This document shows, one piece after another, positions 1-64,000 of a stretch of DNA of 64,000 bases. Under the pieces are notes generated by a model. That model was not told the origin of the DNA and searched no databases. It worked only from the letters and a program-made list of their open reading frames with translations. The translations under genes were made by a program, and so were the position numbers. Origin of the DNA: a virus (Duplodnaviria > Heunggongvirae > Uroviricota > Caudoviricetes); IMG/VR virus record IMGVR_UViG_3300006143_000348. The stretch is one strand, 5' to 3'. Numbering within the stretch: the first letter of the stretch is position 1; each line of letters opens with the position of its first letter.

Positions 1-781
1 TGTTGTCCCTATGGATGCTGTCGTTTTTGTTTTGGATTGTCCGGGCGTGGTTCCCGTATGTCATGTATACGGTTGTTTCCTGGACACTGGCGTGCAGGGA
101 ACAGACAGCCTGCGCGAGTATCTCAGACACCTGCATGAGCTGGTCACACACCAATTCTTCCGATGCGACCCTTGCCCCGACATGGATGGAGCCGTGGATT
201 AAGTCTCCAAGAATAAGGATGTGCAGTTTTCTGCACGTATTCAGTTCAATGCGCTGTTTTGCCTTCTGGACAATATCCTGTACGCGCTGCTTGCACACTT
301 CTGTATTGTACGAGTTGAATATGTTGGACGTTACCATCCCATAATGCCAGTCACTGAACACAAGGATGGCCTCATTGTCTGAATATTCTATATATGCGCT
401 ATCAGGGGAGCTGAAATCCAGTGTCCCGATGCTGTCTGATAAGTTATTGGCGGCTACAGCCAGTGAGTCGTATAGGTGTTCGCGCCGCCCTTCCCGCGAC
501 ACCAGCTTGTTGTATTCGCGCCTCTGGTCGTAGAACTTCTGGCGTTCCCGTTGCAGTTCCTCGATTTTTGCGTCCATCTCAGACAGGATGCTGCTGTCCT
601 GGGAGCTGGTGCGCTCCATATCCATGAGTTCCAGGGTGCGCCTGCTGCCGTACATCATACGGCGTGCTACGTCACTGGAGTATGTCTGGCCGTAGACCAG
701 TTCAGAAAGTTCTGTGTAATCCATATCGGCGAGCGTGCGGTCGACCAGCTTGCCGTAAACGAGCCTCTTATGGTAATCCAT
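1..781 (-). CDS. Calcineurin-like metallophosphoesterase (partial; 3' end lies beyond window start)
   Basis: Minus-strand translation from the ATG at 781 gives MDYHKRLVYGKLVDR... with motifs 'ILVFSDWHYG', 'LILGDLIHG' and 'GNHA', as in the calcineurin-like phosphoesterase fold. A GGAGAG RBS lies 6 nt upstream. The frame stays open to the window edge. The plus-strand track ORFs 3..344 and 476..856 are W/C-rich and implausible. Confidence 0.6.
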   Translation of the reverse strand, partial: MDYHKRLVYGKLVDRTLADMDYTELSELVYGQTYSSDVARRMMYGSRRTLELMDMERTSSQDSSILSEMDAKIEELQRERQKFYDQRREYNKLVSREGRREHLYDSLAVAANNLSDSIGTLDFSSPDSAYIEYSDNEAILVFSDWHYGMVTSNIFNSYNTEVCKQRVQDIVQKAKQRIELNTCRKLHILILGDLIHGSIHVGARVASEELVCDQLMQVSEILAQAVCSLHASVQETTVYMTYGNHARTIQNKNDSIHRDN

Positions 782-815
782 AAGAGACTCTCCGCATTGT
801 CGTTGTATATTCAAT

Positions 816-980
816 TCAGGCACCTGCTTTCCGGCGTTTCAGCAGAAAGTCCATGACTGCTGGAGACTCTTCGCAATAGTAGCGGTGTCTTTTCGACCGC
901 TGGTTCATGGTTCGCCTTATATGCGTGCCTGGGCAGTTCTGAAGCAAAGCTTCTTTTTCGGACTTCGTGATTTTAATCAT
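816..980 (-). CDS. Small basic protein (54 aa), hypothetical
   Basis: Minus-strand ORF MIKITKSEKEALLQNCPGTHIRRTMNQRSKRHRYYCEE.... An AAGGAAG RBS lies 8 nt upstream of the ATG at 980. It lies between two co-oriented genes. Confidence 0.3.
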   Translation of the reverse strand: MIKITKSEKEALLQNCPGTHIRRTMNQRSKRHRYYCEESPAVMDFLLKRRKAGA

Positions 981-1082
981 GGTTGTCGCTTCCTTCCGTT
1001 ATTGGCTTATGTATTTTGGCAAATACGGATTTCGTTCCGTATATTTCCCTCCGTATTTTAAATCCATCATATCACCTGAAAA

Positions 1083-1898
1083 TCACTGTGTAACAGTTGA
1101 TTTATGTATATCTGAAAACTCAACGCTATGTACTTTTTTAGCAGAATTTCTTTTACGTAGTACCGAATTTATACGGTGTTGTAAGTCAATTTCTTCCGCA
1201 CATGCTTTACAATACTTCTGTTTCCGGCCTTTTTGTGGGTTGTTATATTTTACGGTGATGCCACAGTTTACGCATTCAAAGTATGGTTCCCCGACATATT
1301 TTAAATATTGGTATCCAAGATTTCGGAAATCAGTTATCTCAAGGGCAGTCTCACCTTCCTCTGCAAAGCATACCCGGACATTTGTGTTGTCAATGCGCTT
1401 GGAGAAACGAAGCACCCCTAGTTCTTTCAGCGCGCCGAACATAGCACACTGTCTTTTGATGGATGTGTTGATATTCGCCATAGCCATGATTTCATTATCC
1501 CTGTTCTTTACCCAATAATCGGTGACAGGGGATACGGCATACCAGTATTTGGCGAGGCACAGCAAAGTAAACGCCAACCTCCTGAGTTGCCTGCCGCCGA
1601 TGGAGTCGATTCTGTCCATTTCGGGCTTTGTTATGATGATGCTTTGGATATCTATGGCTCCGTACTTTAAAGCGCGTTTTAGGGCATTATCCAGCGTCTC
1701 AGACCATGTGGTTAATGACGCGGACGGGTCGCACTGGATGAGGAATATGTCTAGTCTCTTACGAACTTCTGTTTTGGAATATCCAGAATCAAGGTAATAC
1801 CTTGCGACGCGGTAGAGCGTCTGATATGGCTTTTTGCCGAGCGACCTGTCTTGAATCATCTTTTCAGCCCATTCGTTTTCTTTTAATATAATATTCAT
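1083..1898 (-). CDS. Hypothetical protein with C-terminal Zn-ribbon (CVNCG...CKAC); possible DNA-binding/replication accessory
   Basis: 271-aa ORF. Its stop overlaps the start of the upstream 914-aa gene (ATGA overlap at 1895-1898). C-terminal motif CxxC-x17-CxxC. Confidence 0.65.
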   Translation of the reverse strand: MNIILKENEWAEKMIQDRSLGKKPYQTLYRVARYYLDSGYSKTEVRKRLDIFLIQCDPSASLTTWSETLDNALKRALKYGAIDIQSIIITKPEMDRIDSIGGRQLRRLAFTLLCLAKYWYAVSPVTDYWVKNRDNEIMAMANINTSIKRQCAMFGALKELGVLRFSKRIDNTNVRVCFAEEGETALEITDFRNLGYQYLKYVGEPYFECVNCGITVKYNNPQKGRKQKYCKACAEEIDLQHRINSVLRKRNSAKKVHSVEFSDIHKSTVTQ

Positions 1899-4639
1899 TC
1901 GTCCACCTCAATTTCTTTTGATATCATTTTGAATTTGCTGCCGCGGTAACAGATGTCCCCACTATTGTCCCTCGTAGGGAATGACAGCGTATGGTTATTG
2001 TTTGCAAGTAAGTTATGGATAATTTCTGTGCCGCATATATTCCATGCGAAGTTTTTCGTGGCGCTTTTGGTATAACATAGGTCGAGTAGGATATCGCATA
2101 AGGAATATTTATTTTGACAGATAATATCACATTCTTTTCTAAAGTTATCGTTCATATCCAATAATTGTACGTGTGAAGCAAATTTATCCATGCGCCTGTA
2201 CTCTGCGGAAACAGAATACTCCTGCAGTTTTTTATTGTAATTTGTGTACAGCTTCTGGATTGCCTTATATTGGGCGGCGGTGTAAGAAGCCCCGCTCTTC
2301 ATAATTGTGTAGTCAAATTTAGATTCTGCATTATGTTTACCGACATATCCATCAAATTCCTGCTCGAATCTCCTGCAAATCCGGTTCATCACACAGTCGC
2401 TGGTGCCGACGGGCATCCGGTATTCATAGTATTGGAGGAAGTCGGCCTGACGTTCAGTCAGCTCTTCGGGCGGAATCTGCTGAAGCTCACTTACGGTCAT
2501 CTGGAACTCACGGAGGGCATTCTTGTCCGTGCTCTTAACGTATTGGCTGTACTGCTTCATCAGGGAAGGGTATATGTACCGCATAAAGTACGGCTTCTTG
2601 TCGGCTACGATACTCCTGCAGAATTCACGCTGAGCATCGTCCTCTATCTTGTTTACAGCGTGGAGGTCGTGCCATGTCTTTGGCATCGGCTTGCAGATGA
2701 TGCCCTTAGCCTTGTCGATGGCGTTCTGCTGGTAGAGCTGGCCGCAGCAGATGCGGTAGGAGAGGGTTTCGTATTCAAGGCTTCCTTTTTCGAACCTGGA
2801 GCGAACCTCGAACATGGAAGTAATCCAGTTCGTAGTCTGCCCGATGTCGTTCCCGAAGCTCCCGATATTCGACTCGATGAAATCTTGCTCCGTGGGGATT
2901 GATTTGGCCGCTTTCCGCTGGGCGCACATCAGGGAGGGGAGCTGCTGGAGCTTTTCAACCAATACGCGGTTGTCGGTAAGCATGACTAAGTCTCCGTCGA
3001 AATCCATGCCGTTTAACGCGGCTGTGGCGGTGTCCCATGCATTGAAGACGGTGCATGTCTTCAAATGTTTATACCAGTAGCGTATCTCCTCCGTATCGGC
3101 TGGATGCACGAGGCGGATGTTGTTGTGGCACGTCATGGGCGCACGGTAGCAGGCAAGCCTGTCGGCACCCTCGTCTGCCCAGTACTGGTTGTATATCTCC
3201 CCTGGCCTCAAAAGCCCGGTTACGTCTAGGCCGAACATGCTCTGGCATAACGCATAGGGGTCTCCAGATACGATGGAGTAGTTGCCGTGAACCTTCAAGA
3301 CGCCGACTTTGGCTTCCTTGATGCGGGTTTTAATGAGCCGGTAGATGCTGCTTTGGATGAACGGGTCTTCAATCATGCGCTGGTCGGCCATGATAGCCTT
3401 TATGTAGTCATCCTCCAGGCTATTGATATTGGACTCGTTCAGCCCCATGCCGCGCAGGAACAGGATGGTCTTGCGCCAGTCCCCGCCCAGGACGTCCCTG
3501 ATTTCGTCCATCGTGGGGGCAATCAGCTCCTCTATGTCATCGTCGTCCAGGTCATAACTCTGGATGAATTGGTAGTTCAGGGAGCGCTCGTTTTCCAATG
3601 CCTTCGGGCATGTCTTTGCAATCCCGAAGGTATAGCCGTTGCGCAGCGAGTTCTGTACGTAGTCCTCGCAGCTTTTGTAACTATCCCAGAGCTTGACCAT
3701 AGACGTGGTAAGAATCAGCTCCACATTGCGCACGTCGACCTCATCCCCCCAGGCATCGCGGATGGTGTAGTTCCCTCCAGCGACCTTATCGGCGAAATCC
3801 AGGAAATCAAAGGTGATGGCCATGCCCTTTTCGAAAGAGAAGCGGGTGTTGGCTCCGCTGACCACATAGCCAAGCCCCAGCTCCCGGCTCCAGCGCTCGG
3901 CAAGGGAGGGGAGCATGATACCGTAGCCGTCTGATGCGTCCATGTCAATTTTCTCGGATTTTCTGGGCTGCATCAGTGGCTCATCCTCGCATTCATCCGT
4001 CAGGTACACGATATCCGACAGGAAGCTGGTATTGCAGTCATCCACGACGGCGATGCCTTTCGGGAACGATACAGGGACGGAGGCGCTGCACGTAAGGGCT
4101 TGGTACGCTTCGAGCTTTGCCGTCACCATTTCCTTCTGCATGTCGCGCCCATTAGCTATGCGGCGCTTCAGTTCATCAGCAATGGCGCTGTTTACGAACA
4201 CGATGGTGCTGTTTTTGATGCCGCCATTTGTCCCAAGGAGCCTTTTGTAATGGATGCCGTTGATGGAAAAGCCCTTGCACGCCCTGTAGTAATCCTTCTT
4301 CCTGTCTATTATCAGGCAGACATAATCGGGCTTGTATTGCAGCCGGTCAAGCTCTGCGTACAGGGATTTCATCATCCGGCGGCTCTTAATGCTGTTCGCC
4401 TCGGCTCTGAGTTGGCGGATGTCAGATTTTATCTGGCGTGCTTTCGCGTCAGAATCAGGGGTTTCATTTATGGAGTCAATCCAGCGGAGCATCTGGCTGT
4501 CAGCCAGGGAGATTACTTCGTTGTTCCTGCGCGCTTCTTCGATTGGGAGGGTAAGTTTCCATTTTTCTTTGCGCAGGCGGCTGCTGTGCAGCTTATAAAT
4601 GTATTTTTGGCAGGTTAATTGCTTACTGATAAAAGTCAC
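1895..4639 (-). CDS. Large (914 aa) protein with 'GMDFDGDLVML' motif; candidate single-chain two-barrel RNA polymerase (YonO/QDE-1-like). Tentative.
   Basis: Long uninterrupted ORF in an operon with the ATPase and Zn-ribbon genes. The central motif GMDFDGD resembles the NADFDGD/DxDGD Mg-binding loop of beta' and of YonO/QDE-1 DPBB polymerases. No family A/B DNA-polymerase motifs were seen. Confidence 0.7.
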   Translation of the reverse strand: MTFISKQLTCQKYIYKLHSSRLRKEKWKLTLPIEEARRNNEVISLADSQMLRWIDSINETPDSDAKARQIKSDIRQLRAEANSIKSRRMMKSLYAELDRLQYKPDYVCLIIDRKKDYYRACKGFSINGIHYKRLLGTNGGIKNSTIVFVNSAIADELKRRIANGRDMQKEMVTAKLEAYQALTCSASVPVSFPKGIAVVDDCNTSFLSDIVYLTDECEDEPLMQPRKSEKIDMDASDGYGIMLPSLAERWSRELGLGYVVSGANTRFSFEKGMAITFDFLDFADKVAGGNYTIRDAWGDEVDVRNVELILTTSMVKLWDSYKSCEDYVQNSLRNGYTFGIAKTCPKALENERSLNYQFIQSYDLDDDDIEELIAPTMDEIRDVLGGDWRKTILFLRGMGLNESNINSLEDDYIKAIMADQRMIEDPFIQSSIYRLIKTRIKEAKVGVLKVHGNYSIVSGDPYALCQSMFGLDVTGLLRPGEIYNQYWADEGADRLACYRAPMTCHNNIRLVHPADTEEIRYWYKHLKTCTVFNAWDTATAALNGMDFDGDLVMLTDNRVLVEKLQQLPSLMCAQRKAAKSIPTEQDFIESNIGSFGNDIGQTTNWITSMFEVRSRFEKGSLEYETLSYRICCGQLYQQNAIDKAKGIICKPMPKTWHDLHAVNKIEDDAQREFCRSIVADKKPYFMRYIYPSLMKQYSQYVKSTDKNALREFQMTVSELQQIPPEELTERQADFLQYYEYRMPVGTSDCVMNRICRRFEQEFDGYVGKHNAESKFDYTIMKSGASYTAAQYKAIQKLYTNYNKKLQEYSVSAEYRRMDKFASHVQLLDMNDNFRKECDIICQNKYSLCDILLDLCYTKSATKNFAWNICGTEIIHNLLANNNHTLSFPTRDNSGDICYRGSKFKMISKEIEVDE

Positions 4640-4681
4640 CTCACTTAATGAATTATTTAATTAACATGATATAGTAAAAAT

Positions 4682-4858
4682 TAATCCTCGTACTGGGATA
4701 TGTATGGATGCCATTCCTCATAAAACTCCTGGCGGCGGCGTTCGATGAGCGCCTCTGGAGCTGAATCGTCCAGGCCGTTATTCAAGGGGGAATAGTACTG
4801 GCATGGCGTGTTTTCAGGGCAGCAGTTATTGTAGTAGCAGTTTGAACATTTAAGTTTC
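4682..4858 (-). CDS. Cys-rich micro-protein (58 aa), MKLKCSNCYYNNCCPENTPCQYY...
   Basis: Not in the ORF track (under 60 aa). RBS ggaggtatct precedes the ATG at 4858. The start overlaps the stop of the upstream ATPase gene by 9 nt. Five Cys sit in the first 20 residues, followed by an acidic/basic tail. Confidence 0.4.
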
Positions 4859-6103
4859 ATAGATACCTCCTTTGCTTACTTCATTTATCCAGTTGATAAG
4901 TAATGTCCTCATCCGGCGGCTTGGTATGTAGATGCTGATTTCCTTCCCATCCCGTATGGCAGAGCGCCAAATCCATTGAATCATGGTTGAGAGGGCATAT
5001 CGTTCCTGGTCTAATACCAGCCCCTTGTCATAGTAGTATGTTACAATCCCAGTGTTGGGGAATAAATTTACCGGATAAACAAGGGCTGTTTTCTCACGGT
5101 AGTCGTTTGTGGATTTTTTGTTAAAGGCAAGCTTGCTGTTCCAATATCCTTTATTGCGTATCTTTGACCAAGTTCCGGCTTCTGAGTAAGTGCCGCAAAG
5201 CCTCTGGGAAGCGCTTACATGCACTTTGTGCTTGAAATAATTGCTGATGCAGCAGCGCAATTCGTCTACTTTATCGGGGTTCTTCTCGTACCAGTTCATT
5301 GACAGGGCATTCCTGTTCTTCCCAATGGCGTTTAGCTTTTCATCGTCGAATATATGTATCTTTTCAGATAAGGAGTTTATATAAGCGGGCATATCTCCGG
5401 GTTTGTCTGTTAGGGCGTAGGAAGAGTCTCCGCGGCGCTCCACGCCGATATACTGGTATTTGATGCCACACATCTGGAAAAACAAGTCCATCTCTGAGCC
5501 TTTGAACAGATAAGTCAGCAGTATGACCTCATTGGCGCACTCAAGGAAGTCCTTTGGGTATATCCAATACCATAAGCTGGCATTGCCTTCGGAACTTCCG
5601 ATGTTTAGGAGCGGCCTGGTTTCCATGATGCGGAACATCTTGCGGAATACAGTCCCGGTGTATTCCTTGTCTGTTTTGGTATAACAGCCGTTTTTGGATT
5701 CCTGCAGATATCCAGCATCAATCAATAGTCTGATATCCCCGTCGGAGACGTCGGCTCCTTTTTCAAAGACTGTAATTTCCTCGTCTATGATGATGGTATA
5801 GTTTTTCTCGCGGAGCATATCCAGGGTATCCTGCGTGTAGTAAAGCACGGCCTGGTGTGTGCTCGCGATGTTGTGCCCGGCTTCTATTAGAGCCATTGTG
5901 TGCCTTGCCTTGCTGAATCCATATTCTTTAATTTTGCAGCTCGGCTCCATGAAATGGGCGCTAGGGCATGATTTGTTGATTCTTGCGGCTTCATCCAGAT
6001 AGGGTGTGATGTATAGGAACCTTTTTTCTGGATGGGCATTGATGTGTGAAATAACGGCGCTCGTCTTGCCGCCGCCCATGATAGTATCGCAAACTTTAAT
6101 CAT
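4850..6103 (-). CDS. P-loop NTPase (Walker A 'GGGKTS', Walker B 'IIIDEE'); putative helicase/replication-type ATPase
   Basis: 417-aa ORF, the first gene of the leftward operon. Starts MIKVCDTIMGGGKTSAV, with a DE-type Walker B motif. Confidence 0.75.
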   Translation of the reverse strand: MIKVCDTIMGGGKTSAVISHINAHPEKRFLYITPYLDEAARINKSCPSAHFMEPSCKIKEYGFSKARHTMALIEAGHNIASTHQAVLYYTQDTLDMLREKNYTIIIDEEITVFEKGADVSDGDIRLLIDAGYLQESKNGCYTKTDKEYTGTVFRKMFRIMETRPLLNIGSSEGNASLWYWIYPKDFLECANEVILLTYLFKGSEMDLFFQMCGIKYQYIGVERRGDSSYALTDKPGDMPAYINSLSEKIHIFDDEKLNAIGKNRNALSMNWYEKNPDKVDELRCCISNYFKHKVHVSASQRLCGTYSEAGTWSKIRNKGYWNSKLAFNKKSTNDYREKTALVYPVNLFPNTGIVTYYYDKGLVLDQERYALSTMIQWIWRSAIRDGKEISIYIPSRRMRTLLINWINEVSKGGIYET

Positions 6104-6966
6104 TTATATTGTCCTCCTGATATGGTGATTACTTGGTGGATAGTTACGGGTGGGTACAGATGGATACGGAGGGGAATTACGGGCGTAGCCCAGTGCAGTT
6201 CCTTCTATATTAGATGTCAAAAAGTAGTTTGGCACGACCTAGGTTCCAAGAGGTATTTCGCAGACCGGCGAAAACGCCTGTGGGGCAACGTGTTTTTGGA
6301 TATTTTCGGAGTGCGGTCTTTTTAAAGAAACAATCTTAAATATATATTTATAGAGCATACATTGTTTTCACGTCGTTTTCCATGCTATGTTGTTTCCCTC
6401 CTTTTCGTGTTCTTTGTTTCAATCATTCGTTCGGTCACAGAGCTGTTGTTTTCTAAAAGGACTCGCACCTTTAAAGCAACGTCGTATTCCTGACAGGCTC
6501 GGACACACTATCCGAACTCATTCCCCTACTTGAATTACCTGGACAAACATCTTATTTAGTTAGCAAGATAATCCAAAAAGAAAAGATGTAAAACACCTTA
6601 TTTTATTATCTTTATTATATCATGGGAAAACATGTATGTCAACGCAATAAATATCCAGGAATGAGATTAAAATACAGGTAATTCACTGCTGGGTAAAGCA
6701 ACGTTGATTACCGTTGTTTTTGTATTGGATAAATATTTAATTAATTGAGTATAAATTATTGGAGAATCAGTAATTATCGTGAAAATAGAAAGAGAATAAT
6801 GGACGGGGTTGAATAAAGTTAGTATGTGGGAGATGGAGTGACCATAAACAAATGTTCGGAATACGCGTTCGATAATACCATAACTATGGGGCGTTCTATG
6901 TTAAATAGTGTGAAAAGTGAACATAGGGTTCTGGAATAGTAATCATGATAGTGTCTGAAAACTCAC

Positions 6967-6980
6967 GATGTTTCACGTGA
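6967..6980. promoter_or_regulatory. Perfect 14-bp palindrome GTTTCACGTGAAAC in the divergent control region (candidate operator)
   Basis: Seen directly in the sequence. It lies in an AT-rich stretch of about 1 kb between the leftward operon and the rightward regulator gene. Confidence 0.3.
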
Positions 6981-7001
6981 AACTTTTTTAAAAAAAGTAC
7001 T

Positions 7002-7030
7002 TGACATACAGTTGATATAGTGCTATCATA
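7002..7030 (+). promoter_or_regulatory. Sigma-70-like promoter TTGACA-N17-TATCAT
   Basis: TTGACAtacagttgatatagtgcTATCAT, about 150 nt upstream of the regulator gene. Confidence 0.35.
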
Positions 7031-7175
7031 GGACTTGTCAAACACAAGGACAGGCAAACATAACCAATACAGACACAATCAATCATTAAACCCGGTCCAG
7101 TGTTGACACACACAACAATATGACATGTCCGTACTGCAATATGGACGCAACTAAGAAAAAATGGAGGACAGTAAC

Positions 7176-8147
7176 ATGAAAAACAAAGAAATGAGAGAAG
7201 CAAGGACAGCAACTACAAACAACGCCTTTACAGAAACCCTTAGACGTTTCGAATCCACCTATCGCTTGAACAAAGATTCTAAAGCATACGCCGAAGCACT
7301 GAATAGCTTAGCAACCGCAGTAGCCTATAGCGTACTGAAAAAGTGTATCGACGTTTCCCAGAACCCACAACTGAAAGAAGTCAGAGCTAGCATTGCAAGG
7401 GACACGGCACGATTAGAAGCTATTAGGTACAGCGGTGCACATGCGTTCGAGACAGTGTTCACTAGTGACGGGGACATGGCACGCAAGACAGTTGATTCCA
7501 GTATGAGGGACGCACAAGACAAGTTAGCAAGTGAGTGCTTAGGTGACGGACTCGACCTTGTAAATACGGCTATCATCTCCATCCTGGGAGAGACAGCGAA
7601 AGCAATCGAGCGTGGCGAACTGGACAGCGACTTTTTGGAGAAACCCTACACCGTGCGGCGGCTTAAGAAAAAGGTTTGGATTAAGTCAGAGGACAGCGTC
7701 GGGGGCTGGGAAACGGCAGAGACAACGCCTATACAGGAGGTGTATAAGGAAGTTCGCCGGGCGATTGACGCAAGCCGGGCGATGAGCACGGACGCAAGAA
7801 ACGGTTACTCTTACTTGGAAGAGTTATCCTATGACGCTGAGTCGGACGCAGAGTCAGTCATCTATCGTAGGCTGTCCAAGTATGCAGACTTAGGCGGATA
7901 CGCTACAGATTTCAATGGAGCGTGCACACTGTACAGCGCAGACAGCCAGACAGCGGATGACATGGACACACTCATTGAACTTTTGGAGTTGACAGCAAGA
8001 CAAGCGCAGGTGCTCAAGTTAAGGCTGGCAGGGCATGGCTACAAGTCAGTAGCTACCTATCTAGGTGTTGATGTTCGGGCAGTAAAGGACGTATTAAAGA
8101 ACATCCAGCAAAAAGCACTAAAGGCAGGACTCAAACCAAGATTCTAA
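7176..8147 (+). CDS. Sigma-70 region-4-like HTH regulator (possible phage sigma factor)
   Basis: C-terminal 'LTARQAQVLKLRLAGHGYKSVATYLGVDVRAVKDVLKNIQQK' is a sigma region 4 / LuxR-type HTH. The start at ATG 7176 is preferred over 7161, because GGAGG at 7163-7167 is followed by the ATG after 8 nt. Confidence 0.7.
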   Translation: MKNKEMREARTATTNNAFTETLRRFESTYRLNKDSKAYAEALNSLATAVAYSVLKKCIDVSQNPQLKEVRASIARDTARLEAIRYSGAHAFETVFTSDGDMARKTVDSSMRDAQDKLASECLGDGLDLVNTAIISILGETAKAIERGELDSDFLEKPYTVRRLKKKVWIKSEDSVGGWETAETTPIQEVYKEVRRAIDASRAMSTDARNGYSYLEELSYDAESDAESVIYRRLSKYADLGGYATDFNGACTLYSADSQTADDMDTLIELLELTARQAQVLKLRLAGHGYKSVATYLGVDVRAVKDVLKNIQQKALKAGLKPRF

Positions 8148-8156
8148 ACCCAAAGA

Positions 8157-8183
8157 GGGACGGCGGAAGCCGTCCTTTTTTTG
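8157..8183 (+). terminator. Rho-independent terminator (GGACGGC-GGAA-GCCGTCC followed by T7)
   Basis: Perfect 7-bp stem with a GNRA-like loop and a T-run, immediately after the regulator's stop codon. Confidence 0.8.
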
Positions 8184-8221
8184 TTGGACAAAATCAGATA
8201 TGAACATTTGTTTATCTGTCC

Positions 8222-9430
8222 CTTTACGGCAGAGAGTGGATGTAAGGCGGGCTGGATGAGAGAGGATGAGAAAAAGGATAGCAAACATATGTTTACCCCC
8301 CTTTTTGCGGTAGAGTGTGGGAGCAGTAGCCCGCTGAAGCCCGCACGTCCTGTCAGACGCCATAAAACGCCCGTATACGCCGCTGGACAGCGTAGGCTAT
8401 GGATAGTAGCCCTCACATGGAAAGAATGCAATGCGGGCTGGATAAGCCGTCTACAGGGGCAGAGTTGTACCTTTGCGGTAGAGAGTGAGGGCAAGCCAAA
8501 CGCCCCCGCCAGAACGAGCTGGGAAACCGGGACGCGAACGACTGTTCAGGGTAGCCACTTTACGGTAGAGAGTGAGGGCAAACCAAACGCCCTCGCCAGA
8601 ACGAGCTGGGAAGCCGGGACACGAACGGTTGTTTACTCCCCCCTTTGCGGTAGAGAGTGAGGGCAAACCAAACGCCCCCGCCAGCACGAACTGGGAAGCC
8701 GGGACACGAACGGTTGTTTACTCCCCCCCTTTGCGGTAGAGAGTGAGGGAAACCGAGCGACTCCCGCCAGCACGAACTGGGAAGCCGGAACACGAACGGT
8801 TGTTTACTCCCCCCTTTGCGGTAGAGAGTGAGGGAAACCGAGCGACTCCCGCCAGCACGAACTGGGAAGCCGGGACACGAACGGTTGTTTACTCCCCCCT
8901 TTGCGGTAGAGAGTGAGGGCAAACCAAACGCCCCGCCAGCACGAACTGGGAAGCCGGGACACGAACGGTTGTTTACTCCCCCCTTTGCGGTAGAGAGTGA
9001 GGGAAACCGAGCGACTCCCGCCAGCACGAGCTGGGAAGCCGGGGGACGAACGGTTGTTCCGGTTGTACCTTTGCGGTAGAGAGTGAGGGCAAGCCAAACG
9101 CCCCCGCCAGCACGAACTGGGAAGCCGGGATACGAACAGTTGTTTGCCTGCCCCTTTGCGGTAGAGAGTGAGGGCGAACCAAACGCCCCCGCCAGTGCGA
9201 GCTGGGAAGCCGGGGGAACACGAACGGATGTTCAGGGTCACTACTTTGCGGTAGAGAGTGAGGGCAAGCCAAACGCCCCCGCCAGAGTGAACCGGGAAGC
9301 TGGGGGACACAAACGGTTGTTTGCCCCCCCTTTGCGGTAGAGAGTGAGGGCAAGCCAAACGCCCCCCGCCAGCACGAGCTGGGAAGCCGGGGGAACGAAC
9401 GGTTGTTTACTCCCCCCTTTACGGTACAAG
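8222..9430. repeat. Tandem array of about 14 units of about 86 bp. Unit consensus: CTTTGCGGTAGAGAGTGAGGGCAAACCAAACGCCCCCGCCAGCACGAACTGGGAAGCCGGGACACGAACGGTTGTTTACTCCCCC
   Basis: The unit starts (GCGGTAGAGAGTG) recur at about 8226, 8307, 8475, 8562, 8647, 8733, 8818, 8903, 8987, 9073, 9158, 9248, 9334 and 9421. Spacing is 84-90 bp. The first two or three units are degenerate. Each unit contains the hairpin GGGC-AAACCAAAC-GCCC. Confidence 0.9.
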
Positions 9431-9936
9431 GTGGAAGCCCTTAAACCGACTCGATAGCGGTTTTAAAAGATACTATCGCTCTGAGTAATCAGTGCACGAG
9501 CGGTTATCCGCCTGTGAGAGTACATCTGCTACCAGATGCGTCGCTGGGTGCGTAGGAAGTAAGCCTATGGTTCGGATAGTGAAAACCCCCAGAGTTACAC
9601 CCAATTAGATGTGAAAAGAGGTCGCATCTGCCTGAATGCGTCACCATGAGGGACTTCACCTTGAAAATCTTCGAGGGCGTCCAACGCAACGATATCAGTG
9701 CCCGAGGGCACATCGGCTATGTTCCGAGGAATTAAATGCCGGATTGTTTCTGGACGTCTGAAAAGACAGAGTAAAGGGAAGACAATAGAATATTGAGACA
9801 GCCGCCCTCCGGGGCGGTTGATGAGCATATATAGAGCATCCGAGACTTTAGTTATGAATCTGGCTACGCGGCATCGTTTCGGGTGTTCTGTTATGGGCTT
9901 ATCCATAAAAATAAATAGCCGAAAGGAGAAAACGAT

Positions 9937-10695
9937 ATGGCAAACACAACAGTAGAAAAGAAGGTATTAAGCAAGGCGGAACTAAGGGAAAGAGTGGAAG
10001 CGCAGGTAAAAGAGTTTAACGATTTTGTCCAGAATAGCGATTTCGAAGAAGCGGCAAAACTTAACGACGCTATCAGCGCTGACGTGAACGAGTATACATC
10101 TATCGCCCGCAAAGAGGTTTTCGACGCCCTTAAAGCGTCTGAAAATCCGATGCTAGAAGCGGTAAAGCAGTTGACATACCCGACTATCCGTGTGAGGGAC
10201 ACGAAAGAGGGCGAAGAGAAGATTCCTGTCCGCGTAGTTGAGGATATCGAACGCCCTATCGACTTACTGAAGCTTCATAAGCACGTAGGCGGCGACGGAA
10301 TCGGCGCTGACAAACAGTGGGTGTATATGGCGGAGAAGTTTAATATGCTTATGACCGCGCAGAAAGCGGTCGACCTCGGTATCGACCCGAAAGCGGTAAA
10401 CGACAGTTATGCTATGAGTGATATCAGCAAGGAAATTGACATGGGGAAAACGCCGACGAGCAAAACGAACATCCTGAAAACCTTAAATTCGGTAGTCCAG
10501 GCAATGGTAGGCGAGGAATATAAGGCGAAATCCCATGACGTGAACTTCCTGATATCCGTATACAGCCGGAAAGGGCGGAAAGCCTTAACCGTCACCTGCG
10601 CGAACCATAAGTTCATGCGGCAGTATCTCGCGGAAATCTGCCACCGTGTTGTGCTGAATAAGGCGTATGGGATTGAGTTCAAGGCGAGCAAATAA
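9937..10695 (+). CDS. Hypothetical protein (252 aa)
   Basis: An AAAGGAG RBS lies 7 nt upstream. Clean ORF with no recognisable motif. Confidence 0.8.
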   Translation: MANTTVEKKVLSKAELRERVEAQVKEFNDFVQNSDFEEAAKLNDAISADVNEYTSIARKEVFDALKASENPMLEAVKQLTYPTIRVRDTKEGEEKIPVRVVEDIERPIDLLKLHKHVGGDGIGADKQWVYMAEKFNMLMTAQKAVDLGIDPKAVNDSYAMSDISKEIDMGKTPTSKTNILKTLNSVVQAMVGEEYKAKSHDVNFLISVYSRKGRKALTVTCANHKFMRQYLAEICHRVVLNKAYGIEFKASK

Positions 10696-10735
10696 GCCCG
10701 CGATAAGGCTGGTTTTTCAGTTTTGTTTTGGATGA

Positions 10736-10813
10736 GGGGAAGAACGGCGGGCGGTAGCTGGTTTTCCTGGGGTTTTTGGGTTTTCCAGAATCCCAGGGAA
10801 TCCCGCCCGCCCT
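10736..10813 (+). terminator. Terminator-like structure: 9-bp GC stem GGCGGGCGG/CCGCCCGCC with a long structured loop, then T6
   Basis: Seen in the sequence after the stop of the 9937 gene. The loop contains a nested CCTGGG/CCCAGG stem. Confidence 0.5.
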
Positions 10814-10913
10814 GAGGTTTTTTAGATTTGGAGCAACGTAGGGTTTTTATCATTATCCCTGGAATGTCCAACGGGATTTCTTGGGTTAGCGAATTGTAAT
10901 TATTATATGGAAG

Positions 10914-11678
10914 GTGGTAAGTATGAGAGCGGAGGTAAAAGAGATTCCGTTTAGCGGAGGTACGATGTTGGGAGTTAGAACACCAGATGGGAAAGTTTGG
11001 CTGGCTGTTAAGAAAGTGTGCCTTGATATTGGACTGTCAGAAGGGCAGGCAAAAAAGGAAATAAGAAGGATTGAATCATCTATTCTCTTTAAGGGCAACT
11101 GGATCAAATTTGATCCAGTTCAAAAAGAGGGAAGTAGAGATGTAAGGCGTAATATTATTGTAATTGCTGAAAAGTTTGTACCTATGTGGCTTGCCCAAAT
11201 CAATATAACTCCAACCATGCAAAGGGAAAATCCAGAGGCAGCGCAGAAGCTCCTCTCGTATCAGCTAGAAGCCGCAGACGTGCTTCACAAGGCATTTTAC
11301 GAGACAGACGAACAGAAGTCTGCGTTTGATGCAAGAATGGGTTTGGAAGGCAAAATAGAAACTATGTGCGAGCAGATAAGTAATGTAGAATCCATGATGC
11401 AGGAACAGTCAGGGAAATTAAACCAGGTAGTAGACAACATGACCTTAACCACCAGACAGCAACAGAGAATTTACAAGGCTGCAAAAGATAGGATTAACCA
11501 CCTGCTAGGCGGCGCACATTCTGAGGAATATAAGAGCCGCTCCAAAAGCTACTTCATTAACTTATGGAATGGGTTAAAAGCGGAGTTTGAGTGCGGCGGT
11601 TCGTATAAGGACTTGAACCCTGTCTACTTTGATGCCGCGCTGGGATATATCGGGTCGTGGCGGTATGTAGAAACATAG
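10914..11678 (+). CDS. Phage antirepressor-like protein, Rha-like N-terminus + ORF6C C-terminal domain
   Basis: N-terminus 'GVRTPDGKVWLAVKKVCLDIGLSEG' is Rha-like. The C-terminus 'TTRQQQRIYKAAKDRINHLLGG...YKDLNPVYFDAALGYIGSWRY' is shared with five other paralogs in the window (ORF6C-type). The last roughly 300 nt are about 90% identical to 21470-21770. Confidence 0.8.
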   Translation: MVSMRAEVKEIPFSGGTMLGVRTPDGKVWLAVKKVCLDIGLSEGQAKKEIRRIESSILFKGNWIKFDPVQKEGSRDVRRNIIVIAEKFVPMWLAQINITPTMQRENPEAAQKLLSYQLEAADVLHKAFYETDEQKSAFDARMGLEGKIETMCEQISNVESMMQEQSGKLNQVVDNMTLTTRQQQRIYKAAKDRINHLLGGAHSEEYKSRSKSYFINLWNGLKAEFECGGSYKDLNPVYFDAALGYIGSWRYVET

Positions 11679-11713
11679 TCGGGAAATTGAGAACATTTGT
11701 ACGATGTTAGTAT

Positions 11714-11742
11714 TGACATTGCGTGAGGTTTGTGGTAGGATA
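11714..11742 (+). promoter_or_regulatory. Promoter TTGACA-N17-TAGGAT (duplicated at 21805-21833)
   Basis: Near-consensus -35 with 17-nt spacing. Conserved in both copies of the segmental duplication. Confidence 0.55.
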
Positions 11743-11744
11743 GT

Positions 11745-12018
11745 GCAAACAGATGTTTGAAATGGTTTTTGAGAAAAAAAGTACAGCCGAGTTGCAGCTC
11801 GACTGTACGGGTATTACTATTTAGTCGGAAACCATTCCGACTCACATCAAGAAATAGAGGCTGCATAAAACAACAACCACAATTTTTTTGGTGAACAAGC
11901 ACAATCAAACTTGTTCGTATCTAGTATGCCACGAAATGCACAGAAAGTCAACAGGGAAATTGTAATTTTTTGATTTGTGAATTTGAACGAAGAAAGTCCA
12001 CTGTAAGGTGGGCTTTTT
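11745..12018 (+). ncRNA. Candidate structured RNA / long leader (copy A) ending in a rho-independent terminator (GTCCAC-tgtaag-GTGGGC then T5 at 11996-12018)
   Basis: Promoter plus about 270 nt plus terminator. Hairpins: GTACAGCCGAG-ttgcag-CTCGACTGTAC, AGTCGGAA-acca-TTCCGACT, GAACAAG-N10-CTTGTTC. Contains only a 15-codon ORF (MPRNAQKVNREIVIF). The same architecture recurs at 21836-22102 and, in part, upstream of the 44455 gene. Confidence 0.35.
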
Positions 12019-12268
12019 AGTATATATGTATAAAAATGGAGGGAGGGACAGTAAGAAATACGGGGTTTGTCCGTTTTTCGGACGAACCCCAAATGGAGTC
12101 ACGAATCATGACGCCATATCAAGATAAAAAATCGAGATGTGAGAATTTTCACGAGTTAAACCAAGAGGGTGAAATCTGCCCGCTTGGTTTAGAAATGTCG
12201 TAGGGTAAAACGCGGAAAAGGGTATTTGACTGGGAACTAACGAAAATAATTTAGGAGGGAAAGCGGAT

Positions 12269-12721
12269 TTGGAAGGGATTGAGATTTTCAGCAACGAGGA
12301 ATTTGGTGAAATTAGGACGGTGGTTATTGATGGTGAGCCTTGGTTAGTTGGGAAAGACGTGGCGGTTGCGCTGGGGTATAAGGATACAGTAAATTCCTTG
12401 AAAGCCCATATTGACGAAGAAGATAAAAGGGGGTGGCGAATCACCACCCCTAGAGGAGAGCAGACAATGACGATAATTAACGAATCCGGCCTATACTCCC
12501 TCATCTTCGGCAGCAAGCTGGAATCCGCGAAGCGTTTCAAGCACTGGGTAACATCCGAGGTTCTTCCTGCAATTCGCAAAACAGGCAGGTATATTGCACC
12601 ATCTGAGGGCACGATGGAATCTATGTTTGAAGCTATGAGCTGCGATATGAAAATGGTTTATGAGCGGATGAGCAATATAGAATCTATGATGCAAGAACAA
12701 GCAAGGGGTAACGATTCGTGA
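12269..12721 (+). CDS. Bro-N domain antirepressor paralog, C-terminally truncated (lacks ORF6C domain)
   Basis: 'MEGIEIFSNEEFGEIRTVVIDGEPWLVGKDVAVALGY' is Bro-N. Compared with the copy-B paralog 22319..23023, the ORF stops right after the 'NIESMMQEQ' linker. An AGGAGGG RBS is present. Confidence 0.7.
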   Translation: MEGIEIFSNEEFGEIRTVVIDGEPWLVGKDVAVALGYKDTVNSLKAHIDEEDKRGWRITTPRGEQTMTIINESGLYSLIFGSKLESAKRFKHWVTSEVLPAIRKTGRYIAPSEGTMESMFEAMSCDMKMVYERMSNIESMMQEQARGNDS

Positions 12722-12911
12722 CCCCTTATCAAGATAAAAAGGAATATGGGGGGGGGCAAAACGCCCCCTCATCTTGGAACATTAAAATGATAAGCAGGGA
12801 TTTTGCATTATAGAAGCGATAGGGGAATTGCTTCTCAGGTGTTGCTAATCTGGCAACACCTCAAATGGCAAATGGGGTCGCGATTTGCGCTCCTATCAAG
12901 ATAAAAATAAA

Positions 12912-13628
12912 ATGAAAGAGGTATTCACAGTGGAAAATGTAGCATTAATTCAGGGGACGGAATTACAGGTCAAAGAGTATCAGGGGAACAGGGTTGTGAC
13001 GTTCAAGGATGTTGACAGGGTACATCAGAGGCCGGACGGGACAGCAAGAAGGCGGTTCAACGATAATAGGAGGCGATTTCTTGAGGGGACGGATTTCTTT
13101 AAAATAACGCCGTCCGAATTTCGGACAGCGATTGGGGATATGGACTTGCGGCAGCAGAATAACGTAACCCTTCTTACCGAAAGCGGCTATCTCATGTTAG
13201 TAAAGTCTTTTACTGACGACTTAGCCTGGAAAGTCCAGAGGGATTTGGTGAACACATACTTCAAGATGAAAGAAGTAGTGGAATCCGCTACCCCGGAAGA
13301 AACAGGGATGGTTCTTACGCAAGAGGGTTTTGCAGATGCAGTCCATGCACTGACCGGGTGTGCAAGCATATTCCAGTCGATGCTCGACTACTCCACAATC
13401 AACTATAAGCAACAGCAGGAACTTTTGCAGGCGGCAAGGCGGCGGGTCAGCCAGCTTCTTGGCGGGGCGCATTCAGACAGGTACAAACAGTCGTCCAGAA
13501 CATACTTCAGGAATCTCTGGCAGGATTTCTGCGAGTACTTCTCTTGCGGCTCGTACCGGGATTTAAACCCGCAGTACATGGTAGATGACGCTGCGGCAAG
13601 GTGGATTTCAGAGTGGTCATATGGCTGA
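12912..13628 (+). CDS. ORF6N(KilA-N-like)-ORF6C antirepressor-like protein
   Basis: 'VTFKDVDRVHQRPDGTARRRFNDNRRRFLEGTDFF' is an ORF6N-type N-terminus. C-terminus 'NYKQQQELLQAARRRVSQLLGGAHSDRY...YRDLNPQYMVDDAAARWISEW'. The track ORF starts at 12885. ATG 12912 matches the start of the near-identical copy-B gene at 23100. GTG 12930 is an alternative start. Confidence 0.8.
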   Translation: MKEVFTVENVALIQGTELQVKEYQGNRVVTFKDVDRVHQRPDGTARRRFNDNRRRFLEGTDFFKITPSEFRTAIGDMDLRQQNNVTLLTESGYLMLVKSFTDDLAWKVQRDLVNTYFKMKEVVESATPEETGMVLTQEGFADAVHALTGCASIFQSMLDYSTINYKQQQELLQAARRRVSQLLGGAHSDRYKQSSRTYFRNLWQDFCEYFSCGSYRDLNPQYMVDDAAARWISEWSYG

Positions 13629-13902
13629 TAATGCAAGGGCTGGGCGCTTAGATATCCAGGGAGATAACAGGAGGGTTTTTGTGGGCAGAAGAGAATATGC
13701 AAAACGCAGCAAGCGGGGTAAACGCCTCAGGATGTTAAAGCAGCGGCTTGTGGCGATAGAAATATTGCTTATATGCGTGCTTATCACTGTGTGGGAGTTC
13801 GAGGGCAACAACGGAATCCCCTGCGACATGTGCGGGATTATCTTCATCGCGGTGCTTGCTTTGTACTTGCTTTTTACGAAGGAGTGCTGGGTTTACGACT
13901 GA
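13621..13902 (+). CDS. Small membrane protein (two predicted TM helices), basic N-terminus
   Basis: Two hydrophobic stretches are evident by eye: 'LVAIEILLICVLITVW' and 'IIFIAVLALYLLF'. The start is uncertain. ATG 13621 overlaps the upstream stop (ATGGCTGA). GTG 13681 has an AGGAGGG RBS. The protein is about 98% identical to 23812..24093. Confidence 0.5.
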   Translation: MADNARAGRLDIQGDNRRVFVGRREYAKRSKRGKRLRMLKQRLVAIEILLICVLITVWEFEGNNGIPCDMCGIIFIAVLALYLLFTKECWVYD

Positions 13903-14065
13903 TGGGAAAGATACCGTCGTGAATCGCGGCGGTAATCACACATAGTTGATGTCGAAGATAGGATTAATTCTAAAGCTCAAGGTCAAAATGCCCCTGAGTT
14001 TTGGCAACGCGGCAGCATTATCTGAAGTGGAAGCATAAAATTAGGGAATCCAGGAGGGTAAAAGG

Positions 14066-14503
14066 ATGGGAAAAGGTATAAAAAGGCTGATATTGATGGT
14101 AATAGCGGTTCTTGCAATGCTGCTGCTGGTTTCGCAGACAGCACATGCGTCATCGGACAGGCAGTATAAAACCTGCAGGCAGGCAAGGCGGGCGATTAGT
14201 AAAAAGTTTAGTAAGTATGGAAAAGTGAAGTTCATCCAGACGAAGAACCTGACGAACCGGATGCTCCTACGCAGAAAAGGCTCCGGGGAAATCATCGTCG
14301 AGGTTTGCAAAGGCAAGGTCATGAACCGGAATGGAGACGGCAAGGTTTTCAATACCGGGAAAGAACATGGCTACTACATGAACTACAGCGGGCTGAAGGG
14401 AATCCGCAAGGGTTCCAGGGTGACAACGTACTGTGTCTACGAATGGGGCAACAACTACACGGATGCAGTCGGCTGGCGGTACGATGTAGTTACGAAATAC
14501 TGA
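14066..14503 (+). CDS. Secreted hypothetical protein with N-terminal signal peptide
   Basis: 'MGKGIKRLILMVIAVLAMLLLVSQTAHASS' is typical n-h-c signal peptide architecture. An AGGAGGG RBS is present. Confidence 0.8.
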   Translation: MGKGIKRLILMVIAVLAMLLLVSQTAHASSDRQYKTCRQARRAISKKFSKYGKVKFIQTKNLTNRMLLRRKGSGEIIVEVCKGKVMNRNGDGKVFNTGKEHGYYMNYSGLKGIRKGSRVTTYCVYEWGNNYTDAVGWRYDVVTKY

Positions 14504-14552
14504 AAACATAAAAAAGGTTACTGACTATTTTTGGAACCTCCTTTCTTAATGG

Positions 14553-14590
14553 CTCTGACACTGATTGTTTGCCCAGTGTCAGAGCCGGTT
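14553..14590. promoter_or_regulatory. Perfect 13-bp inverted repeat GGCTCTGACACTG-N12-CAGTGTCAGAGCC (terminator-like, no T-tract)
   Basis: Seen in the sequence after the secreted-protein gene. Confidence 0.35.
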
Positions 14591-14712
14591 GTGTAAATAG
14601 GGGAAATCCAGAAGGTTTTAGATAAATAAAAGCGAGCAACAAGTACACGGACGGGCTGCGGGGCGCTGAGCCTCCGCAGCAGTTCAAGAATATAAAACGA
14701 GGAGGGATGAGA

Positions 14713-15009
14713 TTGAATAAGGAAGATATGGTTCGTAAGGTTTCTAAGGACACCAAGTACAGCCCTGATGTAGTGAGGGAAATCACGGAGTCGCTGCTGG
14801 GAAACGTCGTGTCGGCCACGGCGGGTGGTGAAAAGGTATCCATTTCCGGGTTCGGGACATTTGAGCCAGTGGAAAAGAAAGCGAGAACAGGAAGGAACAT
14901 ATGTGCAGGAAGGCCGGTGCATATCCCGGCACATGTTGCCCCGGTTTTCAGGCCGGCAAAAGCATTTAAAGAAGCTGTATACAGAGAGGTGAAGCCATGC
15001 AGAACATAG
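14713..15009 (+). CDS. hup: HU/IHF-family DNA-binding protein
   Basis: 'VSISGFGTFEPVEKKARTGRNICAGRPVHIPAHVAPVFRPAKAFKEAV' matches the HU beta-arm region (GFGxFE...ARxGRNP...IP...P.FKPGKALK). A TTG start at 14713 is proposed, because GGAGGG at 14699-14704 lies 8 nt upstream. The track start ATG 14707 abuts the SD sequence. Confidence 0.8.
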   Translation: MNKEDMVRKVSKDTKYSPDVVREITESLLGNVVSATAGGEKVSISGFGTFEPVEKKARTGRNICAGRPVHIPAHVAPVFRPAKAFKEAVYREVKPCRT

Positions 15010-15569
15010 CAATACAGCCACATGAATTATGGGATTATTACAAAGAGAAAAAAGACGACCTTAGAACGTCGATGCACAGGGTCGCGAGCAATTCTGACTA
15101 CGGTGTGGAAATCTATATAACGGTAGGGGACGAGTGGCCGGAGATAGTGGTGTATGTCGACGGCGAAGAGGAATTCAGTGAAATCCTCGTGGGAAGTTCC
15201 TATTGTTGGAAAACAGCAGAGGAGATTTACGAAAAGTTCCTGACATCCAAAGCAATGGACATCTTTGGTGATGATGAGTCCCAGGAAGAGGATGAACTCA
15301 TCGCAATCGAGGAGAGGGAGCAGGAACTGGATGATGCGGTTCGCCAGTTTTACCTGGCGGTCATTGGGGGCGAGCCGTATTACGATGGCGATGACATGGA
15401 GGAGATGCTTGAGGACTTGAAAGAGCGTTTCCTGGAATATATGGCACGGGAATGGGAAGTTCCGATATTCCGTCCAATGAGGATGGAAGATGTAGAAACC
15501 GGTGAGGAATTCTACGAAGAATACCCATACGAGTGCATGGAATTCGAGGATGGAAAAGCCCATGTATAA
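14997..15569 (+). CDS. Acidic hypothetical protein (190 aa)
   Basis: Clean ORF, D/E-rich. Its last roughly 55 nt are duplicated at 16914-16966. Confidence 0.7.
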   Translation: MQNIAIQPHELWDYYKEKKDDLRTSMHRVASNSDYGVEIYITVGDEWPEIVVYVDGEEEFSEILVGSSYCWKTAEEIYEKFLTSKAMDIFGDDESQEEDELIAIEEREQELDDAVRQFYLAVIGGEPYYDGDDMEEMLEDLKERFLEYMAREWEVPIFRPMRMEDVETGEEFYEEYPYECMEFEDGKAHV

Positions 15570-15709
15570 CCTTTCTTTCTATAAGCCGGCGGGTTTTAGG
15601 TTTAGCCTGCCGGTATGTTCACTGATGCTCGGCTTCCGGGAATGCCATCCCAAGCGTGAACGGGTAACGCAAACGGAGTAAATATAAAATAAAAAAGGAG
15701 AACAAAATT

Positions 15710-16102
15710 ATGGCAAAAATCACAATCGCAGGACAGGCAGTAGTAGTAACCAGCACACTGAAACTGGAGGATATCAAGATGGTTAAGAAGTACCGTCCGG
15801 ATGCACTCACCCTGAGAGGCGGGGAAGATGGGAAGGAGCCTATCTTTGCCCTGGGAGTAGGGGAAGGCGGAATCAATAAGTTCGGTGCTTCCTTCCAGAT
15901 GGAAACACGGGATGAGGAGAAGCTGGCGGTTCTGACGATGACTACAGGGTATGACGGCGACGATATCGAGGAGTTCGTAGCAGACGAGCTTGGTGCGGCA
16001 ATCGTCAACTTAGGCAAGCTGGAAGAGAAACTTCCGGGGGTTATTGATGAGATTAAGGCTGAGAGACAGGCAATCATGTCCAACATCACTGTTGCGCAGT
16101 AG
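15710..16102 (+). CDS. Hypothetical protein (130 aa)
   Basis: AAAAGGAGAA RBS. A hairpin terminator GGCTGCCG-tgaaaatg-CGGCAGCC follows at 16112-16137. Confidence 0.75.
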   Translation: MAKITIAGQAVVVTSTLKLEDIKMVKKYRPDALTLRGGEDGKEPIFALGVGEGGINKFGASFQMETRDEEKLAVLTMTTGYDGDDIEEFVADELGAAIVNLGKLEEKLPGVIDEIKAERQAIMSNITVAQ

Positions 16103-16202
16103 GATGTACATCGGCTGCCGTGAAAATGCGGCAGCCCAAATTGACAACTGAATATAGGATTCCATAAACCAAAATAAAACGTAGAAGAAAAGGAGATAGA
16201 GT

Positions 16203-16424
16203 ATGATTCAGGTTACAGTAGGAAATAACGTAAAGAGAGAAAAAATGATTGTGGATGCTAACAGGACTCTGCGCAGCGTGCTGGAAGAGGCAGGGATTGA
16301 CTATACAAGGGGTGTGATGCACCTGGATGGCGCTTCGGTGAATCCGGGTGACCTCGATAAGACCTTTGCAAGCTTCGGGATTGCTGAAAAATGTTTCCTG
16401 TTAAGCGTAGTTAAAGCGGATTGA
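16203..16424 (+). CDS. Small beta-grasp (ThiS/MoaD/ubiquitin-like) protein, 73 aa, no terminal GG
   Basis: The pattern 'MIQVTV...VDANRTLRSVLEEAGID...VMHLDGASVNPGDLDKT...FLLSVVK' parallels ThiS 'V.LNG..V......L.DGD.I.I...V.GG'. It ends ...VVKAD rather than GG. AAAAGGAGA RBS. Confidence 0.55.
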   Translation: MIQVTVGNNVKREKMIVDANRTLRSVLEEAGIDYTRGVMHLDGASVNPGDLDKTFASFGIAEKCFLLSVVKAD

Positions 16425-16861
16425 CTAGCAGGCAATGCTAAATAGTCCCATGTGAGAGTAATTTCACATGCAAATCTATCGAATTGCTGGGAACCCCTAA
16501 AGCTCGCAATACCACAACGTAAGAATGAAAGAAATCTAAGCGTGACGGTAACGAAAGTAGAAAGAAATTGCGAGATGGCGCAAGGTTAAATCCTAAACGC
16601 TTTTGCAATGGGCAATCAGCAGCGAAGCTCCGAACAGGAGAACGTTCAACGACTATCCCGTAAGGGAGTAGGGCGCAAGCGGTCGGTGTCCGAAGTGGTA
16701 GACACCCTGAGAAAAAGGGCGATGATATAGTCTGTACTGTAGGGAAACTTACAGAAATCTCTTTGGAGGCAGCATGGAACAGCGAGCCATGCTGAACATA
16801 ATAGAATGCATAGGAGCTTGTAGCACAGTGGCAAGCGGGTTAGGCAACTAGCCCGCTTGTT

Positions 16862-16900
16862 CTTTTAGGTGGGTGAAACTTGGCAGCACCCCGTTTTTTT
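16862..16900 (+). terminator. Rho-independent terminator (GGGTG...CACCC + T10) closing a roughly 430-nt ORF-free structured region (16430-16900)
   Basis: Stem GGTGGGTG/CACCCC followed by TTTTTTTTTT. Upstream is an 8-bp hairpin CAAGCGGG/CCCGCTTG. The region has no ORF longer than 62 aa and is GC-balanced with many hairpins. Confidence 0.6.
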
Positions 16901-17001
16901 TTTCATCCAGTACGGTGAGGAATTCTACAAAGAATACCCATACGAGTGCATGGAATTTGGAGATGGCTGGGATAGGAGCCGGAGGAAAGTGAACAGGGTG
17001 C

Positions 17002-17026
17002 ATGGGTTCAATTCCCATATTCACCA
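17002..17026 (+). other. tRNA 3'-end-like fragment (T-arm ATGGG-TTCAATT-CCCAT + 7-nt acceptor-like strand); candidate att-core remnant
   Basis: GGGTTCAATTCCC is a canonical T-loop. No matching 5' half could be found, so this is not a tRNA gene. Confidence 0.35.
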
Positions 17027-17054
17027 TTAAATAATTTTAGAAGGAGGAATTCAA

Positions 17055-18569
17055 ATGTTTAGACAGGTTGTAAGAGGAACAGCATTAACGACAGCAGAGG
17101 CGGACGCATATTTCGGGCGTATTCACGGAGAGTCTTTTTCAGATGACGTCACATTTCTGTCCACATTAAGGGCGTTGGTTGCACCAAGGATGCAGGAGGG
17201 AGAAAAAGTTTGTGTGAGGTTTATAAATTCGAGCTATGAGGAACGCTCCGTCCAGGGTGCAGGTTCTGATGCAGTGGTCAGGGCTGTTTATAATGCGCAG
17301 TATTTTAATGACGGCTCTGTTACAATCCATGATTTCCGAGGGAGAAAAGAAGATGTCCGTGCGAATTTCGAGGTAATTGAGTCATCTTTTTGCGACGTAT
17401 ACCAGGGATGGCAACGTCTTGAAAAAGTAACGGATTTTTTCCGAAGGACATTTTACTGTGTGTGTTTTGTGAACCCGGAGAGAAGGAGGGTTGTGATTTT
17501 CACAGACCCTCTGAACATGCAGAAAATGCACTACCTGCAGTGTGCAATCTTTGCTTTCATGCCGTGGTATTTCAACCCGGAAGATGGCGTGAAAACGGAG
17601 GAAATGGAACTCATCCAGTCGCTTAGGGGAAAAGACGTTGATGAATATCTGAAATGCATAGCAAAAATTGCATCACAGTATGATTTCAGGAGCGATTACA
17701 TCCGTAAAGCATTGGCAGGTTTTGAAGCCAACTTTGAGAAAAGAGAGCGAGAAGAAGAGAAAGATAAGATTAGAGATTTAATGCTTGACATTGAGCGTTT
17801 CCAGAATAAGTTGGCAGATACTTTGCGAATTAAGCGCAACCATGAAATTAAATTGCTTGGATTGGAAACGAAAATCGCACAGAGCACAGAGGGCGATTCT
17901 GAAATTATGGAATATTTCTTGTGCAACCGGAACCTTTCTTTAAGGGATGTAACGGAGAATATATTGTGCTTTGTTGCGAAAGGGTATGTAACTTACTATG
18001 ACGAGGACATGGCGAAGGCGATGGTTGATAATGAGAACAGCTACGTATATCGGCTTCGTGGATACGATTGCAACAGCCGCATTGAGAAACAGGATATGAA
18101 ACGGCTGATGTATGCGATTTTTATCGACCAGACTCTGAAGCTCAAGTTTTGCGCTGCGTATAAATTTGAGTTCGGGGTGAGGGTGTATGCAATTAGCGGA
18201 TATGAATATAACGAAGAATTTTCTGACTGTATGCCAAACCCCCACATTGACGAGTATAGCTGTATGGGAGATTACGAACGGACAATGAACGAATGCATCG
18301 GGAGTAGTGATTACATTGGCGCTTTAGAGCAGGGCGTTGCTTCCTGCAAGAGCCTGAACTTTGGCGACAGCACAGTTATGCAGGAATTCATGAAACGCAT
18401 GTACGGGTTCGGAGACCGCCCATATCATTGTATTGAACTTCCGGACGGACAGATTGTAACACCTGAAGAGGCCATTCGGTGGATGAAAAAGGAAGATAGA
18501 ATCCAGGAAGAGGATGCAAAAGCAGGGGTAGATGAAACGCAGAAAAGAGGAGGTAGCGGCGATGAGTAA
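17055..18569 (+). CDS. Hypothetical protein (504 aa), translationally coupled to the downstream JAB protease
   Basis: AGGAGGAAT RBS. Its 3' end overlaps the JAB gene start by 8 nt. It contains a 'MPNPHIDEYSC' segment faintly reminiscent of the E2 HPN-Cys region, which is weak evidence. Confidence 0.8.
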   Translation: MFRQVVRGTALTTAEADAYFGRIHGESFSDDVTFLSTLRALVAPRMQEGEKVCVRFINSSYEERSVQGAGSDAVVRAVYNAQYFNDGSVTIHDFRGRKEDVRANFEVIESSFCDVYQGWQRLEKVTDFFRRTFYCVCFVNPERRRVVIFTDPLNMQKMHYLQCAIFAFMPWYFNPEDGVKTEEMELIQSLRGKDVDEYLKCIAKIASQYDFRSDYIRKALAGFEANFEKREREEEKDKIRDLMLDIERFQNKLADTLRIKRNHEIKLLGLETKIAQSTEGDSEIMEYFLCNRNLSLRDVTENILCFVAKGYVTYYDEDMAKAMVDNENSYVYRLRGYDCNSRIEKQDMKRLMYAIFIDQTLKLKFCAAYKFEFGVRVYAISGYEYNEEFSDCMPNPHIDEYSCMGDYERTMNECIGSSDYIGALEQGVASCKSLNFGDSTVMQEFMKRMYGFGDRPYHCIELPDGQIVTPEEAIRWMKKEDRIQEEDAKAGVDETQKRGGSGDE

Positions 18570-19491
18570 GATGGTAAAAATAACCCAGGAGTGCTTAGAA
18601 CAGTGCCAGAAAGAGTTTATGGAAGCGCTGTCCGGGGGCAAGTTCCCGGACGGGAAGGTAACATTTACGAAAACCCTGGGGACGCTGAATAGGAAAGCAC
18701 GGGTACTTTTTAAGGAATTGGCGTGGCTGAAAATGCAGACGCTGATTCGCGAGTTCGATAAGGAAGTGGCATGGCATGGCATAGCTTGCCGGGGAGACGA
18801 ACCGGACACCTATTATATCACAGATATCCTGGTGTATCCGCAGGAAGTTACGGGCGCGACGGTCACAACAGACCAGGAAAAATACCAGATGTGGCTTATG
18901 GGGCACGACGACGACATCTTCAACAACATCAGGATGCAGGGGCATTCCCATGTGAATATGGGTGTTTCGCCTTCGTCTGTGGATACTTCCCTGTATGACC
19001 GTCTGCTTGAACAGCTTGATGACGACATGTTCTATATCTTCATGATTTGGAACAAGAGGAAAGACAGGATGGTTAAGATTTATGACCTGAAAACCAATGT
19101 GCTTTTTGAGACGGAGGACGTAAGCATCGAAGTAGTAGCTGACGAAGACGGGATTGAAAAGTTCCTTAAAAATGCGCGGGAGATGGTGGTAAACAGGCCT
19201 GTGGTCAGCTATGGGCATGGATACCCTGCGAACTTATCGAGATACGATACGCGGTATGGCTTACATTCCGGGGCGTTCGCAGGTTCTCCAAAAAACGGGG
19301 GCAGCACGCCGGGAAAAACGCAAGCCCTTACGGAGTCCAAAGATAAAAAGAAAAAAGGGAGACGTAAGGGCAGGCGTAAAGATGGGTACGGGAAGAATAG
19401 CAACGTAGGCAAGGCAGGCATCTGTACGGACGATGTGGATGTGCTGGACGAGCAGCTCTATGAAAGCCTGTACATGCGTGACTATCATTAA
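18562..19491 (+). CDS. JAB/MPN (JAMM) metalloprotease-domain protein
   Basis: 'GHSHVNMGVSPSSVD' fits the JAMM signature HxH-x7-S-x2-D, with an upstream Glu. The start at ATG 18562 has GAGGAGG 7 nt upstream. The track ORF starts at 18532. Lys/Arg-rich C-terminal tail. Confidence 0.8.
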   Translation: MSKMVKITQECLEQCQKEFMEALSGGKFPDGKVTFTKTLGTLNRKARVLFKELAWLKMQTLIREFDKEVAWHGIACRGDEPDTYYITDILVYPQEVTGATVTTDQEKYQMWLMGHDDDIFNNIRMQGHSHVNMGVSPSSVDTSLYDRLLEQLDDDMFYIFMIWNKRKDRMVKIYDLKTNVLFETEDVSIEVVADEDGIEKFLKNAREMVVNRPVVSYGHGYPANLSRYDTRYGLHSGAFAGSPKNGGSTPGKTQALTESKDKKKKGRRKGRRKDGYGKNSNVGKAGICTDDVDVLDEQLYESLYMRDYH

Positions 19492-19507
19492 AATATAAGG
19501 GTGGGTG

Positions 19508-20017
19508 ATGTATATGACGAGAGAAGCATTTCTTGAAGTGGTTAATACATGGTCGGAATTGATAAGCCTGTGCGAAGAATATGACTGTGATGAGTGCGCC
19601 CGTGTCCGTGATACAGAGATGTACGATGATTATATGAACAGTGAGCTGTTCAATAGAGTAAGAGACGAGATTGACTGGGAAGATATAAAATCATGGCTTG
19701 AGGACGCTCCACAGGGATACGATTATTACGATTACGATGAAGTATATGACCGGTTTAGTGGCTTAGACGAGGAGGATTTTAGGAGGTATAAAGGATATGT
19801 GCTTAGCTGGATGGAAAATGAGGGGGTGTTTGAAGAAGAGGAGGATGAATATGACGAGGAAACCGATGATGAAGCCGATGAGGATACGTCCCTCCAAGAA
19901 TATGAACCAGATTATGAGTGTGAGCCGCCAGAAGAGCCGGTTTCCATTGGGGAATTGTTCAGGTTGTGCAACGCTGAGATGGCGGAGGCAGGCATGAGAG
20001 CCGTGAAAACCAATTAG
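19508..20017 (+). CDS. Highly acidic hypothetical protein (about 169 aa; possible DNA-mimic/anti-restriction-type)
   Basis: Runs such as 'EEEEDEYDEETDDEADED'. D/E residues are abundant by eye. The start is ambiguous among GTG 19505, ATG 19508 and ATG 19514. Confidence 0.65.
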   Translation: MYMTREAFLEVVNTWSELISLCEEYDCDECARVRDTEMYDDYMNSELFNRVRDEIDWEDIKSWLEDAPQGYDYYDYDEVYDRFSGLDEEDFRRYKGYVLSWMENEGVFEEEEDEYDEETDDEADEDTSLQEYEPDYECEPPEEPVSIGELFRLCNAEMAEAGMRAVKTN

Positions 20018-20035
20018 GTGTGTAAGCGGAAAGCT

Positions 20036-20098
20036 GAGGGTCAAATTTGACCCTCAGGCCTAAGAAACGTTTGTGATTGCTGGTAGGGGTCACTAAAA
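20036..20098. terminator. Two strong hairpins: CTGAGGGTCAAA/TTTGACCCTCAG (12-bp palindrome) and GGGGTCAC-N8-GTGACCCC. Likely a bidirectional terminator or binding sites.
   Basis: Seen in the sequence between the acidic protein gene and the Uma2 gene. Confidence 0.45.
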
Positions 20099-20176
20099 TG
20101 GTGACCCCCTGGCGGAAAATGATTCTTCCTAAATTCAGCGAAATATGATATAGTGGCAAATAAGGAGGTGCTTAGT

Positions 20177-20731
20177 ATGGGATTAGCTGAATTTGAACGA
20201 AGAAAAGATGAAAAAATTGACGGAGTGATATATGATATGTCACCATCTCCAGGATATCGGCATTGCATTATCAATGGTAATATTTATACTATAATTAGGC
20301 AAGGATTAAAAAGCAGCATATGCCTTGTGTCTATGGAAAACTTGGATTTTAAATACCATCCTGATATAAATGATGATTACTTATGTCCAGATATCATGGT
20401 TATGTGCGACCGGAAACATTTAAAGGGCGGAGCCTACAGTGGCGTCCCCAAGTTCATCGCTGAAACATTAAGCCATTCGACAGCGAAGAGAGACAGGACG
20501 GAAAAGAAAGATATCTATGAAAAGGCGGGCGTGGAAGAATACTGGATTGTTTCGCCGCAGGGGTCTTTAGAAATCTATTTCTTGCAGGATGGGAAATATA
20601 TACTGGAACAGAACTATATGCTCCAAAACGACAAGGAAGACGATGAGTATAATGCAGAGATAGAAATATGTCTCAGGGAATTCCCACATATCAAGATGAC
20701 ATTAGGAGAAATTTTTGAGGGAATCGAATAA
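20177..20731 (+). CDS. Uma2-family (DUF820) PD-(D/E)xK endonuclease
   Basis: 'MSPSPGYRHCII', 'PDIMVM', 'FIAETLSHSTAKRDRTEKKDIYEKAGVEEYWIVSP' match the Uma2 family signature. The start at ATG 20177 has AAGGAGG 7 nt upstream. The track start 20153 contains the SD sequence. Confidence 0.85.
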   Translation: MGLAEFERRKDEKIDGVIYDMSPSPGYRHCIINGNIYTIIRQGLKSSICLVSMENLDFKYHPDINDDYLCPDIMVMCDRKHLKGGAYSGVPKFIAETLSHSTAKRDRTEKKDIYEKAGVEEYWIVSPQGSLEIYFLQDGKYILEQNYMLQNDKEDDEYNAEIEICLREFPHIKMTLGEIFEGIE

Positions 20732-20794
20732 AATACAATTCCTGAATTAGTAAGAAGGTATTGCTTAATCATCTATTTTGATGGTTTTGCAATG

Positions 20795-20945
20795 CCTTTT
20801 TTATGAATGAAGGATTGAGGTTGTCATCAGCCTAAAAAGATATATCTACCGTTGGAACGACGGAAAGTTACGCCTGTGGAGATGGAGGTTACGAAGTCGA
20901 TGAAGCAGGAATCTCACGACTTCATTCGTGAGAGGTTCAATTTGC
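20795..20945 (+). repeat. About 150-bp conserved non-coding element (copy 1 of 3; others at 38238-38390 and, partially, 38850-38920)
   Basis: About 90% identical to 38238-38385. Contains GGTTACGAAGTCGATGAAGCAGGAA followed by a hairpin (CTCACGA-cttcat-TCGTGAG). In the third copy the hairpin sequence differs but base-pairing is kept (CCCACCGAGC-ttta-GCTCGTGGG). Confidence 0.6.
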
Positions 20946-21047
20946 GGAAAATTTGATTCAGGGTAAGAAACTGGCAGGTCATGCAGACATGGTGCCCAGA
21001 CTGGGGAATTAACGAAAAATGAAAATAATACAAGGGGAAAGGTAGAT

Positions 21048-21770
21048 TTGGAAGAGATTAATATTTTTAGTAATGAGGAGTTTGGTGAAATTAGGACGGT
21101 AATTATTGATGGAGAGCCGTGGCTTGTAGGAAAGGATGTAGCGTTGGCGTTGGGATATTCTGAGCCGAGAAGTGCTGTTTCAAAAAGAGTAGATAAAGAA
21201 GATAGAGGTGTTGCCAAAACGGCAACACCATCGGGGATACAGGAAATGACCATCATTAATGAATCTGGTTTGTACGCCCTTATCTTTGGAAGCAGGCTTG
21301 AATCCGCGAAGCGTTTCAAGCACTGGGTGACATCCGAAGTTCTCCCTGCAATCCGCAAAACAGGCAGGTATATTGCACCATCTGAGGGCACGATGGAATC
21401 TATGTTCGAAGCCATGAGCTGTGATATGAAAATGGTTTATGAGCAGATGAACAAATTTGATGAGCGGATGGAAAGCGTAGAATCCATGATGCAGGAACAG
21501 TCAGGGAAATTAAACCAGGTAGTAGACAATATGACTCTGACAACCAGACAGCAACAGCGGATTTATAAAGCAGCGAAAGATAGAATCAACCATCTGCTCG
21601 GCGGCGCACATTCTGAGGAATATAAAAGCCGTTCTAAAAGCTACTTCATTAACTTATGGAACGGTCTAAAAGCAGAGTTCGAGTGCGGCGGGTCGTATAA
21701 GGACTTGAATCATGTCTATTTCGATGCTGCGCTGGGGTATATTGGGTCGTGGCGGTATGTAGAAACATAG
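21048..21770 (+). CDS. Bro-N + ORF6C antirepressor paralog
   Basis: 'MEEINIFSNEEFGEIRTVIIDGEPWLVGKDVALALGY' is Bro-N. The C-terminal ORF6C region is near-identical to 10914..11678. Confidence 0.85.
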   Translation: MEEINIFSNEEFGEIRTVIIDGEPWLVGKDVALALGYSEPRSAVSKRVDKEDRGVAKTATPSGIQEMTIINESGLYALIFGSRLESAKRFKHWVTSEVLPAIRKTGRYIAPSEGTMESMFEAMSCDMKMVYEQMNKFDERMESVESMMQEQSGKLNQVVDNMTLTTRQQQRIYKAAKDRINHLLGGAHSEEYKSRSKSYFINLWNGLKAEFECGGSYKDLNHVYFDAALGYIGSWRYVET

Positions 21771-21835
21771 TCGGGAATTTAAGAACATTTGTACGATATT
21801 GGTATTGACATAGCACGGGGGTTGTGGTAGGATAG

Positions 21836-22102
21836 TGCAAACGGATGTTTGAAATGGTTTTTTGAAAAAAAGTACAGCCGAGCTGCAACTCGACTGTACG
21901 GGTATTACTAATTAGTCGGCAATCACTCCGACTCACACTAAGAAAAAATGAGGTTGCATGAACAACAACCACAACTTTATTCAATGAACAAGCACAAACA
22001 AACTTGTTCGTATCTAGTATGCCACGAAATGCACAGAAAGTCAACAGGGAAATTCTGAAAATATCAAGTTGATTTTAAAAGCTCACCGCAAGGTGGGCTT
22101 TT
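21836..22102 (+). ncRNA. Candidate structured RNA / long leader (copy B), downstream of the promoter at 21805-21833 (TTGACA-N17-TAGGAT), with terminator GCTCACC-GCAA-GGTGGGC + T4 at 22081-22102
   Basis: Same hairpin set as copy A, with loop and sequence differences that preserve the stems. Confidence 0.35.
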
Positions 22103-22143
22103 GATATATATGTACAGAATAAAAGGAAATTGTAGAATCGAAC

Positions 22144-22179
22144 TGTCGCAAATTTGCGACATATTTCAAGATAAAAAAA
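22144..22179. promoter_or_regulatory. 16-bp perfect palindrome GTCGCAAATTTGCGAC followed by the 'TTCAAGATAAAAAAA' motif (candidate operator/promoter element of the antirepressor genes)
   Basis: Related palindromes sit at 23060-23082 (GGGGGTCGCAAATCGCGACCCCC) and 12871-12890. The TCAAGATAAAAA motif recurs at 12120, 12729, 12896, 22165, 23084 and 46033. Confidence 0.4.
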
Positions 22180-22318
22180 TTTGGGATGTGAGAATTTTCG
22201 CGAGTTAAACCAAGAGGGTGAAATCCGCCCGCTTGGTTTAGAAATGTCGTAGGGTAAAACATGGCAAAAGGGTATTTGGCTGGGAACTAACGAAAATAAT
22301 TTAGGAGGGAAAGTAGAT

Positions 22319-23023
22319 TTGGAAGGGATTGAGATTTTTAGCAACCAGGAATTTGGTGAAATTAGAACGGTGGTTATTGATGGTGAGCCGTGGTTTGTGG
22401 GGAAGGATGTAGCGTTGGCGTTGGGGTATGAGAAGCCGAGAAATGCCATAGCTACACATGTTGATGTAGAGGATAAAAAGGGAGCCCCGATTCAGGGCTC
22501 CCCTGGGGGAACACAGGAAATGATTGTCATTAACGAATCTGGAATGTACGCTCTGATTTTTGGAAGCAAACTTGAATCCGCGAAACGTTTCAAGCACTGG
22601 GTGACATCCGAAGTTCTCCCTGCAATCCGTAAAACAGGCAGGTATATTGCACCATCTGAGGGTACGATGGAATCTATGTTTGAAGCTATGAGCTGCGATA
22701 TGAAAATGGTTTATGAACAGATGGGCAATATAGAATCTATGATGCAAGAACAGTCAGGAAAATTGAACCAGGTAGTAGACAACATGACTCTGACAACCAG
22801 ACAGCAACAGCGGATTTATAAAGCAGCGAAAGACAGAATCAACCATCTGCTCGGCGGCGCACATTCTGAGGAATATAAGAGCTGTTCTAAAAGTTACTTC
22901 ATTAACTTATGGAATGGGTTAAAAGCAGAGTTTGACTGTGGCGGTTCGTATAAGGACTTAAACCCTGTCTATTTCGATGCCGCGCTGGGGTACATCGGGT
23001 CGTGGCGGTATGTGGAAACATAG
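22319..23023 (+). CDS. Bro-N + ORF6C antirepressor paralog
   Basis: Full-length counterpart of the truncated 12269..12721. AGGAGGG RBS. Confidence 0.85.
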   Translation: MEGIEIFSNQEFGEIRTVVIDGEPWFVGKDVALALGYEKPRNAIATHVDVEDKKGAPIQGSPGGTQEMIVINESGMYALIFGSKLESAKRFKHWVTSEVLPAIRKTGRYIAPSEGTMESMFEAMSCDMKMVYEQMGNIESMMQEQSGKLNQVVDNMTLTTRQQQRIYKAAKDRINHLLGGAHSEEYKSCSKSYFINLWNGLKAEFDCGGSYKDLNPVYFDAALGYIGSWRYVET

Positions 23024-23099
23024 TCGGGAAATAACTTAATTTCAGTCTGAGTAGCAAAGGGGGTCGCAAATCGCGACCCCCTTTCAAGATAAAAATAAA

Positions 23100-23819
23100 A
23101 TGAAAGAGGTATTCACAGTGGAAAATGTAGCATTAATTCAGGGGACGGAATTACAGATTAAAGAGTATCAGGGGAACAGGGTTGTGACGTTTAAGGATGT
23201 TGACAGAGTTCACCAGAGGCCGGATGGGACGGCAAGAAGGCGGTTCAACGATAATAGGAGGCGATTTCTTGAGGGGACTGATTACTTTAAAGTTTGTGCG
23301 TCCGAAATTCGGACGCACAACATTATGGACATATCAAGCAAAGCACATGAAGATATGACCCTCCTTACTGAAAGCGGCTATCTCATGTTAGTAAAGTCTT
23401 TTACTGACGACTTAGCTTGGAAAGTCCAGAGGGATTTGGTGAACACATACTTCAAGATGAAAGAAGTAGTAGAATCCGCCACCCCGGAGGAAACAGGAAT
23501 GGTTCTCACGCAAGAGGGTTTTGCAGATGCAGTCCATGCACTGACTGGGTGTGCAAGCATATTCCAGTCGATGCTCGACTACTCCACAATCAACTATAAG
23601 CAACAGCAGGAACTTTTACAGGCGGCAAGGCGGCGGGTAAGCCACCTTCTCGGCGGGGCACATTCGGACAGGTACAGGCAGTCGTCCAGGATATACTTCA
23701 GGAATCTCTGGCAGGATTTCTGCGAGTACTTCTCTTGCGGCTCCTACCGGGATTTAAACCCGCAGTATATGGTAGATGACGCTGCGGCAAGGTGGATTTC
23801 GGAGTGGTCATATGGCTGA
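23100..23819 (+). CDS. ORF6N(KilA-N-like)-ORF6C antirepressor-like protein (copy B of 12912..13628)
   Basis: Near-identical to copy A except for a divergent segment ('FKVCASEIRTHNIMDISSKAHEDMT' vs 'FKITPSEFRTAIGDMDLRQQNNVT'). Confidence 0.85.
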   Translation: MKEVFTVENVALIQGTELQIKEYQGNRVVTFKDVDRVHQRPDGTARRRFNDNRRRFLEGTDYFKVCASEIRTHNIMDISSKAHEDMTLLTESGYLMLVKSFTDDLAWKVQRDLVNTYFKMKEVVESATPEETGMVLTQEGFADAVHALTGCASIFQSMLDYSTINYKQQQELLQAARRRVSHLLGGAHSDRYRQSSRIYFRNLWQDFCEYFSCGSYRDLNPQYMVDDAAARWISEWSYG

Positions 23820-24093
23820 TAATGCAAGGGCTGGGTGCTTAGATATCCAGGGAGATAACAGGAGGGTTTTTGTGGGCAGAAGAGAATATGCAAAACGCAG
23901 CAAGCGGGGTAAACGCCTCAGGATGTTAAAGCAGCGGCTTGTGGCGATAGAAATATTGCTTATATGCGTGCTTATCACTGTGTGGGAGTTCGAGGGCAAC
24001 AACGGAATCCCCTGCGACATGTGCGGGACTATCCTCATCGCGGTGCTTGCTTTGTACTTGCTTTTTACGAAGGAGTGCTGGGTTTATGACTGA
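23812..24093 (+). CDS. Small membrane protein (copy B of 13621..13902)
   Basis: Same two hydrophobic helices. The start overlaps the upstream stop. GTG 23872 is an alternative start. Confidence 0.5.
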   Translation: MADNARAGCLDIQGDNRRVFVGRREYAKRSKRGKRLRMLKQRLVAIEILLICVLITVWEFEGNNGIPCDMCGTILIAVLALYLLFTKECWVYD

Positions 24094-24210
24094 GGGAAAT
24101 GACTGCTATAAGCGATGAGGGAGTCCATTCGGTGGACATCCCCTTTGGAGCACAGAAACGACAATTATGGACGAGCTACGGAAACATTATTGCTTAGAGA
24201 GGAGAAATTA

Positions 24211-24980
24211 GTGGAAGTAATTGAGATTTTTTTTAGCAATGAAAAATTCGGGGAAATCAGGGCGGTAATCACCGATGGCGAGCCGTGGTTTGTGGGGAAA
24301 GATGTGGCGACGGCGTTGGGATATAAAGACGCAAAAAAGCTTTAAAAGTTCATGTTGATGAAGAGGATAGACAGTTAATCCAAAGGGGGCAAACCGCCCC
24401 CTTAGAAATCCCGAATCGTGGAATGACCATCATTAACGAATCTGGCTTGTATGCCCTTATATTTGGAAGCAAACTTGAATCTGCTAGGCGTTTCAAACAC
24501 TGGGTAACATCCGAAGTTCTCCCTGCAATCCGCAAAACAGGCAGGTATATTGCACCATCTGAGGGGACGATGGAATCTATGTTTGAAGCTATGAGCTGTG
24601 ATATGAAAATGGTTTATGAACGAATGAGCAATATAGAAAGTAAAATTGATGAGCGGATGGAAAGCGTAGAATCCATGATGCAGGAACAGTCAGCTATGAT
24701 GCAGGAACAGTCAGGAAAATTGAACCAGGTAGTAGACAACATGACTCTGACAACCAGACAGCAACAGCGGATTTATAAAGCAGCGAAAGACAGAATCAAC
24801 CATCTGCTCGGCGGCGCACATTCTGAGGAATATAAGAGCTGTTCTAAAAGTTACTTCATTAACTTATGGAATGGGTTAAAAGCAGAGTTTGACTGTGGCG
24901 GTTCGTATAAGGACTTAAACCCTGTCTATTTCGATGCCGCGCTGGGGTACATCGGGTCGTGGCGATATGTAGAAACATAA
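24211..24980 (+). pseudogene. Bro-N + ORF6C antirepressor paralog disrupted by a frameshift (track ORFs 24115..24345 and 24423..24980)
   Basis: The N-terminal part (VEVIEIFFSNEKFGEIRAVITDGEPWFVGKDVATALGYKD) ends at 'AKKL*' inside an A-run. The +1 frame then continues KVHVDEEDRQLIQRGQTAPLEIPNRGMTIINESGLY.... Intact paralogs read straight through. Confidence 0.6.
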
Positions 24981-25062
24981 GAGGAAAATAGAGACAACGA
25001 ATTTCGTCCCATCAAACGTGTAAAATAATTCACTTAGGAATCATAAAGGAGGATGTAAAATT

Positions 25063-25734
25063 ATGGATTTAAGCAAATCATATGAGTTTTTCCAGCCAGA
25101 AAAGGACAATGCGAGGATACATATCGTGGGGTGTGGTTCGGTCGGTTCCACGATTGCTGAAAACCTGGCGCGCTGCGGTGTAACAAAGATGACACTGTGG
25201 GACTTCGATAAGGTGGAAAACCACAATATCGTGAACCAGATGTTTAACCAGAATGATGTAGGGAAGCTTAAAGTCGAGGCGCTGAAAGATATGCTGGTAG
25301 ACATCAATCCAGAAATAGCGGATGGCATTGATATGAAGCCGGAGGGATGGCAGGGGAAAATGATGTCCGGCTATATCTTCCTGTGTGTGGACAGCATCGA
25401 ACTGCGCAGGGAAATTGTTGAAAAGCATATGGACAGCCCATATGTGAAAGCGGTCTTTGACTTCAGGACGCTCTTGGAAAGCGCACAGCACTATGCCGCT
25501 GACTGGTCAGACTATAAGATGAAGAAAGACCTGCTGAACTCCATGCAGTTCTCCCATGATGAAGCGAAGGAGGAAACCCCGGTGTCTGCCTGCGGAGTGA
25601 CGCTTGGCGTGGCTACGACAGTCCGTCTGGTCTGTGCGCTTGGAGTAAACAACTACATCAATTTTGTCAAAGGCAACGGTATTAAGAAGCTGGTTTTAAT
25701 AGACGGATTTGGTTTTGATTTGATGGCGTTTTAG
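25063..25734 (+). CDS. E1-like / ThiF-MoeB-family adenylyltransferase (Rossmann nucleotide-binding domain only, 223 aa)
   Basis: 'IHIVGCGSVGSTIAENLARCGVTKMTLWDFDKVENHNIVNQ' matches the ThiF/E1 GxGxxG plus 'D.D.V..SNL.RQ' signature. AAAGGAGGA RBS. No CxxC Zn motif. Confidence 0.85.
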   Translation: MDLSKSYEFFQPEKDNARIHIVGCGSVGSTIAENLARCGVTKMTLWDFDKVENHNIVNQMFNQNDVGKLKVEALKDMLVDINPEIADGIDMKPEGWQGKMMSGYIFLCVDSIELRREIVEKHMDSPYVKAVFDFRTLLESAQHYAADWSDYKMKKDLLNSMQFSHDEAKEETPVSACGVTLGVATTVRLVCALGVNNYINFVKGNGIKKLVLIDGFGFDLMAF

Positions 25735-26080
25735 GGGATGGGCGCTTAAAGCGCCCTCACATAAGCATGTAATGAAATTTATCTCCAAGAGGTAGCTCCT
25801 TACTGTTAGTGGGAGTAACAATTTGATAGAAAGGCCAGGGAGGTATCCCACGGCTGCCAAAAGGGTTTTAAATCCTGGTACAAGATTGGCAGGTGGTTCA
25901 AAAAAAAATCCGACAGTAGCGAATGAGTAAGCAGCTTGATTGGTAAAAGTACTGTCCCACAGTCTTTCTTATCATCAAATCATTTCGGAGCCTCTACCCT
26001 CCCCAGGGTGACCGAAGGGTTCCAAAGACATCATCATAATACATGAGATTACATGCTTTTCATAGAAAGGAAGGTGCAGT
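25735..26080 (+). other. 346-nt ORF-free leader upstream of the reverse transcriptase; candidate ncRNA (retron msr/msd-like or DRT ncRNA)
   Basis: Contains hairpin CTCC-ttACTGTTAGTG-GGAG with the 'GTAACAATTTGATAGAAAGG' motif. There is an imperfect long-range inverted repeat, ACTGT..TGGGA (about 25800) against TCCCA.CAGT (about 25950). Related motif copies sit at 27300-27330 and 28245-28262. Confidence 0.35.
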
Positions 26081-27220
26081 ATGTTCTATATTACAGTTAA
26101 GCAGTCGCCAATGTATCATCAAATGACATTGGAAGAGTTTCTGTTTAATACAGAAGTTAAAAGTACATGTATTAATCCAAATATGACCAATACACGTACA
26201 TACGAAATAGCGGAAATCAGTGAAAGGTTTTTAGGGACGGTAGATGTAAGGAAATTGATAGCAAAGCTTGTCCAGTTCAATGATTCCGTCGCAGAATTAA
26301 AGAGCGCTCCAAGACATGAGCTTTACCATACGTTCCATATCCCGAAGAAGAGCGGAGGGTTAAGGAAGATTGACGCCCCGAATGCAGAATTAATGGATGC
26401 GCTGAGACGGCTGAAAACCATTTTCGAGGAAGATTTCAAAGCCTTGTACCATACGTCCGCATTCGCATATGTGAAACACCGCAGCACCTTAGATGCTGTG
26501 AAGAGACACCAGGCGAATGCAAGCAGGTGGTTTGGGAAATACGACCTTTCCAATTTCTTCGGGAGCACGACTCTGGAATATGTAATGCATATGCTCGGGA
26601 TGGTTTTCCCATTTTCGGAGGTACTGAAGCAGGGGATTGGGAGAAGCGCATTAAGCGATGCACTGGAGCTTGCATTCCTTGATGGGGCTTTGCCGCAGGG
26701 GACGCCATTATCCCCGCTGCTTACTAACATCATAATGATTCCGGTGGATTTCAAGCTGGCAAACACATTAAGGGAATATAATCATCAGCGGTTTGTTTAT
26801 ACAAGGTACGCTGATGATTTTTTAGTTTCATCCAGATACCAGTTCAGCTTCCGGGAGATTGAGGCACTGATAATATCGACGCTCGCTGATTTTGGCGCGC
26901 CGTTTACCATTAATCCAGGGAAGACCCGGTATGGGTCATCCGCGGGTTCAAACTGGAACCTTGGAGTGATGCTGAACAAAGACAATCAGATTACCGTGGG
27001 ATACAAAAAGAAACGGCAGTTCCAGGCGATGCTGGCATCGTATGTCATGGACAGGAGGAATGGGACGCCCTGGGATAAGACGGACATCCGGGTAATGGAA
27101 GGATACAGGAACTACTATAGGATGATTGAGAAAGAAACCATTGACGCTATGGTAAAACATGTTGGCGATAAATTTGGCGTTGATATCGTGGCGTTAATTA
27201 AGACAGATTTGAAAATCTGA
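26081..27220 (+). CDS. Reverse transcriptase (retron/Abi/DRT-type, 379 aa)
   Basis: RT motifs: 'IPKKSGGLRKI' (motifs 1/2), 'FGKYDLSNFFGS' (A), 'LPQGTPLSPLLTNI' (B), 'YTRYADDFLV' (C, YADD). No maturase or endonuclease domain. AAAGGAAGG RBS. Confidence 0.9.
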   Translation: MFYITVKQSPMYHQMTLEEFLFNTEVKSTCINPNMTNTRTYEIAEISERFLGTVDVRKLIAKLVQFNDSVAELKSAPRHELYHTFHIPKKSGGLRKIDAPNAELMDALRRLKTIFEEDFKALYHTSAFAYVKHRSTLDAVKRHQANASRWFGKYDLSNFFGSTTLEYVMHMLGMVFPFSEVLKQGIGRSALSDALELAFLDGALPQGTPLSPLLTNIIMIPVDFKLANTLREYNHQRFVYTRYADDFLVSSRYQFSFREIEALIISTLADFGAPFTINPGKTRYGSSAGSNWNLGVMLNKDNQITVGYKKKRQFQAMLASYVMDRRNGTPWDKTDIRVMEGYRNYYRMIEKETIDAMVKHVGDKFGVDIVALIKTDLKI

Positions 27221-27565
27221 GTTCGCGATATATAAGAACTTTAAAGAATCGAAGAGTCTTCCGCTGCAATGATATTATATCTGTTTTTGGATATGCTCCT
27301 AGCTGTCAGCGGGATGTAACAATTTGATGAAAAGGGAAATAAGCAGCCTAGGGAACCGAGTCCGGTGTAAGGTCATGGCAACAGATGCCGAAATCCACGG
27401 AAATTTGATTAAAACGCAGTATATTAGACTGAAAGGTACTGTATTACAAAGGTTGCAGAAGATAGTAATCAGCAGAAACGTCAGCTAAGTCAGGCTGCTC
27501 GCCTCCAGATTGGCCTTTTACTAAAGTAGTATTCCCCACTAGATTGCTTGGAGGACTCTGAAAAA

Positions 27566-28129
27566 ATGAAAAGGGAGGAAATTAGAATGAGTTTTACGAT
27601 GAACATATCTGATATTAAAATTCCCGAAGGCTTTGCAAAAAGCGTTCCGGGAAAAGCAAAAATGGATAGGTGCAGGAGATATTACAGCAAGAATGGGTGC
27701 CTTGACAGGGATATTGTGGTTGACAAAAACGGTTACTTGCAAGATGGCTATATCGGCTATCTTGTTTTAGTAGAAAACGGAGCAACGCACACAGAGGTTA
27801 TCCAGAAAGGGTATGACAGGGAATATAGAAACAGCTTTGCCCCACAGGTTGGTGACTGGGTAAAAATCCGCGACTGGGAGGATATGGAAGAGGAGTTTGG
27901 GGTATCTGAGAACGGATGGATTGAGTGCCGTTTCCGTTTTACTAAAGAAATGCAGAGCGGTATAGGAGGTCTTGAATTTGAAATTACGGAAATTAAGTAT
28001 GACGAGTATCTCGGACATGATTCCGAGTGGAAGATATCAAAAGATATGCTGATGCCAGCAGGTGATATGTATGTTGATTCGGACGAGGTTGATAAATTTT
28101 TGGAATCAATTAAAGTCGTAGACCAATAG
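27566..28129 (+). CDS. Hypothetical protein (about 187 aa) between the RT and the AAA+ ATPase
   Basis: Clean ORF. Alternative starts are ATG 27548 (track) and ATG 27587 (GGGAGG 8 nt upstream). A 327-nt leader precedes it. Confidence 0.7.
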   Translation: MKREEIRMSFTMNISDIKIPEGFAKSVPGKAKMDRCRRYYSKNGCLDRDIVVDKNGYLQDGYIGYLVLVENGATHTEVIQKGYDREYRNSFAPQVGDWVKIRDWEDMEEEFGVSENGWIECRFRFTKEMQSGIGGLEFEITEIKYDEYLGHDSEWKISKDMLMPAGDMYVDSDEVDKFLESIKVVDQ

Positions 28130-28393
28130 GTTTGATATTAAATGCGCATGTCGCATCTTGATTAAACCCCACAATGTAAATGAATTACCTTTCCAGTACA
28201 AATGTGTATGTGGCGATAAAGCCATATAGGAATTGTAATAACTCTCGACTGTTAGTGAGAGGTTCGCAAAGCTAGCTTGCACTCATAAATGAGTGGCAGG
28301 TTTTCGCATAAGCTACTTTCCTTCCACAATGAAAGTAGCTTACGGATTGTGGGAATAGTCACAATTAAATAACAATATAACAAGGAGAAGATT

Positions 28394-29503
28394 ATGAAAG
28401 CAATTAGCCAGGGAAACAATACGTATGACATTTTTGATGATTCACTGCAGGTATATGAACAGCTGCCTGCACAGTTCTATGTAGTGAGGTTCAGCGAAAA
28501 CAGGGGATTTTCCCTTGTGAAGAGTCCAGAAATGGAAATTAAAGAGCCGAAAGTGTATGGCGTACATGACGAAAAGGTACAGAAAGTTATGAAAGCATTT
28601 ACTACAATGAACCGTAGCCTGGGAGTGATTTTGAGCGGTGATAAAGGTATCGGCAAGTCGCTGCTTGCAAAGATGCTTGCGGTAACTTCTATTAAAGGCG
28701 GTATGCCAGTTATCATAGTGGACACATATTATCCAGGAATTGCCTCTTATATCGAAGATATCGAACAGGAGGTAATGATTTTGTTTGACGAATTTGATAA
28801 GACCTTCGGCACTGTAAGAGCAAAGGATGGGGACGCATCCCCACAAACACAGATGCTGTCCTTGTTTGACGGGATTTCTGTTGGGAAGAAGCTGTTTGTA
28901 GTTACATGCAATGAGCTTGCGAACTTGAGTGATTACTTGGTAAACAGGCCGGGGCGGTTCCATTACCATTTCCGGTTTGAGTATCCATCGGTGCAGGAAG
29001 TCAGACAGTACCTGAGAGATAAACTGCCGGAGAAATACCACGGGGAGATTGAAGACGTGGTTTCTTTTTCCGGAAAGGTAAACCTGAACTACGACTGCCT
29101 GCGCGCAATTGCATTTGAGTTGCAGATGGGTTCTGCATTTGGCGAGGCGATTAAAGACTTAAATATCATCAATATTGAGAAGGTGTACTATATAGTCACT
29201 TTGAAATACGCGAATGGATTCACAGCGGTGAATAGGAGAGTACAGCTGGATATGTTCGGAGGGGAGGAAAGGGAGACCGTATACTTATACGATAATAACG
29301 AGGGCAATTTCGTTGATGTCGAGTTTACACCGACGGACGCGGTGTTTGACACTTCCATGTGTGCCCATGTAATAACGCCTGACAAGTTCAGCCTCGACTA
29401 TATAGAGTCGTATGTAGAGTCTTGCAAAGCAGCAAAAGCAAGTGAGCCGGAGTGCTTGGTTATTACCCGAAAGATGGACAAAAATATCCACTACTTGGCA
29501 TAG
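28394..29503 (+). CDS. AAA+ ATPase
   Basis: Walker A 'GDKGIGKS', Walker B 'ILFDEFDK', sensor-2/Arg region 'NRPGRFHYH'. CAAGGAGAAG RBS. Confidence 0.85.
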   Translation: MKAISQGNNTYDIFDDSLQVYEQLPAQFYVVRFSENRGFSLVKSPEMEIKEPKVYGVHDEKVQKVMKAFTTMNRSLGVILSGDKGIGKSLLAKMLAVTSIKGGMPVIIVDTYYPGIASYIEDIEQEVMILFDEFDKTFGTVRAKDGDASPQTQMLSLFDGISVGKKLFVVTCNELANLSDYLVNRPGRFHYHFRFEYPSVQEVRQYLRDKLPEKYHGEIEDVVSFSGKVNLNYDCLRAIAFELQMGSAFGEAIKDLNIINIEKVYYIVTLKYANGFTAVNRRVQLDMFGGEERETVYLYDNNEGNFVDVEFTPTDAVFDTSMCAHVITPDKFSLDYIESYVESCKAAKASEPECLVITRKMDKNIHYLA

Positions 29504-29509
29504 CATTCT

Positions 29510-31250
29510 GGTGATATGTCAAGAACTTTTTGAAAAAGATTTTGATATGTTTTTCAGAAAAAAGGGTAACTTTAACAGACCTTCGGTATATTTTACGAAA
29601 AACCGAAGGTCAGTTCGACTCGATATTATATTCGGTGTCCAGCTTTTCGCCGGTGTACAGTTGGTTTTTGACCAGCAATCCAAAAACGAGTCGTACAAAT
29701 TTACGAGATGTAAGCGCGAGTGCTCTTTTGTGCTGATGTCTGGTTACCTCAGCATATTTTCTGGCATAAAAATCAGCATATTGAGGGATGTGCTTCCTGA
29801 CGCTGTTTGCCGCTTCGCCAAGATAGTAGCGAAGATAGGGATTTCCGGCTTTCGACATGTTGTTGTCCTCAGAAGTGAAATCTCCGGAATCACCTTTAGG
29901 CCAGTAAAGCCCGGCATATTTGGCAAGGGCATCGGACGAATGAAATGCTGTTATATCGCCTATTTCTGACAGGATCCCGGATGCCCATACTGGACCTATT
30001 CCAGGTATGGACCTGAGGATGATCAGGGCATTAGGGTTCATTCCGTTGATGCATTTCCCAATCGCCTGCTCTATCAGCCTGATTTCTTTCTGATAGGCAT
30101 GGATGCAGTTAAACGAGCTTGCCAGTGATATGTTCAGTGGTTCGTACATGCACTTGTCTAACCGGTAGGAATCCCTGGCTGCCTTCCGCAGAAGTTCGGA
30201 AGTTTTGGATATGTCAGAGATGCGGTTCCTGCTCTTTTCCGCAAGAAAAGCAAGCAGATCCTCTTCCGGCATATCAATGATCTCCTGTGGTGACAGAAAT
30301 TCTGTCAGGACAGCTGAGGACGTGGCGCCATAGAGACTGCCAAAAGGCTTATCATCACCTTCAAGGAGCTGAAGCTCACTAAACTTCAGATAAAGATTAG
30401 ACACCATATAAGTCTTCTCCCTGGTGATGCACTCAGAAAGGTGCATACGGTGCCTTGTAAGGCGTTTCAGGGCTATGAACTGCCCGCCGTGCCATGGCTC
30501 CAGTTTTTTCGTGCGGCCTACCCTGCCAAAGTCTGCAATGAGATATGCATCTGTGGGATCAGTCTTCTCCATTCCGATATAGGACTTTCGGTAATTGGAA
30601 GTGGTCTTTGGGTTTACACAGAAGACGTAAGGTCTGTAGGGCATGAGAACCTCACTGGTCGACAGGAAGTTGGAAATATGCACGCTGTACACAGAAGTGG
30701 ATTCCAACACGATAAGAAGGGTATCCAGGTTTTGATGCTTCTGCATACACTCCGCAATCATATCCACAAGCTGATCGGCACCCGGCTGATTATTGCCAAA
30801 CGATGATGAGATGTATTTGTTTTCCTCAAAGTCCATCGCATAGACAGCATTGGTCTTTGAGCTTACATCAATACCTACAAACAAGGTGGACATATAGTTG
30901 ATCTTTAACATGATATCACCTCCGTTCTGATCGGGATTTGTGAAGCCTGAAGCAAAAGGGTTATCCTGTGCTGCATACGGTGACCGAAACCTCGCGCAAT
31001 GAGCATGCACCCAGTCAGCCTTTCTTGCTGGGGCTAACGGCTGGGGATGAAAATTCTGTGTCAGCGGAATATGCCGTATGTGCCAGGCTGAATGCTATCG
31101 AAGCAGTCTCGGACTAAGCCGGCTGAAAGGAGGAACAGCAGTGCCTTCGGACATCAGACTCTGCCTGATATCATACCACAGGATAAACAATTATGAAACT
31201 GGGTTGTACAGGTGATGAAAGGGTGGGAGGGGAATCCTCCTGATTGCCTT
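29510..31250 (-). mobile_element. IS110-family insertion sequence (approximate boundaries)
   Basis: Contains the IS110-type transposase gene plus about 300 nt of non-coding left end and about 90 nt of right end. It sits between the AAA+ gene stop (29503) and the SPFH operon. IS110 elements lack terminal inverted repeats, so the ends are estimated. Confidence 0.5.
29610..30911 (-). CDS. IS110-family transposase (DEDD-type N-terminus + IS110 C-terminal domain)
   Basis: 'MSTLFVGIDVSSKTNAVYAM' at the N-terminus. C-terminal 'IPGIGPVWASGILSEIGDITAFHSSDALAKYAGLYWPKGDSGDF' is the IS110/IS116/IS902 signature. The start is set at MLKINYMSTLF (ATG 30911, GGAGGTGA RBS) rather than the track's upstream extension. 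Confidence 0.85.
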   Translation of the reverse strand: MLKINYMSTLFVGIDVSSKTNAVYAMDFEENKYISSSFGNNQPGADQLVDMIAECMQKHQNLDTLLIVLESTSVYSVHISNFLSTSEVLMPYRPYVFCVNPKTTSNYRKSYIGMEKTDPTDAYLIADFGRVGRTKKLEPWHGGQFIALKRLTRHRMHLSECITREKTYMVSNLYLKFSELQLLEGDDKPFGSLYGATSSAVLTEFLSPQEIIDMPEEDLLAFLAEKSRNRISDISKTSELLRKAARDSYRLDKCMYEPLNISLASSFNCIHAYQKEIRLIEQAIGKCINGMNPNALIILRSIPGIGPVWASGILSEIGDITAFHSSDALAKYAGLYWPKGDSGDFTSEDNNMSKAGNPYLRYYLGEAANSVRKHIPQYADFYARKYAEVTRHQHKRALALTSRKFVRLVFGLLVKNQLYTGEKLDTEYNIESN

Positions 31251-31418
31251 CACCTATATCATTAAGAAAGGATTATCAAAGTAACTGTTGACAGTATAGA
31301 TGGGATAGGATATGGGGAAGATTCTCCTTCTGAATTATCCTTCATCTATATCACAAAAAAGAATAAGTCCATAGCCTGTTTTGATTGGCTATAAACTTAT
31401 TATACGAGGAGGGAAGTG

Positions 31419-31586
31419 ATGAATTTAGTATTTTGGTTATTTGTGGCGGGTGACGCCTTTCTTTTTTGGCTTGCGGTTTCTTTCGTGTTCATTCCAATTG
31501 GCAGAGCCGTTGTGAAAATAACGAGGGAAATTTCAAATATTATAAAATATGAAGAAACAGAGGAAAAGGAGAAGAAGTCGAGATGA
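31419..31586 (+). CDS. Micro membrane protein (55 aa), translationally coupled (ATGA overlap) to the SPFH gene
   Basis: MNLVFWLFVAGDAFLFWLAVSFVFIPIGRAVVK.... A GAGGAGGG RBS lies 5 nt upstream. Not in the track (under 60 aa). Confidence 0.5.
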   Translation: MNLVFWLFVAGDAFLFWLAVSFVFIPIGRAVVKITREISNIIKYEETEEKEKKSR

Positions 31587-32452
31587 AAAAGAACGGTTTA
31601 GTGGGAGCAGTAGTAACAGCAATTATTATTTTTGGGGCATTGTTTTGCCTAATAGGGTGCATCGAAAAGGTGCCGGTTGGGTACGAAGCGGTTGTGTACA
31701 ACATGAACGGAGGCGTATCCGGGGAAACGCTGACCCAGGGCTGGCATATTGTTGCACCGACAAAGAAAGTCAAGGAATTTACGGTTAGCAACGAGCAGCT
31801 TATTCTGTCCAAAGATAGCAGGGAGGGTAGCGAAGGCGATGATTCTTTCAAAGTATCTACATCGGATGATGCTATGCTGTCAATTAGCTTCCAGATGTCC
31901 TATAGGTACAGGCCGGAAACATTGGTGGAAACCTATAAGAAATTCAAAGGCATGGATGGAGAGGCGATTATTGAGAGCCGTGTGAAGACAGTTCTGAAAT
32001 CTAAGGTTTCAGAGGTTACGACGGATTACTCCATGATGGATATTTATTCTGGAAATAGGAGCGAGATTAATAATAAGCTCACCGCGTACTTAGATGATGC
32101 GTTTTCTACGGCATACGGCATCAATGTCTTGGATGCAAGTATTATTGACGTACATCCAGATAAAAAGCTGAAAGCATCTATCGACAATAGGGTTACAGCA
32201 TTACAACAGAAGCAGCAGGCGGAAGTTGAACAAGAAACCGCAAGGGTTCAGGCAGAAACGGCGCTGATTAGAGCCAAGAATGAGGCGGAAATCAGGATAA
32301 CTGAGGCTGAGGCAGAAGCGAAAGCAAACCGACTGAAGGCTTCGAGCATCACGCCAGAGCTGATTCAGATGAAAGAAGCGGAAGCGCGGCTGACGCATGG
32401 CTGGGTGACAGTCCAAGGGACTGGGACGGCGGTAGTTGGCACGGGTAAATAA
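31583..32452 (+). CDS. SPFH/band-7 (prohibitin/HflC-like) membrane protein
   Basis: N-terminal TM, then 'IEKVPVGYEAVVYNMNGGVSGETLTQGWHIVAP..KVKEFTV' (SPFH core) and a C-terminal Ala/Glu-rich coiled coil. Confidence 0.85.
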   Translation: MKKNGLVGAVVTAIIIFGALFCLIGCIEKVPVGYEAVVYNMNGGVSGETLTQGWHIVAPTKKVKEFTVSNEQLILSKDSREGSEGDDSFKVSTSDDAMLSISFQMSYRYRPETLVETYKKFKGMDGEAIIESRVKTVLKSKVSEVTTDYSMMDIYSGNRSEINNKLTAYLDDAFSTAYGINVLDASIIDVHPDKKLKASIDNRVTALQQKQQAEVEQETARVQAETALIRAKNEAEIRITEAEAEAKANRLKASSITPELIQMKEAEARLTHGWVTVQGTGTAVVGTGK

Positions 32453-32855
32453 GTAAAATGGTGGTCTGGGCTGGTTATAGGAACAATGCATGTAGCATTG
32501 CCGCAAGCAAAACGGCTGGTTCCGGCCACCACATAAGAATAGTATTTTGCCTATAATGATATGACTGCATTGCAGTGCTTCTAACTGTTAGTAGAAGTTT
32601 CATGAAGGTAGCAGGGGGAAAGGAGAAGGAACACGCGATGACACTAGGAAAAAAGTTCCCTATATCAAGATGTTCATCCTAAAAGTGGGCGTTAAACTAA
32701 CTGTTGCACAGTACGAAAAACACAAGCATCGCGCTGCCAGAAAGAAGACGACCCTGCTGAGGCTCCTGATTTTAATAGCTTTTTGTATAATGGATTATAG
32801 GTAAAAGGGGTGACTGTAAATTGGGCTTGTAAGAAAGTATATATGAGGAGGGTAT

Positions 32856-33182
32856 ATGAACAGAGAGCAGAAAAGAAAATTTGTGAAGAAGGCAAAATCC
32901 AAAGGAATTCCAGAAGAATACATAGAAGCTTACATCGTGATGCTTGAGGCGGGCACGACCATTCCGGTGATTCCGGAGGGTGCAAAAGTCCGCTTGGATG
33001 TAGAGAAGATTAAAGCGGGAAAGAATTACGTGAGGATGAATCCAGAATATAAGGAGTTTGTGGAATCATCAGAAGGCATGGTTTTTACGTCACATGTCGA
33101 GGAGGGATGTTTTGTTAGCTTGAAGGAAAATCCCAAATGGCTGTTCTGGAGCGGAGATTTGAGTAGGGTGGAAGATGTGTGA
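32856..33182 (+). CDS. Hypothetical protein (108 aa)
   Basis: GAGGAGGG RBS. Confidence 0.7.
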   Translation: MNREQKRKFVKKAKSKGIPEEYIEAYIVMLEAGTTIPVIPEGAKVRLDVEKIKAGKNYVRMNPEYKEFVESSEGMVFTSHVEEGCFVSLKENPKWLFWSGDLSRVEDV

Positions 33183-33403
33183 CAATTGAGAAAAGTGTTG
33201 TAATGCAGAAGATTTCAAAAAGAAGACCTCTTCGCGTTTTTGATGTATTTGCTCCGACCCGCACAAAAGACGAAATCAATGGTCTGAGCCATGACGAAAC
33301 TGTAAAATGGAAATTAACAGGTTGGATGCTAAGAAAATCAGCGTCAACACTTCGTATGTACTCATGTAGCCACCTCCTTCGTCCGCGAAGAGGTTTCCTA
33401 TAA
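33179..33403 (+). CDS. Hypothetical basic protein (74 aa), GTG start overlapping the upstream stop
   Basis: GTGTGA overlap. K/R-rich. Weakly supported. Confidence 0.3.
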   Translation: MTIEKSVVMQKISKRRPLRVFDVFAPTRTKDEINGLSHDETVKWKLTGWMLRKSASTLRMYSCSHLLRPRRGFL

Positions 33404-33561
33404 AATATATCATACACTACATATAAATACAAGAAATATTTGAGAATTAGATATAGATTATATGACGTATCGAGGATAGATGATAGAGGCGAGCGTATAA
33501 TAAGAAATTAGCTGTGTAAGGCTGGTATTGGGTAAGAAAATAGTAAAAGTAACAAGGCAGC

Positions 33562-33756
33562 TTACGCTGCCTTGTCGTGGAGGTCTATTTCGGATTGAAC
33601 AGACGTCCCATGAAACGTTGCATGAATGCAGTTATATGTACTAATTGCTTTGTATATGAAAAATATTACAATGACAATTGTAATGCATATTAAAGCTACA
33701 CAGATTAGTCCATATAAACTACTACATGATACTGCTGACTGAAAAATCTTATCCAA
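33562..33756 (-). CDS. Small hydrophobic membrane protein (64 aa), TTG start
   Basis: A strong AAGGAGGA RBS lies 7 nt upstream of the TTG. A single long TM segment ('LYGLICVALICITIVIVIFFIY'). A perfect 9-bp hairpin CAAGGCAGC-ttac-GCTGCCTTG at 33552-33573 followed by a T-rich stretch serves as terminator on the minus strand. Confidence 0.5.
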   Translation of the reverse strand: MDKIFQSAVSCSSLYGLICVALICITIVIVIFFIYKAISTYNCIHATFHGTSVQSEIDLHDKAA

Positions 33757-33934
33757 TACTTATTCCTCCTTAAAAAATGAAAAACTAAGTTTCATTAGTG
33801 TATTTGCAGAAGGTTTGGGGATTCGATTTATCAAATCAGTATAATAATTATAATACATTGCATATATCGTGTCAATATAATAGAAAGAATAATTGATAAT
33901 TTCTGAAATGATATTATAGAATAAGGTGAGGAAT

Positions 33935-34183
33935 ATGCGGAATTCGTTTTGGAAGAATATACAGGATAAATTCCATACCAAGTGTCAAAGGAAGGTGGGT
34001 GTTTATTGCGGATTTTTTAGAAATACAATAGTCAAATTAAGGCCAGCGGTTTGTAAAGATGTTGTCTTCGAAATACCATGCCTTGAGTGTGCCGGAAGTG
34101 GAGTTTTCCGATGTAGCATTCACGATAGGGATGGTATTTGTATATGCTGCAAAGGAACCGGGAAGCAATTCATCGGGTTGTAG
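33935..34183 (+). CDS. Small Cys-rich protein with two DnaJ-type CxxCxGxG zinc-finger motifs
   Basis: 'CLECAGSG' and 'CICCKGTG'. The start at ATG 33935 has AAGGTGAGGA upstream. Confidence 0.6.
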   Translation: MRNSFWKNIQDKFHTKCQRKVGVYCGFFRNTIVKLRPAVCKDVVFEIPCLECAGSGVFRCSIHDRDGICICCKGTGKQFIGL

Positions 34184-34258
34184 AAGTGCAGGTGATAAAT
34201 TCAAAATGCAAGGAACCCCTAAGTAGAAATAGTGAAGTATGTGCAGAGAGGAGAAGAA

Positions 34259-34729
34259 ATGATTAAGGAAATAGGAAAATATAATGTTGATTTTGAAGGG
34301 ATTTCTTACGATGGGAAAATCCCATATGAGATGGTAATCATAGAAGAATTTGCTGAGGGCAAGCCGGTAAAAGGAAGCAAGAAGACTCTATATTTCCGGG
34401 GAGAAAAGAACTACATTATGCCGGTATTTAGTACGGAGGAAGCGGTCGAGATGTATCTGCAATATGCTAATAATACAAAACTCCAGATATGCAGCAAGGT
34501 TGTAGTGGAAGAAGTACATAACTCCGGGCGGAGGACTCGTACAAGGGGCAATTCTGTCCAAGAAGCTATGAAGGTATTGAGGGCTGAGTTATTGCGGCAT
34601 GGAGATTTGTACAACGGGTTTCAGGCAAGCATCGAAAGCTCAGTAAAAGAGCAGCAGGTATTATCGCAGCACAGAAATTCTGACACCATTGCAAAAGGGA
34701 TTTTGCGACGAATTATTGGGGAGGAATAG
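34259..34729 (+). CDS. Hypothetical protein
   Basis: The start at ATG 34259 has AGAGGAGAAG upstream. The track start is 34232. Confidence 0.65.
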   Translation: MIKEIGKYNVDFEGISYDGKIPYEMVIIEEFAEGKPVKGSKKTLYFRGEKNYIMPVFSTEEAVEMYLQYANNTKLQICSKVVVEEVHNSGRRTRTRGNSVQEAMKVLRAELLRHGDLYNGFQASIESSVKEQQVLSQHRNSDTIAKGILRRIIGEE

Positions 34730-34736
34730 GGAGAAT

Positions 34737-35084
34737 ATGAGGGATATAGAAAAAGATTTGATGGAAATTGAATGTATGATGAAAAGACAAAAGAAAGAAG
34801 GCGATGCGTTTGCTTGTTCTATGTTGCAAAGATGCCATAAATTGGTGTCGGAACTAAAACAGTACCGGGAATTAGAGGAACAAGGGAAACTGCTGAGACT
34901 GCCCTGCAAAATTGGCGGGACAGTTTACGTCATAATGAACCAAAGGGACAATTTCAGTGATGCTTTGTATAAAATAGTGACTGCTGCATTCTTCAGGTAC
35001 AACATGATAAAAGATGTTGGGAAAACTGTTTTCCTTACTAAAAAAGAGGCAGAGGAAGCATTAGAAAGTATGTTGGGGCTGTAA
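34737..35084 (+). CDS. Hypothetical protein
   Basis: The start at ATG 34737 follows GGGGAGGAATAGGGAG. The track ORF 34689 would overlap the upstream gene. Confidence 0.6.
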   Translation: MRDIEKDLMEIECMMKRQKKEGDAFACSMLQRCHKLVSELKQYRELEEQGKLLRLPCKIGGTVYVIMNQRDNFSDALYKIVTAAFFRYNMIKDVGKTVFLTKKEAEEALESMLGL

Positions 35085-35345
35085 GTGGATTGGCAAAACA
35101 TCAATACTATGATTCGCCAGAGTGATGTAATCATCAAAGCTCAAACAAGCGCAATCAGGCGAATGCTATTGCCCTGTTTGTTGCACCGAAATACTCCCAG
35201 ATGCCGCTGGTAAGAGTTGAGGTTGAGAACAAGCGGAATCCATAGCGGTTCTCTGTATACAGTAGGTCGCGGAACAGAGTGGTGGGTAAGGTTGACATAT
35301 CCCGTGACGGCGTAAAAGTTCATAGTAAGTAATGTTTTTTTAAGC

Positions 35346-35370
35346 AGGGGTTCGATTCCCTCAGCTCCAT
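35346..35370 (+). other. tRNA 3'-end-like fragment (AGGGG-TTCGATT-CCCTC + AGCTCCA), about 350 bp upstream of the tyrosine recombinase gene; candidate att core
   Basis: Canonical T-loop GGTTCGATTCC. There is no cognate 5' half, and the upstream sequence contains a T8 run. Confidence 0.35.
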
Positions 35371-35430
35371 TCTGGAAATCATTGATTTTCGGGAATTAAA
35401 AATAGCAAGAATGTAAAGGAGAAGAAAATC

Positions 35431-35673
35431 ATGTGTAAAGTTTTGTTGGATTCAATTGAGAAAGTAAGGAAATTCGTAAGCATTACCTCCAGATTTGATA
35501 CGGAAGTAAGCCTGAAAGCTGGCAGGTATATTGTTGACGCGAAGTCCATTATGGGGATTTTCAGCGTTGACCTGACAAAGCCAATGGAGTTGCAATTCGA
35601 AACCAATGGGAAGGCTGACAGTGCGTGCATTGCAAAGTACATAGAGCAGGTCGATGAATTTGTTGTTGCGTAA
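35431..35673 (+). CDS. HPr-like domain protein (lacks the His15 region)
   Basis: 'FVSITSRFDTEVSLKAGRYIVDAKSIMGIFSVDLTKPMELQFETNGKADSACIAKYIEQ' parallels HPr '[60 protein letters not shown]'. AAAGGAGAAG RBS. Confidence 0.6.
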   Translation: MCKVLLDSIEKVRKFVSITSRFDTEVSLKAGRYIVDAKSIMGIFSVDLTKPMELQFETNGKADSACIAKYIEQVDEFVVA

Positions 35674-35715
35674 GCTATATAGGAGCGGTAAATGATAATC
35701 TAGGGGAGGCAGCGG

Positions 35716-36531
35716 ATGGGGAAAATAATAAGCATAGGGGATATTAAGGCAAAGACAATTGATGTGCAGGCACTGCAGAAGGGCAGTGCCCAGTCTGCCG
35801 CAGGCCTTATTGCCCCGGCGACAGAAGAAGTCCGTTGCGAGCTGGCACCAGAACATGCGGCAGAGCCGATTAAGAACCTGGATGATATCTATACAGTGTC
35901 AGAGTTTCTTATCCAAAATGGGAGATATAGGGATAACATGCTGTTTATCGTCGGAATTAACTTTGGGCTACGGGTGAGCGATTTGAGGATGTTGCGTTTT
36001 TCCAATTTGATAAACGAAAACTTCACATACCGCGACAGTTTCCCGGTATTTGAAAAGAAAACAAGGAACACAAGAAAAAGAAAGAAGAACCGGTATATTA
36101 CCATCAACACGGCGGTAATAGAAGCGGTCACTTTGTATTTGAAGAATACGCCGGGGGTAGCGTTAAGTGATTATATGTTCCGAAGCGAGTCAAATCGCGG
36201 CGGGAACACGAACACCCCGCTTTCTGTTCAGTCAATTGACCGGATTTTAAAGGGAATTGCGAAGGATTTAAGCTTGAACGTAAAGGTGTCAACACATACG
36301 CTGCGGAAGACATTTTGCTACCACCAGATGCTGATGTCCCATAATGACAGCAGGAAGCTGCTTCTGCTCCAGAAAATGCTGAACCACTCATCGCCTGCGC
36401 AGACATTGGATTATATCGGAATTACGTCGGAAGAGATTGAGGAAGCCTACCGGAATCTGAATTTAGGTGGGATGCGCAGGAATTATCTCATGGATAGCAG
36501 TATCGTAGAAGTAGAAAGCCAGACAGGGTAG
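35716..36531 (+). CDS. Tyrosine site-specific recombinase / phage integrase-family protein (small, XerD-like)
   Basis: Catalytic-domain motifs: 'GLRVSDL' (box I Arg region), 'HTLRKTF' (box II HxLRHT-like), 'LLQKMLNHSSPAQTLDYIGIT' (nucleophile Tyr region). AGGGGAGG RBS. Confidence 0.8.
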   Translation: MGKIISIGDIKAKTIDVQALQKGSAQSAAGLIAPATEEVRCELAPEHAAEPIKNLDDIYTVSEFLIQNGRYRDNMLFIVGINFGLRVSDLRMLRFSNLINENFTYRDSFPVFEKKTRNTRKRKKNRYITINTAVIEAVTLYLKNTPGVALSDYMFRSESNRGGNTNTPLSVQSIDRILKGIAKDLSLNVKVSTHTLRKTFCYHQMLMSHNDSRKLLLLQKMLNHSSPAQTLDYIGITSEEIEEAYRNLNLGGMRRNYLMDSSIVEVESQTG

Positions 36532-36742
36532 GTGATGTGATGAGCCTAAATAAAGCGATAAAGCATGGGAAGGAGCGGCGGAAGAACAAATGAAAGAATT
36601 TGTGGAACTGGATTAAATTTGTTCCAGTTCGGGAGGAAGATAGGTGAAAAAGAAAATTTGGTGGCTTTTATGATGAGCAAATGGTATAATGTCAAGGAAG
36701 GAAATGGACGGGTAATATTGGCAAATATCGGAGGGGAATGCT

Positions 36743-37015
36743 ATGATGTATCCATATATGACACTTGACGATGACACAGAGATTACACATTCTGAAATGA
36801 AGCCGGACGGAAGAGTAAAAGTATATATGGAAACGCCGGATGAAAAGGTGTGTTTTCGACATGCTACTTGCTGGCTTCCCGGATATAAATGGGAAGACGT
36901 ATATGCATATTCAGATGCGGATATCCAGCGTTTTCAGGAAATCATTGAGTCAACGGCTCATCTAATTTTGGAATTTTCGCAGGAAGGGGGATTTGATAAT
37001 GCCTCGAATTTTTAG
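36743..37015 (+). CDS. Hypothetical protein (90 aa)
   Basis: GGAGGGG RBS. Confidence 0.6.
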   Translation: MMYPYMTLDDDTEITHSEMKPDGRVKVYMETPDEKVCFRHATCWLPGYKWEDVYAYSDADIQRFQEIIESTAHLILEFSQEGGFDNASNF

Positions 37016-37097
37016 GTTTGGCTCGTACTGGGTTTATTTTTGGACAAATGAGAATAAGCCACTAGAGCCAATACATGTTCATATATCAAGTAGTTGA
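36999..37097 (+). pseudogene. DUF4160-like fragment (MPRIFRFGSYWVYFWTNENKPLEPIHVHISSS*), truncated
   Basis: The N-terminal 'MPRI.RF.G..I.FY..dH.P.H.H' pattern is typical of DUF4160. The ORF stops after 32 codons. Confidence 0.35.
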
Positions 37098-37405
37098 GCT
37101 ATGGGATACAAATATGGATTAATCTATTGACAATGACATAGATTTGTTTTAAAATAGTGAGCATAGAAAGAAATTTACTATTAAAACAGGCAATTATCCG
37201 TTAGATGCTTGTGAGCCAAAGAGGTTTTGACGGCTATAGAATTAATTATACTATAACACATTAATGACCGGATTTTGGTGAGCGGCGGTCATGGAAGTCA
37301 TTTCTATTTAGCAAGGTACTACCTAGAGCAGAATGGTTTGCCTTGAAAAATTACTATGTTACAATACTAAGAAAGTAACTGTTCAGTTTACCAGGCTGAG
37401 GACAG

Positions 37406-37516
37406 TTACTTTCTTGCATTCTTACCAATCTCATAACCTAATTTGTATGCAGCACCACATAAAATACTGGCAATACCTAACGTGTAATAAATAGATTGTA
37501 GCGAAATTGTTATCAT
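37406..37516 (-). CDS. Type I toxin-like small hydrophobic peptide (36 aa: MITISLQSIYYTLGIASILCGAAYKLGYEIGKNARK)
   Basis: A strong minus-strand promoter (TTGACA-N17-TAGAAT, at plus coordinates about 37637-37665), a structured 5' UTR of about 120 nt, an AGGAGGA RBS and a bidirectional terminator hairpin AGTAACTG-N21-CAGTTACT at 37374-37409. One TM helix with a basic C-terminus. Confidence 0.5.
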   Translation of the reverse strand: MITISLQSIYYTLGIASILCGAAYKLGYEIGKNARK

Positions 37517-37736
37517 ATGCAAAGTGTCCTCCTTTCGTAGATTCCTCGAAAGGTTTCTATGTAAACAGAGCTTGTTCTCGCTGATGGAAGACAAACCGTC
37601 CTACCGTGCTTAGGTAGAACCTATGTACATTCTACAAAACATTCCATATATTGTCAATTTATTATTTGAAGGAACAAAAAATGTCTAGCTCTAATTGGTT
37701 CGGAACAGTAAAGTAGATAAGAGAGGAGAGTCTGTC

Positions 37737-38096
37737 ATGAATGAATATACTATTATCAAAACTAGTGGCGAAGGATATGGCAGACTAATTCTGTGTCTTT
37801 CATTTGAAAGTCTGCTAACCTATATCAATAATATCGAGCATGTACTTGTTCAGGACGGAGTTAATGAAAAAGTCTTAATTGACCAGCTATTGATAACTGG
37901 TGATGGAGCAAATAGATTTATGAGCAGTGATTTTACGCAGGGAAAACTCGATTTCAGAACAGCACAAATAGTACAACCAGCGGAGTATTTCAGAAGAAAA
38001 ACTAATGAATGGCTACATGATAACTATTCATTAGTCGAAAATTCAATATTAACCGAGCAACAACGTCAGAAGATTAAAGATAAAATAGTCTTTTAG
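37737..38096 (+). CDS. Hypothetical protein (about 119 aa)
   Basis: The start at ATG 37737 has AGAGGAGAG upstream. The track start is 37695. Confidence 0.7.
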   Translation: MNEYTIIKTSGEGYGRLILCLSFESLLTYINNIEHVLVQDGVNEKVLIDQLLITGDGANRFMSSDFTQGKLDFRTAQIVQPAEYFRRKTNEWLHDNYSLVENSILTEQQRQKIKDKIVF

Positions 38097-38162
38097 AATG
38101 GGAAAGTTCCTTATCACTGGATTCGTTTCGGTGGTGGGGGACTTTTTTTGTTTTCTATGGCT

Positions 38163-38205
38163 CAGTTTACTAGGTTGAGGACAGTTACTTTTTGCATTTT
38201 ATGAA
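38163..38205. repeat. Direct repeat of 37383-37425 (CAGTTTACyAGGyTGAGGACAGTTACTTTyTTGCATT) flanking an insert of about 780 bp
   Basis: About 36 of 40 positions are identical. The first copy is the terminator of the toxin-like ORF. The second is an orphan half-copy. Confidence 0.7.
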
Positions 38206-38237
38206 GTATGTCAAGAATACTCGTGGCTTTAGACATG

Positions 38238-38390
38238 AAGGATTGAGGTTGTCATCAGTCTAAAAAATATATCTACCGTTGGAATGACGGAAAGTTACGC
38301 CTGTGGAGATGGAGGTTACGAAGTCGATGAAGCAGGAATCTTACGACTTCAGTCGTGAGAGGGTCAATTTGATAAGGATAATTTTTTGAT
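38238..38390 (+). repeat. About 150-bp conserved non-coding element (copy 2; see 20795-20945)
   Basis: About 90% identical to 20795-20945. Immediately upstream of the antitoxin-sRNA promoter. Confidence 0.6.
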
Positions 38391-38434
38391 AAGGGCATAT
38401 TGAAAAAGGTTTTCACATATGCTATAATGCCAAT

Positions 38435-38528
38435 AGGCAAAAAGAGATAAAAAGTCCATGTGGGCAAAAGAAACGAATCCCCAGATTGGTATGGCAGTAC
38501 CGTCTGAGGATTCTTCTTTTCTTTTATA
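38435..38528 (+). ncRNA. Candidate type I antitoxin sRNA 1 (about 95 nt)
   Basis: Promoter TTGAAA(38400)-N17-TATAAT(38423-38428) with an extended -10 TGc. Terminator hairpin GAATCCCCAGA/TCTGAGGATTC at 38475-38513 plus T-run. The 5' segment CAAAAAGAGATAAAAAGTCCATG (38437-38460) is a direct repeat of 38623-38647, so it is complementary to the toxin mRNA across its start codon. Confidence 0.6.
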
Positions 38529-38548
38529 GTGGCAAAGCACCCACTAGG

Positions 38549-38647
38549 CTATTTGTTGCTTTTGCCGTCACCGTCTAACCATTTGATGATGTAGTGGCAG
38601 GCTACACCTCCCAAAACGGTAACTAAAAAAGAGATAAAAAATTCCAT
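38549..38647 (-). CDS. Fst-like type I toxin 1 (32 aa: MEFFISFLVTVLGGVACHYIIKWLDGDGKSNK)
   Basis: Minus strand. A GGAGGAGG RBS lies 8 nt upstream of the ATG. A hydrophobic helix plus charged tail. Its mRNA converges on the sRNA terminator. Upstream are an extended -10 promoter (TGtTATAAT) and a 5' hairpin CGTTGC/GCAACG next to the SD sequence. Confidence 0.6.
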   Translation of the reverse strand: MEFFISFLVTVLGGVACHYIIKWLDGDGKSNK

Positions 38648-38958
38648 GCAAGCACCTCCTCCCCGTTGCGGGTATCGGTGAGCAACGAAAAAATTATAAC
38701 ATATTATCCGACAAACTTCTATAATTAATTCATACGAAAAAATGTAGAGGGGATTATGGCTACAAGAATCCGATGCTCGCTATCTCTATAGGACACTATC
38801 TCTGTGGACATCTCAAATAATCAATTTTTGTGTAACGATATCCTTATAGTAGGTTACGAGGTCGATGAAGCAGGAAACCCACCGAGCTTTAGCTCGTGGG
38901 TAGTTCACATTGCCAAAAGTATATTGAAAAAAGTTTTTGCATATGCTATAATGCCAAT

Positions 38959-39047
38959 AGGCAAAAAAGATGCAAAAGTTCCATGTGAACAAAGAACGAA
39001 TCCCCGAACCGTGTTGCACCACAGTTCGGGGATTCTTCTTTTCTTTT
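38959..39047 (+). ncRNA. Candidate type I antitoxin sRNA 2
   Basis: Promoter TTGAAA(38924)-N17-TATAAT(38947-38952). A 12-bp terminator hairpin GAATCCCCGAAC/GTTCGGGGATTC at 38998-39035 plus T-run. The 5' segment AAAAAAGATGCAAAAGTTCCATGTGAAC is repeated at about 39142-39172, which makes it complementary to the toxin-2 start region. Confidence 0.6.
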
Positions 39048-39070
39048 ATAGTGGCAAAGCACCCACTAGG

Positions 39071-39169
39071 TTATTTGTTGCTCCTGTCGTCTCCGTCTAA
39101 CCATTTGATGATGCAGTGGCAAGTTACACCAGCCGCGACAGCGATTAAAAAAGATGCAAAGAACTCCAT
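39071..39169 (-). CDS. Fst-like type I toxin 2 (32 aa: MEFFASFLIAVAAGVTCHCIIKWLDGDDRSNK)
   Basis: Paralog of toxin 1, with the same architecture: GGAGGAGG RBS and a 5' hairpin. Confidence 0.6.
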   Translation of the reverse strand: MEFFASFLIAVAAGVTCHCIIKWLDGDDRSNK

Positions 39170-39464
39170 GTGAACACCTCCTCCCTGTTGCCGGGTATCG
39201 GTGAGCAACAGGGAAATTATAACATATTATTTGGTGACTTGCTATCTTTTTCCAAAATCGCTTGTAACGGGGATTGCAATTGACATAACCCGACACCCGC
39301 TATTTCAGTGGACATTGCCACAAAGCGATTCTCGTGCAGTTAATACTCATAATTTTTGTTTACACAAATAGGAAAAGTTTAGCCTGAGTTTACACGCTCA
39401 GGCATTTTTATTTTTCAAGAAACTGCCGAGGCACGAATTCAAGAAAAAACGAGGAGGAGTTAAT

Positions 39465-40631
39465 GTGATTTACTTAGATAATGCAGCAACCACTAAAATC
39501 TATCCAGAAGTCCTGGAAGCAATGATGCCGTATTTAACAGAGGAATATGGCAACGCCGGGACAATCTATGGGCTTGGCAGGAATGCGGCGGACGCTGTAA
39601 TGAACGCCCGACAGCAGGTGGCTGATTTCATCGGTGCGATGCCAGAGCAAATTATTTTCACATCCGGCGGCAGCGAAGCAAACAATACGGCTTTAAAGGG
39701 CGCTGCCCCTTATTTGAAAGCAATAGGGAAGAAGCATGTCGTAGTGTCTGCTGTGGAACACGACTCCGTGTTAAAAGCGGCAAAGTCGTTGGAAAAAGCG
39801 GAGGGAGATTTTTGCATACATACTTTAGGAGTTAATGGGAATTGTGTAGTCAAAACACAGGAACTCCAGAAGATAATTGACAACAAGGAGGTTGGATTTG
39901 TATCGGTAATGTATGTGAATAACGAGACTGGTGCTGTGAACCCTGTGCGGGAGATAGGGAAGATGTGCGGGGAGCGGGGAATCTTGTTCCACACGGACTG
40001 CGTACAAGCCGCCGGATGCCAGGAGATAAATGTAGATGATATCCAATGTGACTTTCTGTCGCTGTCATCCCATAAGATACATGGGGCAAAAGGAGCAGGG
40101 GCTTTGTATGTGAGGGATAATAGCGTGCTTACTCCTTTGATTTGCGGAGGGGGAGAGCAGGAATATGGATTACGTGGCGGCACTGAAAACGTGGCCGGGA
40201 TTGTAGGGTTTGGGAAAGCCTGCGAACTCCAGAAGAAATACGCTAAAGAAAACCTGGAAGCGATATCCAGTCTGAGAAGCCTGTTTTACAGTCAATTGAC
40301 AAAGGAACTTCGTAAATCTGGGATGGATAATATGATGTCTGTTAATGGCGCATATCCAGGGGGAAGCGCGAAAGTGCTTAATCTGTGCTTTGAAGGCATA
40401 GATGGGGAAACGTTGCTGCTTATGCTTGATGCAAGCGGTGTCTGCGTTTCGGCCGGGTCTGCGTGCAGAAGCCATGAGTCTGAGCCGAGCCATGTGCTTT
40501 TGGCAATGGGAGTCACGCCGGAAAAGGCGAGGAGTTCGGTCAGGGTGTCATTTTCAGCAATGAATACAGTAGAGGAGGTGATACAAAGTGCGGAAATAAT
40601 CGCTAGATGTGTAAGTGCTTTGTGTAGATAA
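39465..40631 (+). CDS. nifS: Cysteine desulfurase (NifS/IscS class V aminotransferase)
   Basis: 'MIYLDNAATT', the PLP-Lys region 'SLSSHKIHGAKGAGALYVR' and a C-terminal 'SAGSAC' active-site Cys loop. A GTG start follows GAGGAGG. Confidence 0.9.
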   Translation: MIYLDNAATTKIYPEVLEAMMPYLTEEYGNAGTIYGLGRNAADAVMNARQQVADFIGAMPEQIIFTSGGSEANNTALKGAAPYLKAIGKKHVVVSAVEHDSVLKAAKSLEKAEGDFCIHTLGVNGNCVVKTQELQKIIDNKEVGFVSVMYVNNETGAVNPVREIGKMCGERGILFHTDCVQAAGCQEINVDDIQCDFLSLSSHKIHGAKGAGALYVRDNSVLTPLICGGGEQEYGLRGGTENVAGIVGFGKACELQKKYAKENLEAISSLRSLFYSQLTKELRKSGMDNMMSVNGAYPGGSAKVLNLCFEGIDGETLLLMLDASGVCVSAGSACRSHESEPSHVLLAMGVTPEKARSSVRVSFSAMNTVEEVIQSAEIIARCVSALCR

Positions 40632-40962
40632 ATATGGTGAGTTAGCGCAGGCTCTAAAATCACATTGGATTTTGAATTTTTAAGAATCGGAAACACAATA
40701 AGCGGCAGGGATAACCGGATTACCGTATTCCTCCTATGCGGGCTGAAAATGTGGTATTTCCCGGTTGTTAAGAACTTTCCAACATAGATTAAGAAAACTT
40801 GTACGGGCTGCCCGGAGCGGTATAGGTTCGTTTACATTCCAGCAGTTCGTGTCGGATTCTGAAATATTCATGCATTTCAGTGTAAAAATTAAAAGAAAAA
40901 TCATTGATATTTACATGAATATATGCTATGTTATAGTCATCATTTTCACGGAGGGCGGATTG

Positions 40963-42258
40963 ATGTATAGAAAAATTATGGGATTCTTGGAAGCGTGGAA
41001 AGAAAGCGAGCGCCGCAAGCCCCTTATTTTGCAGGGAGCGAGGCAGGTTGGCAAGACCTATTCCATTCTGGAGTTTGGGCGCACCCATTATGAAAATGTG
41101 GCGTATTTCAACTTTGAAACCAATCCCAAGCTGAATGAAACCTTTGAGGAAAACATCAGCCCGGATTATTTGATACCGATTTTATCCCATATCGCAGGAC
41201 AGACGATTGTCAGGGGAAAGACGCTGATTGTCTTTGATGAGGTACAGCTTTGTGAAAGGGCGTTGACTTCGTTGAAATATTTTTGTGAGGATGCTCCCGA
41301 GTATCACATTATCGTGGCGGGCAGTCTGCTCGGCGTGGCGGTGAATAGGGCAAGATTCTCTTTCCCTGTCGGAAAGGTGGATATGAAAACCCTGTACCCG
41401 ATGGACATGGAGGAATTCATGCTTGCAATGGGCGAGGACGCCCTTGTGGAGCAGATTAAAAAGTGCTTTGCTGCCGACACGCCGCTGCCCTCAGCGCTCC
41501 ATGATGCGGCGATGCAGCTTTACCGCCAGTACCTCATTGTGGGCGGTATGCCAGAGTGTGTAACACAGTTTGCCGAAACAAAGGACTATATCCTCGTCCG
41601 CCACACGCAGGACACTATCCTTGCAAGCTACCTCAACGATATGAGCAAGTATAATAATTTGAATGAAATCAAAAAGACAAGGTTTACCTACGATAACATT
41701 ACCGTGCAGCTTTCAAAGAAAAACACCCGTTTTCAGTATAAGCTGATTAAAAAAGGCGGGCGGGCTTCGGAGTTTGAAAATGCCATTGAATGGCTCTGCC
41801 TGTCGGGTATCGTGTCACAGGTCTACAAGGTGGAGCAGATTAAAAAGCCCCTTGAAAATTATCGCGACATTGATGCGTTCAAGATTTATGTATCAGACTT
41901 GGGGCTGCTTTGTGCCAAGAAAGACTTAGCTGCAAACGACATCCTCTATATGGTGGAGGAGCTGAACGACTTTAAAGGGGGCATGGCGGAAAACTATGTG
42001 AATGTGCAGCTTACCATAGGAGGATATAACACCTACTATTGGCAGTCCGAGCGTGGAGCTGAAATTGATTTTGTCATTCAGCGTGAGGGCAAACTTATCC
42101 CGATTGAGGTCAAATCCGCTGACAACACCAGAGCCAAAAGCTTAAAGGTCTATATGGAATCCTACAAACCTGATTATGCCATCAAGCTCTCTGCAAAAAA
42201 TTTTGGCTTTGAGGACGGGAAAAAGACAGTTCCTCTTTATGCCGCGTTTTGTATCTGA
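40963..42258 (+). CDS. AAA-family ATPase (COG1373/DUF4143-type)
   Basis: 'MYRKIMGFLEAWKESERRKPLILQGARQVGKTYSILEF' is the typical N-terminus of this family. The start at ATG 40963 follows GGAGGGCGG. The track ORF starts at 40765. Confidence 0.85.
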   Translation: MYRKIMGFLEAWKESERRKPLILQGARQVGKTYSILEFGRTHYENVAYFNFETNPKLNETFEENISPDYLIPILSHIAGQTIVRGKTLIVFDEVQLCERALTSLKYFCEDAPEYHIIVAGSLLGVAVNRARFSFPVGKVDMKTLYPMDMEEFMLAMGEDALVEQIKKCFAADTPLPSALHDAAMQLYRQYLIVGGMPECVTQFAETKDYILVRHTQDTILASYLNDMSKYNNLNEIKKTRFTYDNITVQLSKKNTRFQYKLIKKGGRASEFENAIEWLCLSGIVSQVYKVEQIKKPLENYRDIDAFKIYVSDLGLLCAKKDLAANDILYMVEELNDFKGGMAENYVNVQLTIGGYNTYYWQSERGAEIDFVIQREGKLIPIEVKSADNTRAKSLKVYMESYKPDYAIKLSAKNFGFEDGKKTVPLYAAFCI

Positions 42259-42488
42259 CCCAGGAACTGGGAATGTAACGCTCGCTTGGTATAGCGGGCG
42301 TTATTTATTTTTATTCGGACATGCAGTACCTCTGCTTTAGCCGTGGGGAGCATCAAAGGGAATGGCAGTTTGCAGGAAAGGCAAGGCTGGAATCCGTAAA
42401 TATGACGAAGGGATGGTGATATAATTACAAATTACATAGTATTATTGCACGAAATGATGTATAATTACGCTAGAAAGGAGCGGTGAAT

Positions 42489-42875
42489 ATGAGTTTAGAA
42501 AACAAAGTATTAAACACAGATTTTATGTCAACAGAAGAGGCGGAGGTTTTTGCACGCACTGTAGATGAACAGGTGCAGAAAGCTCCAGATGCAGTTCCAG
42601 AGCGTGTCCGTGAGGTTTTGTACGCATACAACTTACTCCGGGCACTGGCGGGCGGCAAAGAAGCAAAGGTGTCCTATGAGCTTTTCAGCCCGTCTAGCAG
42701 CCTGGGCGTAGTAAGCGTAGTAGGCAGCAGGCTTTCGTTCGGGAAGCCAGAGCTGTTTATGAGGGCGGTGAACTTAGCAACAAACTTCGAGGTATACCCG
42801 AAGACGGATGGAACGGTACAGATGAACTTTACGTTCCACGGCCTGAAAAATAAGGAACAGGGAGGTGAGCAGTAA
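42489..42875 (+). CDS. Hypothetical protein
   Basis: AAAGGAG RBS, ATG 42489. Confidence 0.7.
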   Translation: MSLENKVLNTDFMSTEEAEVFARTVDEQVQKAPDAVPERVREVLYAYNLLRALAGGKEAKVSYELFSPSSSLGVVSVVGSRLSFGKPELFMRAVNLATNFEVYPKTDGTVQMNFTFHGLKNKEQGGEQ

Positions 42876-43225
42876 TGAAGGTTAAGACGTTTGATGTGGC
42901 ATCATCTGTAATTGAGGAAGCGAACAAAAGATTTTCTGCTCTGTGGCAGCCAGACGGAGAAAAGTATAAAATCTTCGAGGAATATTGCGGTGCGATAGAC
43001 GGGCTTATCGAGGAGTTCGGTGGGGAGTCCGTGGAGGTCGAAGTGGATGAAACCAATATGGGAATCCGTATCCAGATAGAGGTTTCGGATATGACAATTG
43101 AATCTCCGCAGCACAAGTATTTTGCGCTCGCACAGCGTGCGGTTTCGTTCGGCTTTGCTGCAACTGAAAGCGGTGCGATGGCGGCGGAGTTTGTGTTCCC
43201 AAGCATTTGGGAAAGAAAAGCATAG
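42875..43225 (+). CDS. Hypothetical protein, translationally coupled (TAATG)
   Basis: The start overlaps the upstream stop. Confidence 0.7.
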   Translation: MKVKTFDVASSVIEEANKRFSALWQPDGEKYKIFEEYCGAIDGLIEEFGGESVEVEVDETNMGIRIQIEVSDMTIESPQHKYFALAQRAVSFGFAATESGAMAAEFVFPSIWERKA

Positions 43226-43237
43226 CAGGGGTACTGT

Positions 43238-43468
43238 GTGAATAGGCAGAGGCGCGCACTTTTGCATAATGCTGCAGGTCTTCTGCGGGAAGTTTCCGGC
43301 ATGTTATCAAAGGCACTTGACGATGAGCAAGATTGTCTGGATAATATGCCGGAAAATCTTTTATATAGCGAAAAGTGTGAGAAAATGGAAGATGCGATAA
43401 ATAAATTAGAGGAAGCGGTTGAGCAGGTTGATTTTGCAAAGGAGTGCATTGAGGCTGCTACGGCGTAG
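43238..43468 (+). CDS. Hypothetical small protein (start uncertain)
   Basis: GTG start with a weak RBS. Alpha-helical and acidic. Confidence 0.35.
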   Translation: MNRQRRALLHNAAGLLREVSGMLSKALDDEQDCLDNMPENLLYSEKCEKMEDAINKLEEAVEQVDFAKECIEAATA

Positions 43469-43476
43469 GAGGGAAT

Positions 43477-44085
43477 ATGTGGAACTTTTTCTTTTTGTTT
43501 TTGATAGGGGTATATCTTCTTATTAAGTATACGGAAGATAAAGCGGATGACAATGCTAATAAGGCACGGGAGAAGCTGATAGCGGAAACTGAGCTTAAAA
43601 TAAGAGCAACATATGGGATGGAAACGAAATTAGAAGAAGCGTTGGTGAAGGAAGATACGAGATGGAAAACGTTGGACTATATCAGTGATGAATTGCGCGA
43701 GGTTTACGGCGATGAGTGGAAGAGCAGGTTCCGGGAAGATGCGGTTGTAGAGTCCATTAGTGTAGATATACTTTGTATTTCCAGACCATACGGAGTTGCG
43801 TTCAACATATTGTTGGCGAAACATGGGAAAATACCGAACTTAACATTTCAATATGACCTGGGTGGGGTTCGTGAGGTAGAATTTGCGGTTAAAGGGTGCC
43901 AGATTGTAGAAAGATGTATGCAGGAAATGTATCCCGATATGAAAATGGTATACAGGCCGGGGAGCAAGATAAATGGGAAATTAAAGGAATATTACCCAGA
44001 AGTACATAGGGGGAAGATATATTGGGAGTATAACGCTCCGCGTTACGCCCGGGGGTTTGAGCCACCGATTACCCGCCTATGGTAA
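43477..44085 (+). CDS. Hypothetical protein with N-terminal TM anchor
   Basis: AGGAGGGAAT RBS. 'MWNFFFLFLIGVYLLI' is a TM segment. Confidence 0.7.
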   Translation: MWNFFFLFLIGVYLLIKYTEDKADDNANKAREKLIAETELKIRATYGMETKLEEALVKEDTRWKTLDYISDELREVYGDEWKSRFREDAVVESISVDILCISRPYGVAFNILLAKHGKIPNLTFQYDLGGVREVEFAVKGCQIVERCMQEMYPDMKMVYRPGSKINGKLKEYYPEVHRGKIYWEYNAPRYARGFEPPITRLW

Positions 44086-44100
44086 TCAATAAAAATACTA

Positions 44101-44129
44101 TTGACATCATACATACTTTTGTGATAATA
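44101..44129 (+). promoter_or_regulatory. Promoter TTGACA-N17-ATAATA followed by a structured leader of about 320 nt
   Basis: The leader contains AGCCGAG-ttgccg-CTCGGCT and the 'AGTATGCCAC..AAAGTCAA.GGAGGG' block. These are also present in the duplicated leaders at 11745-12018 and 21836-22102. Confidence 0.4.
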
Positions 44130-44454
44130 TAAAAAAAGCAAACAAATGTTCCTTAAATTGACAAGGCAGTTTGGGGAATAAGAAGAAAGTGTAGCCGGGG
44201 TGCCGCCCAGCTACACAAGAAAAGGTTGCAACTGAGTGACAGCTCAATTGCAATAACTGCTTTATAGCCGGGTATCATTCCCGGCAACATCCAAAATGGA
44301 ATCAACAGCCGAGTTGCCGCTCGGCTAAAGACAAAACATACGTAACGACCAAGCAACAAGCCGCTACAATGTAAATAAGTGATAGAAGTAAAACACTTAT
44401 TCATATTGTAGTATGCCACAACATAAACAAAAAGTCAATGGAGGGATACTACCA

Positions 44455-44829
44455 ATGAACCAGAAAAAGACGAGGTTAAAGCTGTCTCTGAAAGAATTTA
44501 AGGAATATTGTGCGGGAAAAGAGTTTTACAGGTATGTCTTTGAGATACGAAACCAGAAATGGTTTGCTCCGAGCTGCACAATTAGGACAACTGCAACGTA
44601 TTACCACATGAGAATTAGCTTTAACCCAAACAGGATATGTATATACAATGACAACTCTGAGAAGAATACGAAGTATAGGCAAAACTGGCTTGAATTTGAC
44701 AGTATAAAGCATATTTTTATAGAAAAGACAGTATTAGGTGACCTTTTCACTGTTGTATGCGAGAGCAGAGACGAGACTGGTGATGATACATATACCATCA
44801 TTGCTCAGGAGAAAATCGACGTTAGATAG
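44455..44829 (+). CDS. Hypothetical protein (124 aa)
   Basis: The start at ATG 44455 has GGAGGG 9 nt upstream. The track start 44413 (MPQHKQKVNGG...) shares its first residues with the 15-codon ORF in the duplicated leaders. Confidence 0.6.
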   Translation: MNQKKTRLKLSLKEFKEYCAGKEFYRYVFEIRNQKWFAPSCTIRTTATYYHMRISFNPNRICIYNDNSEKNTKYRQNWLEFDSIKHIFIEKTVLGDLFTVVCESRDETGDDTYTIIAQEKIDVR

Positions 44830-45034
44830 CCTAAAAGCGGATTTTAGAATTATCTTGACAAGTGGATGGAAGTGTGTTATTTTGTAGGAAAGAACATACA
44901 GGAACTGAGCTTTTGGAGCGTCTATCTGCTGGCATTGCCAGCGGTTTCTTGTATAAAGCCAGAGTTGCTTATGTCTAAAACGGAAAGGGCAATATTAAGA
45001 TATAACAGCCCATTACGCGGAGGGGAGGCCTTAT

Positions 45035-45994
45035 ATGTACAATGCGGAATTGAAAAAGAATTTTATCCGGGAACAGATTACAAGCATATCTACAGCTCTT
45101 GTATGTGAGACGATTTTTAATGCTATAGCGCCGGTAGAGGAAGAATGGGGTGCGGATTTATGCACGAAGAGTAAGGAAGAGTTACAGCCCGTCATTGATA
45201 GGATTGTGGGACTGAGAGTTCGGAGCAAATGGATGCGCTTAATTATCCTAAAGGACTATGTGAGATGGTGCATTGGAAGGAACGTGCCAGGGGCATGTGA
45301 CGGGATGCTGAATATCACGGATGTTGGGTTGGAAAAAGTAAGGGAGCAGACAGTATCAAGTCCTAAACATCTTCAGAATTATTTGGATGCGATATGTGAG
45401 CCGGAAGGAAAAGGTGGAACAGATAATATATACAGATGTTTCTACTGGCTGGCATATGCAGGGGTTGAAGAAAAGGATATACTGGACATTAAGTGTTCGG
45501 ATGTTGATTTCCGGAATATGGTTGTGAACTATCCTCAGAAGAATACAGTAGTCCAAATGTATCCAGAGTCGTTACAGGCATTCCATAACTGTGTGGAGCT
45601 TGAGCAGTTTTTGTTTAATCATCCTAATTATACAAAGACAGTATGGAAGGACAGGGTGGCAGGAGATACGTTGGTGAGGGGCGTCAGGGCGCTGCCAACA
45701 GTAAGCTCTATCAGGACAGAACTTTCAAGGAGGTCTAGGGGGAAAAGCGACAAGACGCCGTTAAAGCTAAGCTACTTCAGAGTATGGATGTCCGGATTGT
45801 TTTACCGGGCGTATGAGGAAGAGCTATGCGGGAGAACTCCGGACTTTAACCCGATTGTCATTCAACAGATGGAAGGAAAGACATACGAGCTGGGGCAAGG
45901 GAGAAGAACCTTAGGCGCAAAACAGCGACAGCTTGTGAAGGACTACGAAGAAGACTACCAGAGATGGAAGCTTGCGTGGATTTACAAAGGGTAA
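45035..45994 (+). CDS. Hypothetical protein (319 aa)
   Basis: AGGGGAGG RBS. No confident motif. Not obviously a tyrosine recombinase. Confidence 0.75.
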   Translation: MYNAELKKNFIREQITSISTALVCETIFNAIAPVEEEWGADLCTKSKEELQPVIDRIVGLRVRSKWMRLIILKDYVRWCIGRNVPGACDGMLNITDVGLEKVREQTVSSPKHLQNYLDAICEPEGKGGTDNIYRCFYWLAYAGVEEKDILDIKCSDVDFRNMVVNYPQKNTVVQMYPESLQAFHNCVELEQFLFNHPNYTKTVWKDRVAGDTLVRGVRALPTVSSIRTELSRRSRGKSDKTPLKLSYFRVWMSGLFYRAYEEELCGRTPDFNPIVIQQMEGKTYELGQGRRTLGAKQRQLVKDYEEDYQRWKLAWIYKG

Positions 45995-46239
45995 AAAAGA
46001 GCCTGCTATATGGCGGGCTTTCAATTACACAAATCAAGATAAAAAAATAATTCGCAAAGAGAGGGTTTTGATAGCTGCACCCTAGATTTAGGGTGCAGGT
46101 GAAAAGAGAAACACCGGGAAAGTTTCTATAATAAAGCCAAGATTTGGCTGATTTGGTTTCCACAACTTTCGCCAATAAAAGAAAATCGTTTAGCTAAAAA
46201 AACAGATAACTAATATGCAAATAGGAGGATTTAGAGAAA

Positions 46240-46991
46240 TGGGTAATTTAGTAGTGACAGAGTATAAGAATATTCGGGTATTGACGACGAAACAGATTGC
46301 AGAAGCATATGAAACTGAGACGCAGGTCGTTATAAACAATTTTAATCGCAATAAGGATAGGTACGAAGAAGGAGAGCACTTTATTTGTTTGACTGGGAAG
46401 GAATTAAGGGAATTCAGGGCAAAAAATCAAAATGATGTTTTGCCAAATGCCAATAAGTTCTACCTTTGGACAGAGAAAGGCGCATTCCTTCATGCCAAGT
46501 CCCTGAATACCGATAAAGCTTGGGAAGTATATGGCCACTTGGTGGATACATATTTTCGGATAAGGAGGCCGCTCACCCAGTTGGAAATTATTCAGCAGTC
46601 GGTGGAAGTTCTGAACCGTCACGATGCAGAAATCAAGCAGATGGACACACGCATCAACAGATTAGAATTTGACATCCCTCTGTATGGTTCCGAAGCGGAT
46701 GAGCTTTCAAATCACGTAAAAAGGAAAGGGGTCGCGGTTCTTGGCGGGAAGCAGTCAGAAGCCTACAAAGACACGAATATCCGCTCAAAGGTTTACCGCG
46801 ATATTTACGACCAGATTAGACGTGAGTTTGGGTTATACGCAGAGGATGGGAGGCCGAAATCTTACAAGGCTCTGAAAAGAAGATACATTTGTGCGGCGCA
46901 TGAGGCTGTGAATGCGTACGAGGTTCCATTGTATCTGGAAGAGATGATTAAAGATGCTAATACCCATATGAGGTTAAGTAAAGTAAGCTGA
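46240..46991 (+). CDS. ORF6N(KilA-N-like)-ORF6C antirepressor-like paralog
   Basis: 'LTTKQIAEAYETETQVVINNFNRNKDRYEEGEHFICLTGKELREFRA' is ORF6N-like. A C-terminal 'AYKDTNIRSKVYRDIYDQIRREFG' ORF6C-like region. Preceded by a TCAAGATAAAAAAA motif and the hairpin CTGCACCCTA/TAGGGTGCAG. Confidence 0.8.
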
Positions 46992-47037
46992 TGGCTTAGA
47001 CATTGTAGTTGCCCCATCGTGGGCAACTGCCAATAAC

Positions 47038-47098
47038 ATGGATGCATTGGTGCGTATCAGGGTTTCTGATAATGCCGGTTCGATTCCGGCTATCCATG
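47038..47098 (+). other. tRNA-like element lacking a D-arm (acceptor ATGGATG/TATCCAT, T-arm GCCGG-TTCGATT-CCGGC); likely att-site remnant rather than a functional tRNA
   Basis: The acceptor pairs 7/7 with one G-U. The T-arm is canonical. Only about 27 nt lie between the acceptor and the T-arm, so no cloverleaf is possible. Confidence 0.35.
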
Positions 47099-47141
47099 CT
47101 CGGACGCAAGTCCAAAAATAGGAAAGAAAGGAGGGACTCTA

Positions 47142-47732
47142 ATGACTGATGAGAAAAGAACAGCGAATCATGACAGATTCGTTTTGCTGCTTACGACAGT
47201 CCAGCGTGATGGTATAGATGAGCTGGTGAAATGGCTGGAAGATACGGATTTCTTCGAAGCACCTGCGTCAAGGGCATATCATGGGAATTACCGGGGTGGA
47301 TTGTGTGAGCATTCACTGAATGTGTATGACGAATTTGTTCGGCTTTTGGCAGCATATCCAGAAGTAAAATCACAAGATGAAAGTGTAATCATCGCCGCAT
47401 TGCTCCATGATTTGTGCAAAGTCAATTATTATATTGTCGAGAAACGGAACAGGAAAAATGAGCAGGGGCAATGGGAGAGCTATGATGCATATAAAGTAAG
47501 CGAAAAATTCTGTTTTGGCGGGCATGGAAGCAAATCGGTATTTTTAGCGCAACATTTCATCAGGCTAACACCAGAAGAAGCTGTGGCAATTAATTGCCAT
47601 ATGAGCTGTTGGGATGGCAATAAGGATGTAGGAAACGTATATGAGCAGTTGCCGTTTGCATGGTTGCTGCATGTAGCAGACGAAAGTGCGACGTATATAA
47701 AAGAAGGGAAGAAATCTGATGGAAAAGAATGA
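47142..47732 (+). CDS. HD-domain phosphohydrolase
   Basis: 'RAYHGNYRGGLCEHSLNV' and 'AALLHDLCK' fit the H..H...HD...D arrangement. AAGGAGGGA RBS. Confidence 0.85.
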   Translation: MTDEKRTANHDRFVLLLTTVQRDGIDELVKWLEDTDFFEAPASRAYHGNYRGGLCEHSLNVYDEFVRLLAAYPEVKSQDESVIIAALLHDLCKVNYYIVEKRNRKNEQGQWESYDAYKVSEKFCFGGHGSKSVFLAQHFIRLTPEEAVAINCHMSCWDGNKDVGNVYEQLPFAWLLHVADESATYIKEGKKSDGKE

Positions 47733-48486
47733 AGTGAAAATTTTTAGCAATGAAGAATTTGGAGATGTTAGAACAGTGAACATTGATGGTGAGCCGTGGT
47801 TTGTGGGGAGAGATGTGGCAACGGCGTTAGGATACCAGAATGGAAGTAGAGATATTAATCGACATGTTGTCGAGGAAGACAGGCAAAACTACCAAAACGG
47901 TACTTTTGAATCTCCAAGAGGGATGACGGTTATTAACGAGTCTGGAATGTATGCTTTGATTTTTGGAAGCAGGCTTGAATCAGCTAGGAGGTTCAAACAT
48001 TGGGTGACAAACGAAGTCTTACCGTCAGTTCGTAAGTACGGAGGATATATAGACGGGCAGGAAAAAATGTCGGATGAAGAGCTTGTGGCTAAAGCACTGA
48101 TGATTGCCCAGAAGCAGATTGAAGAGAAAGATTCTCTTATTCAGGAGAAAGAGAAACAGTTGGTAGAACAGAAGCCGCTTGTAGATTTTGCTTTGCAGGT
48201 ATCGCAGGGGTCAGACACGATTGATATGGAAGAAATGGCTAAGGTTCTGAATGACGAGAATATCAGGATTGGAAGAAACAGGCTCATTAGATGGCTGAAG
48301 CAGAGCGGGATTCTCAAAGAAAACAGGATGCCGTACCAGGAATACATTAACCGTGGGTATTTTGATGTAGCCGAGGTTAAAAAAGATACGGCGTATGGTA
48401 CAAGGGTGTTCCCTAAGACAGTCATTACCGGGAAAGGGCAGGTATGGATTATGGGGAAACTCCGGGAGAAATACCGTGCGGCGTAA
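47719..48486 (+). CDS. Bro-N + KilAC antirepressor
   Basis: 'FSNEEFGDVRTVNIDGEPWFVGRDVATALGY' is Bro-N. C-terminal 'LVDFALQVSQGSDTIDMEEMAKVLNDENIRIGRNRLIRWLKQSGIL' is KilAC-like. The start overlaps the stop of the HD gene. Confidence 0.85.
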   Translation: MEKNEVKIFSNEEFGDVRTVNIDGEPWFVGRDVATALGYQNGSRDINRHVVEEDRQNYQNGTFESPRGMTVINESGMYALIFGSRLESARRFKHWVTNEVLPSVRKYGGYIDGQEKMSDEELVAKALMIAQKQIEEKDSLIQEKEKQLVEQKPLVDFALQVSQGSDTIDMEEMAKVLNDENIRIGRNRLIRWLKQSGILKENRMPYQEYINRGYFDVAEVKKDTAYGTRVFPKTVITGKGQVWIMGKLREKYRAA

Positions 48487-48501
48487 AGAAAGGATAAGAT
48501 T

Positions 48502-49197
48502 ATGGAAGAAAAGTTGAATTTAGTACAGAAGCTTGCAAAAATCCGTGCGATATCGGATGTGGTATCTAAGGAAAAACGTGGGTATAACTATACCTATGCG
48601 GATATTACATCAATTTTGGCGAAGATAACAGCGGGGATGAAGAAATATGGGGTTTCCCTAATTCCACAGATTGTCCCAGGGACTGCAAAGGTATGCCAGA
48701 ATGTGACCGTTAATACGAAGTTTGATAAGACAGGGAAGGCTTATGACAGCACCACGACAGAAATGCTGGCTACGGCGGATATGGTATTTCGGTGGGTTAA
48801 TGACGATAACCCGGAAGAGTTCATCGACGTGCCGTGGTTTGTCACTGGCGCACAGGGAGACCCTTCACAGGCATTCGGTTCAGGGCTTACATATTGTACA
48901 AGGTATTTCCTGACATCGTATTTCCAGATTGCCCAGGCTGATTCGGATGTAGATGCATACAGGAGCAAGCAGAAAGTTGCGGCAGAATCGGAAGACAGGG
49001 CGATTGCAGAAGAGATTACTGCGGAATTTGACGGCATTATCAAACAGTTCCTGGCGGACAATCAGGACAAGGCTGACGAGGTAAAGAAGTTTGTCAGCAA
49101 GTATGCAAAAAATGCAAATTACCTTGCAATCAAGGAGCCGGCATTGGCAGCTAAGCTTCTGGAAGATTTCAATACTAAATATATAAAAGGAGAGTAA
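48502..49197 (+). CDS. ERF-family single-strand annealing protein (tentative)
   Basis: 'GDPSQAFGSGLTYCTRYFLTSYFQI' resembles the ERF core (G.SQ..GSA.TY.RRY.L...F.I). It sits with SSB and an exonuclease, as expected for a recombination module. Confidence 0.65.
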   Translation: MEEKLNLVQKLAKIRAISDVVSKEKRGYNYTYADITSILAKITAGMKKYGVSLIPQIVPGTAKVCQNVTVNTKFDKTGKAYDSTTTEMLATADMVFRWVNDDNPEEFIDVPWFVTGAQGDPSQAFGSGLTYCTRYFLTSYFQIAQADSDVDAYRSKQKVAAESEDRAIAEEITAEFDGIIKQFLADNQDKADEVKKFVSKYAKNANYLAIKEPALAAKLLEDFNTKYIKGE

Positions 49198-49201
49198 GAT
49201 T

Positions 49202-49594
49202 ATGGGATTCAGGACAGGGAGCTATGCAACAGTTTGGAGTGTAGAAGCAGCATCGGATATGAGAACCAAGGCGCGTATTTCTATTAGTAAGCGTAACAAG
49301 CAGTCAGGCGAATATGAGACGGATTTTTCAGGGTTTGTTGACTTTATCGGGACAGCAGTTGCCAGGAAAGCCTCGATGCTGAAAGAGAAGGATAAAATCC
49401 GACTTGGGGATGTGGATGTGTCCACCAAGTATGTCAAAGAAAAAAACGTTACCTATACGAATTTTAAGGTATTCAGCTTCGAAACGAAGGCGGAGATTGA
49501 TGCCGGGGGTTCTGGTTCATCTAACGGGTTTTTTCAGGAGCCAAGCAGTCCTGTTGACAGTGGGGAGGTTGAAGATTCCCTCCTGCCTTTCTAA
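49202..49594 (+). CDS. ssb: Single-stranded DNA-binding protein (short phage SSB)
   Basis: The acidic C-terminal tail 'GEVEDSLLPF' is the SSB 'DDDIPF' equivalent. A Gly/Ser linker precedes it. Confidence 0.7.
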   Translation: MGFRTGSYATVWSVEAASDMRTKARISISKRNKQSGEYETDFSGFVDFIGTAVARKASMLKEKDKIRLGDVDVSTKYVKEKNVTYTNFKVFSFETKAEIDAGGSGSSNGFFQEPSSPVDSGEVEDSLLPF

Positions 49595-49618
49595 GATAGC
49601 ATAGCTTGAGGTTAAAGG

Positions 49619-50425
49619 ATGGGAGAATCTATATACCGTGAGCTAATTAAGGACATGACCTGGAGTTATAGCAGGCTTGAAGCGTTTGATAGCTGTCCTT
49701 ACCGATGGTATTTGCAGTATATCCACTATCCAAAACTTATGAAAGAGGATAAGTTCTATGCAGTATACGGCCTGTTCATGCATGAGCTGCTTGAAAGCTA
49801 CTATACCGCAAAAATGGCAAAGGATGAGGTCATGTTGGCATTCCTGACGCAGTTTCCAGAGAGGACGCAGGGAGCCGGGAGGCCAAACCCAGGTACTGTC
49901 AGGAAATATTTCCAGAGCGGCAAGGAGTATATAAGGAATTTAAAGCCGCTGCGCTTTGATATGGTGTCCGTCGAAGAAAAGATTGATTTCCACATCGGCG
50001 GGATGTTATTTACTGGGCGTATAGATTACTTGGGGACAGAGGATGGGGAGTATGTGATTGTGGATAACAAGTCGAGGGATTTGAAGCCGCGGAGCGGAAG
50101 GGCAAAGCCTACGCTCAAGGATAAAGAACTGGATATCATGTTGCGGCAGCTTTACATTTATGCGGAAGCGGTACGGCAAAAATATGGGAAATTGCCAAAG
50201 CTGTTATGCTTTAACTGCTTCAAGACAGGGATGCTCATCGAAGAACCATTTAGGGAGGATGCTTACCACGAAGCCCTGTTGTGGGCAGAGGGGAAAATCC
50301 GAGAGATATTAGATGTGGATGAATTTCCGCCTAATATAGAATTTTTTGGATGCAGGTATATTTGCAGTTACAGTAGCCATTGCTGCTATTGGAAGGGTGG
50401 TGGTGCGTATGACCAGTGTGGATGA
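49619..50425 (+). CDS. PD-(D/E)xK exonuclease, Cas4/RecB-like, with C-terminal 4-Cys cluster
   Basis: 'SYSRLEAFDSCPYRWYLQY' at the N-terminus. 'GRIDYL...YVIVDNKS' is the D/ExK core. 'CRYIC...HCCYWKG' provides the Cys cluster. Confidence 0.8.
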   Translation: MGESIYRELIKDMTWSYSRLEAFDSCPYRWYLQYIHYPKLMKEDKFYAVYGLFMHELLESYYTAKMAKDEVMLAFLTQFPERTQGAGRPNPGTVRKYFQSGKEYIRNLKPLRFDMVSVEEKIDFHIGGMLFTGRIDYLGTEDGEYVIVDNKSRDLKPRSGRAKPTLKDKELDIMLRQLYIYAEAVRQKYGKLPKLLCFNCFKTGMLIEEPFREDAYHEALLWAEGKIREILDVDEFPPNIEFFGCRYICSYSSHCCYWKGGGAYDQCG

Positions 50426-51740
50426 TATTAACAGCTTGGAGAGCGAGGCGGGCATTATCGCATCGCTGATACACAAGCCGGAATTTATATTTTATTCGGA
50501 GCATTTACTGCCGAACCATTTCACGAATAAAGAGAACCGCTGTGTGTATACGGCAATAGGCGACCTTGTGAGGCGCGGGATTATGACAATTGACTCGTAC
50601 AATATTATAGAGAGCCTAAATGCGTCAGAAGCGACAAGGAAGTATGCAGATGAGCTGACGATTGAAAAATTAAACGAGTTTATGGAAATGAGCGATATTC
50701 TGGCGAGGAATTCTGTTGAAGAGTATAAGATGCTTGTAGATAATGTGATGGATGCGGCCTTCCGGCGGGATACATTCCAGAGGCTCAAGGAATGCCAGGC
50801 ACTATGCTATAACAGGAGCGAAGCAGACATAGAGCAGAAGATTTACTCCATCATTGATGATGTAATGACAGAGTTTTCTACAGCGAATGATGTCCCGGCG
50901 TATAGTGAAGTCATTGATGGGTGCTGGGAAGAAATTAAATCCAGGCAGGGATGCGGTTATTCCGGCATACAGTTTAAGTTCAGTGCTTTAAATGAATATG
51001 CCACCATAGAACCGGGTGAATTATTCATATTTGCGGCAGAAGCGAAGCAGGGAAAGTCCATGATGCTTTTGAATTGCGCAGTTGATTTGCTGAAGAAAGA
51101 CCTTGCGGTTTTATATCTGGACAGTGAGCTGAACACAAGGCTGTTTACGGCCAGGATACTGGCGCATCTGTCAGGGGTAGAGTATAAGCGGCTGACTGCA
51201 GGAAATTACAATGACGAAGAAGCGGAAAAGATTTCGCAGGCAATGGCTTGGCTGAAGACCCGGAAGTTCACGCATATCTACATACCGATGTTTGACCAGC
51301 AGACGATTTACACGGCAGTCAAAAAGGTGAAGCATACGATGGGGCTTGACGTACTGATTGTGGATTATTTTAAAGGTTCCGGGGATGGGGATGCATTTGA
51401 TTCTTACCAGGAGCTGGGGCGTTTTGTAGATATGGTGAAGAACAAAATATGCGGCGATATGGGAATTTGCGGTGTGGGCGCAGCGCAGGCTACGAATACA
51501 GGGAAGGTTGCAGATTCAGCTAAGATAGGAAGAAATGCAAGCACAATCGCTATCATTCAAGACAAAACCCCGGAAGAAGTAGCAAATGACGGCGCTGAAT
51601 GCGGCAATAAAAAGCTGAGGGTCATCCTGAACCGGAATGGTATGCAGCACGCAGCGGGGGAGTACATAGACCTGCAGTTTAACGGGAACCTGATATCATA
51701 CGAACAGGCAAAGCAACATATTCCTAATGTTCCATATTAG
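50407..51740 (+). CDS. dnaB: DnaB-family replicative helicase
   Basis: N-terminal 'ESEAGIIASLI' is the DnaB N-domain signature. RecA-fold Walker A 'AAEAKQGKS', Walker B 'VLIVDY'. The start at ATG 50407 follows GGTGGTGG. The track start 50346 overlaps the upstream gene. Confidence 0.85.
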
Positions 51741-51784
51741 CCAGTCAAGATAATTAAATAATTAGCAAAAAGGGGGAAGCGGCG

Positions 51785-52765
51785 GTGGAACTTGAAGAGT
51801 TAATAAATTGCATAGATATTGTTGAATATATATCCCAATTTGTGGAGCTTGAAGAGAAAAACGGTGAGCATTGGGGGTTAAGCCCTTTCTCATCAGAAAA
51901 AACGCCGTCGTTCTCTGTGCGGGGGGAAACGAAGAGTTTCTATTGTTTCTCCAGCGGCATTGGCGGGAATGTGTTTACGTTCGTGAAGTTCTACAACAAA
52001 TGCAGTGCGAAAAAGGCTGTAGACATCCTGAAAGAGTATGCGGGATATGACGGGGAGATACGTCCAAGCCAGAAAATGGCGGCGACGGCGGCTTGTAGGA
52101 AGTATTTGCATAAAAAGTCAGGAAGAAAAGCATCCAAAGCAAAAGCATTTCCGGATAATTATATGGAGAGATACGAAAAACGCAGAGAGAAGCTTGCGGT
52201 TTGGGAATCTGAGGGGATTTCAAAGGAAGCCCTCGATAGGTTCCAAGTGTACTACGATGGGTTTTCGAACCGCTTGGTATATCCTATCTATAATATGGAA
52301 GGGCAGATGGTAAACATCGGCGGCAGGACGCTCGACCCGGGATGGAAAGAAAAAGACCTGCGCAAATACACGTACTTTTCTTCATGGGGGGAAATGGATG
52401 TAATATACGGACTGTTCGAGAATATGGAAGAAATACTGGCAAAACATGAAGTTATCCTGTTCGAAGGATGCAAATCAGTATTGCTGGCGTACTCATGGGG
52501 AATCCGAAATACCGGGGCATTGTTGACATCGCACTTAAATCCAGCACAGATGAAGGTGCTTGCGAGGCTTGGCGTGAGGGTGGTATTTGCGCTTGATAAG
52601 GACGTTCAGATAAGAAAAGACCATAATATCAGACGGCTGAAGCAATACGTCAATGTTGAGTATCTTTGGGATAAGGATAATCTGTTGTATGAAAAAGATG
52701 CGCCAGTTGATAAAGGGTTGAATGTATTTGAGACACTTTACAGGCAGAGGCTGAGATATAGATAA
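51785..52765 (+). CDS. dnaG: DnaG-type primase (degenerate CHC2 zinc-binding region + TOPRIM)
   Basis: 'HWGLSPFSSEKTPSFSV...FYCFSSGIGGNVFTFV' matches the zinc-binding domain consensus but has Ser where Cys is expected. TOPRIM 'VILFEGCKSVLLA...VVFALDKD'. The GTG start follows AAGGGGGAAG. Confidence 0.85.
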   Translation: MELEELINCIDIVEYISQFVELEEKNGEHWGLSPFSSEKTPSFSVRGETKSFYCFSSGIGGNVFTFVKFYNKCSAKKAVDILKEYAGYDGEIRPSQKMAATAACRKYLHKKSGRKASKAKAFPDNYMERYEKRREKLAVWESEGISKEALDRFQVYYDGFSNRLVYPIYNMEGQMVNIGGRTLDPGWKEKDLRKYTYFSSWGEMDVIYGLFENMEEILAKHEVILFEGCKSVLLAYSWGIRNTGALLTSHLNPAQMKVLARLGVRVVFALDKDVQIRKDHNIRRLKQYVNVEYLWDKDNLLYEKDAPVDKGLNVFETLYRQRLRYR

Positions 52766-52872
52766 GATTTAGCGTTTTGCAAAGGTGTTGCAAATTTGCA
52801 ATACCTTGTGTGGAAGTTTTACGGATTTACGCCCAATCAAATCAGGGGATAAAAATAGCGGGAGGTGATGCG

Positions 52873-55800
52873 GTGGATTCAAATAGCAGGTGGTATGAAA
52901 TGTATCATTGCCATACAGAATTGAGCCTGCTTGATAGCTGTACAAAGTACCAGGATTATATTGAGTTAGCAGTAGCAAATGGCCAGAAGACGTTATCCAT
53001 ATCTGAGCATGGGAAGCCGTTGGACTGGACGGAAAAGTGGGGGGCATGTAAGGCGGCGGGGTTAAGGTACATCCATTCGGTAGAGATTTATTTAACGGAA
53101 TCGCTGGAACCAAAAGTACGTGACAACTACCATACGGTGCTGATGGCAAGGAATATGGAAGGTGTAATGGAACTGAATAAGCTGGTCAGCCTGTCGTGTA
53201 ATAAGGAGCATTCTTATTATACCAATAGGATTACGTTTGATGAATTTCTGGGCATTTCAGATAACATCATATCGACAAGTGCCTGTCTTGCATCACCGCT
53301 GAATAAGCTGCCGGAAGACCATCCAAGATATATGGAATTGGCAAGAAAGTATGATTTTTTCGAAATACAACCACATAACCATCCAGACCAGGTTGCGTTT
53401 AACAGGCGGCTTCTGAAACTTTCACGAGATATTGGGACGCCATTAATAGCTGGCACAGACACGCATAGCTCATCAAAGTATAAGGCAGAATGCCGCTCGG
53501 TGCTGATATCTGCAAAAGGTAAGTCGTATGGGGATGAGGATGCCTTTGACTTGAGCTATAAAACGTATGATGAGCTTGTGGAGATGTTTAGGGCACAGAA
53601 CGCTTTGCCAGAAGATGAATACATGCAGGCGATTTCCAATACGCGTCTTTTATATGATATGACGGAAGATATCGAACTTGATACTTCTATCAAATATCCG
53701 ATTCTGTATGGAACAAGGAAGGCGGATTCAAAGATATTTACAGAAACGGCGCATCGGAAACTGGACGAAAAGCTTGAGGCCGGAATTATTCCGAGAAGTC
53801 AGGAGGCAGCGTTCAGGACGGCAATAGAAGAAGAGATGCGTGTATTCAGGAAACTGGAGATGGATGGTTTCATGCTTTCCATGTCTGAACTGATTTCGTG
53901 GTGCAAGGAGCAGGGAATGGCAATCGGGACGGCCAGAGGCTCGGTTGGCGGCTCAAGGGTAGCATATGTAATGGATATTATCGACCTAAACCCTGAAACA
54001 TGGAACACGGTATTCTCGCGGTTTTGTAATGAAGACCGTATAGAGATTGGGGATATTGATATTGATTGCGTTGAGTCTGACCGGCCTGCGATTTTTGAAC
54101 ATATCGTCAAGCGGTTTGGACGGGATAGGACAGCCCGCGTAGCATCGTTTGGGACGCTGCAGGATAAAGGTGTTATTGATGAAGTGGGGCGGTATCTGGC
54201 AAAGAAATGGAACGCAGAGCACTATAATGGCGAAAAAGTATGGGATACCCATGAAGGGAGATACTTTGATAAAGAAGTCCCAAATAACCCCTGGTCGTTA
54301 AAGGATATCGCCAGGATTAAAGATGAGTATGCAGCTGACCCTGACAAGACAAAACAGAAGTACCCGGAACTTTTCTATTACTTTGACGGGCTTCTAGGGA
54401 CAAAGATTTCTCAATCCGTACATCCAGCAGGCATGGTAATCAGCCCTATTACACTAAATGATAACTTCGGGGTATTTGAGAAGGACGGTGAGATTTGCCT
54501 GATGCTGGATATGGAAAATGTCCATGATTATACTGGGCTTGCGAAGTATGACTTCCTTATATTAAAGACAGTACAGGTAATCCGGGACACATGCCGTTAT
54601 CTGGGCAAGCCATATCCAAAGACACATGAGGTAGACTGGTGCGACAAAAGGGTGTGGGAAAGCATGGTTCGGAACCCATCTGGCATATTTCAGTTTGAAG
54701 GGGTTTTTGCGTTTGAGTGTTTAAAGCGGTTTGCGCCGAAGAGCATATTTGATATGTCCATTGTTACAGCGTGTATCAGGCCTTCCGGGACATCGTATAG
54801 GGATGCGTTATTGGCAAGACAGCCGCATAAGAATCCATCTGCGATAATCGACGAGCTGCTGAAGGATAACCTTGGTTATCTGATTTACCAGGAGGACACG
54901 ATTAAATTCCTACAGGAAATTTGTGGTCTGTCTGGAAGCGAGGCTGATAATATCCGGCGGGCAATTGGAAGAAAGCAGAAAGATAGGTTAGATGCGGCAA
55001 TGCCGTCTATCCTTGAAGGGTATTGTAATAAGTCGCCTCAGCCGCGGGAGATTGCAGAAAGCGAAGCAAAAGAATTTTTACAAATTATTGAAGATAGTGC
55101 AAGCTATCAGTTTGGCTATAATCATAGCATTGCTTACTGCCTGTTGGGTTATCTTTGTGCATATTACCGATACTATTTTCCGCTGGAGTTTATTACAGCA
55201 TTCCTAAACAATGCCGCAAATGATGATGATATCAAGAGCGGAACATCATACGCTAATAAAATTGGCATCCAGGTCACAATGCCTAAGTGGGGAGTGTCGA
55301 AAGGGGAATATTTCTTTGATAAGGACAGGAATATCATAGCAAAAGGGATTTCTTCTATTAAATATATGAGTTCAGGGGTGGCAGAAGAGATATTCCGTAT
55401 AGCACACGAGGGAAAATACACCAGGTTTGTGGATGTGCTTACCGCTATTGACACAAAATCTTCACTAAACACAAGGCAGTTGGATATTCTCATTAAAATT
55501 GACTTTTTCTCTGAATTTGGCAACCAAAGGGAGCTGATAAGGATTGCGGACTTGTTCTACGGGATGTTCAAGAAAGGGCAGGCGAAGAAAATCAATAAGG
55601 AAAAGGTCGATGGGACGGCTTTAGAGCCAATTGTATCAAAGTATGCTGTCGGTATGACGAAATCTGGAGGTGTAGCGAAAAGTTATACACTGTTGGATGT
55701 CGAATCTATACTACGTGAGACAGAGGATGCTATAAAAGCTATGCATATGGAAGATTTAAGCCTTTTGCTCAAGGTACAGAATTTTGAAGAAGTTATGGGA

Positions 55801-56073
55801 TATGCGGGGTATGTTTCTGGCAAAGAGGAGGACAGGCCGAAGCTATATGTACTTGATGTGTATGTGCTTGTACGTAAGAAAGATAAAAAGCAGTTTGGTT
55901 TTTCGGTAGTTACAAAATCCATCGGAAGCGGAATAGAGAGCAGATTTACTGTATTGAACAGGGTATATGACAAAGAGCCGGTGAAAAAAGGCGATATCAT
56001 ATATTGTAAAAACTATGAAATAGATGGGCAATATTTCCGCATGACGAGTTACGCAAAGATGTTTCAAACGTGA
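52873..56073 (+). CDS. dnaE: DNA polymerase III alpha subunit (DnaE-type, PHP N-terminus)
   Basis: PHP signature 'YEMYHCHTELSLLDSC...ISEHG'. About 1060 aa. The start is GTG 52873 or ATG 52900, both with SD sequences. The track start 52777 is unlikely. Confidence 0.85.
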   Translation: MDSNSRWYEMYHCHTELSLLDSCTKYQDYIELAVANGQKTLSISEHGKPLDWTEKWGACKAAGLRYIHSVEIYLTESLEPKVRDNYHTVLMARNMEGVMELNKLVSLSCNKEHSYYTNRITFDEFLGISDNIISTSACLASPLNKLPEDHPRYMELARKYDFFEIQPHNHPDQVAFNRRLLKLSRDIGTPLIAGTDTHSSSKYKAECRSVLISAKGKSYGDEDAFDLSYKTYDELVEMFRAQNALPEDEYMQAISNTRLLYDMTEDIELDTSIKYPILYGTRKADSKIFTETAHRKLDEKLEAGIIPRSQEAAFRTAIEEEMRVFRKLEMDGFMLSMSELISWCKEQGMAIGTARGSVGGSRVAYVMDIIDLNPETWNTVFSRFCNEDRIEIGDIDIDCVESDRPAIFEHIVKRFGRDRTARVASFGTLQDKGVIDEVGRYLAKKWNAEHYNGEKVWDTHEGRYFDKEVPNNPWSLKDIARIKDEYAADPDKTKQKYPELFYYFDGLLGTKISQSVHPAGMVISPITLNDNFGVFEKDGEICLMLDMENVHDYTGLAKYDFLILKTVQVIRDTCRYLGKPYPKTHEVDWCDKRVWESMVRNPSGIFQFEGVFAFECLKRFAPKSIFDMSIVTACIRPSGTSYRDALLARQPHKNPSAIIDELLKDNLGYLIYQEDTIKFLQEICGLSGSEADNIRRAIGRKQKDRLDAAMPSILEGYCNKSPQPREIAESEAKEFLQIIEDSASYQFGYNHSIAYCLLGYLCAYYRYYFPLEFITAFLNNAANDDDIKSGTSYANKIGIQVTMPKWGVSKGEYFFDKDRNIIAKGISSIKYMSSGVAEEIFRIAHEGKYTRFVDVLTAIDTKSSLNTRQLDILIKIDFFSEFGNQRELIRIADLFYGMFKKGQAKKINKEKVDGTALEPIVSKYAVGMTKSGGVAKSYTLLDVESILRETEDAIKAMHMEDLSLLLKVQNFEEVMGYAGYVSGKEEDRPKLYVLDVYVLVRKKDKKQFGFSVVTKSIGSGIESRFTVLNRVYDKEPVKKGDIIYCKNYEIDGQYFRMTSYAKMFQT

Positions 56074-56109
56074 AATAAAGATAATTAAATAATTCAAAAG
56101 GAGAAAGAG

Positions 56110-56679
56110 ATGAAACTTGAGATATTAAAACATCCAACAGAAGAAGATTGGGCATTATGCAAGACATGTACATTAGTTACGGTGTCAAAAACGGGGGTGG
56201 CTCCGCCGAGCCATGACTGGAAAGTGAAACTGTTAAAATCCGGCCATTCACCGATTCGTGTCCTGCAGTTCTGCTTTAAGCTGACGGACATCCCATATTG
56301 GGTTTCTGTCCATCTTGCACGGCATGTACATGCGACTCCGTTTGTTTCTACCCAGAGGGTGGACAGGCAGGATAAATATGACAGGAACACCGCGCCGCAA
56401 AACGCCCCGGTAACGATGTGCTGGTATATGAATGCAGAGGAGCTTATTACAGTCGCGCATAAAAGACTGTGTATGCAGGCTTCAGAAGAAACAAGAGAAA
56501 TCGTGCAGATGATATGTGACGAGGTGGTTAAAGCGAGTCCTGAATTTGAGGGACTGCTTGTTCCTAACTGTGTATACCGGGGCGGTTTATGTGATGAGTT
56601 TAACTGCTGTGGGATGAACCGTGCATATTGTGGCGTCAGCGGAGAGAAATCTGTAGCCCAAAATGAAAAGGGGGTGTAG
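56110..56679 (+). CDS. ThyX-like flavin-dependent thymidylate synthase (short; tentative)
   Basis: 'HLARHVHATPFVSTQRVDR' approximates the ThyX RHRx7SxR motif. The context among nucleotide-metabolism genes fits. AAAAGGAGAAAGAG RBS. Confidence 0.5.
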   Translation: MKLEILKHPTEEDWALCKTCTLVTVSKTGVAPPSHDWKVKLLKSGHSPIRVLQFCFKLTDIPYWVSVHLARHVHATPFVSTQRVDRQDKYDRNTAPQNAPVTMCWYMNAEELITVAHKRLCMQASEETREIVQMICDEVVKASPEFEGLLVPNCVYRGGLCDEFNCCGMNRAYCGVSGEKSVAQNEKGV

Positions 56680-56682
56680 AAA

Positions 56683-57054
56683 ATGGGGGGACAGACAAAC
56701 CTCGATGACAGCGGAGAACGTATGTCGTATGGGGAAGGGATGGCAGTCAGGGAACCAAATGCAGGTAAGGGAAGATATGACCTTGTGTCGCCTTTTGCAA
56801 TGAGGCGTCTGGCGCAGCATTACGAAGAGGGTGCAAAAAAATATGCCGACCGTAACTGGGAAAAGGGTATGCCATTTTCAAGGTATGTAGATTCAGCGAA
56901 ACGGCATCTCGACAAATATGTAATGGGCATGACAGATGAAGACCACTTGGCTGCTACGGCGTGGAATATCTTTGCGATTATGCACCATCAGGAACTTGGG
57001 CAGCTTGAACTGGATGATATGCCGCACTATGAATATGGATGCGGGCACGAATAG
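56683..57054 (+). CDS. DUF550-like dATP/dGTP pyrophosphohydrolase N-domain protein (tentative)
   Basis: 'RYDLVSPFAMRRLAQHYEEGAKKYADRNWEKG...DSAKRHLDKY..G..DEDHLAATAWNIFAIM' fits the phage dNTP-PPase (DUF550) pattern. Confidence 0.5.
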   Translation: MGGQTNLDDSGERMSYGEGMAVREPNAGKGRYDLVSPFAMRRLAQHYEEGAKKYADRNWEKGMPFSRYVDSAKRHLDKYVMGMTDEDHLAATAWNIFAIMHHQELGQLELDDMPHYEYGCGHE

Positions 57055-57067
57055 GAGGATGAAAATT

Positions 57068-57709
57068 ATGAAAAGAGATAACAGGGGCTATTATGACATT
57101 GATATTACATTGGATGAGATTCTTACTTCGGGAGGGATGGTCGAGGAACTGTTTTACTTAAAAGACCTGAAGCAGAGGAAATTGTTCCTGGATACGGACG
57201 TTGAACAGATTTCCGCCGGGAATATCGCGAAGCATATTATGCAGTACAATGCAGAGGACAAAGGGAAATCTATAGAAGAGCGCAAACCGATTATCCTTTA
57301 TGTCGCATCCAATGGCGGAGAAATAGACGCAGGGTTTGAGCTGATTGATGTTATTAGAGGGAGCAAGACCCCGGTGTACACGGTCAATCTCGGATATCAG
57401 TATAGCATGGGATTCCTTATCGGGCTTGCAGGGCATAAGCGGTTTGCAGTTCCGAATGCGAAGTTCCTTATGCATGATGGTTCGAACTTCATTTGGGATT
57501 CAGGGGCGAAAGCACAGGACAAGATGGAATTCCAGAAGAAAGTAGAAGCCCGCATCCGGCAGTACGTGGTTGAGCGTAGCCATATTACAGAAGAGGAATA
57601 CGACAGCAAACTTCGTGTGGAGTGGTATCTCTTTGCGGATGAGGCAAAGGAGAAAGGTTTCTGCGATTACATTTTGGGTGTAGACTGCGACATGGATGAC
57701 ATAGTTTAA
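57068..57709 (+). CDS. ClpP-family serine peptidase
   Basis: 'ILYVASNGGEIDAGFELIDVIRGSKTPVYTVNLGYQYSMGFLIGLAGHKRFAVPNAKFLMHD' matches the ClpP core, with the Ser in GYQYSMG and the His in MHD. The start at ATG 57068 follows ATAGGAGGATG. The track start 56936 is upstream. Confidence 0.8.
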   Translation: MKRDNRGYYDIDITLDEILTSGGMVEELFYLKDLKQRKLFLDTDVEQISAGNIAKHIMQYNAEDKGKSIEERKPIILYVASNGGEIDAGFELIDVIRGSKTPVYTVNLGYQYSMGFLIGLAGHKRFAVPNAKFLMHDGSNFIWDSGAKAQDKMEFQKKVEARIRQYVVERSHITEEEYDSKLRVEWYLFADEAKEKGFCDYILGVDCDMDDIV

Positions 57710-57719
57710 GGAGGCTTTT

Positions 57720-58547
57720 ATGGGCGAGTATCTTGGCTTTAAAAATATGAAAGTATCCGGGGATGAGGTCAATGACCTCTACCTCCCGGAATCAAACAAC
57801 ACATTTGGCTGTATCCAGAACGAATACATGATAGCCGTGGATGAAAATGAAAACTTAATTGATATGTTCAAATGCGATGGGTATGGGATGAGGAGGATTC
57901 CTTACAAAACAATCCAGACGCATTTCATGGGGAAGGTCAAACCCAGGAACCTTCAGCAGCATCTTGCCATCGACATGCTGTATGACGACTATATGACTGT
58001 CAAGATTATTGCGGGGAAATTTGGCACAGGCAAGGATTTTCTGATGTGCGCAGCAGCAATTGACCTCATAGAGCAGGAGAGATTTGAGAAAATCGTATAT
58101 GTGAGGAACAATATTGAGGTGAAAGATTCAAAACCCATCGGATTTCTGCCGGGGTCATATAATGAGAAACTTCTTCCTTTTGCCATGCCGCTTGCTGACC
58201 ATCTGGGCGGGGTTGACGGGTTAAGCTTCATGATAAGCCAGGGGAAAATTGACATTGTGCATCTCGGATTTATCCGGGGGCGCGATATTAAGAACTCCAT
58301 TATCATCTGCTCGGAATGTGAGAATATGACGAAAGAACATATCCAGTTGCTGCTTGGTCGTGTTGGGGATGGTTCGGCCTTATGGCTTAATGGTGATTTC
58401 AGACAGTGCGATGCGGATGTATTCAGGAAGAACAGCGGGCTTATGGAAGCAGTAGACAGATTGAAGGGACATCCACGTTTCGGATATGTGAAGCTGCTCA
58501 AGACAGAACGTAGCGAGACAGCGGAGATGGCTGATTTGTTGGATTAG
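57720..58547 (+). CDS. phoH: PhoH-family ATPase
   Basis: Walker A 'GKFGTGKDFL'. 'ICSECENMTKEHIQLLLGRVGDGSALWLNGDFRQCD' matches the PhoH signature (DEAQN.T....K..LTR.G..S...v.GD..Q.D). Confidence 0.85.
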   Translation: MGEYLGFKNMKVSGDEVNDLYLPESNNTFGCIQNEYMIAVDENENLIDMFKCDGYGMRRIPYKTIQTHFMGKVKPRNLQQHLAIDMLYDDYMTVKIIAGKFGTGKDFLMCAAAIDLIEQERFEKIVYVRNNIEVKDSKPIGFLPGSYNEKLLPFAMPLADHLGGVDGLSFMISQGKIDIVHLGFIRGRDIKNSIIICSECENMTKEHIQLLLGRVGDGSALWLNGDFRQCDADVFRKNSGLMEAVDRLKGHPRFGYVKLLKTERSETAEMADLLD

Positions 58548-58558
58548 GGGGTGTTGGA

Positions 58559-59125
58559 TTGACAATTCTTGTAGATATGGACGAGACAATCAGCGGGCTT
58601 TTGGATGCATGGACAGGATGCCTTAAAGGCAGGTATGGTATAGGTGTATGCCGGGATGATATTAAAGACTGGGACATGCAGAAAGCTTACCCTGAATTAT
58701 CGAAAGAGCAGATATATGCCCCGCTGTTAGAAGAATCTTTGTGGGAAAGTGTGGAGCCTCTGCCCGGCGCGGCACATTACATTAAGAAATTAATGGATGA
58801 AGGGCACGATATAGTGATTGTGACCGCATCGCATTATGACAGCATCAGGATGAAAATGAGGAACGTGTTGCTGAGGCATTTCCCATTTGTTCCATATGAA
58901 AATGTGATAATAACTTCGAGAAAGCAAATGGTCATGGGGGACGTCCTGGTTGACGACTATCCGGGGAATCTTATCGGTGGCAGTTACAGGGGAATTTTGT
59001 TTGATGTCCCGCATAACCGCAAGTTCGAGGAAGAGAAATATGGAATTATCAGGGCAAAATCATGGGATGATGTTTACAGTATTTTGAAGAGCATAGAAAA
59101 GGAGATACAGGATGATTGTAATTAA
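58559..59125 (+). CDS. HAD-family 5'(3')-deoxyribonucleotidase
   Basis: HAD motif I 'ILVDMDETI' lies at the N-terminus. A TTG start follows GGGGGTG. Sits among nucleotide-metabolism genes. Confidence 0.75.
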   Translation: MTILVDMDETISGLLDAWTGCLKGRYGIGVCRDDIKDWDMQKAYPELSKEQIYAPLLEESLWESVEPLPGAAHYIKKLMDEGHDIVIVTASHYDSIRMKMRNVLLRHFPFVPYENVIITSRKQMVMGDVLVDDYPGNLIGGSYRGILFDVPHNRKFEEEKYGIIRAKSWDDVYSILKSIEKEIQDDCN

Positions 59126-61367
59126 AAGAAATGGCCAGGAAGAGCGGTATAAGAAATGTAAAATACAAACTGCAGTTGAGAAGGCGGTAAAAGAAGTGAC
59201 TGGCGACAGCGGGTATCAAAATATTGCCGTATTAGTGTCCGATAGGCTGGATGCGCGGTACAGGGAAAGGAGCCAGGCACTGTCTGTTGAGGAAATCCAG
59301 GATGATGTTGAGATGGAACTTATGGTGGAACAGGCGTATGATATCGCGAAGGCGTACATCCGGTACAGGCACGAACATGAAATGATGAGGAACAGCAGTA
59401 CGATAGACGGGAAGATTCTGACATTGGTTGATGGTGTGAATGAGGTTGCCATTCAGGAGAATTCCAACAAAAATCCAGCCATCCAGTCGACACAGAGGGA
59501 CTATATCGCTGGGGAGGTAAGCCGTGATATGACAGCCCGCCTTTTGCTCCCAAAGGATATCCGCCATGCGGATGATGAGGGAATCATCCACTTCCACGAC
59601 TCAGATTACTTTGTGCAGCGCATGTTTAACTGCTGCCTGATTAATCTTGAGGATATGCTCCAGAATGGGACAGTCATCTCAGATACGATGATTGAAAAGC
59701 CCCACAGTTTCAGCACCGCCTGCAATGTGGCTACGCAGATTGTGGCACAGGTGGCATCGAACCAGTATGGCGGGCAGTCCATCAGCCTTGCGCACTTAGC
59801 GCCGTTTGTTGATATAAGCCGCCAGAAAATTAAGCAACAGGTAATGGAAGAATACATTGCGTTCACTGGGTGCGAACCTCAGGGTGAGGCTGAACTATCG
59901 GAATACATGAATATAGTTGATGCAAGGCTGCGGGAGGAAATACGCAAAGGGGTACAGACTATACAGTACCAGGTTGTCACGCTGATGACCACAAATGGGC
60001 AGGCACCATTCATTACGGTATTTATGTATCTTAATGAAGTCCGGGATGAGCAGACGAAAAATGACCTCGCTATGATTATTGAGGAAGTGGTAAGACAGCG
60101 GTATGAGGGCGTAAAGAATGAGAAGGGTGTATGGATTACCCCGGCATTTCCGAAGCTGATTTATGTTTTGGAAGAAGATAATATTACGCCGGACAGCAAG
60201 TATTGGTATCTGACCCAGTTGTGTGCAAAGTGTTCTGCAAAGAGGCTAGTGCCGGATTACATTTCAGAGAAAATCATGCTCCAGAATAAAGTTGACAAGA
60301 ATGGTGAGGGGCATTGTTATACCTGTATGGGATGCAGGTCATTCCTGACCCCGTATGTAGATGAAAATGGGAAACCTAAATATTATGGCCGCTTTAATCA
60401 GGGCGTTGTAACAATCAACCTTCCGGATGTAGCGCTGTCTGCCATACAGAGGATGGCTACAGACGGGGGTGCATATGTGGACGATGAACAGTGGGCGGAT
60501 GCGAGGGAAGAAATTTTCTGGAGGATTTTTGAGGAAAGGCTGGAGCTGTGCCACAGGGCATTGCGCCTTAGGCATGAAAGGCTGCTTGGGACGTTATCAG
60601 ATGCATCGCCAATCCATTGGCAGAATGGTGCGTTGGCAAGGCTGAAAAAGGGAGAGACGATTGACAGGCTGCTCTACGGCGGATATTCTACCATTTCTCT
60701 TGGATATGCCGGACTGTACGAATGCGTAAAGGCTATGACCGGGAAGAGTCACACGGACGAAGAGGCAAAACCGTTTGCGTTGCGTGTTATGCAGTATATG
60801 AATGATAAATGCCGGGAATGGAAAGCGGCAGAGAATATCGACTATTCTCTGTATGGGACTCCGCTGGAGTCCACAACATATAAGTTTGCAAAGAGCCTGC
60901 AGAAACGTTTTGGGGTAATTGAGGGTATTACGGATAAAGGATATATCACGAATTCTTACCATGTGCATGTGGCGGAGCATATCAATGCTTTTGAAAAGTT
61001 GGCATTTGAGGCAGAGTTTCAGTTGTTAAGCCCTGGAGGAGCAATCTCTTATATTGAAACATCGAATTTGAATGGAAATGTTGATGCTGTACTCGCGGTT
61101 ATGCAGTACATATATGAGCATATCATGTATGCAGAACTGAATACAAAGTCTGATTATTGCCAGGTATGCGGGTATGACGGGGAGATTTCCATTGTTGAGA
61201 ATGAGGATGGGAAACTTATATGGGAGTGTCCCTATTGCCGGAATAGAGACAAAAGTAAAATGAATATCGCACGCAGGACTTGCGGGTATATCGGCACGAA
61301 TGACTGGAACCAGGGAAGGACGCAGGAAATCAAAGAACGTTACGTGCATCTTGGGGGCGGTGAGTAA
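59112..61367 (+). CDS. nrdD: Anaerobic ribonucleoside-triphosphate reductase (class III RNR)
   Basis: An ATP-cone N-terminus (VIKRNGQEERYKKCKIQTAVEKA). A C-terminal Zn ribbon 'CQVCGYDGE...CPYC'. The glycyl-radical loop 'RTCGYIG' sits near the C-terminus. Confidence 0.9.
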   Translation: MIVIKRNGQEERYKKCKIQTAVEKAVKEVTGDSGYQNIAVLVSDRLDARYRERSQALSVEEIQDDVEMELMVEQAYDIAKAYIRYRHEHEMMRNSSTIDGKILTLVDGVNEVAIQENSNKNPAIQSTQRDYIAGEVSRDMTARLLLPKDIRHADDEGIIHFHDSDYFVQRMFNCCLINLEDMLQNGTVISDTMIEKPHSFSTACNVATQIVAQVASNQYGGQSISLAHLAPFVDISRQKIKQQVMEEYIAFTGCEPQGEAELSEYMNIVDARLREEIRKGVQTIQYQVVTLMTTNGQAPFITVFMYLNEVRDEQTKNDLAMIIEEVVRQRYEGVKNEKGVWITPAFPKLIYVLEEDNITPDSKYWYLTQLCAKCSAKRLVPDYISEKIMLQNKVDKNGEGHCYTCMGCRSFLTPYVDENGKPKYYGRFNQGVVTINLPDVALSAIQRMATDGGAYVDDEQWADAREEIFWRIFEERLELCHRALRLRHERLLGTLSDASPIHWQNGALARLKKGETIDRLLYGGYSTISLGYAGLYECVKAMTGKSHTDEEAKPFALRVMQYMNDKCREWKAAENIDYSLYGTPLESTTYKFAKSLQKRFGVIEGITDKGYITNSYHVHVAEHINAFEKLAFEAEFQLLSPGGAISYIETSNLNGNVDAVLAVMQYIYEHIMYAELNTKSDYCQVCGYDGEISIVENEDGKLIWECPYCRNRDKSKMNIARRTCGYIGTNDWNQGRTQEIKERYVHLGGGE

Positions 61368-61368
61368 A

Positions 61369-61917
61369 TTGTATTATGGGAAGATAGCAGACCTTGACAT
61401 TGCAAATGGGGCGGGCATCCGGGTATCACTTTTTGTATCAGGATGCAGGAATCATTGTAAGAATTGTTTTCAGCCGGAGACATGGAATTTTCAGTATGGG
61501 ACATTGTTTACGAAGGAAACGCAAGAACATATTATGGAACTGTTATCCAGACCATATATCCAAGGGATAACTTTACTGGGAGGAGAGCCAATGGAGCCAG
61601 AGAACCAGCCCGTGCTCCTGCGGCTGCTTCGCCGCATCAGGAGTACATACCCGGATAAAGATGTATGGTGCTATACAGGATATACACTTGAAAAGTTGCT
61701 GGATGATAAAGAACACTGCCGATGCGGGACTACAGATGACTTCCTGGGGATGATAGACGTGCTTGTGGAAGGAAAATATATAGATGAGCTGGCGGATATT
61801 ATGTTGAAGTTCCGGGGGTCATCAAATCAGAGGATAATTAATATGGATAAGACTAGAAAGGCTGGCAGGATTATATTATGGGAGGACGGGAATAGGTGGG
61901 AAAGTGTCCATTCCTGA
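61369..61917 (+). CDS. nrdG: Anaerobic RNR activating protein (radical SAM)
   Basis: 'LFVSGCRNHCKNCFQPETW' is the CxxxCxxC radical-SAM cluster typical of NrdG. A TTG start at 61369 is proposed (SD GGTGAG 5 nt upstream). The track start 61300 overlaps nrdD. Confidence 0.8.
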   Translation: MYYGKIADLDIANGAGIRVSLFVSGCRNHCKNCFQPETWNFQYGTLFTKETQEHIMELLSRPYIQGITLLGGEPMEPENQPVLLRLLRRIRSTYPDKDVWCYTGYTLEKLLDDKEHCRCGTTDDFLGMIDVLVEGKYIDELADIMLKFRGSSNQRIINMDKTRKAGRIILWEDGNRWESVHS

Positions 61918-62410
61918 CAAGCATGGCTGTAAAATGAATTGAATCACTTTTCGGACGAACTTTAGGACTATTTCAGGATTTCGCTTCATAAGTTAGAGAA
62001 ACGCAAAGGGGCAGTAAAAGGGAGGTGGCCGCTATTTCTAAAAAGAAAAAGTTGAATTATCGTTTTCATAATCCAAATACGCCAGAAGTCACGGCTGATT
62101 ACATAATCAAGGTACTGATGGAGGCGAATAAAAAGAAGCTTGAACAGGCCTTGAAAGAAGAGGTATTGAAGTGCGCCTGTAATGAATAAATGAAAAGATA
62201 GGAAGCCGCTGCAGGAGTGTAGCGGCTTTCGGTGTAATATGCGTTTCTGAAGGAATAGAAAAGAAGACAAAGATATTAAGTTTTATGAATGTTGTGTTAG
62301 TAATATAAAAACCAGAAGCCTGTTGATTTACTATCATCTTAGTGATATTATAATATTATGGAAAAGATTTTATAGCTTTAAAATGTTGCTTTTAGATGAA
62401 GGGGGTTAAA

Positions 62411-63742
62411 GTGGAAGAAAAGAGTTTAACGGTTTACGTTGCTAAATTAAAAAAGTTGAGAATACATGAGGTGCTTTTAGTTTTATTGGAAATTATTGCT
62501 ATGGGTGTTTGTACCATATATGTTTTTATGAGTACATTTAGTTCTAATGAAAAAATTTGTTTTTGGAATATAACACCTTCAATGATTGAATTAGTTGTAT
62601 TTATGCTGTCAGTTATCATGGCTTTAATTAATTCTGAAAGTACTAGGAAAAAAAAGAACATAGTTAAAGATTATTTGTCTGCATTAAATGATGAATCACC
62701 TTCAGAAATTGTAAATGGATATAAAATTAAGGCAGAGCAATTAATATCTCCGCTGGATATATACAAAGATAATATCAAAAGAGGAAAGAGGGTTACCCTT
62801 CATAATAAAAGAGAGGTCATTAGAAGTTATATATTATTTATTGGGGCACTAGTTATGGTTAGCGTTGCTGTTATTATTTTGTTTATATGCAATTTGAATT
62901 TTCCCATATTATTAGCGTGGGAATCATTGATTCTTTATTTTTTTATAATGTTAGATTTTTTTGCTTATCAAATAATTGTAAATAAGAGTGGTTCCAACGT
63001 TTTTTCGGAAAGGCATAAAAGTAAAATTTCTTTTGATAAAGTAAAGCGGTTAGAAGACATGAGATATTTACAGAAAATTTTATATATGCATCGCGATAGA
63101 TATGAGAATTATTTATTAACTTTGAAAATCTCTACCATTACGACAAATATATTATCAATTATTATTACAATTATTATTGAGGGGGATAATGAGAAAATAA
63201 AATACTGGTTTGGACTTAAAGATTCGCCTAAAATAATTCCAGTGATATTTGCTATCACTACAATTATTTTATATGTTATTAGCTTGATTTTTGGAAATAT
63301 AATGGATAAAAAAATTAATGACATGGGGGTATACATTTCGGCGTCGTATAATAAAAAAAATTATGAGAGTTTAAAACGAAAATTTCCAGATTTGTTAGAA
63401 TATAAAAACATATTAGATGGACATTCACTTGATATAGCAAGAGGAACATATGAGTATAATGTAGAAATAATAAACGACAGAGAAAAGCGAACTATAAATT
63501 ATACACATATATTTAGAGTAAAACAAAGGATTGTAAATAATATACCTAGAGTCAAATTAACTTCTGGAATTGCTTTCATTTTTTCAGCTTCTATTTTAGT
63601 ATGGTATAAAATGAACATTTTTAATATGGTATATGTTTGTATAATAACATTTATTGCATTTCTGTCTGCATATTTTGGTATGGTATTTTATAATCGTATA
63701 AAGTTTAATGATTGGGAAGCCTTCGTAAATCAAGAAAAATAA
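62411..63742 (+). CDS. Large multi-pass membrane protein, low-GC (hypothetical)
   Basis: Visibly AT-rich with Ile/Lys/Asn-rich codon usage. Several hydrophobic segments. A GTG start at 62411 follows AAGGGGG (the track's ATG 62396 lacks an SD sequence). GC composition drops sharply from about 62.3 kb onward. Confidence 0.65.
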   Translation: MEEKSLTVYVAKLKKLRIHEVLLVLLEIIAMGVCTIYVFMSTFSSNEKICFWNITPSMIELVVFMLSVIMALINSESTRKKKNIVKDYLSALNDESPSEIVNGYKIKAEQLISPLDIYKDNIKRGKRVTLHNKREVIRSYILFIGALVMVSVAVIILFICNLNFPILLAWESLILYFFIMLDFFAYQIIVNKSGSNVFSERHKSKISFDKVKRLEDMRYLQKILYMHRDRYENYLLTLKISTITTNILSIIITIIIEGDNEKIKYWFGLKDSPKIIPVIFAITTIILYVISLIFGNIMDKKINDMGVYISASYNKKNYESLKRKFPDLLEYKNILDGHSLDIARGTYEYNVEIINDREKRTINYTHIFRVKQRIVNNIPRVKLTSGIAFIFSASILVWYKMNIFNMVYVCIITFIAFLSAYFGMVFYNRIKFNDWEAFVNQEK

Positions 63743-63779
63743 ATTAGTAAAGTGTTGTTTTTTTATAATGGGGAATGAG

Positions 63780-64000
63780 ATGAATATTAATCCTGATAAA
63801 GTAAAAGAATTGATAATGCTGTTTTCAAAATTGGATGATGATTATCAAAAAGAATTAATGGGGAAAGCGTATGAACTATGTTTAAAGCAATCTCAAAAGA
63901 ATTTGATTAAACAAGAAGGTAAAAAATTTAAAAGTGAAGAAGAGTACAAAAAGGAAATCGAAGAAAGAAGTAGCGAAAGAGCTAAAGAATCACTGGAGTT
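63780..64000 (+). CDS. Hypothetical protein (partial, continues past window end), low-GC
   Basis: ATG 63780 follows GGGGAATGAG. The frame stays open to position 64000. Confidence 0.45.
   Translation, partial: MNINPDKVKELIMLFSKLDDDYQKELMGKAYELCLKQSQKNLIKQEGKKFKSEEEYKKEIEERSSERAKESLE

Follow-up and report, generated by a model that had tools for sequence, protein, structure and literature searches.

What kind of element is formed by a reverse transcriptase (RT) gene and the long, ORF-free leaders around it in the genome of a phage? We addressed this question in a 64,000-nucleotide stretch of viral DNA (the window) and in some 85 loci from related phages (RT identity 35-82%). The window encodes DnaB, NrdD, a Pol III alpha and a YonO-like RNA polymerase; IMG/VR contigs account for 79 relatives. 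The carrier is a large gut phage of Clostridia, in line with the phage location assigned in a first-pass annotation, and the RT is conserved throughout a lineage of 50-150 kb phages.

The RT gene (26081-27220, + strand) encodes a retron-type protein of 379 aa with a YADD motif at residues 243-246 (nt 26807-26818). RVT_1 was its sole domain in a Pfam search, which found neither a maturase nor an endonuclease domain, as had been noted earlier. The retron signature motifs are partly kept, with AVKRH for NAXXH in region X and NLG for VTG in region Y, and about 55 N-terminal residues fall outside the alignment with solved retron RTs. The top PADLOC matches were all retron RTs (II-A at 2.7e-44, I-A and III-A), the top PDB matches were the Ec83, Ec78, St85 and Ec67 RTs, and the top NCBIfam match was the retron St85 family (4.7e-49), whose cutoff of 235 bits lies above the 167 bits obtained. 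Judged by these best profile and PDB matches, the RT belongs to the retron clade. Phage RTs of retron type have also been annotated in Pseudomonas Pf and Klebsiella phages, but these are distant (25-29% identity). The profile classification proposed in the first-pass annotation thus decides between its two candidates, in favor of a retron and against a DRT, and upholds its rejection of a group II intron RT, with no firm placement among group II intron or DGR enzymes. Assignment of the RT to group II introns, DGRs or DRT/UG/Abi systems is exceedingly improbable: the weak secondary profile matches that would point there (group II RT/maturase, 81.7 bits; Drt2, 38; Drt3a, 21) fall far under the respective cutoffs of 300, 390 and 200 bits, and retron models rank first. 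A group II intron is further opposed by the missing maturase and endonuclease domains and by an Rfam search that found no intron RNA. A DGR is opposed by the failure to find a template/variable repeat pair, as the centers of the ncRNAs described below have no second match, whether in the window or across 1.4 Mb of relatives.

The RT gene and the two genes that follow it each lie behind an ORF-free gap, of 346 nt (25735-26080), 327 nt (27221-27547) and 264 nt (28130-28393), and the three long leaders of 260-340 nt described at the outset are real. So is their common hairpin loop: CTGTYAGYG occurs at exactly three sites in 64 kb, always on the + strand, with one site in each leader (25803, 27303 and 28249). 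That count is unremarkable alone, being reached or exceeded in 12 of 100 shuffles; it is placement and hairpin context that matter. The second shared motif also held up, as GTAACAATTTGAT occurs exactly at 25815 and 27316. A hairpin with the loop core CUGUUAG is found at just four sites in 64 kb, all within 7 kb of the RT; a relaxed hairpin scan additionally gave three unrelated hairpins with other loops. An Rfam search returned no family matching the leader RNAs. A covariance model of the shared module (R1) gave three matches in the window, with E values of 5e-14 for leader 1 and 1.6e-12 for leader 2.

We found four ncRNA copies in the window, every one on the + strand. ncRNA 1 (25763-26058; 296 nt; 72 bits with the covariance model) is of msr-msd type and is closed by a perfect 11-bp long-range helix, in which a1 (AAGCATGTAAT, 25763-25773) pairs with a2 (ATTACATGCTT, 26048-26058); this is the a1/a2-like inverted repeat suspected in the first-pass annotation. 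The a1 arm stops precisely one base before a candidate branching G (25774), which is followed by hairpin 1 (25780-25794), hairpin 2 (25796-25815; loop CUGUUAGUG) and GUAACAAUUUGAU at 25815-25827. The 3' part contains a central ACUGU-CCC-ACAGU hairpin and then AGAUU leading into a2. The fold of this leader has a z score of -2.9 relative to shuffles, and in orthologs the msr and a2 are conserved while the center diverges. ncRNA 2 (27253-27559; 307 nt; 65.5 bits) begins 33 nt past the RT stop codon; it has an outer helix (27253-27263 with 27549-27559), an inner helix (GCAAU, 27266-27270, with AUUGC, 27543-27547), a G at 27271 and the hairpin 2 loop at 27303-27311. A 54-aa ORF inside it (27324-27488) is evidently non-coding, because a same-species variant carries 1-nt indels in the center.

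The remaining two copies depart from this pattern in length or position. ncRNA B (28168-28353; 186 nt) is a short subtype that lacks hairpin 1 and matches the class-A covariance model in hairpin 2 only. Its a1 (CCCACAAU, 28168-28175) is followed by G 28176, hairpin 2 (28242-28261) and a2 (AUUGUGGG, 28346-28353); the centroid fold (z = -4.5) pairs the two arms, and orthologs carry compensating arms such as ACCCCAAT/ATTGGGGT and GTCCCCGTAT/ATACGGGGAC, among others. ncRNA 3 (32545-32806; 262 nt) lies beyond the stretch that the first-pass annotation described (25735-29503) and was missed there. Its a1 (UUUUGCCUAUAAU, 32545-32557) and a2 (AUUAUAGGUAAAA, 32794-32806) form 13 bp with one G-U, G 32558 follows a1, and the hairpin 2 loop reads CUGUUAGUA. 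The module at 32546-32620 matches the covariance model (36.3 bits, E 7.5e-6), and the closing helix scores 27, versus 19 in shuffled controls.

Searching the relatives with R1, as the earlier annotation had suggested for the leaders, revealed both conservation and structure: there were 102 matches in 56 loci, every one on the RT strand, and the hairpin stems covary among 75 distinct sequences. Hairpin 2 is paired in 93% of cases, with double changes in seven of its eight pairs, and the covariation score of 0.597 was attained in none of 500 shuffles (0.224) and compares with at most 0.19 for slid partners. An a1/a2 helix scoring at least 20 was present in 73 of 96 distinct copies but in none of 96 shuffled controls, and in about 80 copies the 5' arm terminates right before an invariant G. 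Because the arm sequences vary among copies and genomes, the changes in a1 and a2 are compensatory. De novo folding of 12 orthologs with RNAalifold likewise recovered a1/a2 (9 bp, none broken, five pairs compensated) together with hairpins 1 and 2. Each ncRNA thus has an a1/a2 helix of its own, with an invariant G right after a1, and then hairpins 1 and 2, of which hairpin 1 is variable (and absent from ncRNA B) and hairpin 2 conserved. Behind hairpin 2 come a GUAACAAYUUGA segment, a fast-evolving center that contains a long hairpin, and finally a conserved AGAUU running into a2. The hairpin 2 loop is CUGUYAGYG in the window phage and differs in other RT clades, whereas the type is uniform among the copies of one genome. 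These data support the idea that the shared hairpin is part of cis-encoded RNAs that co-evolve with the RT and, by analogy with characterized retrons, indicate that the "leaders" are msr-msd type ncRNAs rather than regulatory leaders. The earlier proposal of cis-acting RNA therefore stands in its retron msr/msd form, and falls as a common regulator site or as three leaders of one operon. We consider the most probable explanation, with good confidence, to be a retron carried by the phage, whose single retron-type RT works with an array of cognate msr-msd ncRNAs; the window contains four of these.

The hairpins might instead be ordinary regulatory or processing signals of the phage that act independently of reverse transcription, such as sites for RNA-binding proteins, signals for the YonO-like RNA polymerase or RNase processing sites. 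The phage does encode a non-canonical RNA polymerase, the region contains sigma-70-type promoters and intrinsic terminators just at chance level, and the motif sits in intergenic leaders. Nevertheless, such signals would have to be confined to four CUGUUAG-loop hairpins near the RT, each accompanied by the full retron signature (a1/a2, junction G, long central hairpin and AGAUU-a2), and would have to switch type with the RT clade; we therefore think this explanation quite unlikely.

The multi-ncRNA retron is a recurrent arrangement among the relatives. Between two and four ncRNAs surround a single RT, and at least two copies are present in 40 of 42 loci. One starts 289-400 nt 5' of the RT ATG, one starts 2-41 nt past the RT stop codon, and a third often lies about 300 nt further on; in some phages an extra copy sits between the Ubl and E2-like genes discussed below. 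Distant clades (RT 39-42% identical) have arrays too, with other recognition hairpins. Many relatives carry tandem ncRNAs without an intervening gene, and L080 has three or four in a row. This tandem arrangement bears on whether the structured leaders control in cis the genes behind them (the RT, the 180-aa protein, the AAA+ gene and ORF 32856), with either the copying of a template in the 5' UTR by the RT or the fold alone setting the translation or stability of the downstream mRNA. All four ncRNAs in the window do end 22-50 nt 5' of the next start codon, and there is a precedent in type VI retrons (Retron-Vpa2), in which one RNA joins the template to a translationally repressed effector by embedding a small toxin ORF, and an HTH protein is also encoded (bioRxiv 10.1101/2025.10.22.683967). 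As in that system, the template RNA here runs on into the 5' region of the coding sequence behind it, and the logic is non-canonical, unlike a classic toxin-antitoxin; however, the present RNAs contain no conserved ORF (indels), can be tandem and precede unrelated genes, which vary among phages (RNase H1, ligase, AAA+ and small ORFs). In addition, a2 and the ribosome-binding sites do not overlap. Taken together, these observations make an action in cis unlikely.

Within the phage retron, the putative payload changes fastest. Between same-species contigs the msr is 100% identical and the RT gene 98.5%, whereas the msd is 93-94% identical with indels; the msd is unalignable once RT nucleotide identity has dropped to 72%. 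Such rapid change is as compatible with relaxed constraint as with an arms race. Since the sampled DNA yielded no other match to the msd regions, no target is indicated for them.

The RT, a 193-aa protein and an AAA+ ATPase had been viewed in the first-pass annotation as an apparent operon that could serve defense, counter-defense or superinfection exclusion; such a tripartite operon would be comparable to ATPase-associated (type I) retrons or to a DRT system. Both downstream genes are present where they had been placed: the 193-aa ORF (27548-28129, + strand), which starts at TTG 27548 and more likely encodes 180 aa from ATG 27587 (27587-28129; GGGAGG ribosome-binding site), and the AAA+ gene (28394-29503, + strand; PF00004 and nSTAND3 in Pfam). 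In this phage species the three genes do adjoin and share a strand, an RT-ATPase pairing does occur in type I retrons, and ncRNA B stands 5' of the AAA+ gene in three divergent phages. Synteny nonetheless contradicts the model. In relatives the AAA+ gene is either 6-7 kb away from the RT (+6.9 kb in L001 and L086) or absent, and most loci have no such gene near the RT. Its product belongs to a general phage family (phrog_2376, 4.8e-103) that also occurs in Enterococcus phages without a close homolog of the window RT. Homologs of the 193-aa protein, which has a weak ParB-like N-terminal match (3.8e-5), shift position or are missing, and the gene that follows the RT in relatives is RNase H1 (directly 3' in L001, L002, L005, L006, L086, L087 and L088), small ORFs or others. 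PADLOC gave no PtuA/OLD match, only 1.1e-3 to PDC-S73 for the AAA+ protein and nothing for the 193-aa protein. We conclude that both genes are bystanders outside the conserved unit, and that a tripartite operon is highly improbable. An IS110-family transposase gene (29610-31010, - strand; PF01548 and PF02371) parts ncRNA B and the AAA+ gene from an SPFH gene and ncRNA 3; this insertion is strain-specific, being absent from the same-species contig L090.

In contrast to the downstream genes, those upstream are constant. The cassette p130 - Ubl - p504 - JAB - ThiF - RT is present in every one of the 82 loci that retain sequence on that side, even where RT identity is as low as 35%, and in distant loci this cassette is the only remaining similarity to the window. 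It opens with the conserved protein p130 (15710-16102; 130 aa), followed by a 73-aa Ubl-like protein (16203-16424), p504 (17055-18569; 504 aa), a JAB/MPN+ (JAMM) metalloprotease (18532-19491; 319 aa) and a ThiF-family E1-like adenylyltransferase (25063-25734; 223 aa; PF00899, 1e-22), all on the + strand. The ThiF gene, found in all 82 of those loci, lies 0.8-2.3 kb 5' of the RT in relatives. The JAB motif E...HSHVNMGxTPSxVD is invariant in 39 homologs; a profile search gave only a weak Rpn11 match, but Foldseek with the AF2 model placed Rpn11, CSN5, JAMM1 and BubCD on top (E 1e-6, probability 1.0), so the JAB assignment is confirmed by motif and fold and that of the E1 by Pfam. The components other than the E1 matched no Pfam or NCBIfam family. 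p504, a candidate E2/RWD-like component with a weak E2(BilB)/RWD-like match, has a coiled coil joining two alpha/beta domains and an invariant HYLQC motif. The 73-aa protein is a putative Ubl by gene context; its sole profile match, DUF2604, is non-significant. It is 58-90% identical among loci, ends in ...VVKADNA(A) (in one homolog ...ADGGIH), and is triplicated or fused to p130 in certain phages (p130-Ubl fusion in L025 and L082). For these neighboring genes, the comparison is with bacterial Bil/Bub ubiquitin-like conjugation operons (E1, E2, JAB DUB and Ubl) and with CBASS Cap2/Cap3. Common features are a ThiF-type E1 (PADLOC E1-E2 matches), the JAMM protease, a small protein whose C-terminal tail looks processed, and the weak E2-like match of p504. 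Differences are that the E1 here is short and stand-alone, that the putative Ubl ends in ADNA rather than GG, that the E2 assignment is weak, and that a phage encodes the set and couples it to a retron.

The RT/ncRNA array and these upstream genes may form a single functional system, in which RT-msDNA senses or scaffolds and so controls Ubl conjugation, or in which the Ubl machinery replaces the retron toxin. Beyond the constant synteny, the RT begins just 13 nt (L080) and 4 nt (L082) past the ThiF stop codon, and the extra ncRNA between the Ubl and E2-like genes points the same way. However, all of the loci belong to a single group of related Clostridia phages, and the synteny may be inherited rather than functional; in the window, JAB and p170 are set apart from ThiF by 5 kb of Uma2 and Bro/KilAC genes, with neither side disrupted; the E2 and Ubl assignments are both weak; and a literature search gave no precedent tying retrons to E1/E2/JAB systems. 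We regard this as a tentative proposal, one that refines the multi-ncRNA retron and does not displace it.

The closest known retrons are Retron-Sen2 (St85), Ec78 and Ec83, of types II-A1 and I-A in RT clade 1 (Mestre et al. 2020, PMC7736814). With these the phage retron shares the nearest RT sequences, an ncRNA immediately 5' of the RT on the same strand, a1/a2 inverted repeats, the G ending a1, msr hairpins and an msd hairpin. They have a single ncRNA per RT, whereas two to four share one RT here; they are paired with a cognate toxin, either an NDT-like protein or PtuA (an ATPase) plus PtuB (an HNH nuclease), whereas none such is found here. Our RT is also about 60 aa longer at its N terminus, with AVKRH and NLG, and under the family cutoff, and it resides in a conserved part of a phage genome rather than in a defense island. 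Stand-alone (msr-msd)-RT cassettes, or "orphan" retrons, form branches of RT clades 2 and 11 (Mestre et al. 2020, PMC7736814). They similarly combine RT and ncRNA with no recognizable neighboring effector, but are bacterial, single-ncRNA and of other RT clades, unlike the phage-borne array with its invariant Ubl/JAB/E1 neighbors. As in Ec73 and Ec67, a viral or satellite genome bears the retron RT. Those E. coli retrons are carried by prophages or satellites (Ec73 on phiR73, Ec67 on phiR67) as accessory defense cargo with effectors and a single ncRNA, unlike the present RT, which is conserved across a whole lineage of phages.

By analogy with characterized retrons, the RT would recognize hairpin 2 and the closing stem, prime at the 2'-OH of the invariant G to form a 2'-5' branch, and copy the stretch 5' of a2 into single-stranded DNA. 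If one RT copies several ncRNAs, several distinct msDNA species would be made per infected cell, and the RNase H1 gene right after the RT in many relatives fits the processing of RNA-DNA hybrids. No known retron effector was found among the neighboring genes, so that the array departs from the tripartite logic of characterized retrons. We did not find this layout, with at least four template RNAs for one RT beside a ubiquitin-like conjugation set and without a known effector, described for any retron. With low confidence, we suggest that the array is a conflict module whose payload is the variable msDNA hairpins. If so, the msDNAs may act as decoys or sponges for nucleic-acid-sensing proteins of the host or of rival phages or, alternatively, as sensors or scaffolds for the adjoining Ubl machinery.

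We found on the + strand the layout proposed in the first-pass annotation: a 346-nt gap, the gene of a reverse transcriptase (RT), a 327-nt gap, a 193-aa ORF, a 264-nt gap and an AAA+ gene. The motifs noted there for the three gaps (leaders 1, 2 and 3) are also present: the 64 kb contain three CTGTYAGYG sites, one per gap and always on the + strand, and exact copies of GTAACAATTTGAT stand at 25815 and 27316. The long-range inverted repeat seen in leader 1 likewise held up, as a perfect 11-bp helix that pairs 25763-73 with 26048-58, and the fold of this leader beat every shuffle (z = -2.9). With filters off, a covariance model of the shared ncRNA module (R1) matched the window at 25762-25838 (72 bits), within leader 1, at 27259-27339 (65.5 bits), within leader 2, and at a new, fourth site, 32546-32620 (36 bits, E 7.5e-6); in leader 3, under the same settings, hairpin 2 alone matched. 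The ncRNAs at these sites all lie on the + strand: ncRNA 1 at 25763-26058, ncRNA 2 at 27253-27559, ncRNA B, of a shorter subtype, in leader 3 at 28168-28353, and ncRNA 3 at 32545-32806. The arms of ncRNA B are CCCACAAU (28168-75) and AUUGUGGG (28346-53), and its G is at 28176; hairpin 1 is missing from this RNA, and its orthologs carry compensating arms. The arms of ncRNA 3, located by helix search and sequence, are 32545-57 and 32794-806 (13 bp, one G-U). A relaxed structural scan for hairpin 2 recovered all four ncRNA sites on the + strand, together with three unrelated hairpins that have other loops, one on the + and two on the - strand. Searching Rfam with the whole window at the gathering threshold returned nothing beyond a group I intron and RAGATH-16, and with 25.0-29.7 kb at E <= 10, chance-level matches alone. 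A 54-aa ORF within ncRNA 2 (27324-27488) was rejected as coding because a same-species variant has 1-nt indels there. A promoter and terminator scan gave counts equal to chance and was therefore uninformative.

The RNA module is conserved well beyond the window. Relatives with RT homologs 71-82% identical were found on metagenomic contigs of ~115-120 kb, and a further 79 loci, with RTs 35-75% identical, were taken from IMG/VR viral contigs. The hairpin motif repeats several times per related locus, on the RT strand. We built R1 from a 36-copy nhmmer/MAFFT alignment (77 positions, 14 base pairs); it gave 102 matches in 56 of these loci, every one (102/102) on the RT strand. Pairing was present in 82% of the cells of the module, versus 61.5% in shuffles, and the covariation score was 0.597 versus 0.224 in shuffles, none of which (0/500) reached the observed value; slid partners scored at most 0.19. 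Hairpin 2 was 93% paired, with double changes at 7 of its 8 pairs. The covariance search that had been proposed for the leaders revealed both structure and covariation across homologs.

Each copy of the module has its own closing helix, a1/a2, which scored at least 20 in 73 of 96 distinct copies, versus 0/96 when the downstream sequence was shuffled. In ~80 of the 96 copies the last base of the a1 arm is the one directly 5' of an invariant G; this junction G, the candidate branching G, is invariant in the 36-sequence alignment. The a2 arm lies 250-400 nt downstream of a1, with a conserved AGAUU directly 5' of it. The arm sequences themselves vary freely among copies (e.g. ATTAACTGTAAT/ATTACAGTTAAT, AATATTGCAAT/ATTGCAATATT and an 18-bp pair in one related locus, L003). 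De novo folding of 12 orthologous post-RT RNAs with RNAalifold gave an a1/a2 helix of 9 bp, with 0 broken and 5 compensated pairs, and also recovered hairpins 1 and 2. Covariation supports these two hairpins; the central long or GC-rich hairpins come from single-sequence folds only. The RNA hallmarks of retrons are a1/a2, a junction G, msr hairpins, a long central hairpin, and a position adjacent to and co-oriented with the RT (PMC7736814). We classify the leaders as predicted retron-type ncRNAs, four in the window, because they show the RNA features that define retrons (PMC7736814).

The RT (26081-27220, +; 379 aa) has RVT_1 as its sole Pfam match and no fused domain. Its top PADLOC matches are all retron RT models, with RT_II-A best (149.8 bits, 2.7e-44), followed by I-A, III-A and XIII; the 25 matches listed, of 70 matching families, are all retron families, and DRT families are absent among them. 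In NCBIfam the best match is the retron St85 family (167 bits, E 4.7e-49, under the curated cutoff of 235), and the best PDB matches are the retron RTs Ec83, Ec78, St85-family, Ec67 and Kva2. By profile and PDB matches, we therefore place the RT in the retron/retron-like clade. Retron RTs are marked by NAXXH in region X and VTG in region Y (PMC7736814), of which the H and the G are the most conserved residues according to Mestre et al. (PMC7736814). In alignment to Ec83 and Ec78, the RT has AVKRH in region X (residues 139-143; NAKIH / NAAAH in those RTs) and NLG in place of VTG in region Y (293-295), keeping the H and the G with the remaining motif residues changed. Its N-terminal ~55 residues have no counterpart in solved retron RTs.

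Other RT classes fared poorly. A group II intron RT was rejected: TIGR04416 (group II RT/maturase) scored 81.7 bits against a cutoff of 300, and Pfam gave RVT_1 alone. Rfam found no group II intron RNA in the window. A DRT, UG or Abi RT was likewise rejected, with NCBIfam scores of 38 bits for Drt2 (cutoff 390) and 21 for Drt3a (cutoff 200). The profile classification suggested in the first-pass annotation thus put retron models best, with group II and DRT models far under their cutoffs. By RT and RNA criteria, we conclude that the system is a predicted retron that falls outside all 13 described types.

Multiple ncRNAs accompany most of these RTs. In the typical layout, one ncRNA begins 289-400 nt before the RT ATG and another 2-41 nt past the RT stop, and a third often follows ~300 nt further downstream. 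Within 7 kb either side of the RT, 40 of 42 loci with matches carry at least two copies. These data indicate that multiple putative templates for one RT are the rule in this RT's phage family. Tandem arrays occur in L080 and L082, two loci with RTs 39-40% identical: each has 2-4 short RNAs that are a1/a2-closed and contain a GC-rich perfect hairpin. The type of hairpin 2 is uniform within each genome and differs between RT clades, the pattern expected from co-evolution with the RT. Its loop reads CUGUYAGYG in the clade of the window RT, GCCAAAGGC or GCCGAUAGC in the clade at 63-65% RT identity, GGUUAUAUCC in the clade at 42% RT identity, and GGUUUUAUC in L080. Separately, in three loci an extra retron-type ncRNA lies between the Ubl-like and E2-like genes (L036 3646-3723, L038 3638-3715, L081 3643-3720), which is the place of the group I intron in the window.

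The RNAs change at uneven rates along their length. In comparison with L090, a locus of the same species, identity is 100% in the msr, 93-94% in the centres, which also differ by indels, and 98.5% in the RT gene. Where RT nucleotide identity is down to 72%, the centres are no longer alignable, with the msr still 83-88% identical. In these comparisons the centre is the fastest-evolving part of the ncRNA. When the central regions were compared by BLAST with the window and with 1.4 Mb of loci, only orthologous ncRNAs matched. A diversity-generating retroelement (DGR) was rejected, as the central regions were not duplicated anywhere in the 64-kb window, which spans roughly half of the ~120-kb genome, or in the 1.4 Mb from related loci; for the DNA sampled, the msd was rejected as a DGR template, a recombination donor or a spacer-like guide.

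The first-pass annotation had joined the RT, the 193-aa ORF and the AAA+ gene in one unit. This unit did not hold, as the genes 3' of the RT differ among relatives. In the window, the 193-aa ORF (27548-28129, +) more likely starts at ATG 27587, behind a GGGAGG site, to give a 180-aa protein; the AAA+ gene (28394-29503, +; Pfam PF00004/nSTAND3) follows. In seven relatives (L001, L002, L005, L006, L086-L088), the RT and ncRNA 2 are followed by an RNase H1 with a hybrid-binding domain, and in others by small ORFs, NAD+ salvage genes, DUF6273 and others. In L001 and L086, 6.9 kb separate the AAA+ gene from the RT; elsewhere none is near the RT. The AAA+ protein belongs to phrog_2376 and resembles proteins of Enterococcus phages, in which the window RT has no close homolog. 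It has been reported that retrons of types I-XIII carry a cognate effector gene or fused domain, such as ATPase+HNH, OLD/Toprim, NDT, PRTase, 2TM, HTH, protease, TIR and others (Mestre 2020, PMC7736814). In contrast to these tripartite systems, the window system has no known effector gene and no fused domain. PADLOC found no retron effector: the 193-aa protein had no match, and the AAA+ protein matched only PDC-S73, at 1.1e-3. A PRTRC cassette (ParB-related, ThiF-related) was also considered and set aside: PRTRC_ThiF matched weakly (28.6 bits, cutoff 145), the neighbours gave no PRTRC A-F matches, and the ParB-like match of the 180-aa protein was weak.

Since the leaders stand before genes, they could instead control those genes in cis, in the manner of type VI retrons. 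We consider this less likely because the ncRNAs also stand in tandem copies and the downstream genes differ among phages, and we favour their reading as templates for the RT. An IS110-family transposase gene (29610-31010, -) is inserted between the AAA+ and SPFH genes; this insertion is recent and strain-specific, because the same-species locus L090 lacks it. We also observed NAD+ salvage genes a few kb 3' of the RT in three loci (L001 10926-12678, L086 12921-14673, L087 14159-17140). The set comprises an NMN transporter, a NadR-like kinase/adenylyltransferase, NAMPT, PRPP synthetase and NAD synthase, and resembles the counter-defence pathways with which phages reconstitute NAD+; the RT thus lies next to a variable, auxiliary region of counter-defence-like character.

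Upstream of the RT, the gene order is constant. The order p130 (15710-16102), p73 (Ubl-like, 16203-16424), p504 (an E2/RWD-like candidate, 17055-18569), p319 (18532-19491), with or without p170, ThiF (25063-25734) and RT, all + in the window, is kept in 82 of the 82 loci whose upstream sequence is retained. Between the window and the most distant loci, these cassette genes are the sole similarity left. The RT starts 13 nt past the ThiF stop in L080 and 4 nt past it in L082. ThiF matches Pfam PF00899 (1.1e-22), and PADLOC E1-E2 models match its E1 part. Profile searches of p319 against Pfam and the PDB were near blank (Rpn11 at E 0.79), so a fold search was needed to settle its identity as a JAB protein. 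Its AF2 model (mean pLDDT 68, folded core mostly 75-92) returned Rpn11, CSN5, JAMM1 and BubCD as top Foldseek matches, at probability 1.0, and its JAMM motif, E...HSHVNMGxTPSxVD (HxHx7SxxD plus the upstream E), is invariant. Together, motif and model identify p319 as a predicted JAB/JAMM deubiquitinase-like protease. The model of p504 has a pLDDT of 88, and its HYLQC motif is invariant. The C-terminus of p73 is ...VVKADNA(A), with ...ADGGIH in one homolog, and in some relatives p73 is fused to p130 or present as three copies; we infer that p73 is a Ubl. Given this conserved cassette, with the JAMM protein p319, p504 and p73, we conclude that ThiF is the E1 of a Bil/Bub-like module and no stray neighbour. 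As in Bil/Bub Ubl conjugation operons, both an E1 adenylating enzyme and a JAB/JAMM protease are present. Operons of this type also encode an E2 with a catalytic Cys and a beta-grasp Ubl with an exposed C-terminus, for which p504 and p73 are the candidates.

Several features of this region deserve mention in their own right. In the window, p170 is separated from ThiF by 5 kb of Uma2 and Bro/KilAC genes. Six paralogous anti-repressor-like genes, with a Bro-N, P22_AR_N or ORF6N N-terminal domain and a C-terminal ORF6C, fall within 10914-13628 and 21048-24980, one of them split by a frameshift (24115-24345 and 24423-24980); the anti-repressor block and the Uma2 nuclease gene (20153-20731) part JAB/p170 from ThiF in the window's species only. 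A group I intron (RF00028, 82.5 bits; 16430-16754) sits exactly at the 3' end of the p73 gene. The window p73 ORF ends ...VVKAD plus stop at the intron junction, and intron-less homologs end ...VVKADNA(A). The candidate exon junction that we tried also gives a stop after D, and the phage may thus make a pre-trimmed Ubl. In L025 (452-2144) there are three Ubl-like copies, two fused in frame to p130, and in L082 (3260-3868) one is fused to p130; these resemble polyubiquitin or ubiquitin-fusion precursors, which JAB would have to process. Just past the intron, a short ORF (16869-17030) repeats the C-terminal motif EEFYxEYPYECMEFxDG of an acidic 190-aa protein (14997-15569), which suggests a duplicated fragment.

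The window comes from a phage genome some 120 kb in size. The RT protein search gave 4,819 matches at E <= 0.001; among the 120 matches listed, identities were 71-100% and many contigs measured ~115-120 kb. The identical p504 is encoded on 67 contigs, which measure up to 120,488 bp. Phage genes include those for a YonO-like RNA polymerase, DnaB, Pol III alpha and NrdD. The hosts are probably Clostridia; relatives are binned with Ruminococcus, Roseburia, Lachnospiraceae and Oscillospiraceae MAGs. Searching the GenBank phage collection with the RT protein yielded no relative from culture, just an unannotated faecal contig with 39% identity, and a nucleotide search of GenBank phages gave only short AAA+ and ThiF matches. 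The polymerase is a 914-aa protein (1895-4639, -; Pfam RdRP PF05183, 1.5e-16; phrog_25339) that looks like a YonO-like two-barrel RNA polymerase; its homologs in L080 and L082 lie 1.3 kb past the RT (~2.5 kb from the RT start). The early region carries a RAGATH-16 RNA (RF03047, 75 bits, over the gathering score; 9523-9594, +). Downstream of the studied region, 39465-42258 encodes a class-V aminotransferase (cysteine desulfurase-like, PF00266, 1.5e-78) and an AAA_14/DUF4143 ATPase.

Our analysis establishes the class of the RT, the covarying architecture of the RNAs, their multiplicity and strand, the synteny of the locus, and the uneven rates along the RNA. In retrons, the msDNA is joined to RNA by a 2'-5' bond. 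By extension from retron biology, the RT would bind hairpin 2 and the closing stem, prime on the 2'-OH of the junction G, and copy the region 5' of a2 into several msDNAs; where encoded, the phage RNase H1 would trim the RNA-DNA hybrid. As to the role, we favour a conflict module whose payloads would be fast-evolving DNA hairpins and which may be coupled to the Ubl cascade. More tentatively, and as a possibility that we judge rather unlikely, one RT and an evolvable template array may serve this widespread gut Clostridia phage lineage as a multi-product ssDNA factory, forming a single system with the Ubl cascade (E1, E2-like, JAB, Ubl) and no toxin.

In the current view, retrons are tripartite toxin-antitoxin systems of bacterial defence, each built from a single RT, a single ncRNA and a single effector. 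The present system differs from the usual retrons in having several putative templates per enzyme, no toxin, and a putative Ubl conjugation module joined to it. Full-text literature searches, with subscription-only papers outside their scope, found described neither a phage retron with several ncRNAs nor an association of a retron with E1/JAB. R1 and the a1-G...AGAUU-a2 signature make such RNAs annotatable in gut viromes. Should msDNA synthesis be confirmed, retron RTs would prove to be naturally multiplexed on msr-sharing templates, which is of direct interest for retron-based genome editing, and there would be a testable link between retrons and Bil/Bub-type Ubl conjugation, both so far studied only as host immunity; one would also have to ask what use a virus makes of multicopy ssDNA. 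If the retron and Ubl genes do form a single system, it would be a new class of retron system, the first with a virus instead of a host as its user, and the msDNAs might serve as decoys against the immunity of the host, or direct Ubl conjugation as sensors or scaffolds. The retron RNA and RT machinery, with its predicted chemistry, is a conserved trait of a whole abundant, uncultured phage lineage.

Follow-up and report, generated by a model that had tools for sequence, protein, structure and literature searches.

[quoted passage not shown] Type I TA loci are systematically overlooked by annotation. According to our analysis the region very probably contains two tandem and intact type I TA modules organised as in par (Fst/RNA II), on a large element of a gut Lachnospiraceae bacterium that resembles a phage or phage-plasmid. 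The Fst/par-like reading given in the original prediction is supported by an architecture that is kept in 68-72 independent homologous modules and by a profile link to Fst, PepA1 and Ldr. Judged from its sequences, the family is a divergent, undescribed, widespread and unannotated Fst/par subfamily, the mechanism of which is already known.

Organisation and coding signature of the two units

Based on the repeat search each unit comprises about 523 bp, with an identity of 77-96% between the units, and consists of a minus-strand ORF of 32 amino acids, a convergent plus-strand sRNA promoter, a common hairpin terminator and a direct repeat. The modules do lie in the originally assigned span of 38400-39200, but module 2 reaches past its end, with the toxin-2 promoter at ~39216-39224.

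Both ORFs were detected exactly as quoted before, toxin-1 (MEFFISFLVTVLGGVACHYIIKWLDGDGKSNK, 32 aa plus stop codon) at 38549..38647 and toxin-2 (MEFFASFLIAVAAGVTCHCIIKWLDGDDRSNK, 32 aa plus stop codon) at 39071..39169, each on the minus strand; toxin-1 was assigned by its coding signature and its Fst/Ldr similarity. The Shine-Dalgarno (SD) sequence of toxin-1, GGGGAGGAGGUG at 38654..38664 (minus strand), can be seen directly in the sequence. The putative toxin promoters are extended -10 elements of the sequence TGTTATAAT on the minus strand, located at 38693..38701 in combination with a weak -35 box in module 1 and at 39216..39224 in module 2. The toxin mRNAs, likewise on the minus strand, are predicted to comprise ~220 nt each (mRNA-1, 38467..38686, minimum free energy (MFE) -69.7, z -2.8; mRNA-2, 38990..39209, MFE -80.5, z -4.6). 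Directly 3' of the toxin-1 stop codon a small conserved hairpin (TAGTGGCAAAGCACCCACTA on the plus strand) was found at 38527..38546 (minus strand), which is also kept in the relatives L001 and L002 and in most of the 32-aa family members.

The convergent plus-strand promoters claimed as TTGAAA-N17-TATAAT were recovered as TTGAAA-17-TGnTATAAT with TG-extended -10 boxes at 38400..38428 and 38924..38952. Both show a match of 11/12. In the family the antitoxin and the toxin promoters are conserved alike (68-69 members), the antitoxin promoter with TATAAT in 66/68, TG in 67/68 and a -35 box TTGnAA. Among the toxin promoters of the family the TG is found in 61/69 and the TATAAT in 50/69; the family promoters are asymmetric, the antitoxin promoter being strong and the toxin promoter weak. 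Assuming a transcription start 7 nt downstream of the -10 box, the putative antitoxin sRNA-1 would comprise ~90 nt (38435..38524, plus strand; MFE -28.5, z -3.7) and is predicted to have an unstructured 5' tail of ~30 nt in front of the terminator hairpin and a U-run. The putative sRNA-2 would comprise ~88 nt (38959..39046, plus strand; MFE -32.9, z -5.2), and the 3' ends of both predicted sRNAs (88-90 nt) are strong hairpins followed by U-runs. Since hairpins and U-runs are predicted on both strands, the stem-loops at 38476..38514 (module 1, predicted folds) and 38998..39035 (module 2, inverted repeat and predicted folds) appear to be bidirectional intrinsic terminators that are, as had been proposed, common to the sRNA and the toxin transcript. 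The resulting fully complementary 3' overlaps of 57-58 nt, predicted at 38467-38524 (58 bp) and 38990-39046, are located outside the ORFs.

The 5' targeting segments of the sRNAs (38436..38466 and 38960..38991, plus strand; based on duplex and opening-cost predictions) are direct-repeat copies of the toxin start regions. Their presumed targets are the translation-initiation regions (TIR) at 38625..38655 (minus strand; about -7 to +23, AUG at 38647-38645) and 39147..39177 (minus strand). The repeat strings quoted in the original prediction were located at 38439-38460/38626-38648 in module 1 and at 38963-38985/39147-39170 in module 2, and the repeat search revealed exact cores of 15/15 and 14/14, respectively, in agreement with the proposed origin of the sRNA 5' part.

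As had been suspected, the genes escape annotation: three NCBI assemblies with the identical region have no gene call there, and none of the homologs examined on plasmids or phages carries an annotated feature. Assemblies that contain the element are GCA_949484745.1, GCA_022804855.1 and GCA_948960325.1. A protein-database search with the 45-aa extended ORF retrieved two clusters only, both N-terminally over-extended, and protein databases therefore barely contain the family. At the RNA level no Rfam covariance model matched the window region at the gathering score, and at E<=10 there were chance-level matches only; in 20 homologous loci nothing was found; ohsC, RalA, ctRNA and SpF66 were rejected as identities due to their chance-level matches. 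Sub-threshold RAGATH-18 fragments were observed in each unit, and IS607/RAGATH-18-like relics between the units. RAGATH-18 was rejected as a part of the module, because it stays below the threshold here and is missing from 20 other module-bearing loci.

By its sequence, the toxin ORF is under purifying selection. Each of the 79 copies found has an intact ORF with SD sequence, and the differences per site at codon positions 1, 2 and 3 amount to 0.055, 0.062 and 0.194 when the comparison is anchored on the Trp codon (N-terminal length offsets blur the unanchored version), i.e. the third position varies 3-3.5 times as much as positions 1 and 2. The motif AGVACHYIIKWLD is near-invariant though the DNA diverges. 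These findings bear on the proposal that the ORFs are fortuitous and that the conserved element is purely RNA, either a convergent sRNA pair or a cis-regulatory element tied to the IS607/RAGATH-18-like relics. The RAGATH-18 fragments and the RNA helices that constrain parts of the ORF would be compatible with it; however, the absence of RAGATH-18 from the other module loci, the 79/79 intact copies, the motif and above all the third-position variation, which effectively refutes it, leave such an RNA element with hardly any probability.

Predicted interaction of sRNA and toxin mRNA

For the duplexes of the sRNA 5' tail and the toxin TIR of the two type I modules, energies of -34.5 (module 1) and -37.0 kcal/mol (module 2) were predicted, corresponding to z-scores of -5.8 and -6.4 against dinucleotide shuffles, so that the anticipated sRNA/mRNA duplex is predicted beyond shuffle expectation. 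Including the opening cost of the full-length mRNA, ddG values of -22.8 and -18.4 were obtained in comparison to shuffle means of -7.5 and -3.5. Nested co-folding of the full-length RNAs returned the 3' overlap duplex only, because the tail/TIR pairing topologically crosses the 3' overlap, and the opening-cost evaluation was therefore done on the sRNA 5' tail alone. The predicted complementarity starts just 3' of the SD sequence (-7) and extends through the AUG to about +25. Pairing across both the ribosome binding site and the AUG, as originally claimed, is thus over-stated: the AUG is covered, but the SD sequence itself is not. Since cross-pairing of sRNA-2 and mRNA-1 was also predicted (-14.7 kcal/mol), the two modules may be incompletely insulated.

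The repeats form a single stretch of ~30 nt that is split at codons 2-3 by a conserved small internal loop of 1-4 nt, and the proposed DRa/DRb-type logic was recovered in this variant form. A repeat of the own TIR is located downstream in 72/72 testable genomic modules, with a median alignment score of 34.5 versus 17 for non-cognate combinations. The repeat sequences vary between modules and match inside each of them (68-72 homologous modules). In a matrix of 10x10 cognate and non-cognate duplexes the diagonal was the best in every row and column; in the 68x68 matrix the cognate duplexes reached a mean of -36.9 kcal/mol versus -19.8 kcal/mol for the non-cognate ones, a difference found in 0/10,000 permutations, and 49/68 sRNAs ranked their own cognate first. 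The co-variation originally noted between the two paralogous copies of the window would be weak evidence on its own, but becomes decisive with the comparison of 68 modules.

The toxin mRNAs are presumably structured at two further sites. In the MFE folds the SD sequence is paired with the U-rich codons 6-8 (as in mRNA-2) or with bases of the upstream UTR; its predicted pairing probability is moderate in module 1 (0.46) and higher in module 2 (0.84). Over 66 mRNAs the ensemble probability averages 0.74, with a varying partner in the upstream UTR or in codons 4-10. The simple 5' hairpin hiding the ribosome binding site that had been described before thus appears over-stated. Furthermore, the 5' end of the predicted mRNA-1 (GUUGCU) pairs with AGCAAC, and that of mRNA-2 with GAGCAAC, near the respective stop codon. 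This helix between the mRNA 5' end and the last ORF codons covaries in the family (GUUGCUC/GAGCAAC, GUUGUCC/GGACAAC, GUUGUCAU/AUGACAAC), its cognate mean of 6.56 bp exceeding the permuted maximum of 6.17 bp, and compensatory changes were seen in mRNA helices across the family. Taking into account that T/A10 covaries with G/S26 and the tail codons with the mRNA 5' end, constraints of RNA structure appear to shape the peptide sequence of the clade.

Relationship to known type I systems

Both peptides consist of 32 aa with mean Kyte-Doolittle values of 2.08 and 2.17 over the hydrophobic residues 3-21, followed by the tails DGDGKSNK and DGDDRSNK, which agrees with the claimed transmembrane (TM) helix and charged tail. 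No variation occurs at V15, W23 and D25 among 58 family sequences. The peptides carry the Fst/Ldr signature of TM helix, invariant Trp and charged tail. The criteria for the Fst/Ldr family and for par were taken from PMC7472228, according to which the majority of members has a P/D/S/T-XXX-G(C) motif in the TM helix. The helix of toxin-1 (T10-VLG-G14, then C17) fits TXXXG; that of toxin-2 (A10-VAA-G14) is AxxxG and falls outside the motif, and Pro is absent from the family except in an E. faecium variant.

Neither Pfam Fst_toxin (PF13955) nor any of the NCBIfam Fst-type models matched any of 12 family members at E<=10; as a positive control, PF13955 detects bona fide Fst-type toxins. The family profile had no match in the PDB sequences, among which Fst and PepA1 are to be expected. 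In the hhalign comparison with an alignment of Fst, PepA1 and Fst-EF0409, the sequences of which were validated by PF13955 matches only, the family aligned end-to-end with Prob 88.6% and a score of 26.3. The maximum in 400 shuffles was 16.6, hence 0/400 reached the real score. LdrD scored 21.1, and TisB, BsrG, Hok, ShoB and Ibs 5.7-14.5.

The closest resemblance was found to par of the plasmid pAD1 (E. faecalis; Fst, RNA I/RNA II) and its chromosomal homolog par_EF0409, with which the window modules share the convergent promoters, the predicted ~220-nt toxin mRNA and short sRNA with a common bidirectional terminator, and the oppositely transcribed direct repeats that allow pairing of the sRNA 5' end with the TIR outside the 3' overlap. 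Similarities also concern the predicted intramolecular structures that may occlude the SD sequence and that sequester the mRNA 5' end, the ~32-aa peptide with TM helix, conserved W/V-L and a charged, largely acidic tail, and the poor conservation of repeats between loci, which provides specificity (PMC7472228). In contrast to pAD1 par, the window family lacks the Pro of the P/D/S/T-XXX-G motif (TxxxG or AxxxG instead), has a near-invariant HYII(K/R)WLD motif and is not detected by PF13955. The window modules furthermore have a single ~30-nt repeat with a 1-4-nt loop instead of the spaced pair DRa and DRb, a predicted sRNA of ~90 nt versus ~40-65 nt for RNA II, and the last ORF codons as partner of the 5'-end helix, the position of the 3' partner being different in pAD1. 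A YUNR U-turn in the terminator loop, which starts the kissing complex, is not universal in the family (PMC7472228).

Peptides of ~30 aa are likewise encoded by SprA1/SprA1AS (PepA1, S. aureus), Lpt, Fst-Sm and S. pneumoniae Fst-A/B. In the alignment PepA1 and other Fst-like peptides share with the window family the W-L junction and the helix position of the Gly, at an identity of ~13-25% to the window peptides; PepA1 differs by its basic tail and canonical APxxxG. As predicted for the window modules, SprA1AS overlaps the SprA1 3' end and acts on the TIR via its non-overlapping 5' region (PMC8594479). Fst-like loci often occur in tandem duplicates and are often overlooked by annotation (PMC2887945). 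'Fst-like' ORFs have also been reported for C. bolteae and C. asparagiforme (Fozo 2010). Ldr/Rdl of Enterobacteria has the signature of the toxin superfamily in common with the window peptides, but its sRNA is located opposite the 5' end in a hok/sok-like leader logic (PMC7472228).

Alternatively, the toxin could be unrelated to Fst/Ldr, being either convergent or nearer to the C. difficile prophage toxins (NF047374, CD0977.1/RCd11-type), with an independently acquired par-like layout. In peptides so short, a plan of TM helix, Trp and charged tail can arise by convergence, and the missing PF13955 and PDB matches would fit as well. The C. difficile systems CD0977.1-RCd11 and CD2517.1-RCd8 resemble the window modules in their Clostridia hosts, prophage- or plasmid-borne location and convergent transcription, their unannotated small ORFs and their proposed role in the maintenance of mobile elements (PMC7699646), and some are CRISPR-associated. 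Two plasmid members of the family, from Waltera and M. gnavus, weakly match the NCBIfam equivalog NF047374 (21.3 and 18.9 bits; E 2.7e-4 and 1.5e-3). However, these matches are confined to the hydrophobic N-terminus and far below the cutoff of >=60 bits, and the window peptides gave none. NF047374 membership, defined by this cutoff and a Lys-rich positive tail, was rejected, as the best member reaches 21.3 bits and the tails are acidic or mixed. The C. difficile toxins comprise 34-53 aa with Lys-rich positive tails (PMC7699646), whereas the window peptides are shorter with Fst-like tails. The C. difficile antitoxins act via the overlapping 3' region, whereas the window modules have a separate direct repeat, and an interaction site outside the 3' overlap is a hallmark of par and SprA1 (PMC8594479). 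Taking furthermore into account the end-to-end hhalign alignment, which beats 400/400 shuffles, an origin of the toxin outside Fst/Ldr seems unlikely.

Distribution and presumed role

At least 379 relatives were detected in species-representative genomes, almost all of them of Lachnospiraceae, and 165 further relatives on viral contigs. The same layout is present in 3 Gram-positive inoviruses and in 6 plasmids from Clostridia and Lactobacillales, and a related branch on ~346 Enterococcus plasmids, mostly of E. faecium. As a discrete cassette of 300-480 bp the module recurs in contexts unrelated to each other, including many chromosomal sites, and small plasmids of 4-7 kb carry it beside rep genes.

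The phage-like character of the window and the many relatives on viral contigs and in inoviruses would also agree with an antisense-tuned small membrane protein that is neither toxin nor addiction module, e.g. a peptide for phage superinfection exclusion or one that modulates a holin or transporter, and the Pro of PXXXG, on which the toxicity of Fst and Lpt depends (PMC7472228), is missing. We consider this reading improbable, since a location next to rep genes on 4-7-kb plasmids and, elsewhere, at numerous unrelated sites of chromosomes is what selfish TA cassettes typically show. Moreover, the three predicted layers of silencing (SD occlusion, the 5'/3' lock and the sRNA over the AUG) and the combination of a strong antitoxin with a weak toxin promoter are hallmarks of a harmful product, and the peptide similarity to Fst/Ldr toxins is specific.

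For the preferred reading as type I TA modules, we infer the transcript ends, the relative RNA stabilities, the translation block, the toxicity and the biological role as follows. The ~220-nt toxin mRNA would be transcribed from the weak extended -10 promoter, with its 5' end trapped by pairing to the last codons and a partly occluded SD sequence, while the strong convergent promoter would supply the ~90-nt sRNA. The complementary 3' overlap of 57-58 nt that arises from the common bidirectional terminator is the likely first contact, and the unstructured 5' tail of the sRNA would then pair with the toxin mRNA over a stretch that begins directly behind the SD sequence, includes the AUG and ends near codon 8, and would block 30S binding. 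If the supply of sRNA stops, due to loss of the element or shut-off of transcription, the peptide, with its single TM helix, invariant Trp and short charged tail, would be translated, enter the membrane and arrest or kill the cell. As outcome, the mobile element would be stabilised, or possibly an abortive infection would result.

There appears to be an even chance that the 'HYIIKWLD' peptides and their sRNAs constitute an undescribed major Fst/Ldr clade with its own RNA family and the dominant type I TA cassette of mobile elements in gut Lachnospiraceae, i.e. large phages and phage-plasmids, Gram-positive inoviruses and cryptic small plasmids, with the related branch on Enterococcus plasmids. 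Pfam, NCBIfam and Rfam all fail to detect the clade, although it occurs on gut phages, Gram-positive inoviruses and plasmids and in hundreds of Lachnospiraceae genomes. Its definition would give a ready HMM and covariance model for annotation and would explain why phage-plasmids and cryptic plasmids are stable in the dominant commensals of the gut. C. difficile toxins are already used as counter-selection markers; if functional, the clade offers tools for counter-selection and maintenance in genetically intractable gut Clostridia. Its more than 60 covarying pairs of sRNA and target represent a natural data set on the specificity and cross-talk of co-resident type I modules.

In the E. faecium homolog the tblastn match was found on the wrong strand, because the coding stretch is near-palindromic; the true ORF is located on the opposite strand.

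Organisation and predicted transcripts of the two modules

The window carries two tandem candidate type I toxin-antitoxin modules, spaced about 523 bp apart and sharing 77-96% identity (repeat search, D1-D5). The 32-aa ORFs of the original prediction were found, with both strands read, at 38549..38647 (toxin-1) and 39071..39169 (toxin-2), both on the minus strand. On this strand GGAGGAGG lies 7-8 nt 5' of the ATG in both ORFs, preceded by an extended -10 box TGnTATAAT (38693-38701 and 39216-39224, respectively). The two modules thus lie where predicted, except that module 2 runs slightly beyond the proposed end at 39200 because of the toxin-2 box. The repeat search recovered the expected direct repeats as exact copies within each unit (38439-38453 and 38626-38640; 38963-38976 and 39147-39160), and the plus-strand promoters TTGAAA-17-TATAAT of the putative antitoxin sRNAs match at 11/12 positions and carry a TG extension in both modules. 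The spacer and initial transcribed region of these promoters (38415-38445, 38939-38969; family consensus ATTTGCATATGCTATAATGCCAATAGGCAA), which contain the palindrome GCATATGC and GCCnnTAGGC, are conserved far above the needs of a promoter and may represent the operator of some regulator.

Assuming transcription to start 7 nt past each -10 box and to stop within the U-runs, the toxin mRNAs are predicted to comprise 220 nt each (mRNA-1, 38686->38467, MFE -69.7 kcal/mol, z -2.8; mRNA-2, 39209->38990, MFE -80.5 kcal/mol, z -4.6; minus strand) and the sRNAs 90 nt (sRNA-1, 38435-38524, MFE -28.5 kcal/mol, z -3.7) and 88 nt (sRNA-2, 38959-39046, MFE -32.9 kcal/mol, z -5.2; plus strand). In the predicted folds of both sRNAs, a 5' tail of ~30 nt with essentially no structure precedes a long terminator hairpin, where the two convergent transcripts share a 57-58-nt overlap.

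RNAalifold on 40 mRNAs and direct counting supported two toxin-mRNA helices with compensatory changes. Helix 1 joins the last codons to the extreme 5' end (GUUGCUC/GAGCAAC, GUUGUCC/GGACAAC, GUUGUCAU/AUGACAAC, GUUACCG/CGGUGAC), and helix 2 lies inside the ORF between codons 25-28 and codons 9-11 (example pair: UA in 17 sequences, CG in 12, UG in 10). Amino-acid covariation in the family alignment (e.g. window 38541-38686, minus strand), where residue 10 (T/A) varies with residue 26 (G/S), as do the tail codons (S/D/G-N) with the sequence of the mRNA 5' end, is attributable to these helices. The proposed 5' hairpin sequestering the ribosome binding site was only partly borne out, since the predicted pairing probability of the Shine-Dalgarno sequence averages 0.74 but its partner varies and module 1 reaches just 0.46.

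Pairing and covariation of sRNA and target

In both sRNAs, nt 1-39 are predicted to pair with the translation-initiation region (TIR) of the cognate toxin at -34.5 kcal/mol (module 1, z -5.8) and -37.0 kcal/mol (module 2, z -6.4, dinucleotide shuffles), in a duplex extending from just 3' of the Shine-Dalgarno sequence across the AUG to about +25. With opening costs counted, the 5' tails are still predicted to bind the full-length folded mRNAs with a ddG of -22.8 (sRNA-1; shuffled tails average -7.5) and -18.4 kcal/mol (sRNA-2; -3.5). The crossed pairs gave -9.2 (sRNA-1 with mRNA-2) and -14.7 kcal/mol (sRNA-2 with mRNA-1), and some one-way cross-talk between the modules is therefore predicted. 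Nested co-folding of sRNA and mRNA yields the 3' overlap duplex alone; as in par, the 3' overlap and 5' tail contacts cross topologically.

Among the 72 modules of the family with sufficient flank, all contain a repeat of their own TIR 40-120 nt past the stop codon, followed about 10 nt beyond by the reverse complement of TATAAT in 68. The real test of the postulated repeat/target covariation is the duplex comparison of 68 modules, which include 56 different sequences over codons 2-8, and it was passed: the mean energy was -36.9 kcal/mol for cognate vs -19.8 kcal/mol for non-cognate pairs, 0/10,000 permutations matched the cognate mean, and 49 sRNAs ranked their own toxin first. A conserved mismatch or indel of 1-4 nt at codons 2-3 breaks the duplex into two helices, resembling DRa/DRb of par.

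Across the family the sRNA promoter is nearly invariant and strong (TTGnAA; TG in 67/68, TATAAT in 66/68) and the toxin promoter consists of the extended -10 box only, which would correspond to the usual asymmetry providing excess antitoxin. That the toxin ORF is coding is indicated by the differences per site at codon positions 1/2/3 of its core (0.055/0.062/0.194, Trp-codon anchor) and by the invariant residues V15, W23 and D25 and near-invariant HYI-KWL (58 sequences). Taken together, strong comparative and thermodynamic evidence supports the par-like type I interpretation, and we infer the mechanism from this evidence.

Family assignment and distribution

According to the review by Weaver (PMC7472228), Fst/Ldr toxins carry a Trp between the TM helix and the charged tail, and par loci combine convergent promoters, a bidirectional terminator, DRa/DRb, 5'-SL and 5'-UH; the TM, Trp and tail features and this layout were recognised in the window modules, the 5'-SL with partial support. 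The P/D/S/T-XXX-G(C) motif occurs in most Fst/Ldr members (PMC7472228); the window peptides lack the Pro and contain TxxxG (module 1) or AxxxG (module 2).

The family was not detected by PF13955, which does detect Fst, PepA1 and Fst-EF0409, or by NCBIfam models, and a profile search of PDB gave no match. With hhalign, the 58-sequence profile aligned end-to-end with an Fst/PepA1/Fst-EF0409 alignment (Prob 88.6%) at a score of 26.3, above 400/400 column shuffles (maximum 16.6); LdrD reached 21.1, as against 5.7-14.5 for TisB, BsrG, Hok, ShoB and Ibs. The family is therefore best placed in the Fst/Ldr superfamily, as a divergent clade under regulation of the par type; confidence in the superfamily link is moderate because the comparator sequences were validated through PF13955 alone. 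The C. difficile family NF047374 was rejected (best member 21 bits vs the 60-bit cutoff; window peptides without match; different tail chemistry).

Copies about 75% identical occur in three circular genomes of inoviruses sampled from Peromyscus faeces (blastn). By tblastn, small plasmids of Mogibacterium, Waltera, Mediterraneibacter, Lactococcus and Aerococcus carry relatives, and about 346 Enterococcus plasmids carry one that is more distant; none of these is annotated. A pattern scan added at least 379 relatives in species-representative genomes, nearly all Lachnospiraceae and many of them mouse-gut MAGs, and IMG/VR holds 165. Homology between loci is limited to the 300-480-bp cassette. The family motif strings appear in no paper of the literature searched; the texts of Fozo 2010 and Soutourina 2019, from whose lists T1TAdb was built, go no further than mentioning Ldr/Fst-like ORFs of C. 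bolteae and C. asparagiforme without naming them. Judged by sequence, the window modules belong to a new, widespread and unannotated clade of a known system type.

On E. faecium DO plasmid 3 (NC_017963: 34281-35770), the minus strand of the locus harbours an unannotated par-like module with its own TIR repeat (predicted duplex -37.9 kcal/mol) encoding MKYLFDFVFAIKPFAEVTAHYICKWLDCKIAKKDSKPTS, an ORF also present in the about 346 Enterococcus plasmids; its near-palindromic coding stretch resulted in a tblastn match on the wrong strand. In PQ006166.1 a deposited 'hypothetical protein' CDS (3835-3975, plus strand) over the sRNA/terminator region, opposite the toxin ORF, is probably a mis-call.

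Genomic context

The RnlB-[two modules]-NifS stretch is identical in three NCBI assemblies, none of which has a gene call in the 1.37-kb gap, in line with the expectation that annotation misses these genes. Directly upstream, the RnlB-type antitoxin ORF (37695-38096, plus strand; PF15933, E 2.4e-17) has no obvious adjoining RnlA/LsoA toxin partner and may be an orphan or an anti-defence antitoxin of a phage-like element.

The window contains a group I intron and genes for DnaB, NrdD, a Pol III alpha subunit (43% identical to C. difficile phages LIBA6276 and LIBA2945, of ~130 kb), several Ant-type anti-repressors, recombinases, a reverse transcriptase and a STAND NTPase. This content suggests that the element is a large temperate phage or phage-plasmid.

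The spacer of each unit contains a sub-threshold fragment of RAGATH-18 (RF03064; 38300-38338 and 38801-38876, plus strand; 27 and 20 bits vs a gathering score of 44.9), with a partial third copy at about 39300-39365. RAGATH-18 forms the 3' scaffold in the guide RNAs of IS607-TnpB (PMC11061315). The fragments resemble remnants of an element of this kind; none was found in 20 other loci of the family. The group I intron (16430-16754, plus strand; 82.5 bits) and a RAGATH-16 RNA (9523-9594, plus strand; 75.1 bits) exceed their Rfam gathering thresholds. A 914-aa protein (1895-4639, minus strand) matches PF05183 (E 1.5e-16), the family of RNA-dependent RNA polymerases of eukaryotic type, which is unusual in bacterial or phage sequence. 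The reverse transcriptase (PF00078) and the nearby AAA/STAND NTPase (PF20720), at 26081-27220 and 28394-29503 (plus strand), could form a defence gene pair. The G+C content is 0.285 at 62001-64000 vs about 0.45 over the rest of the window.
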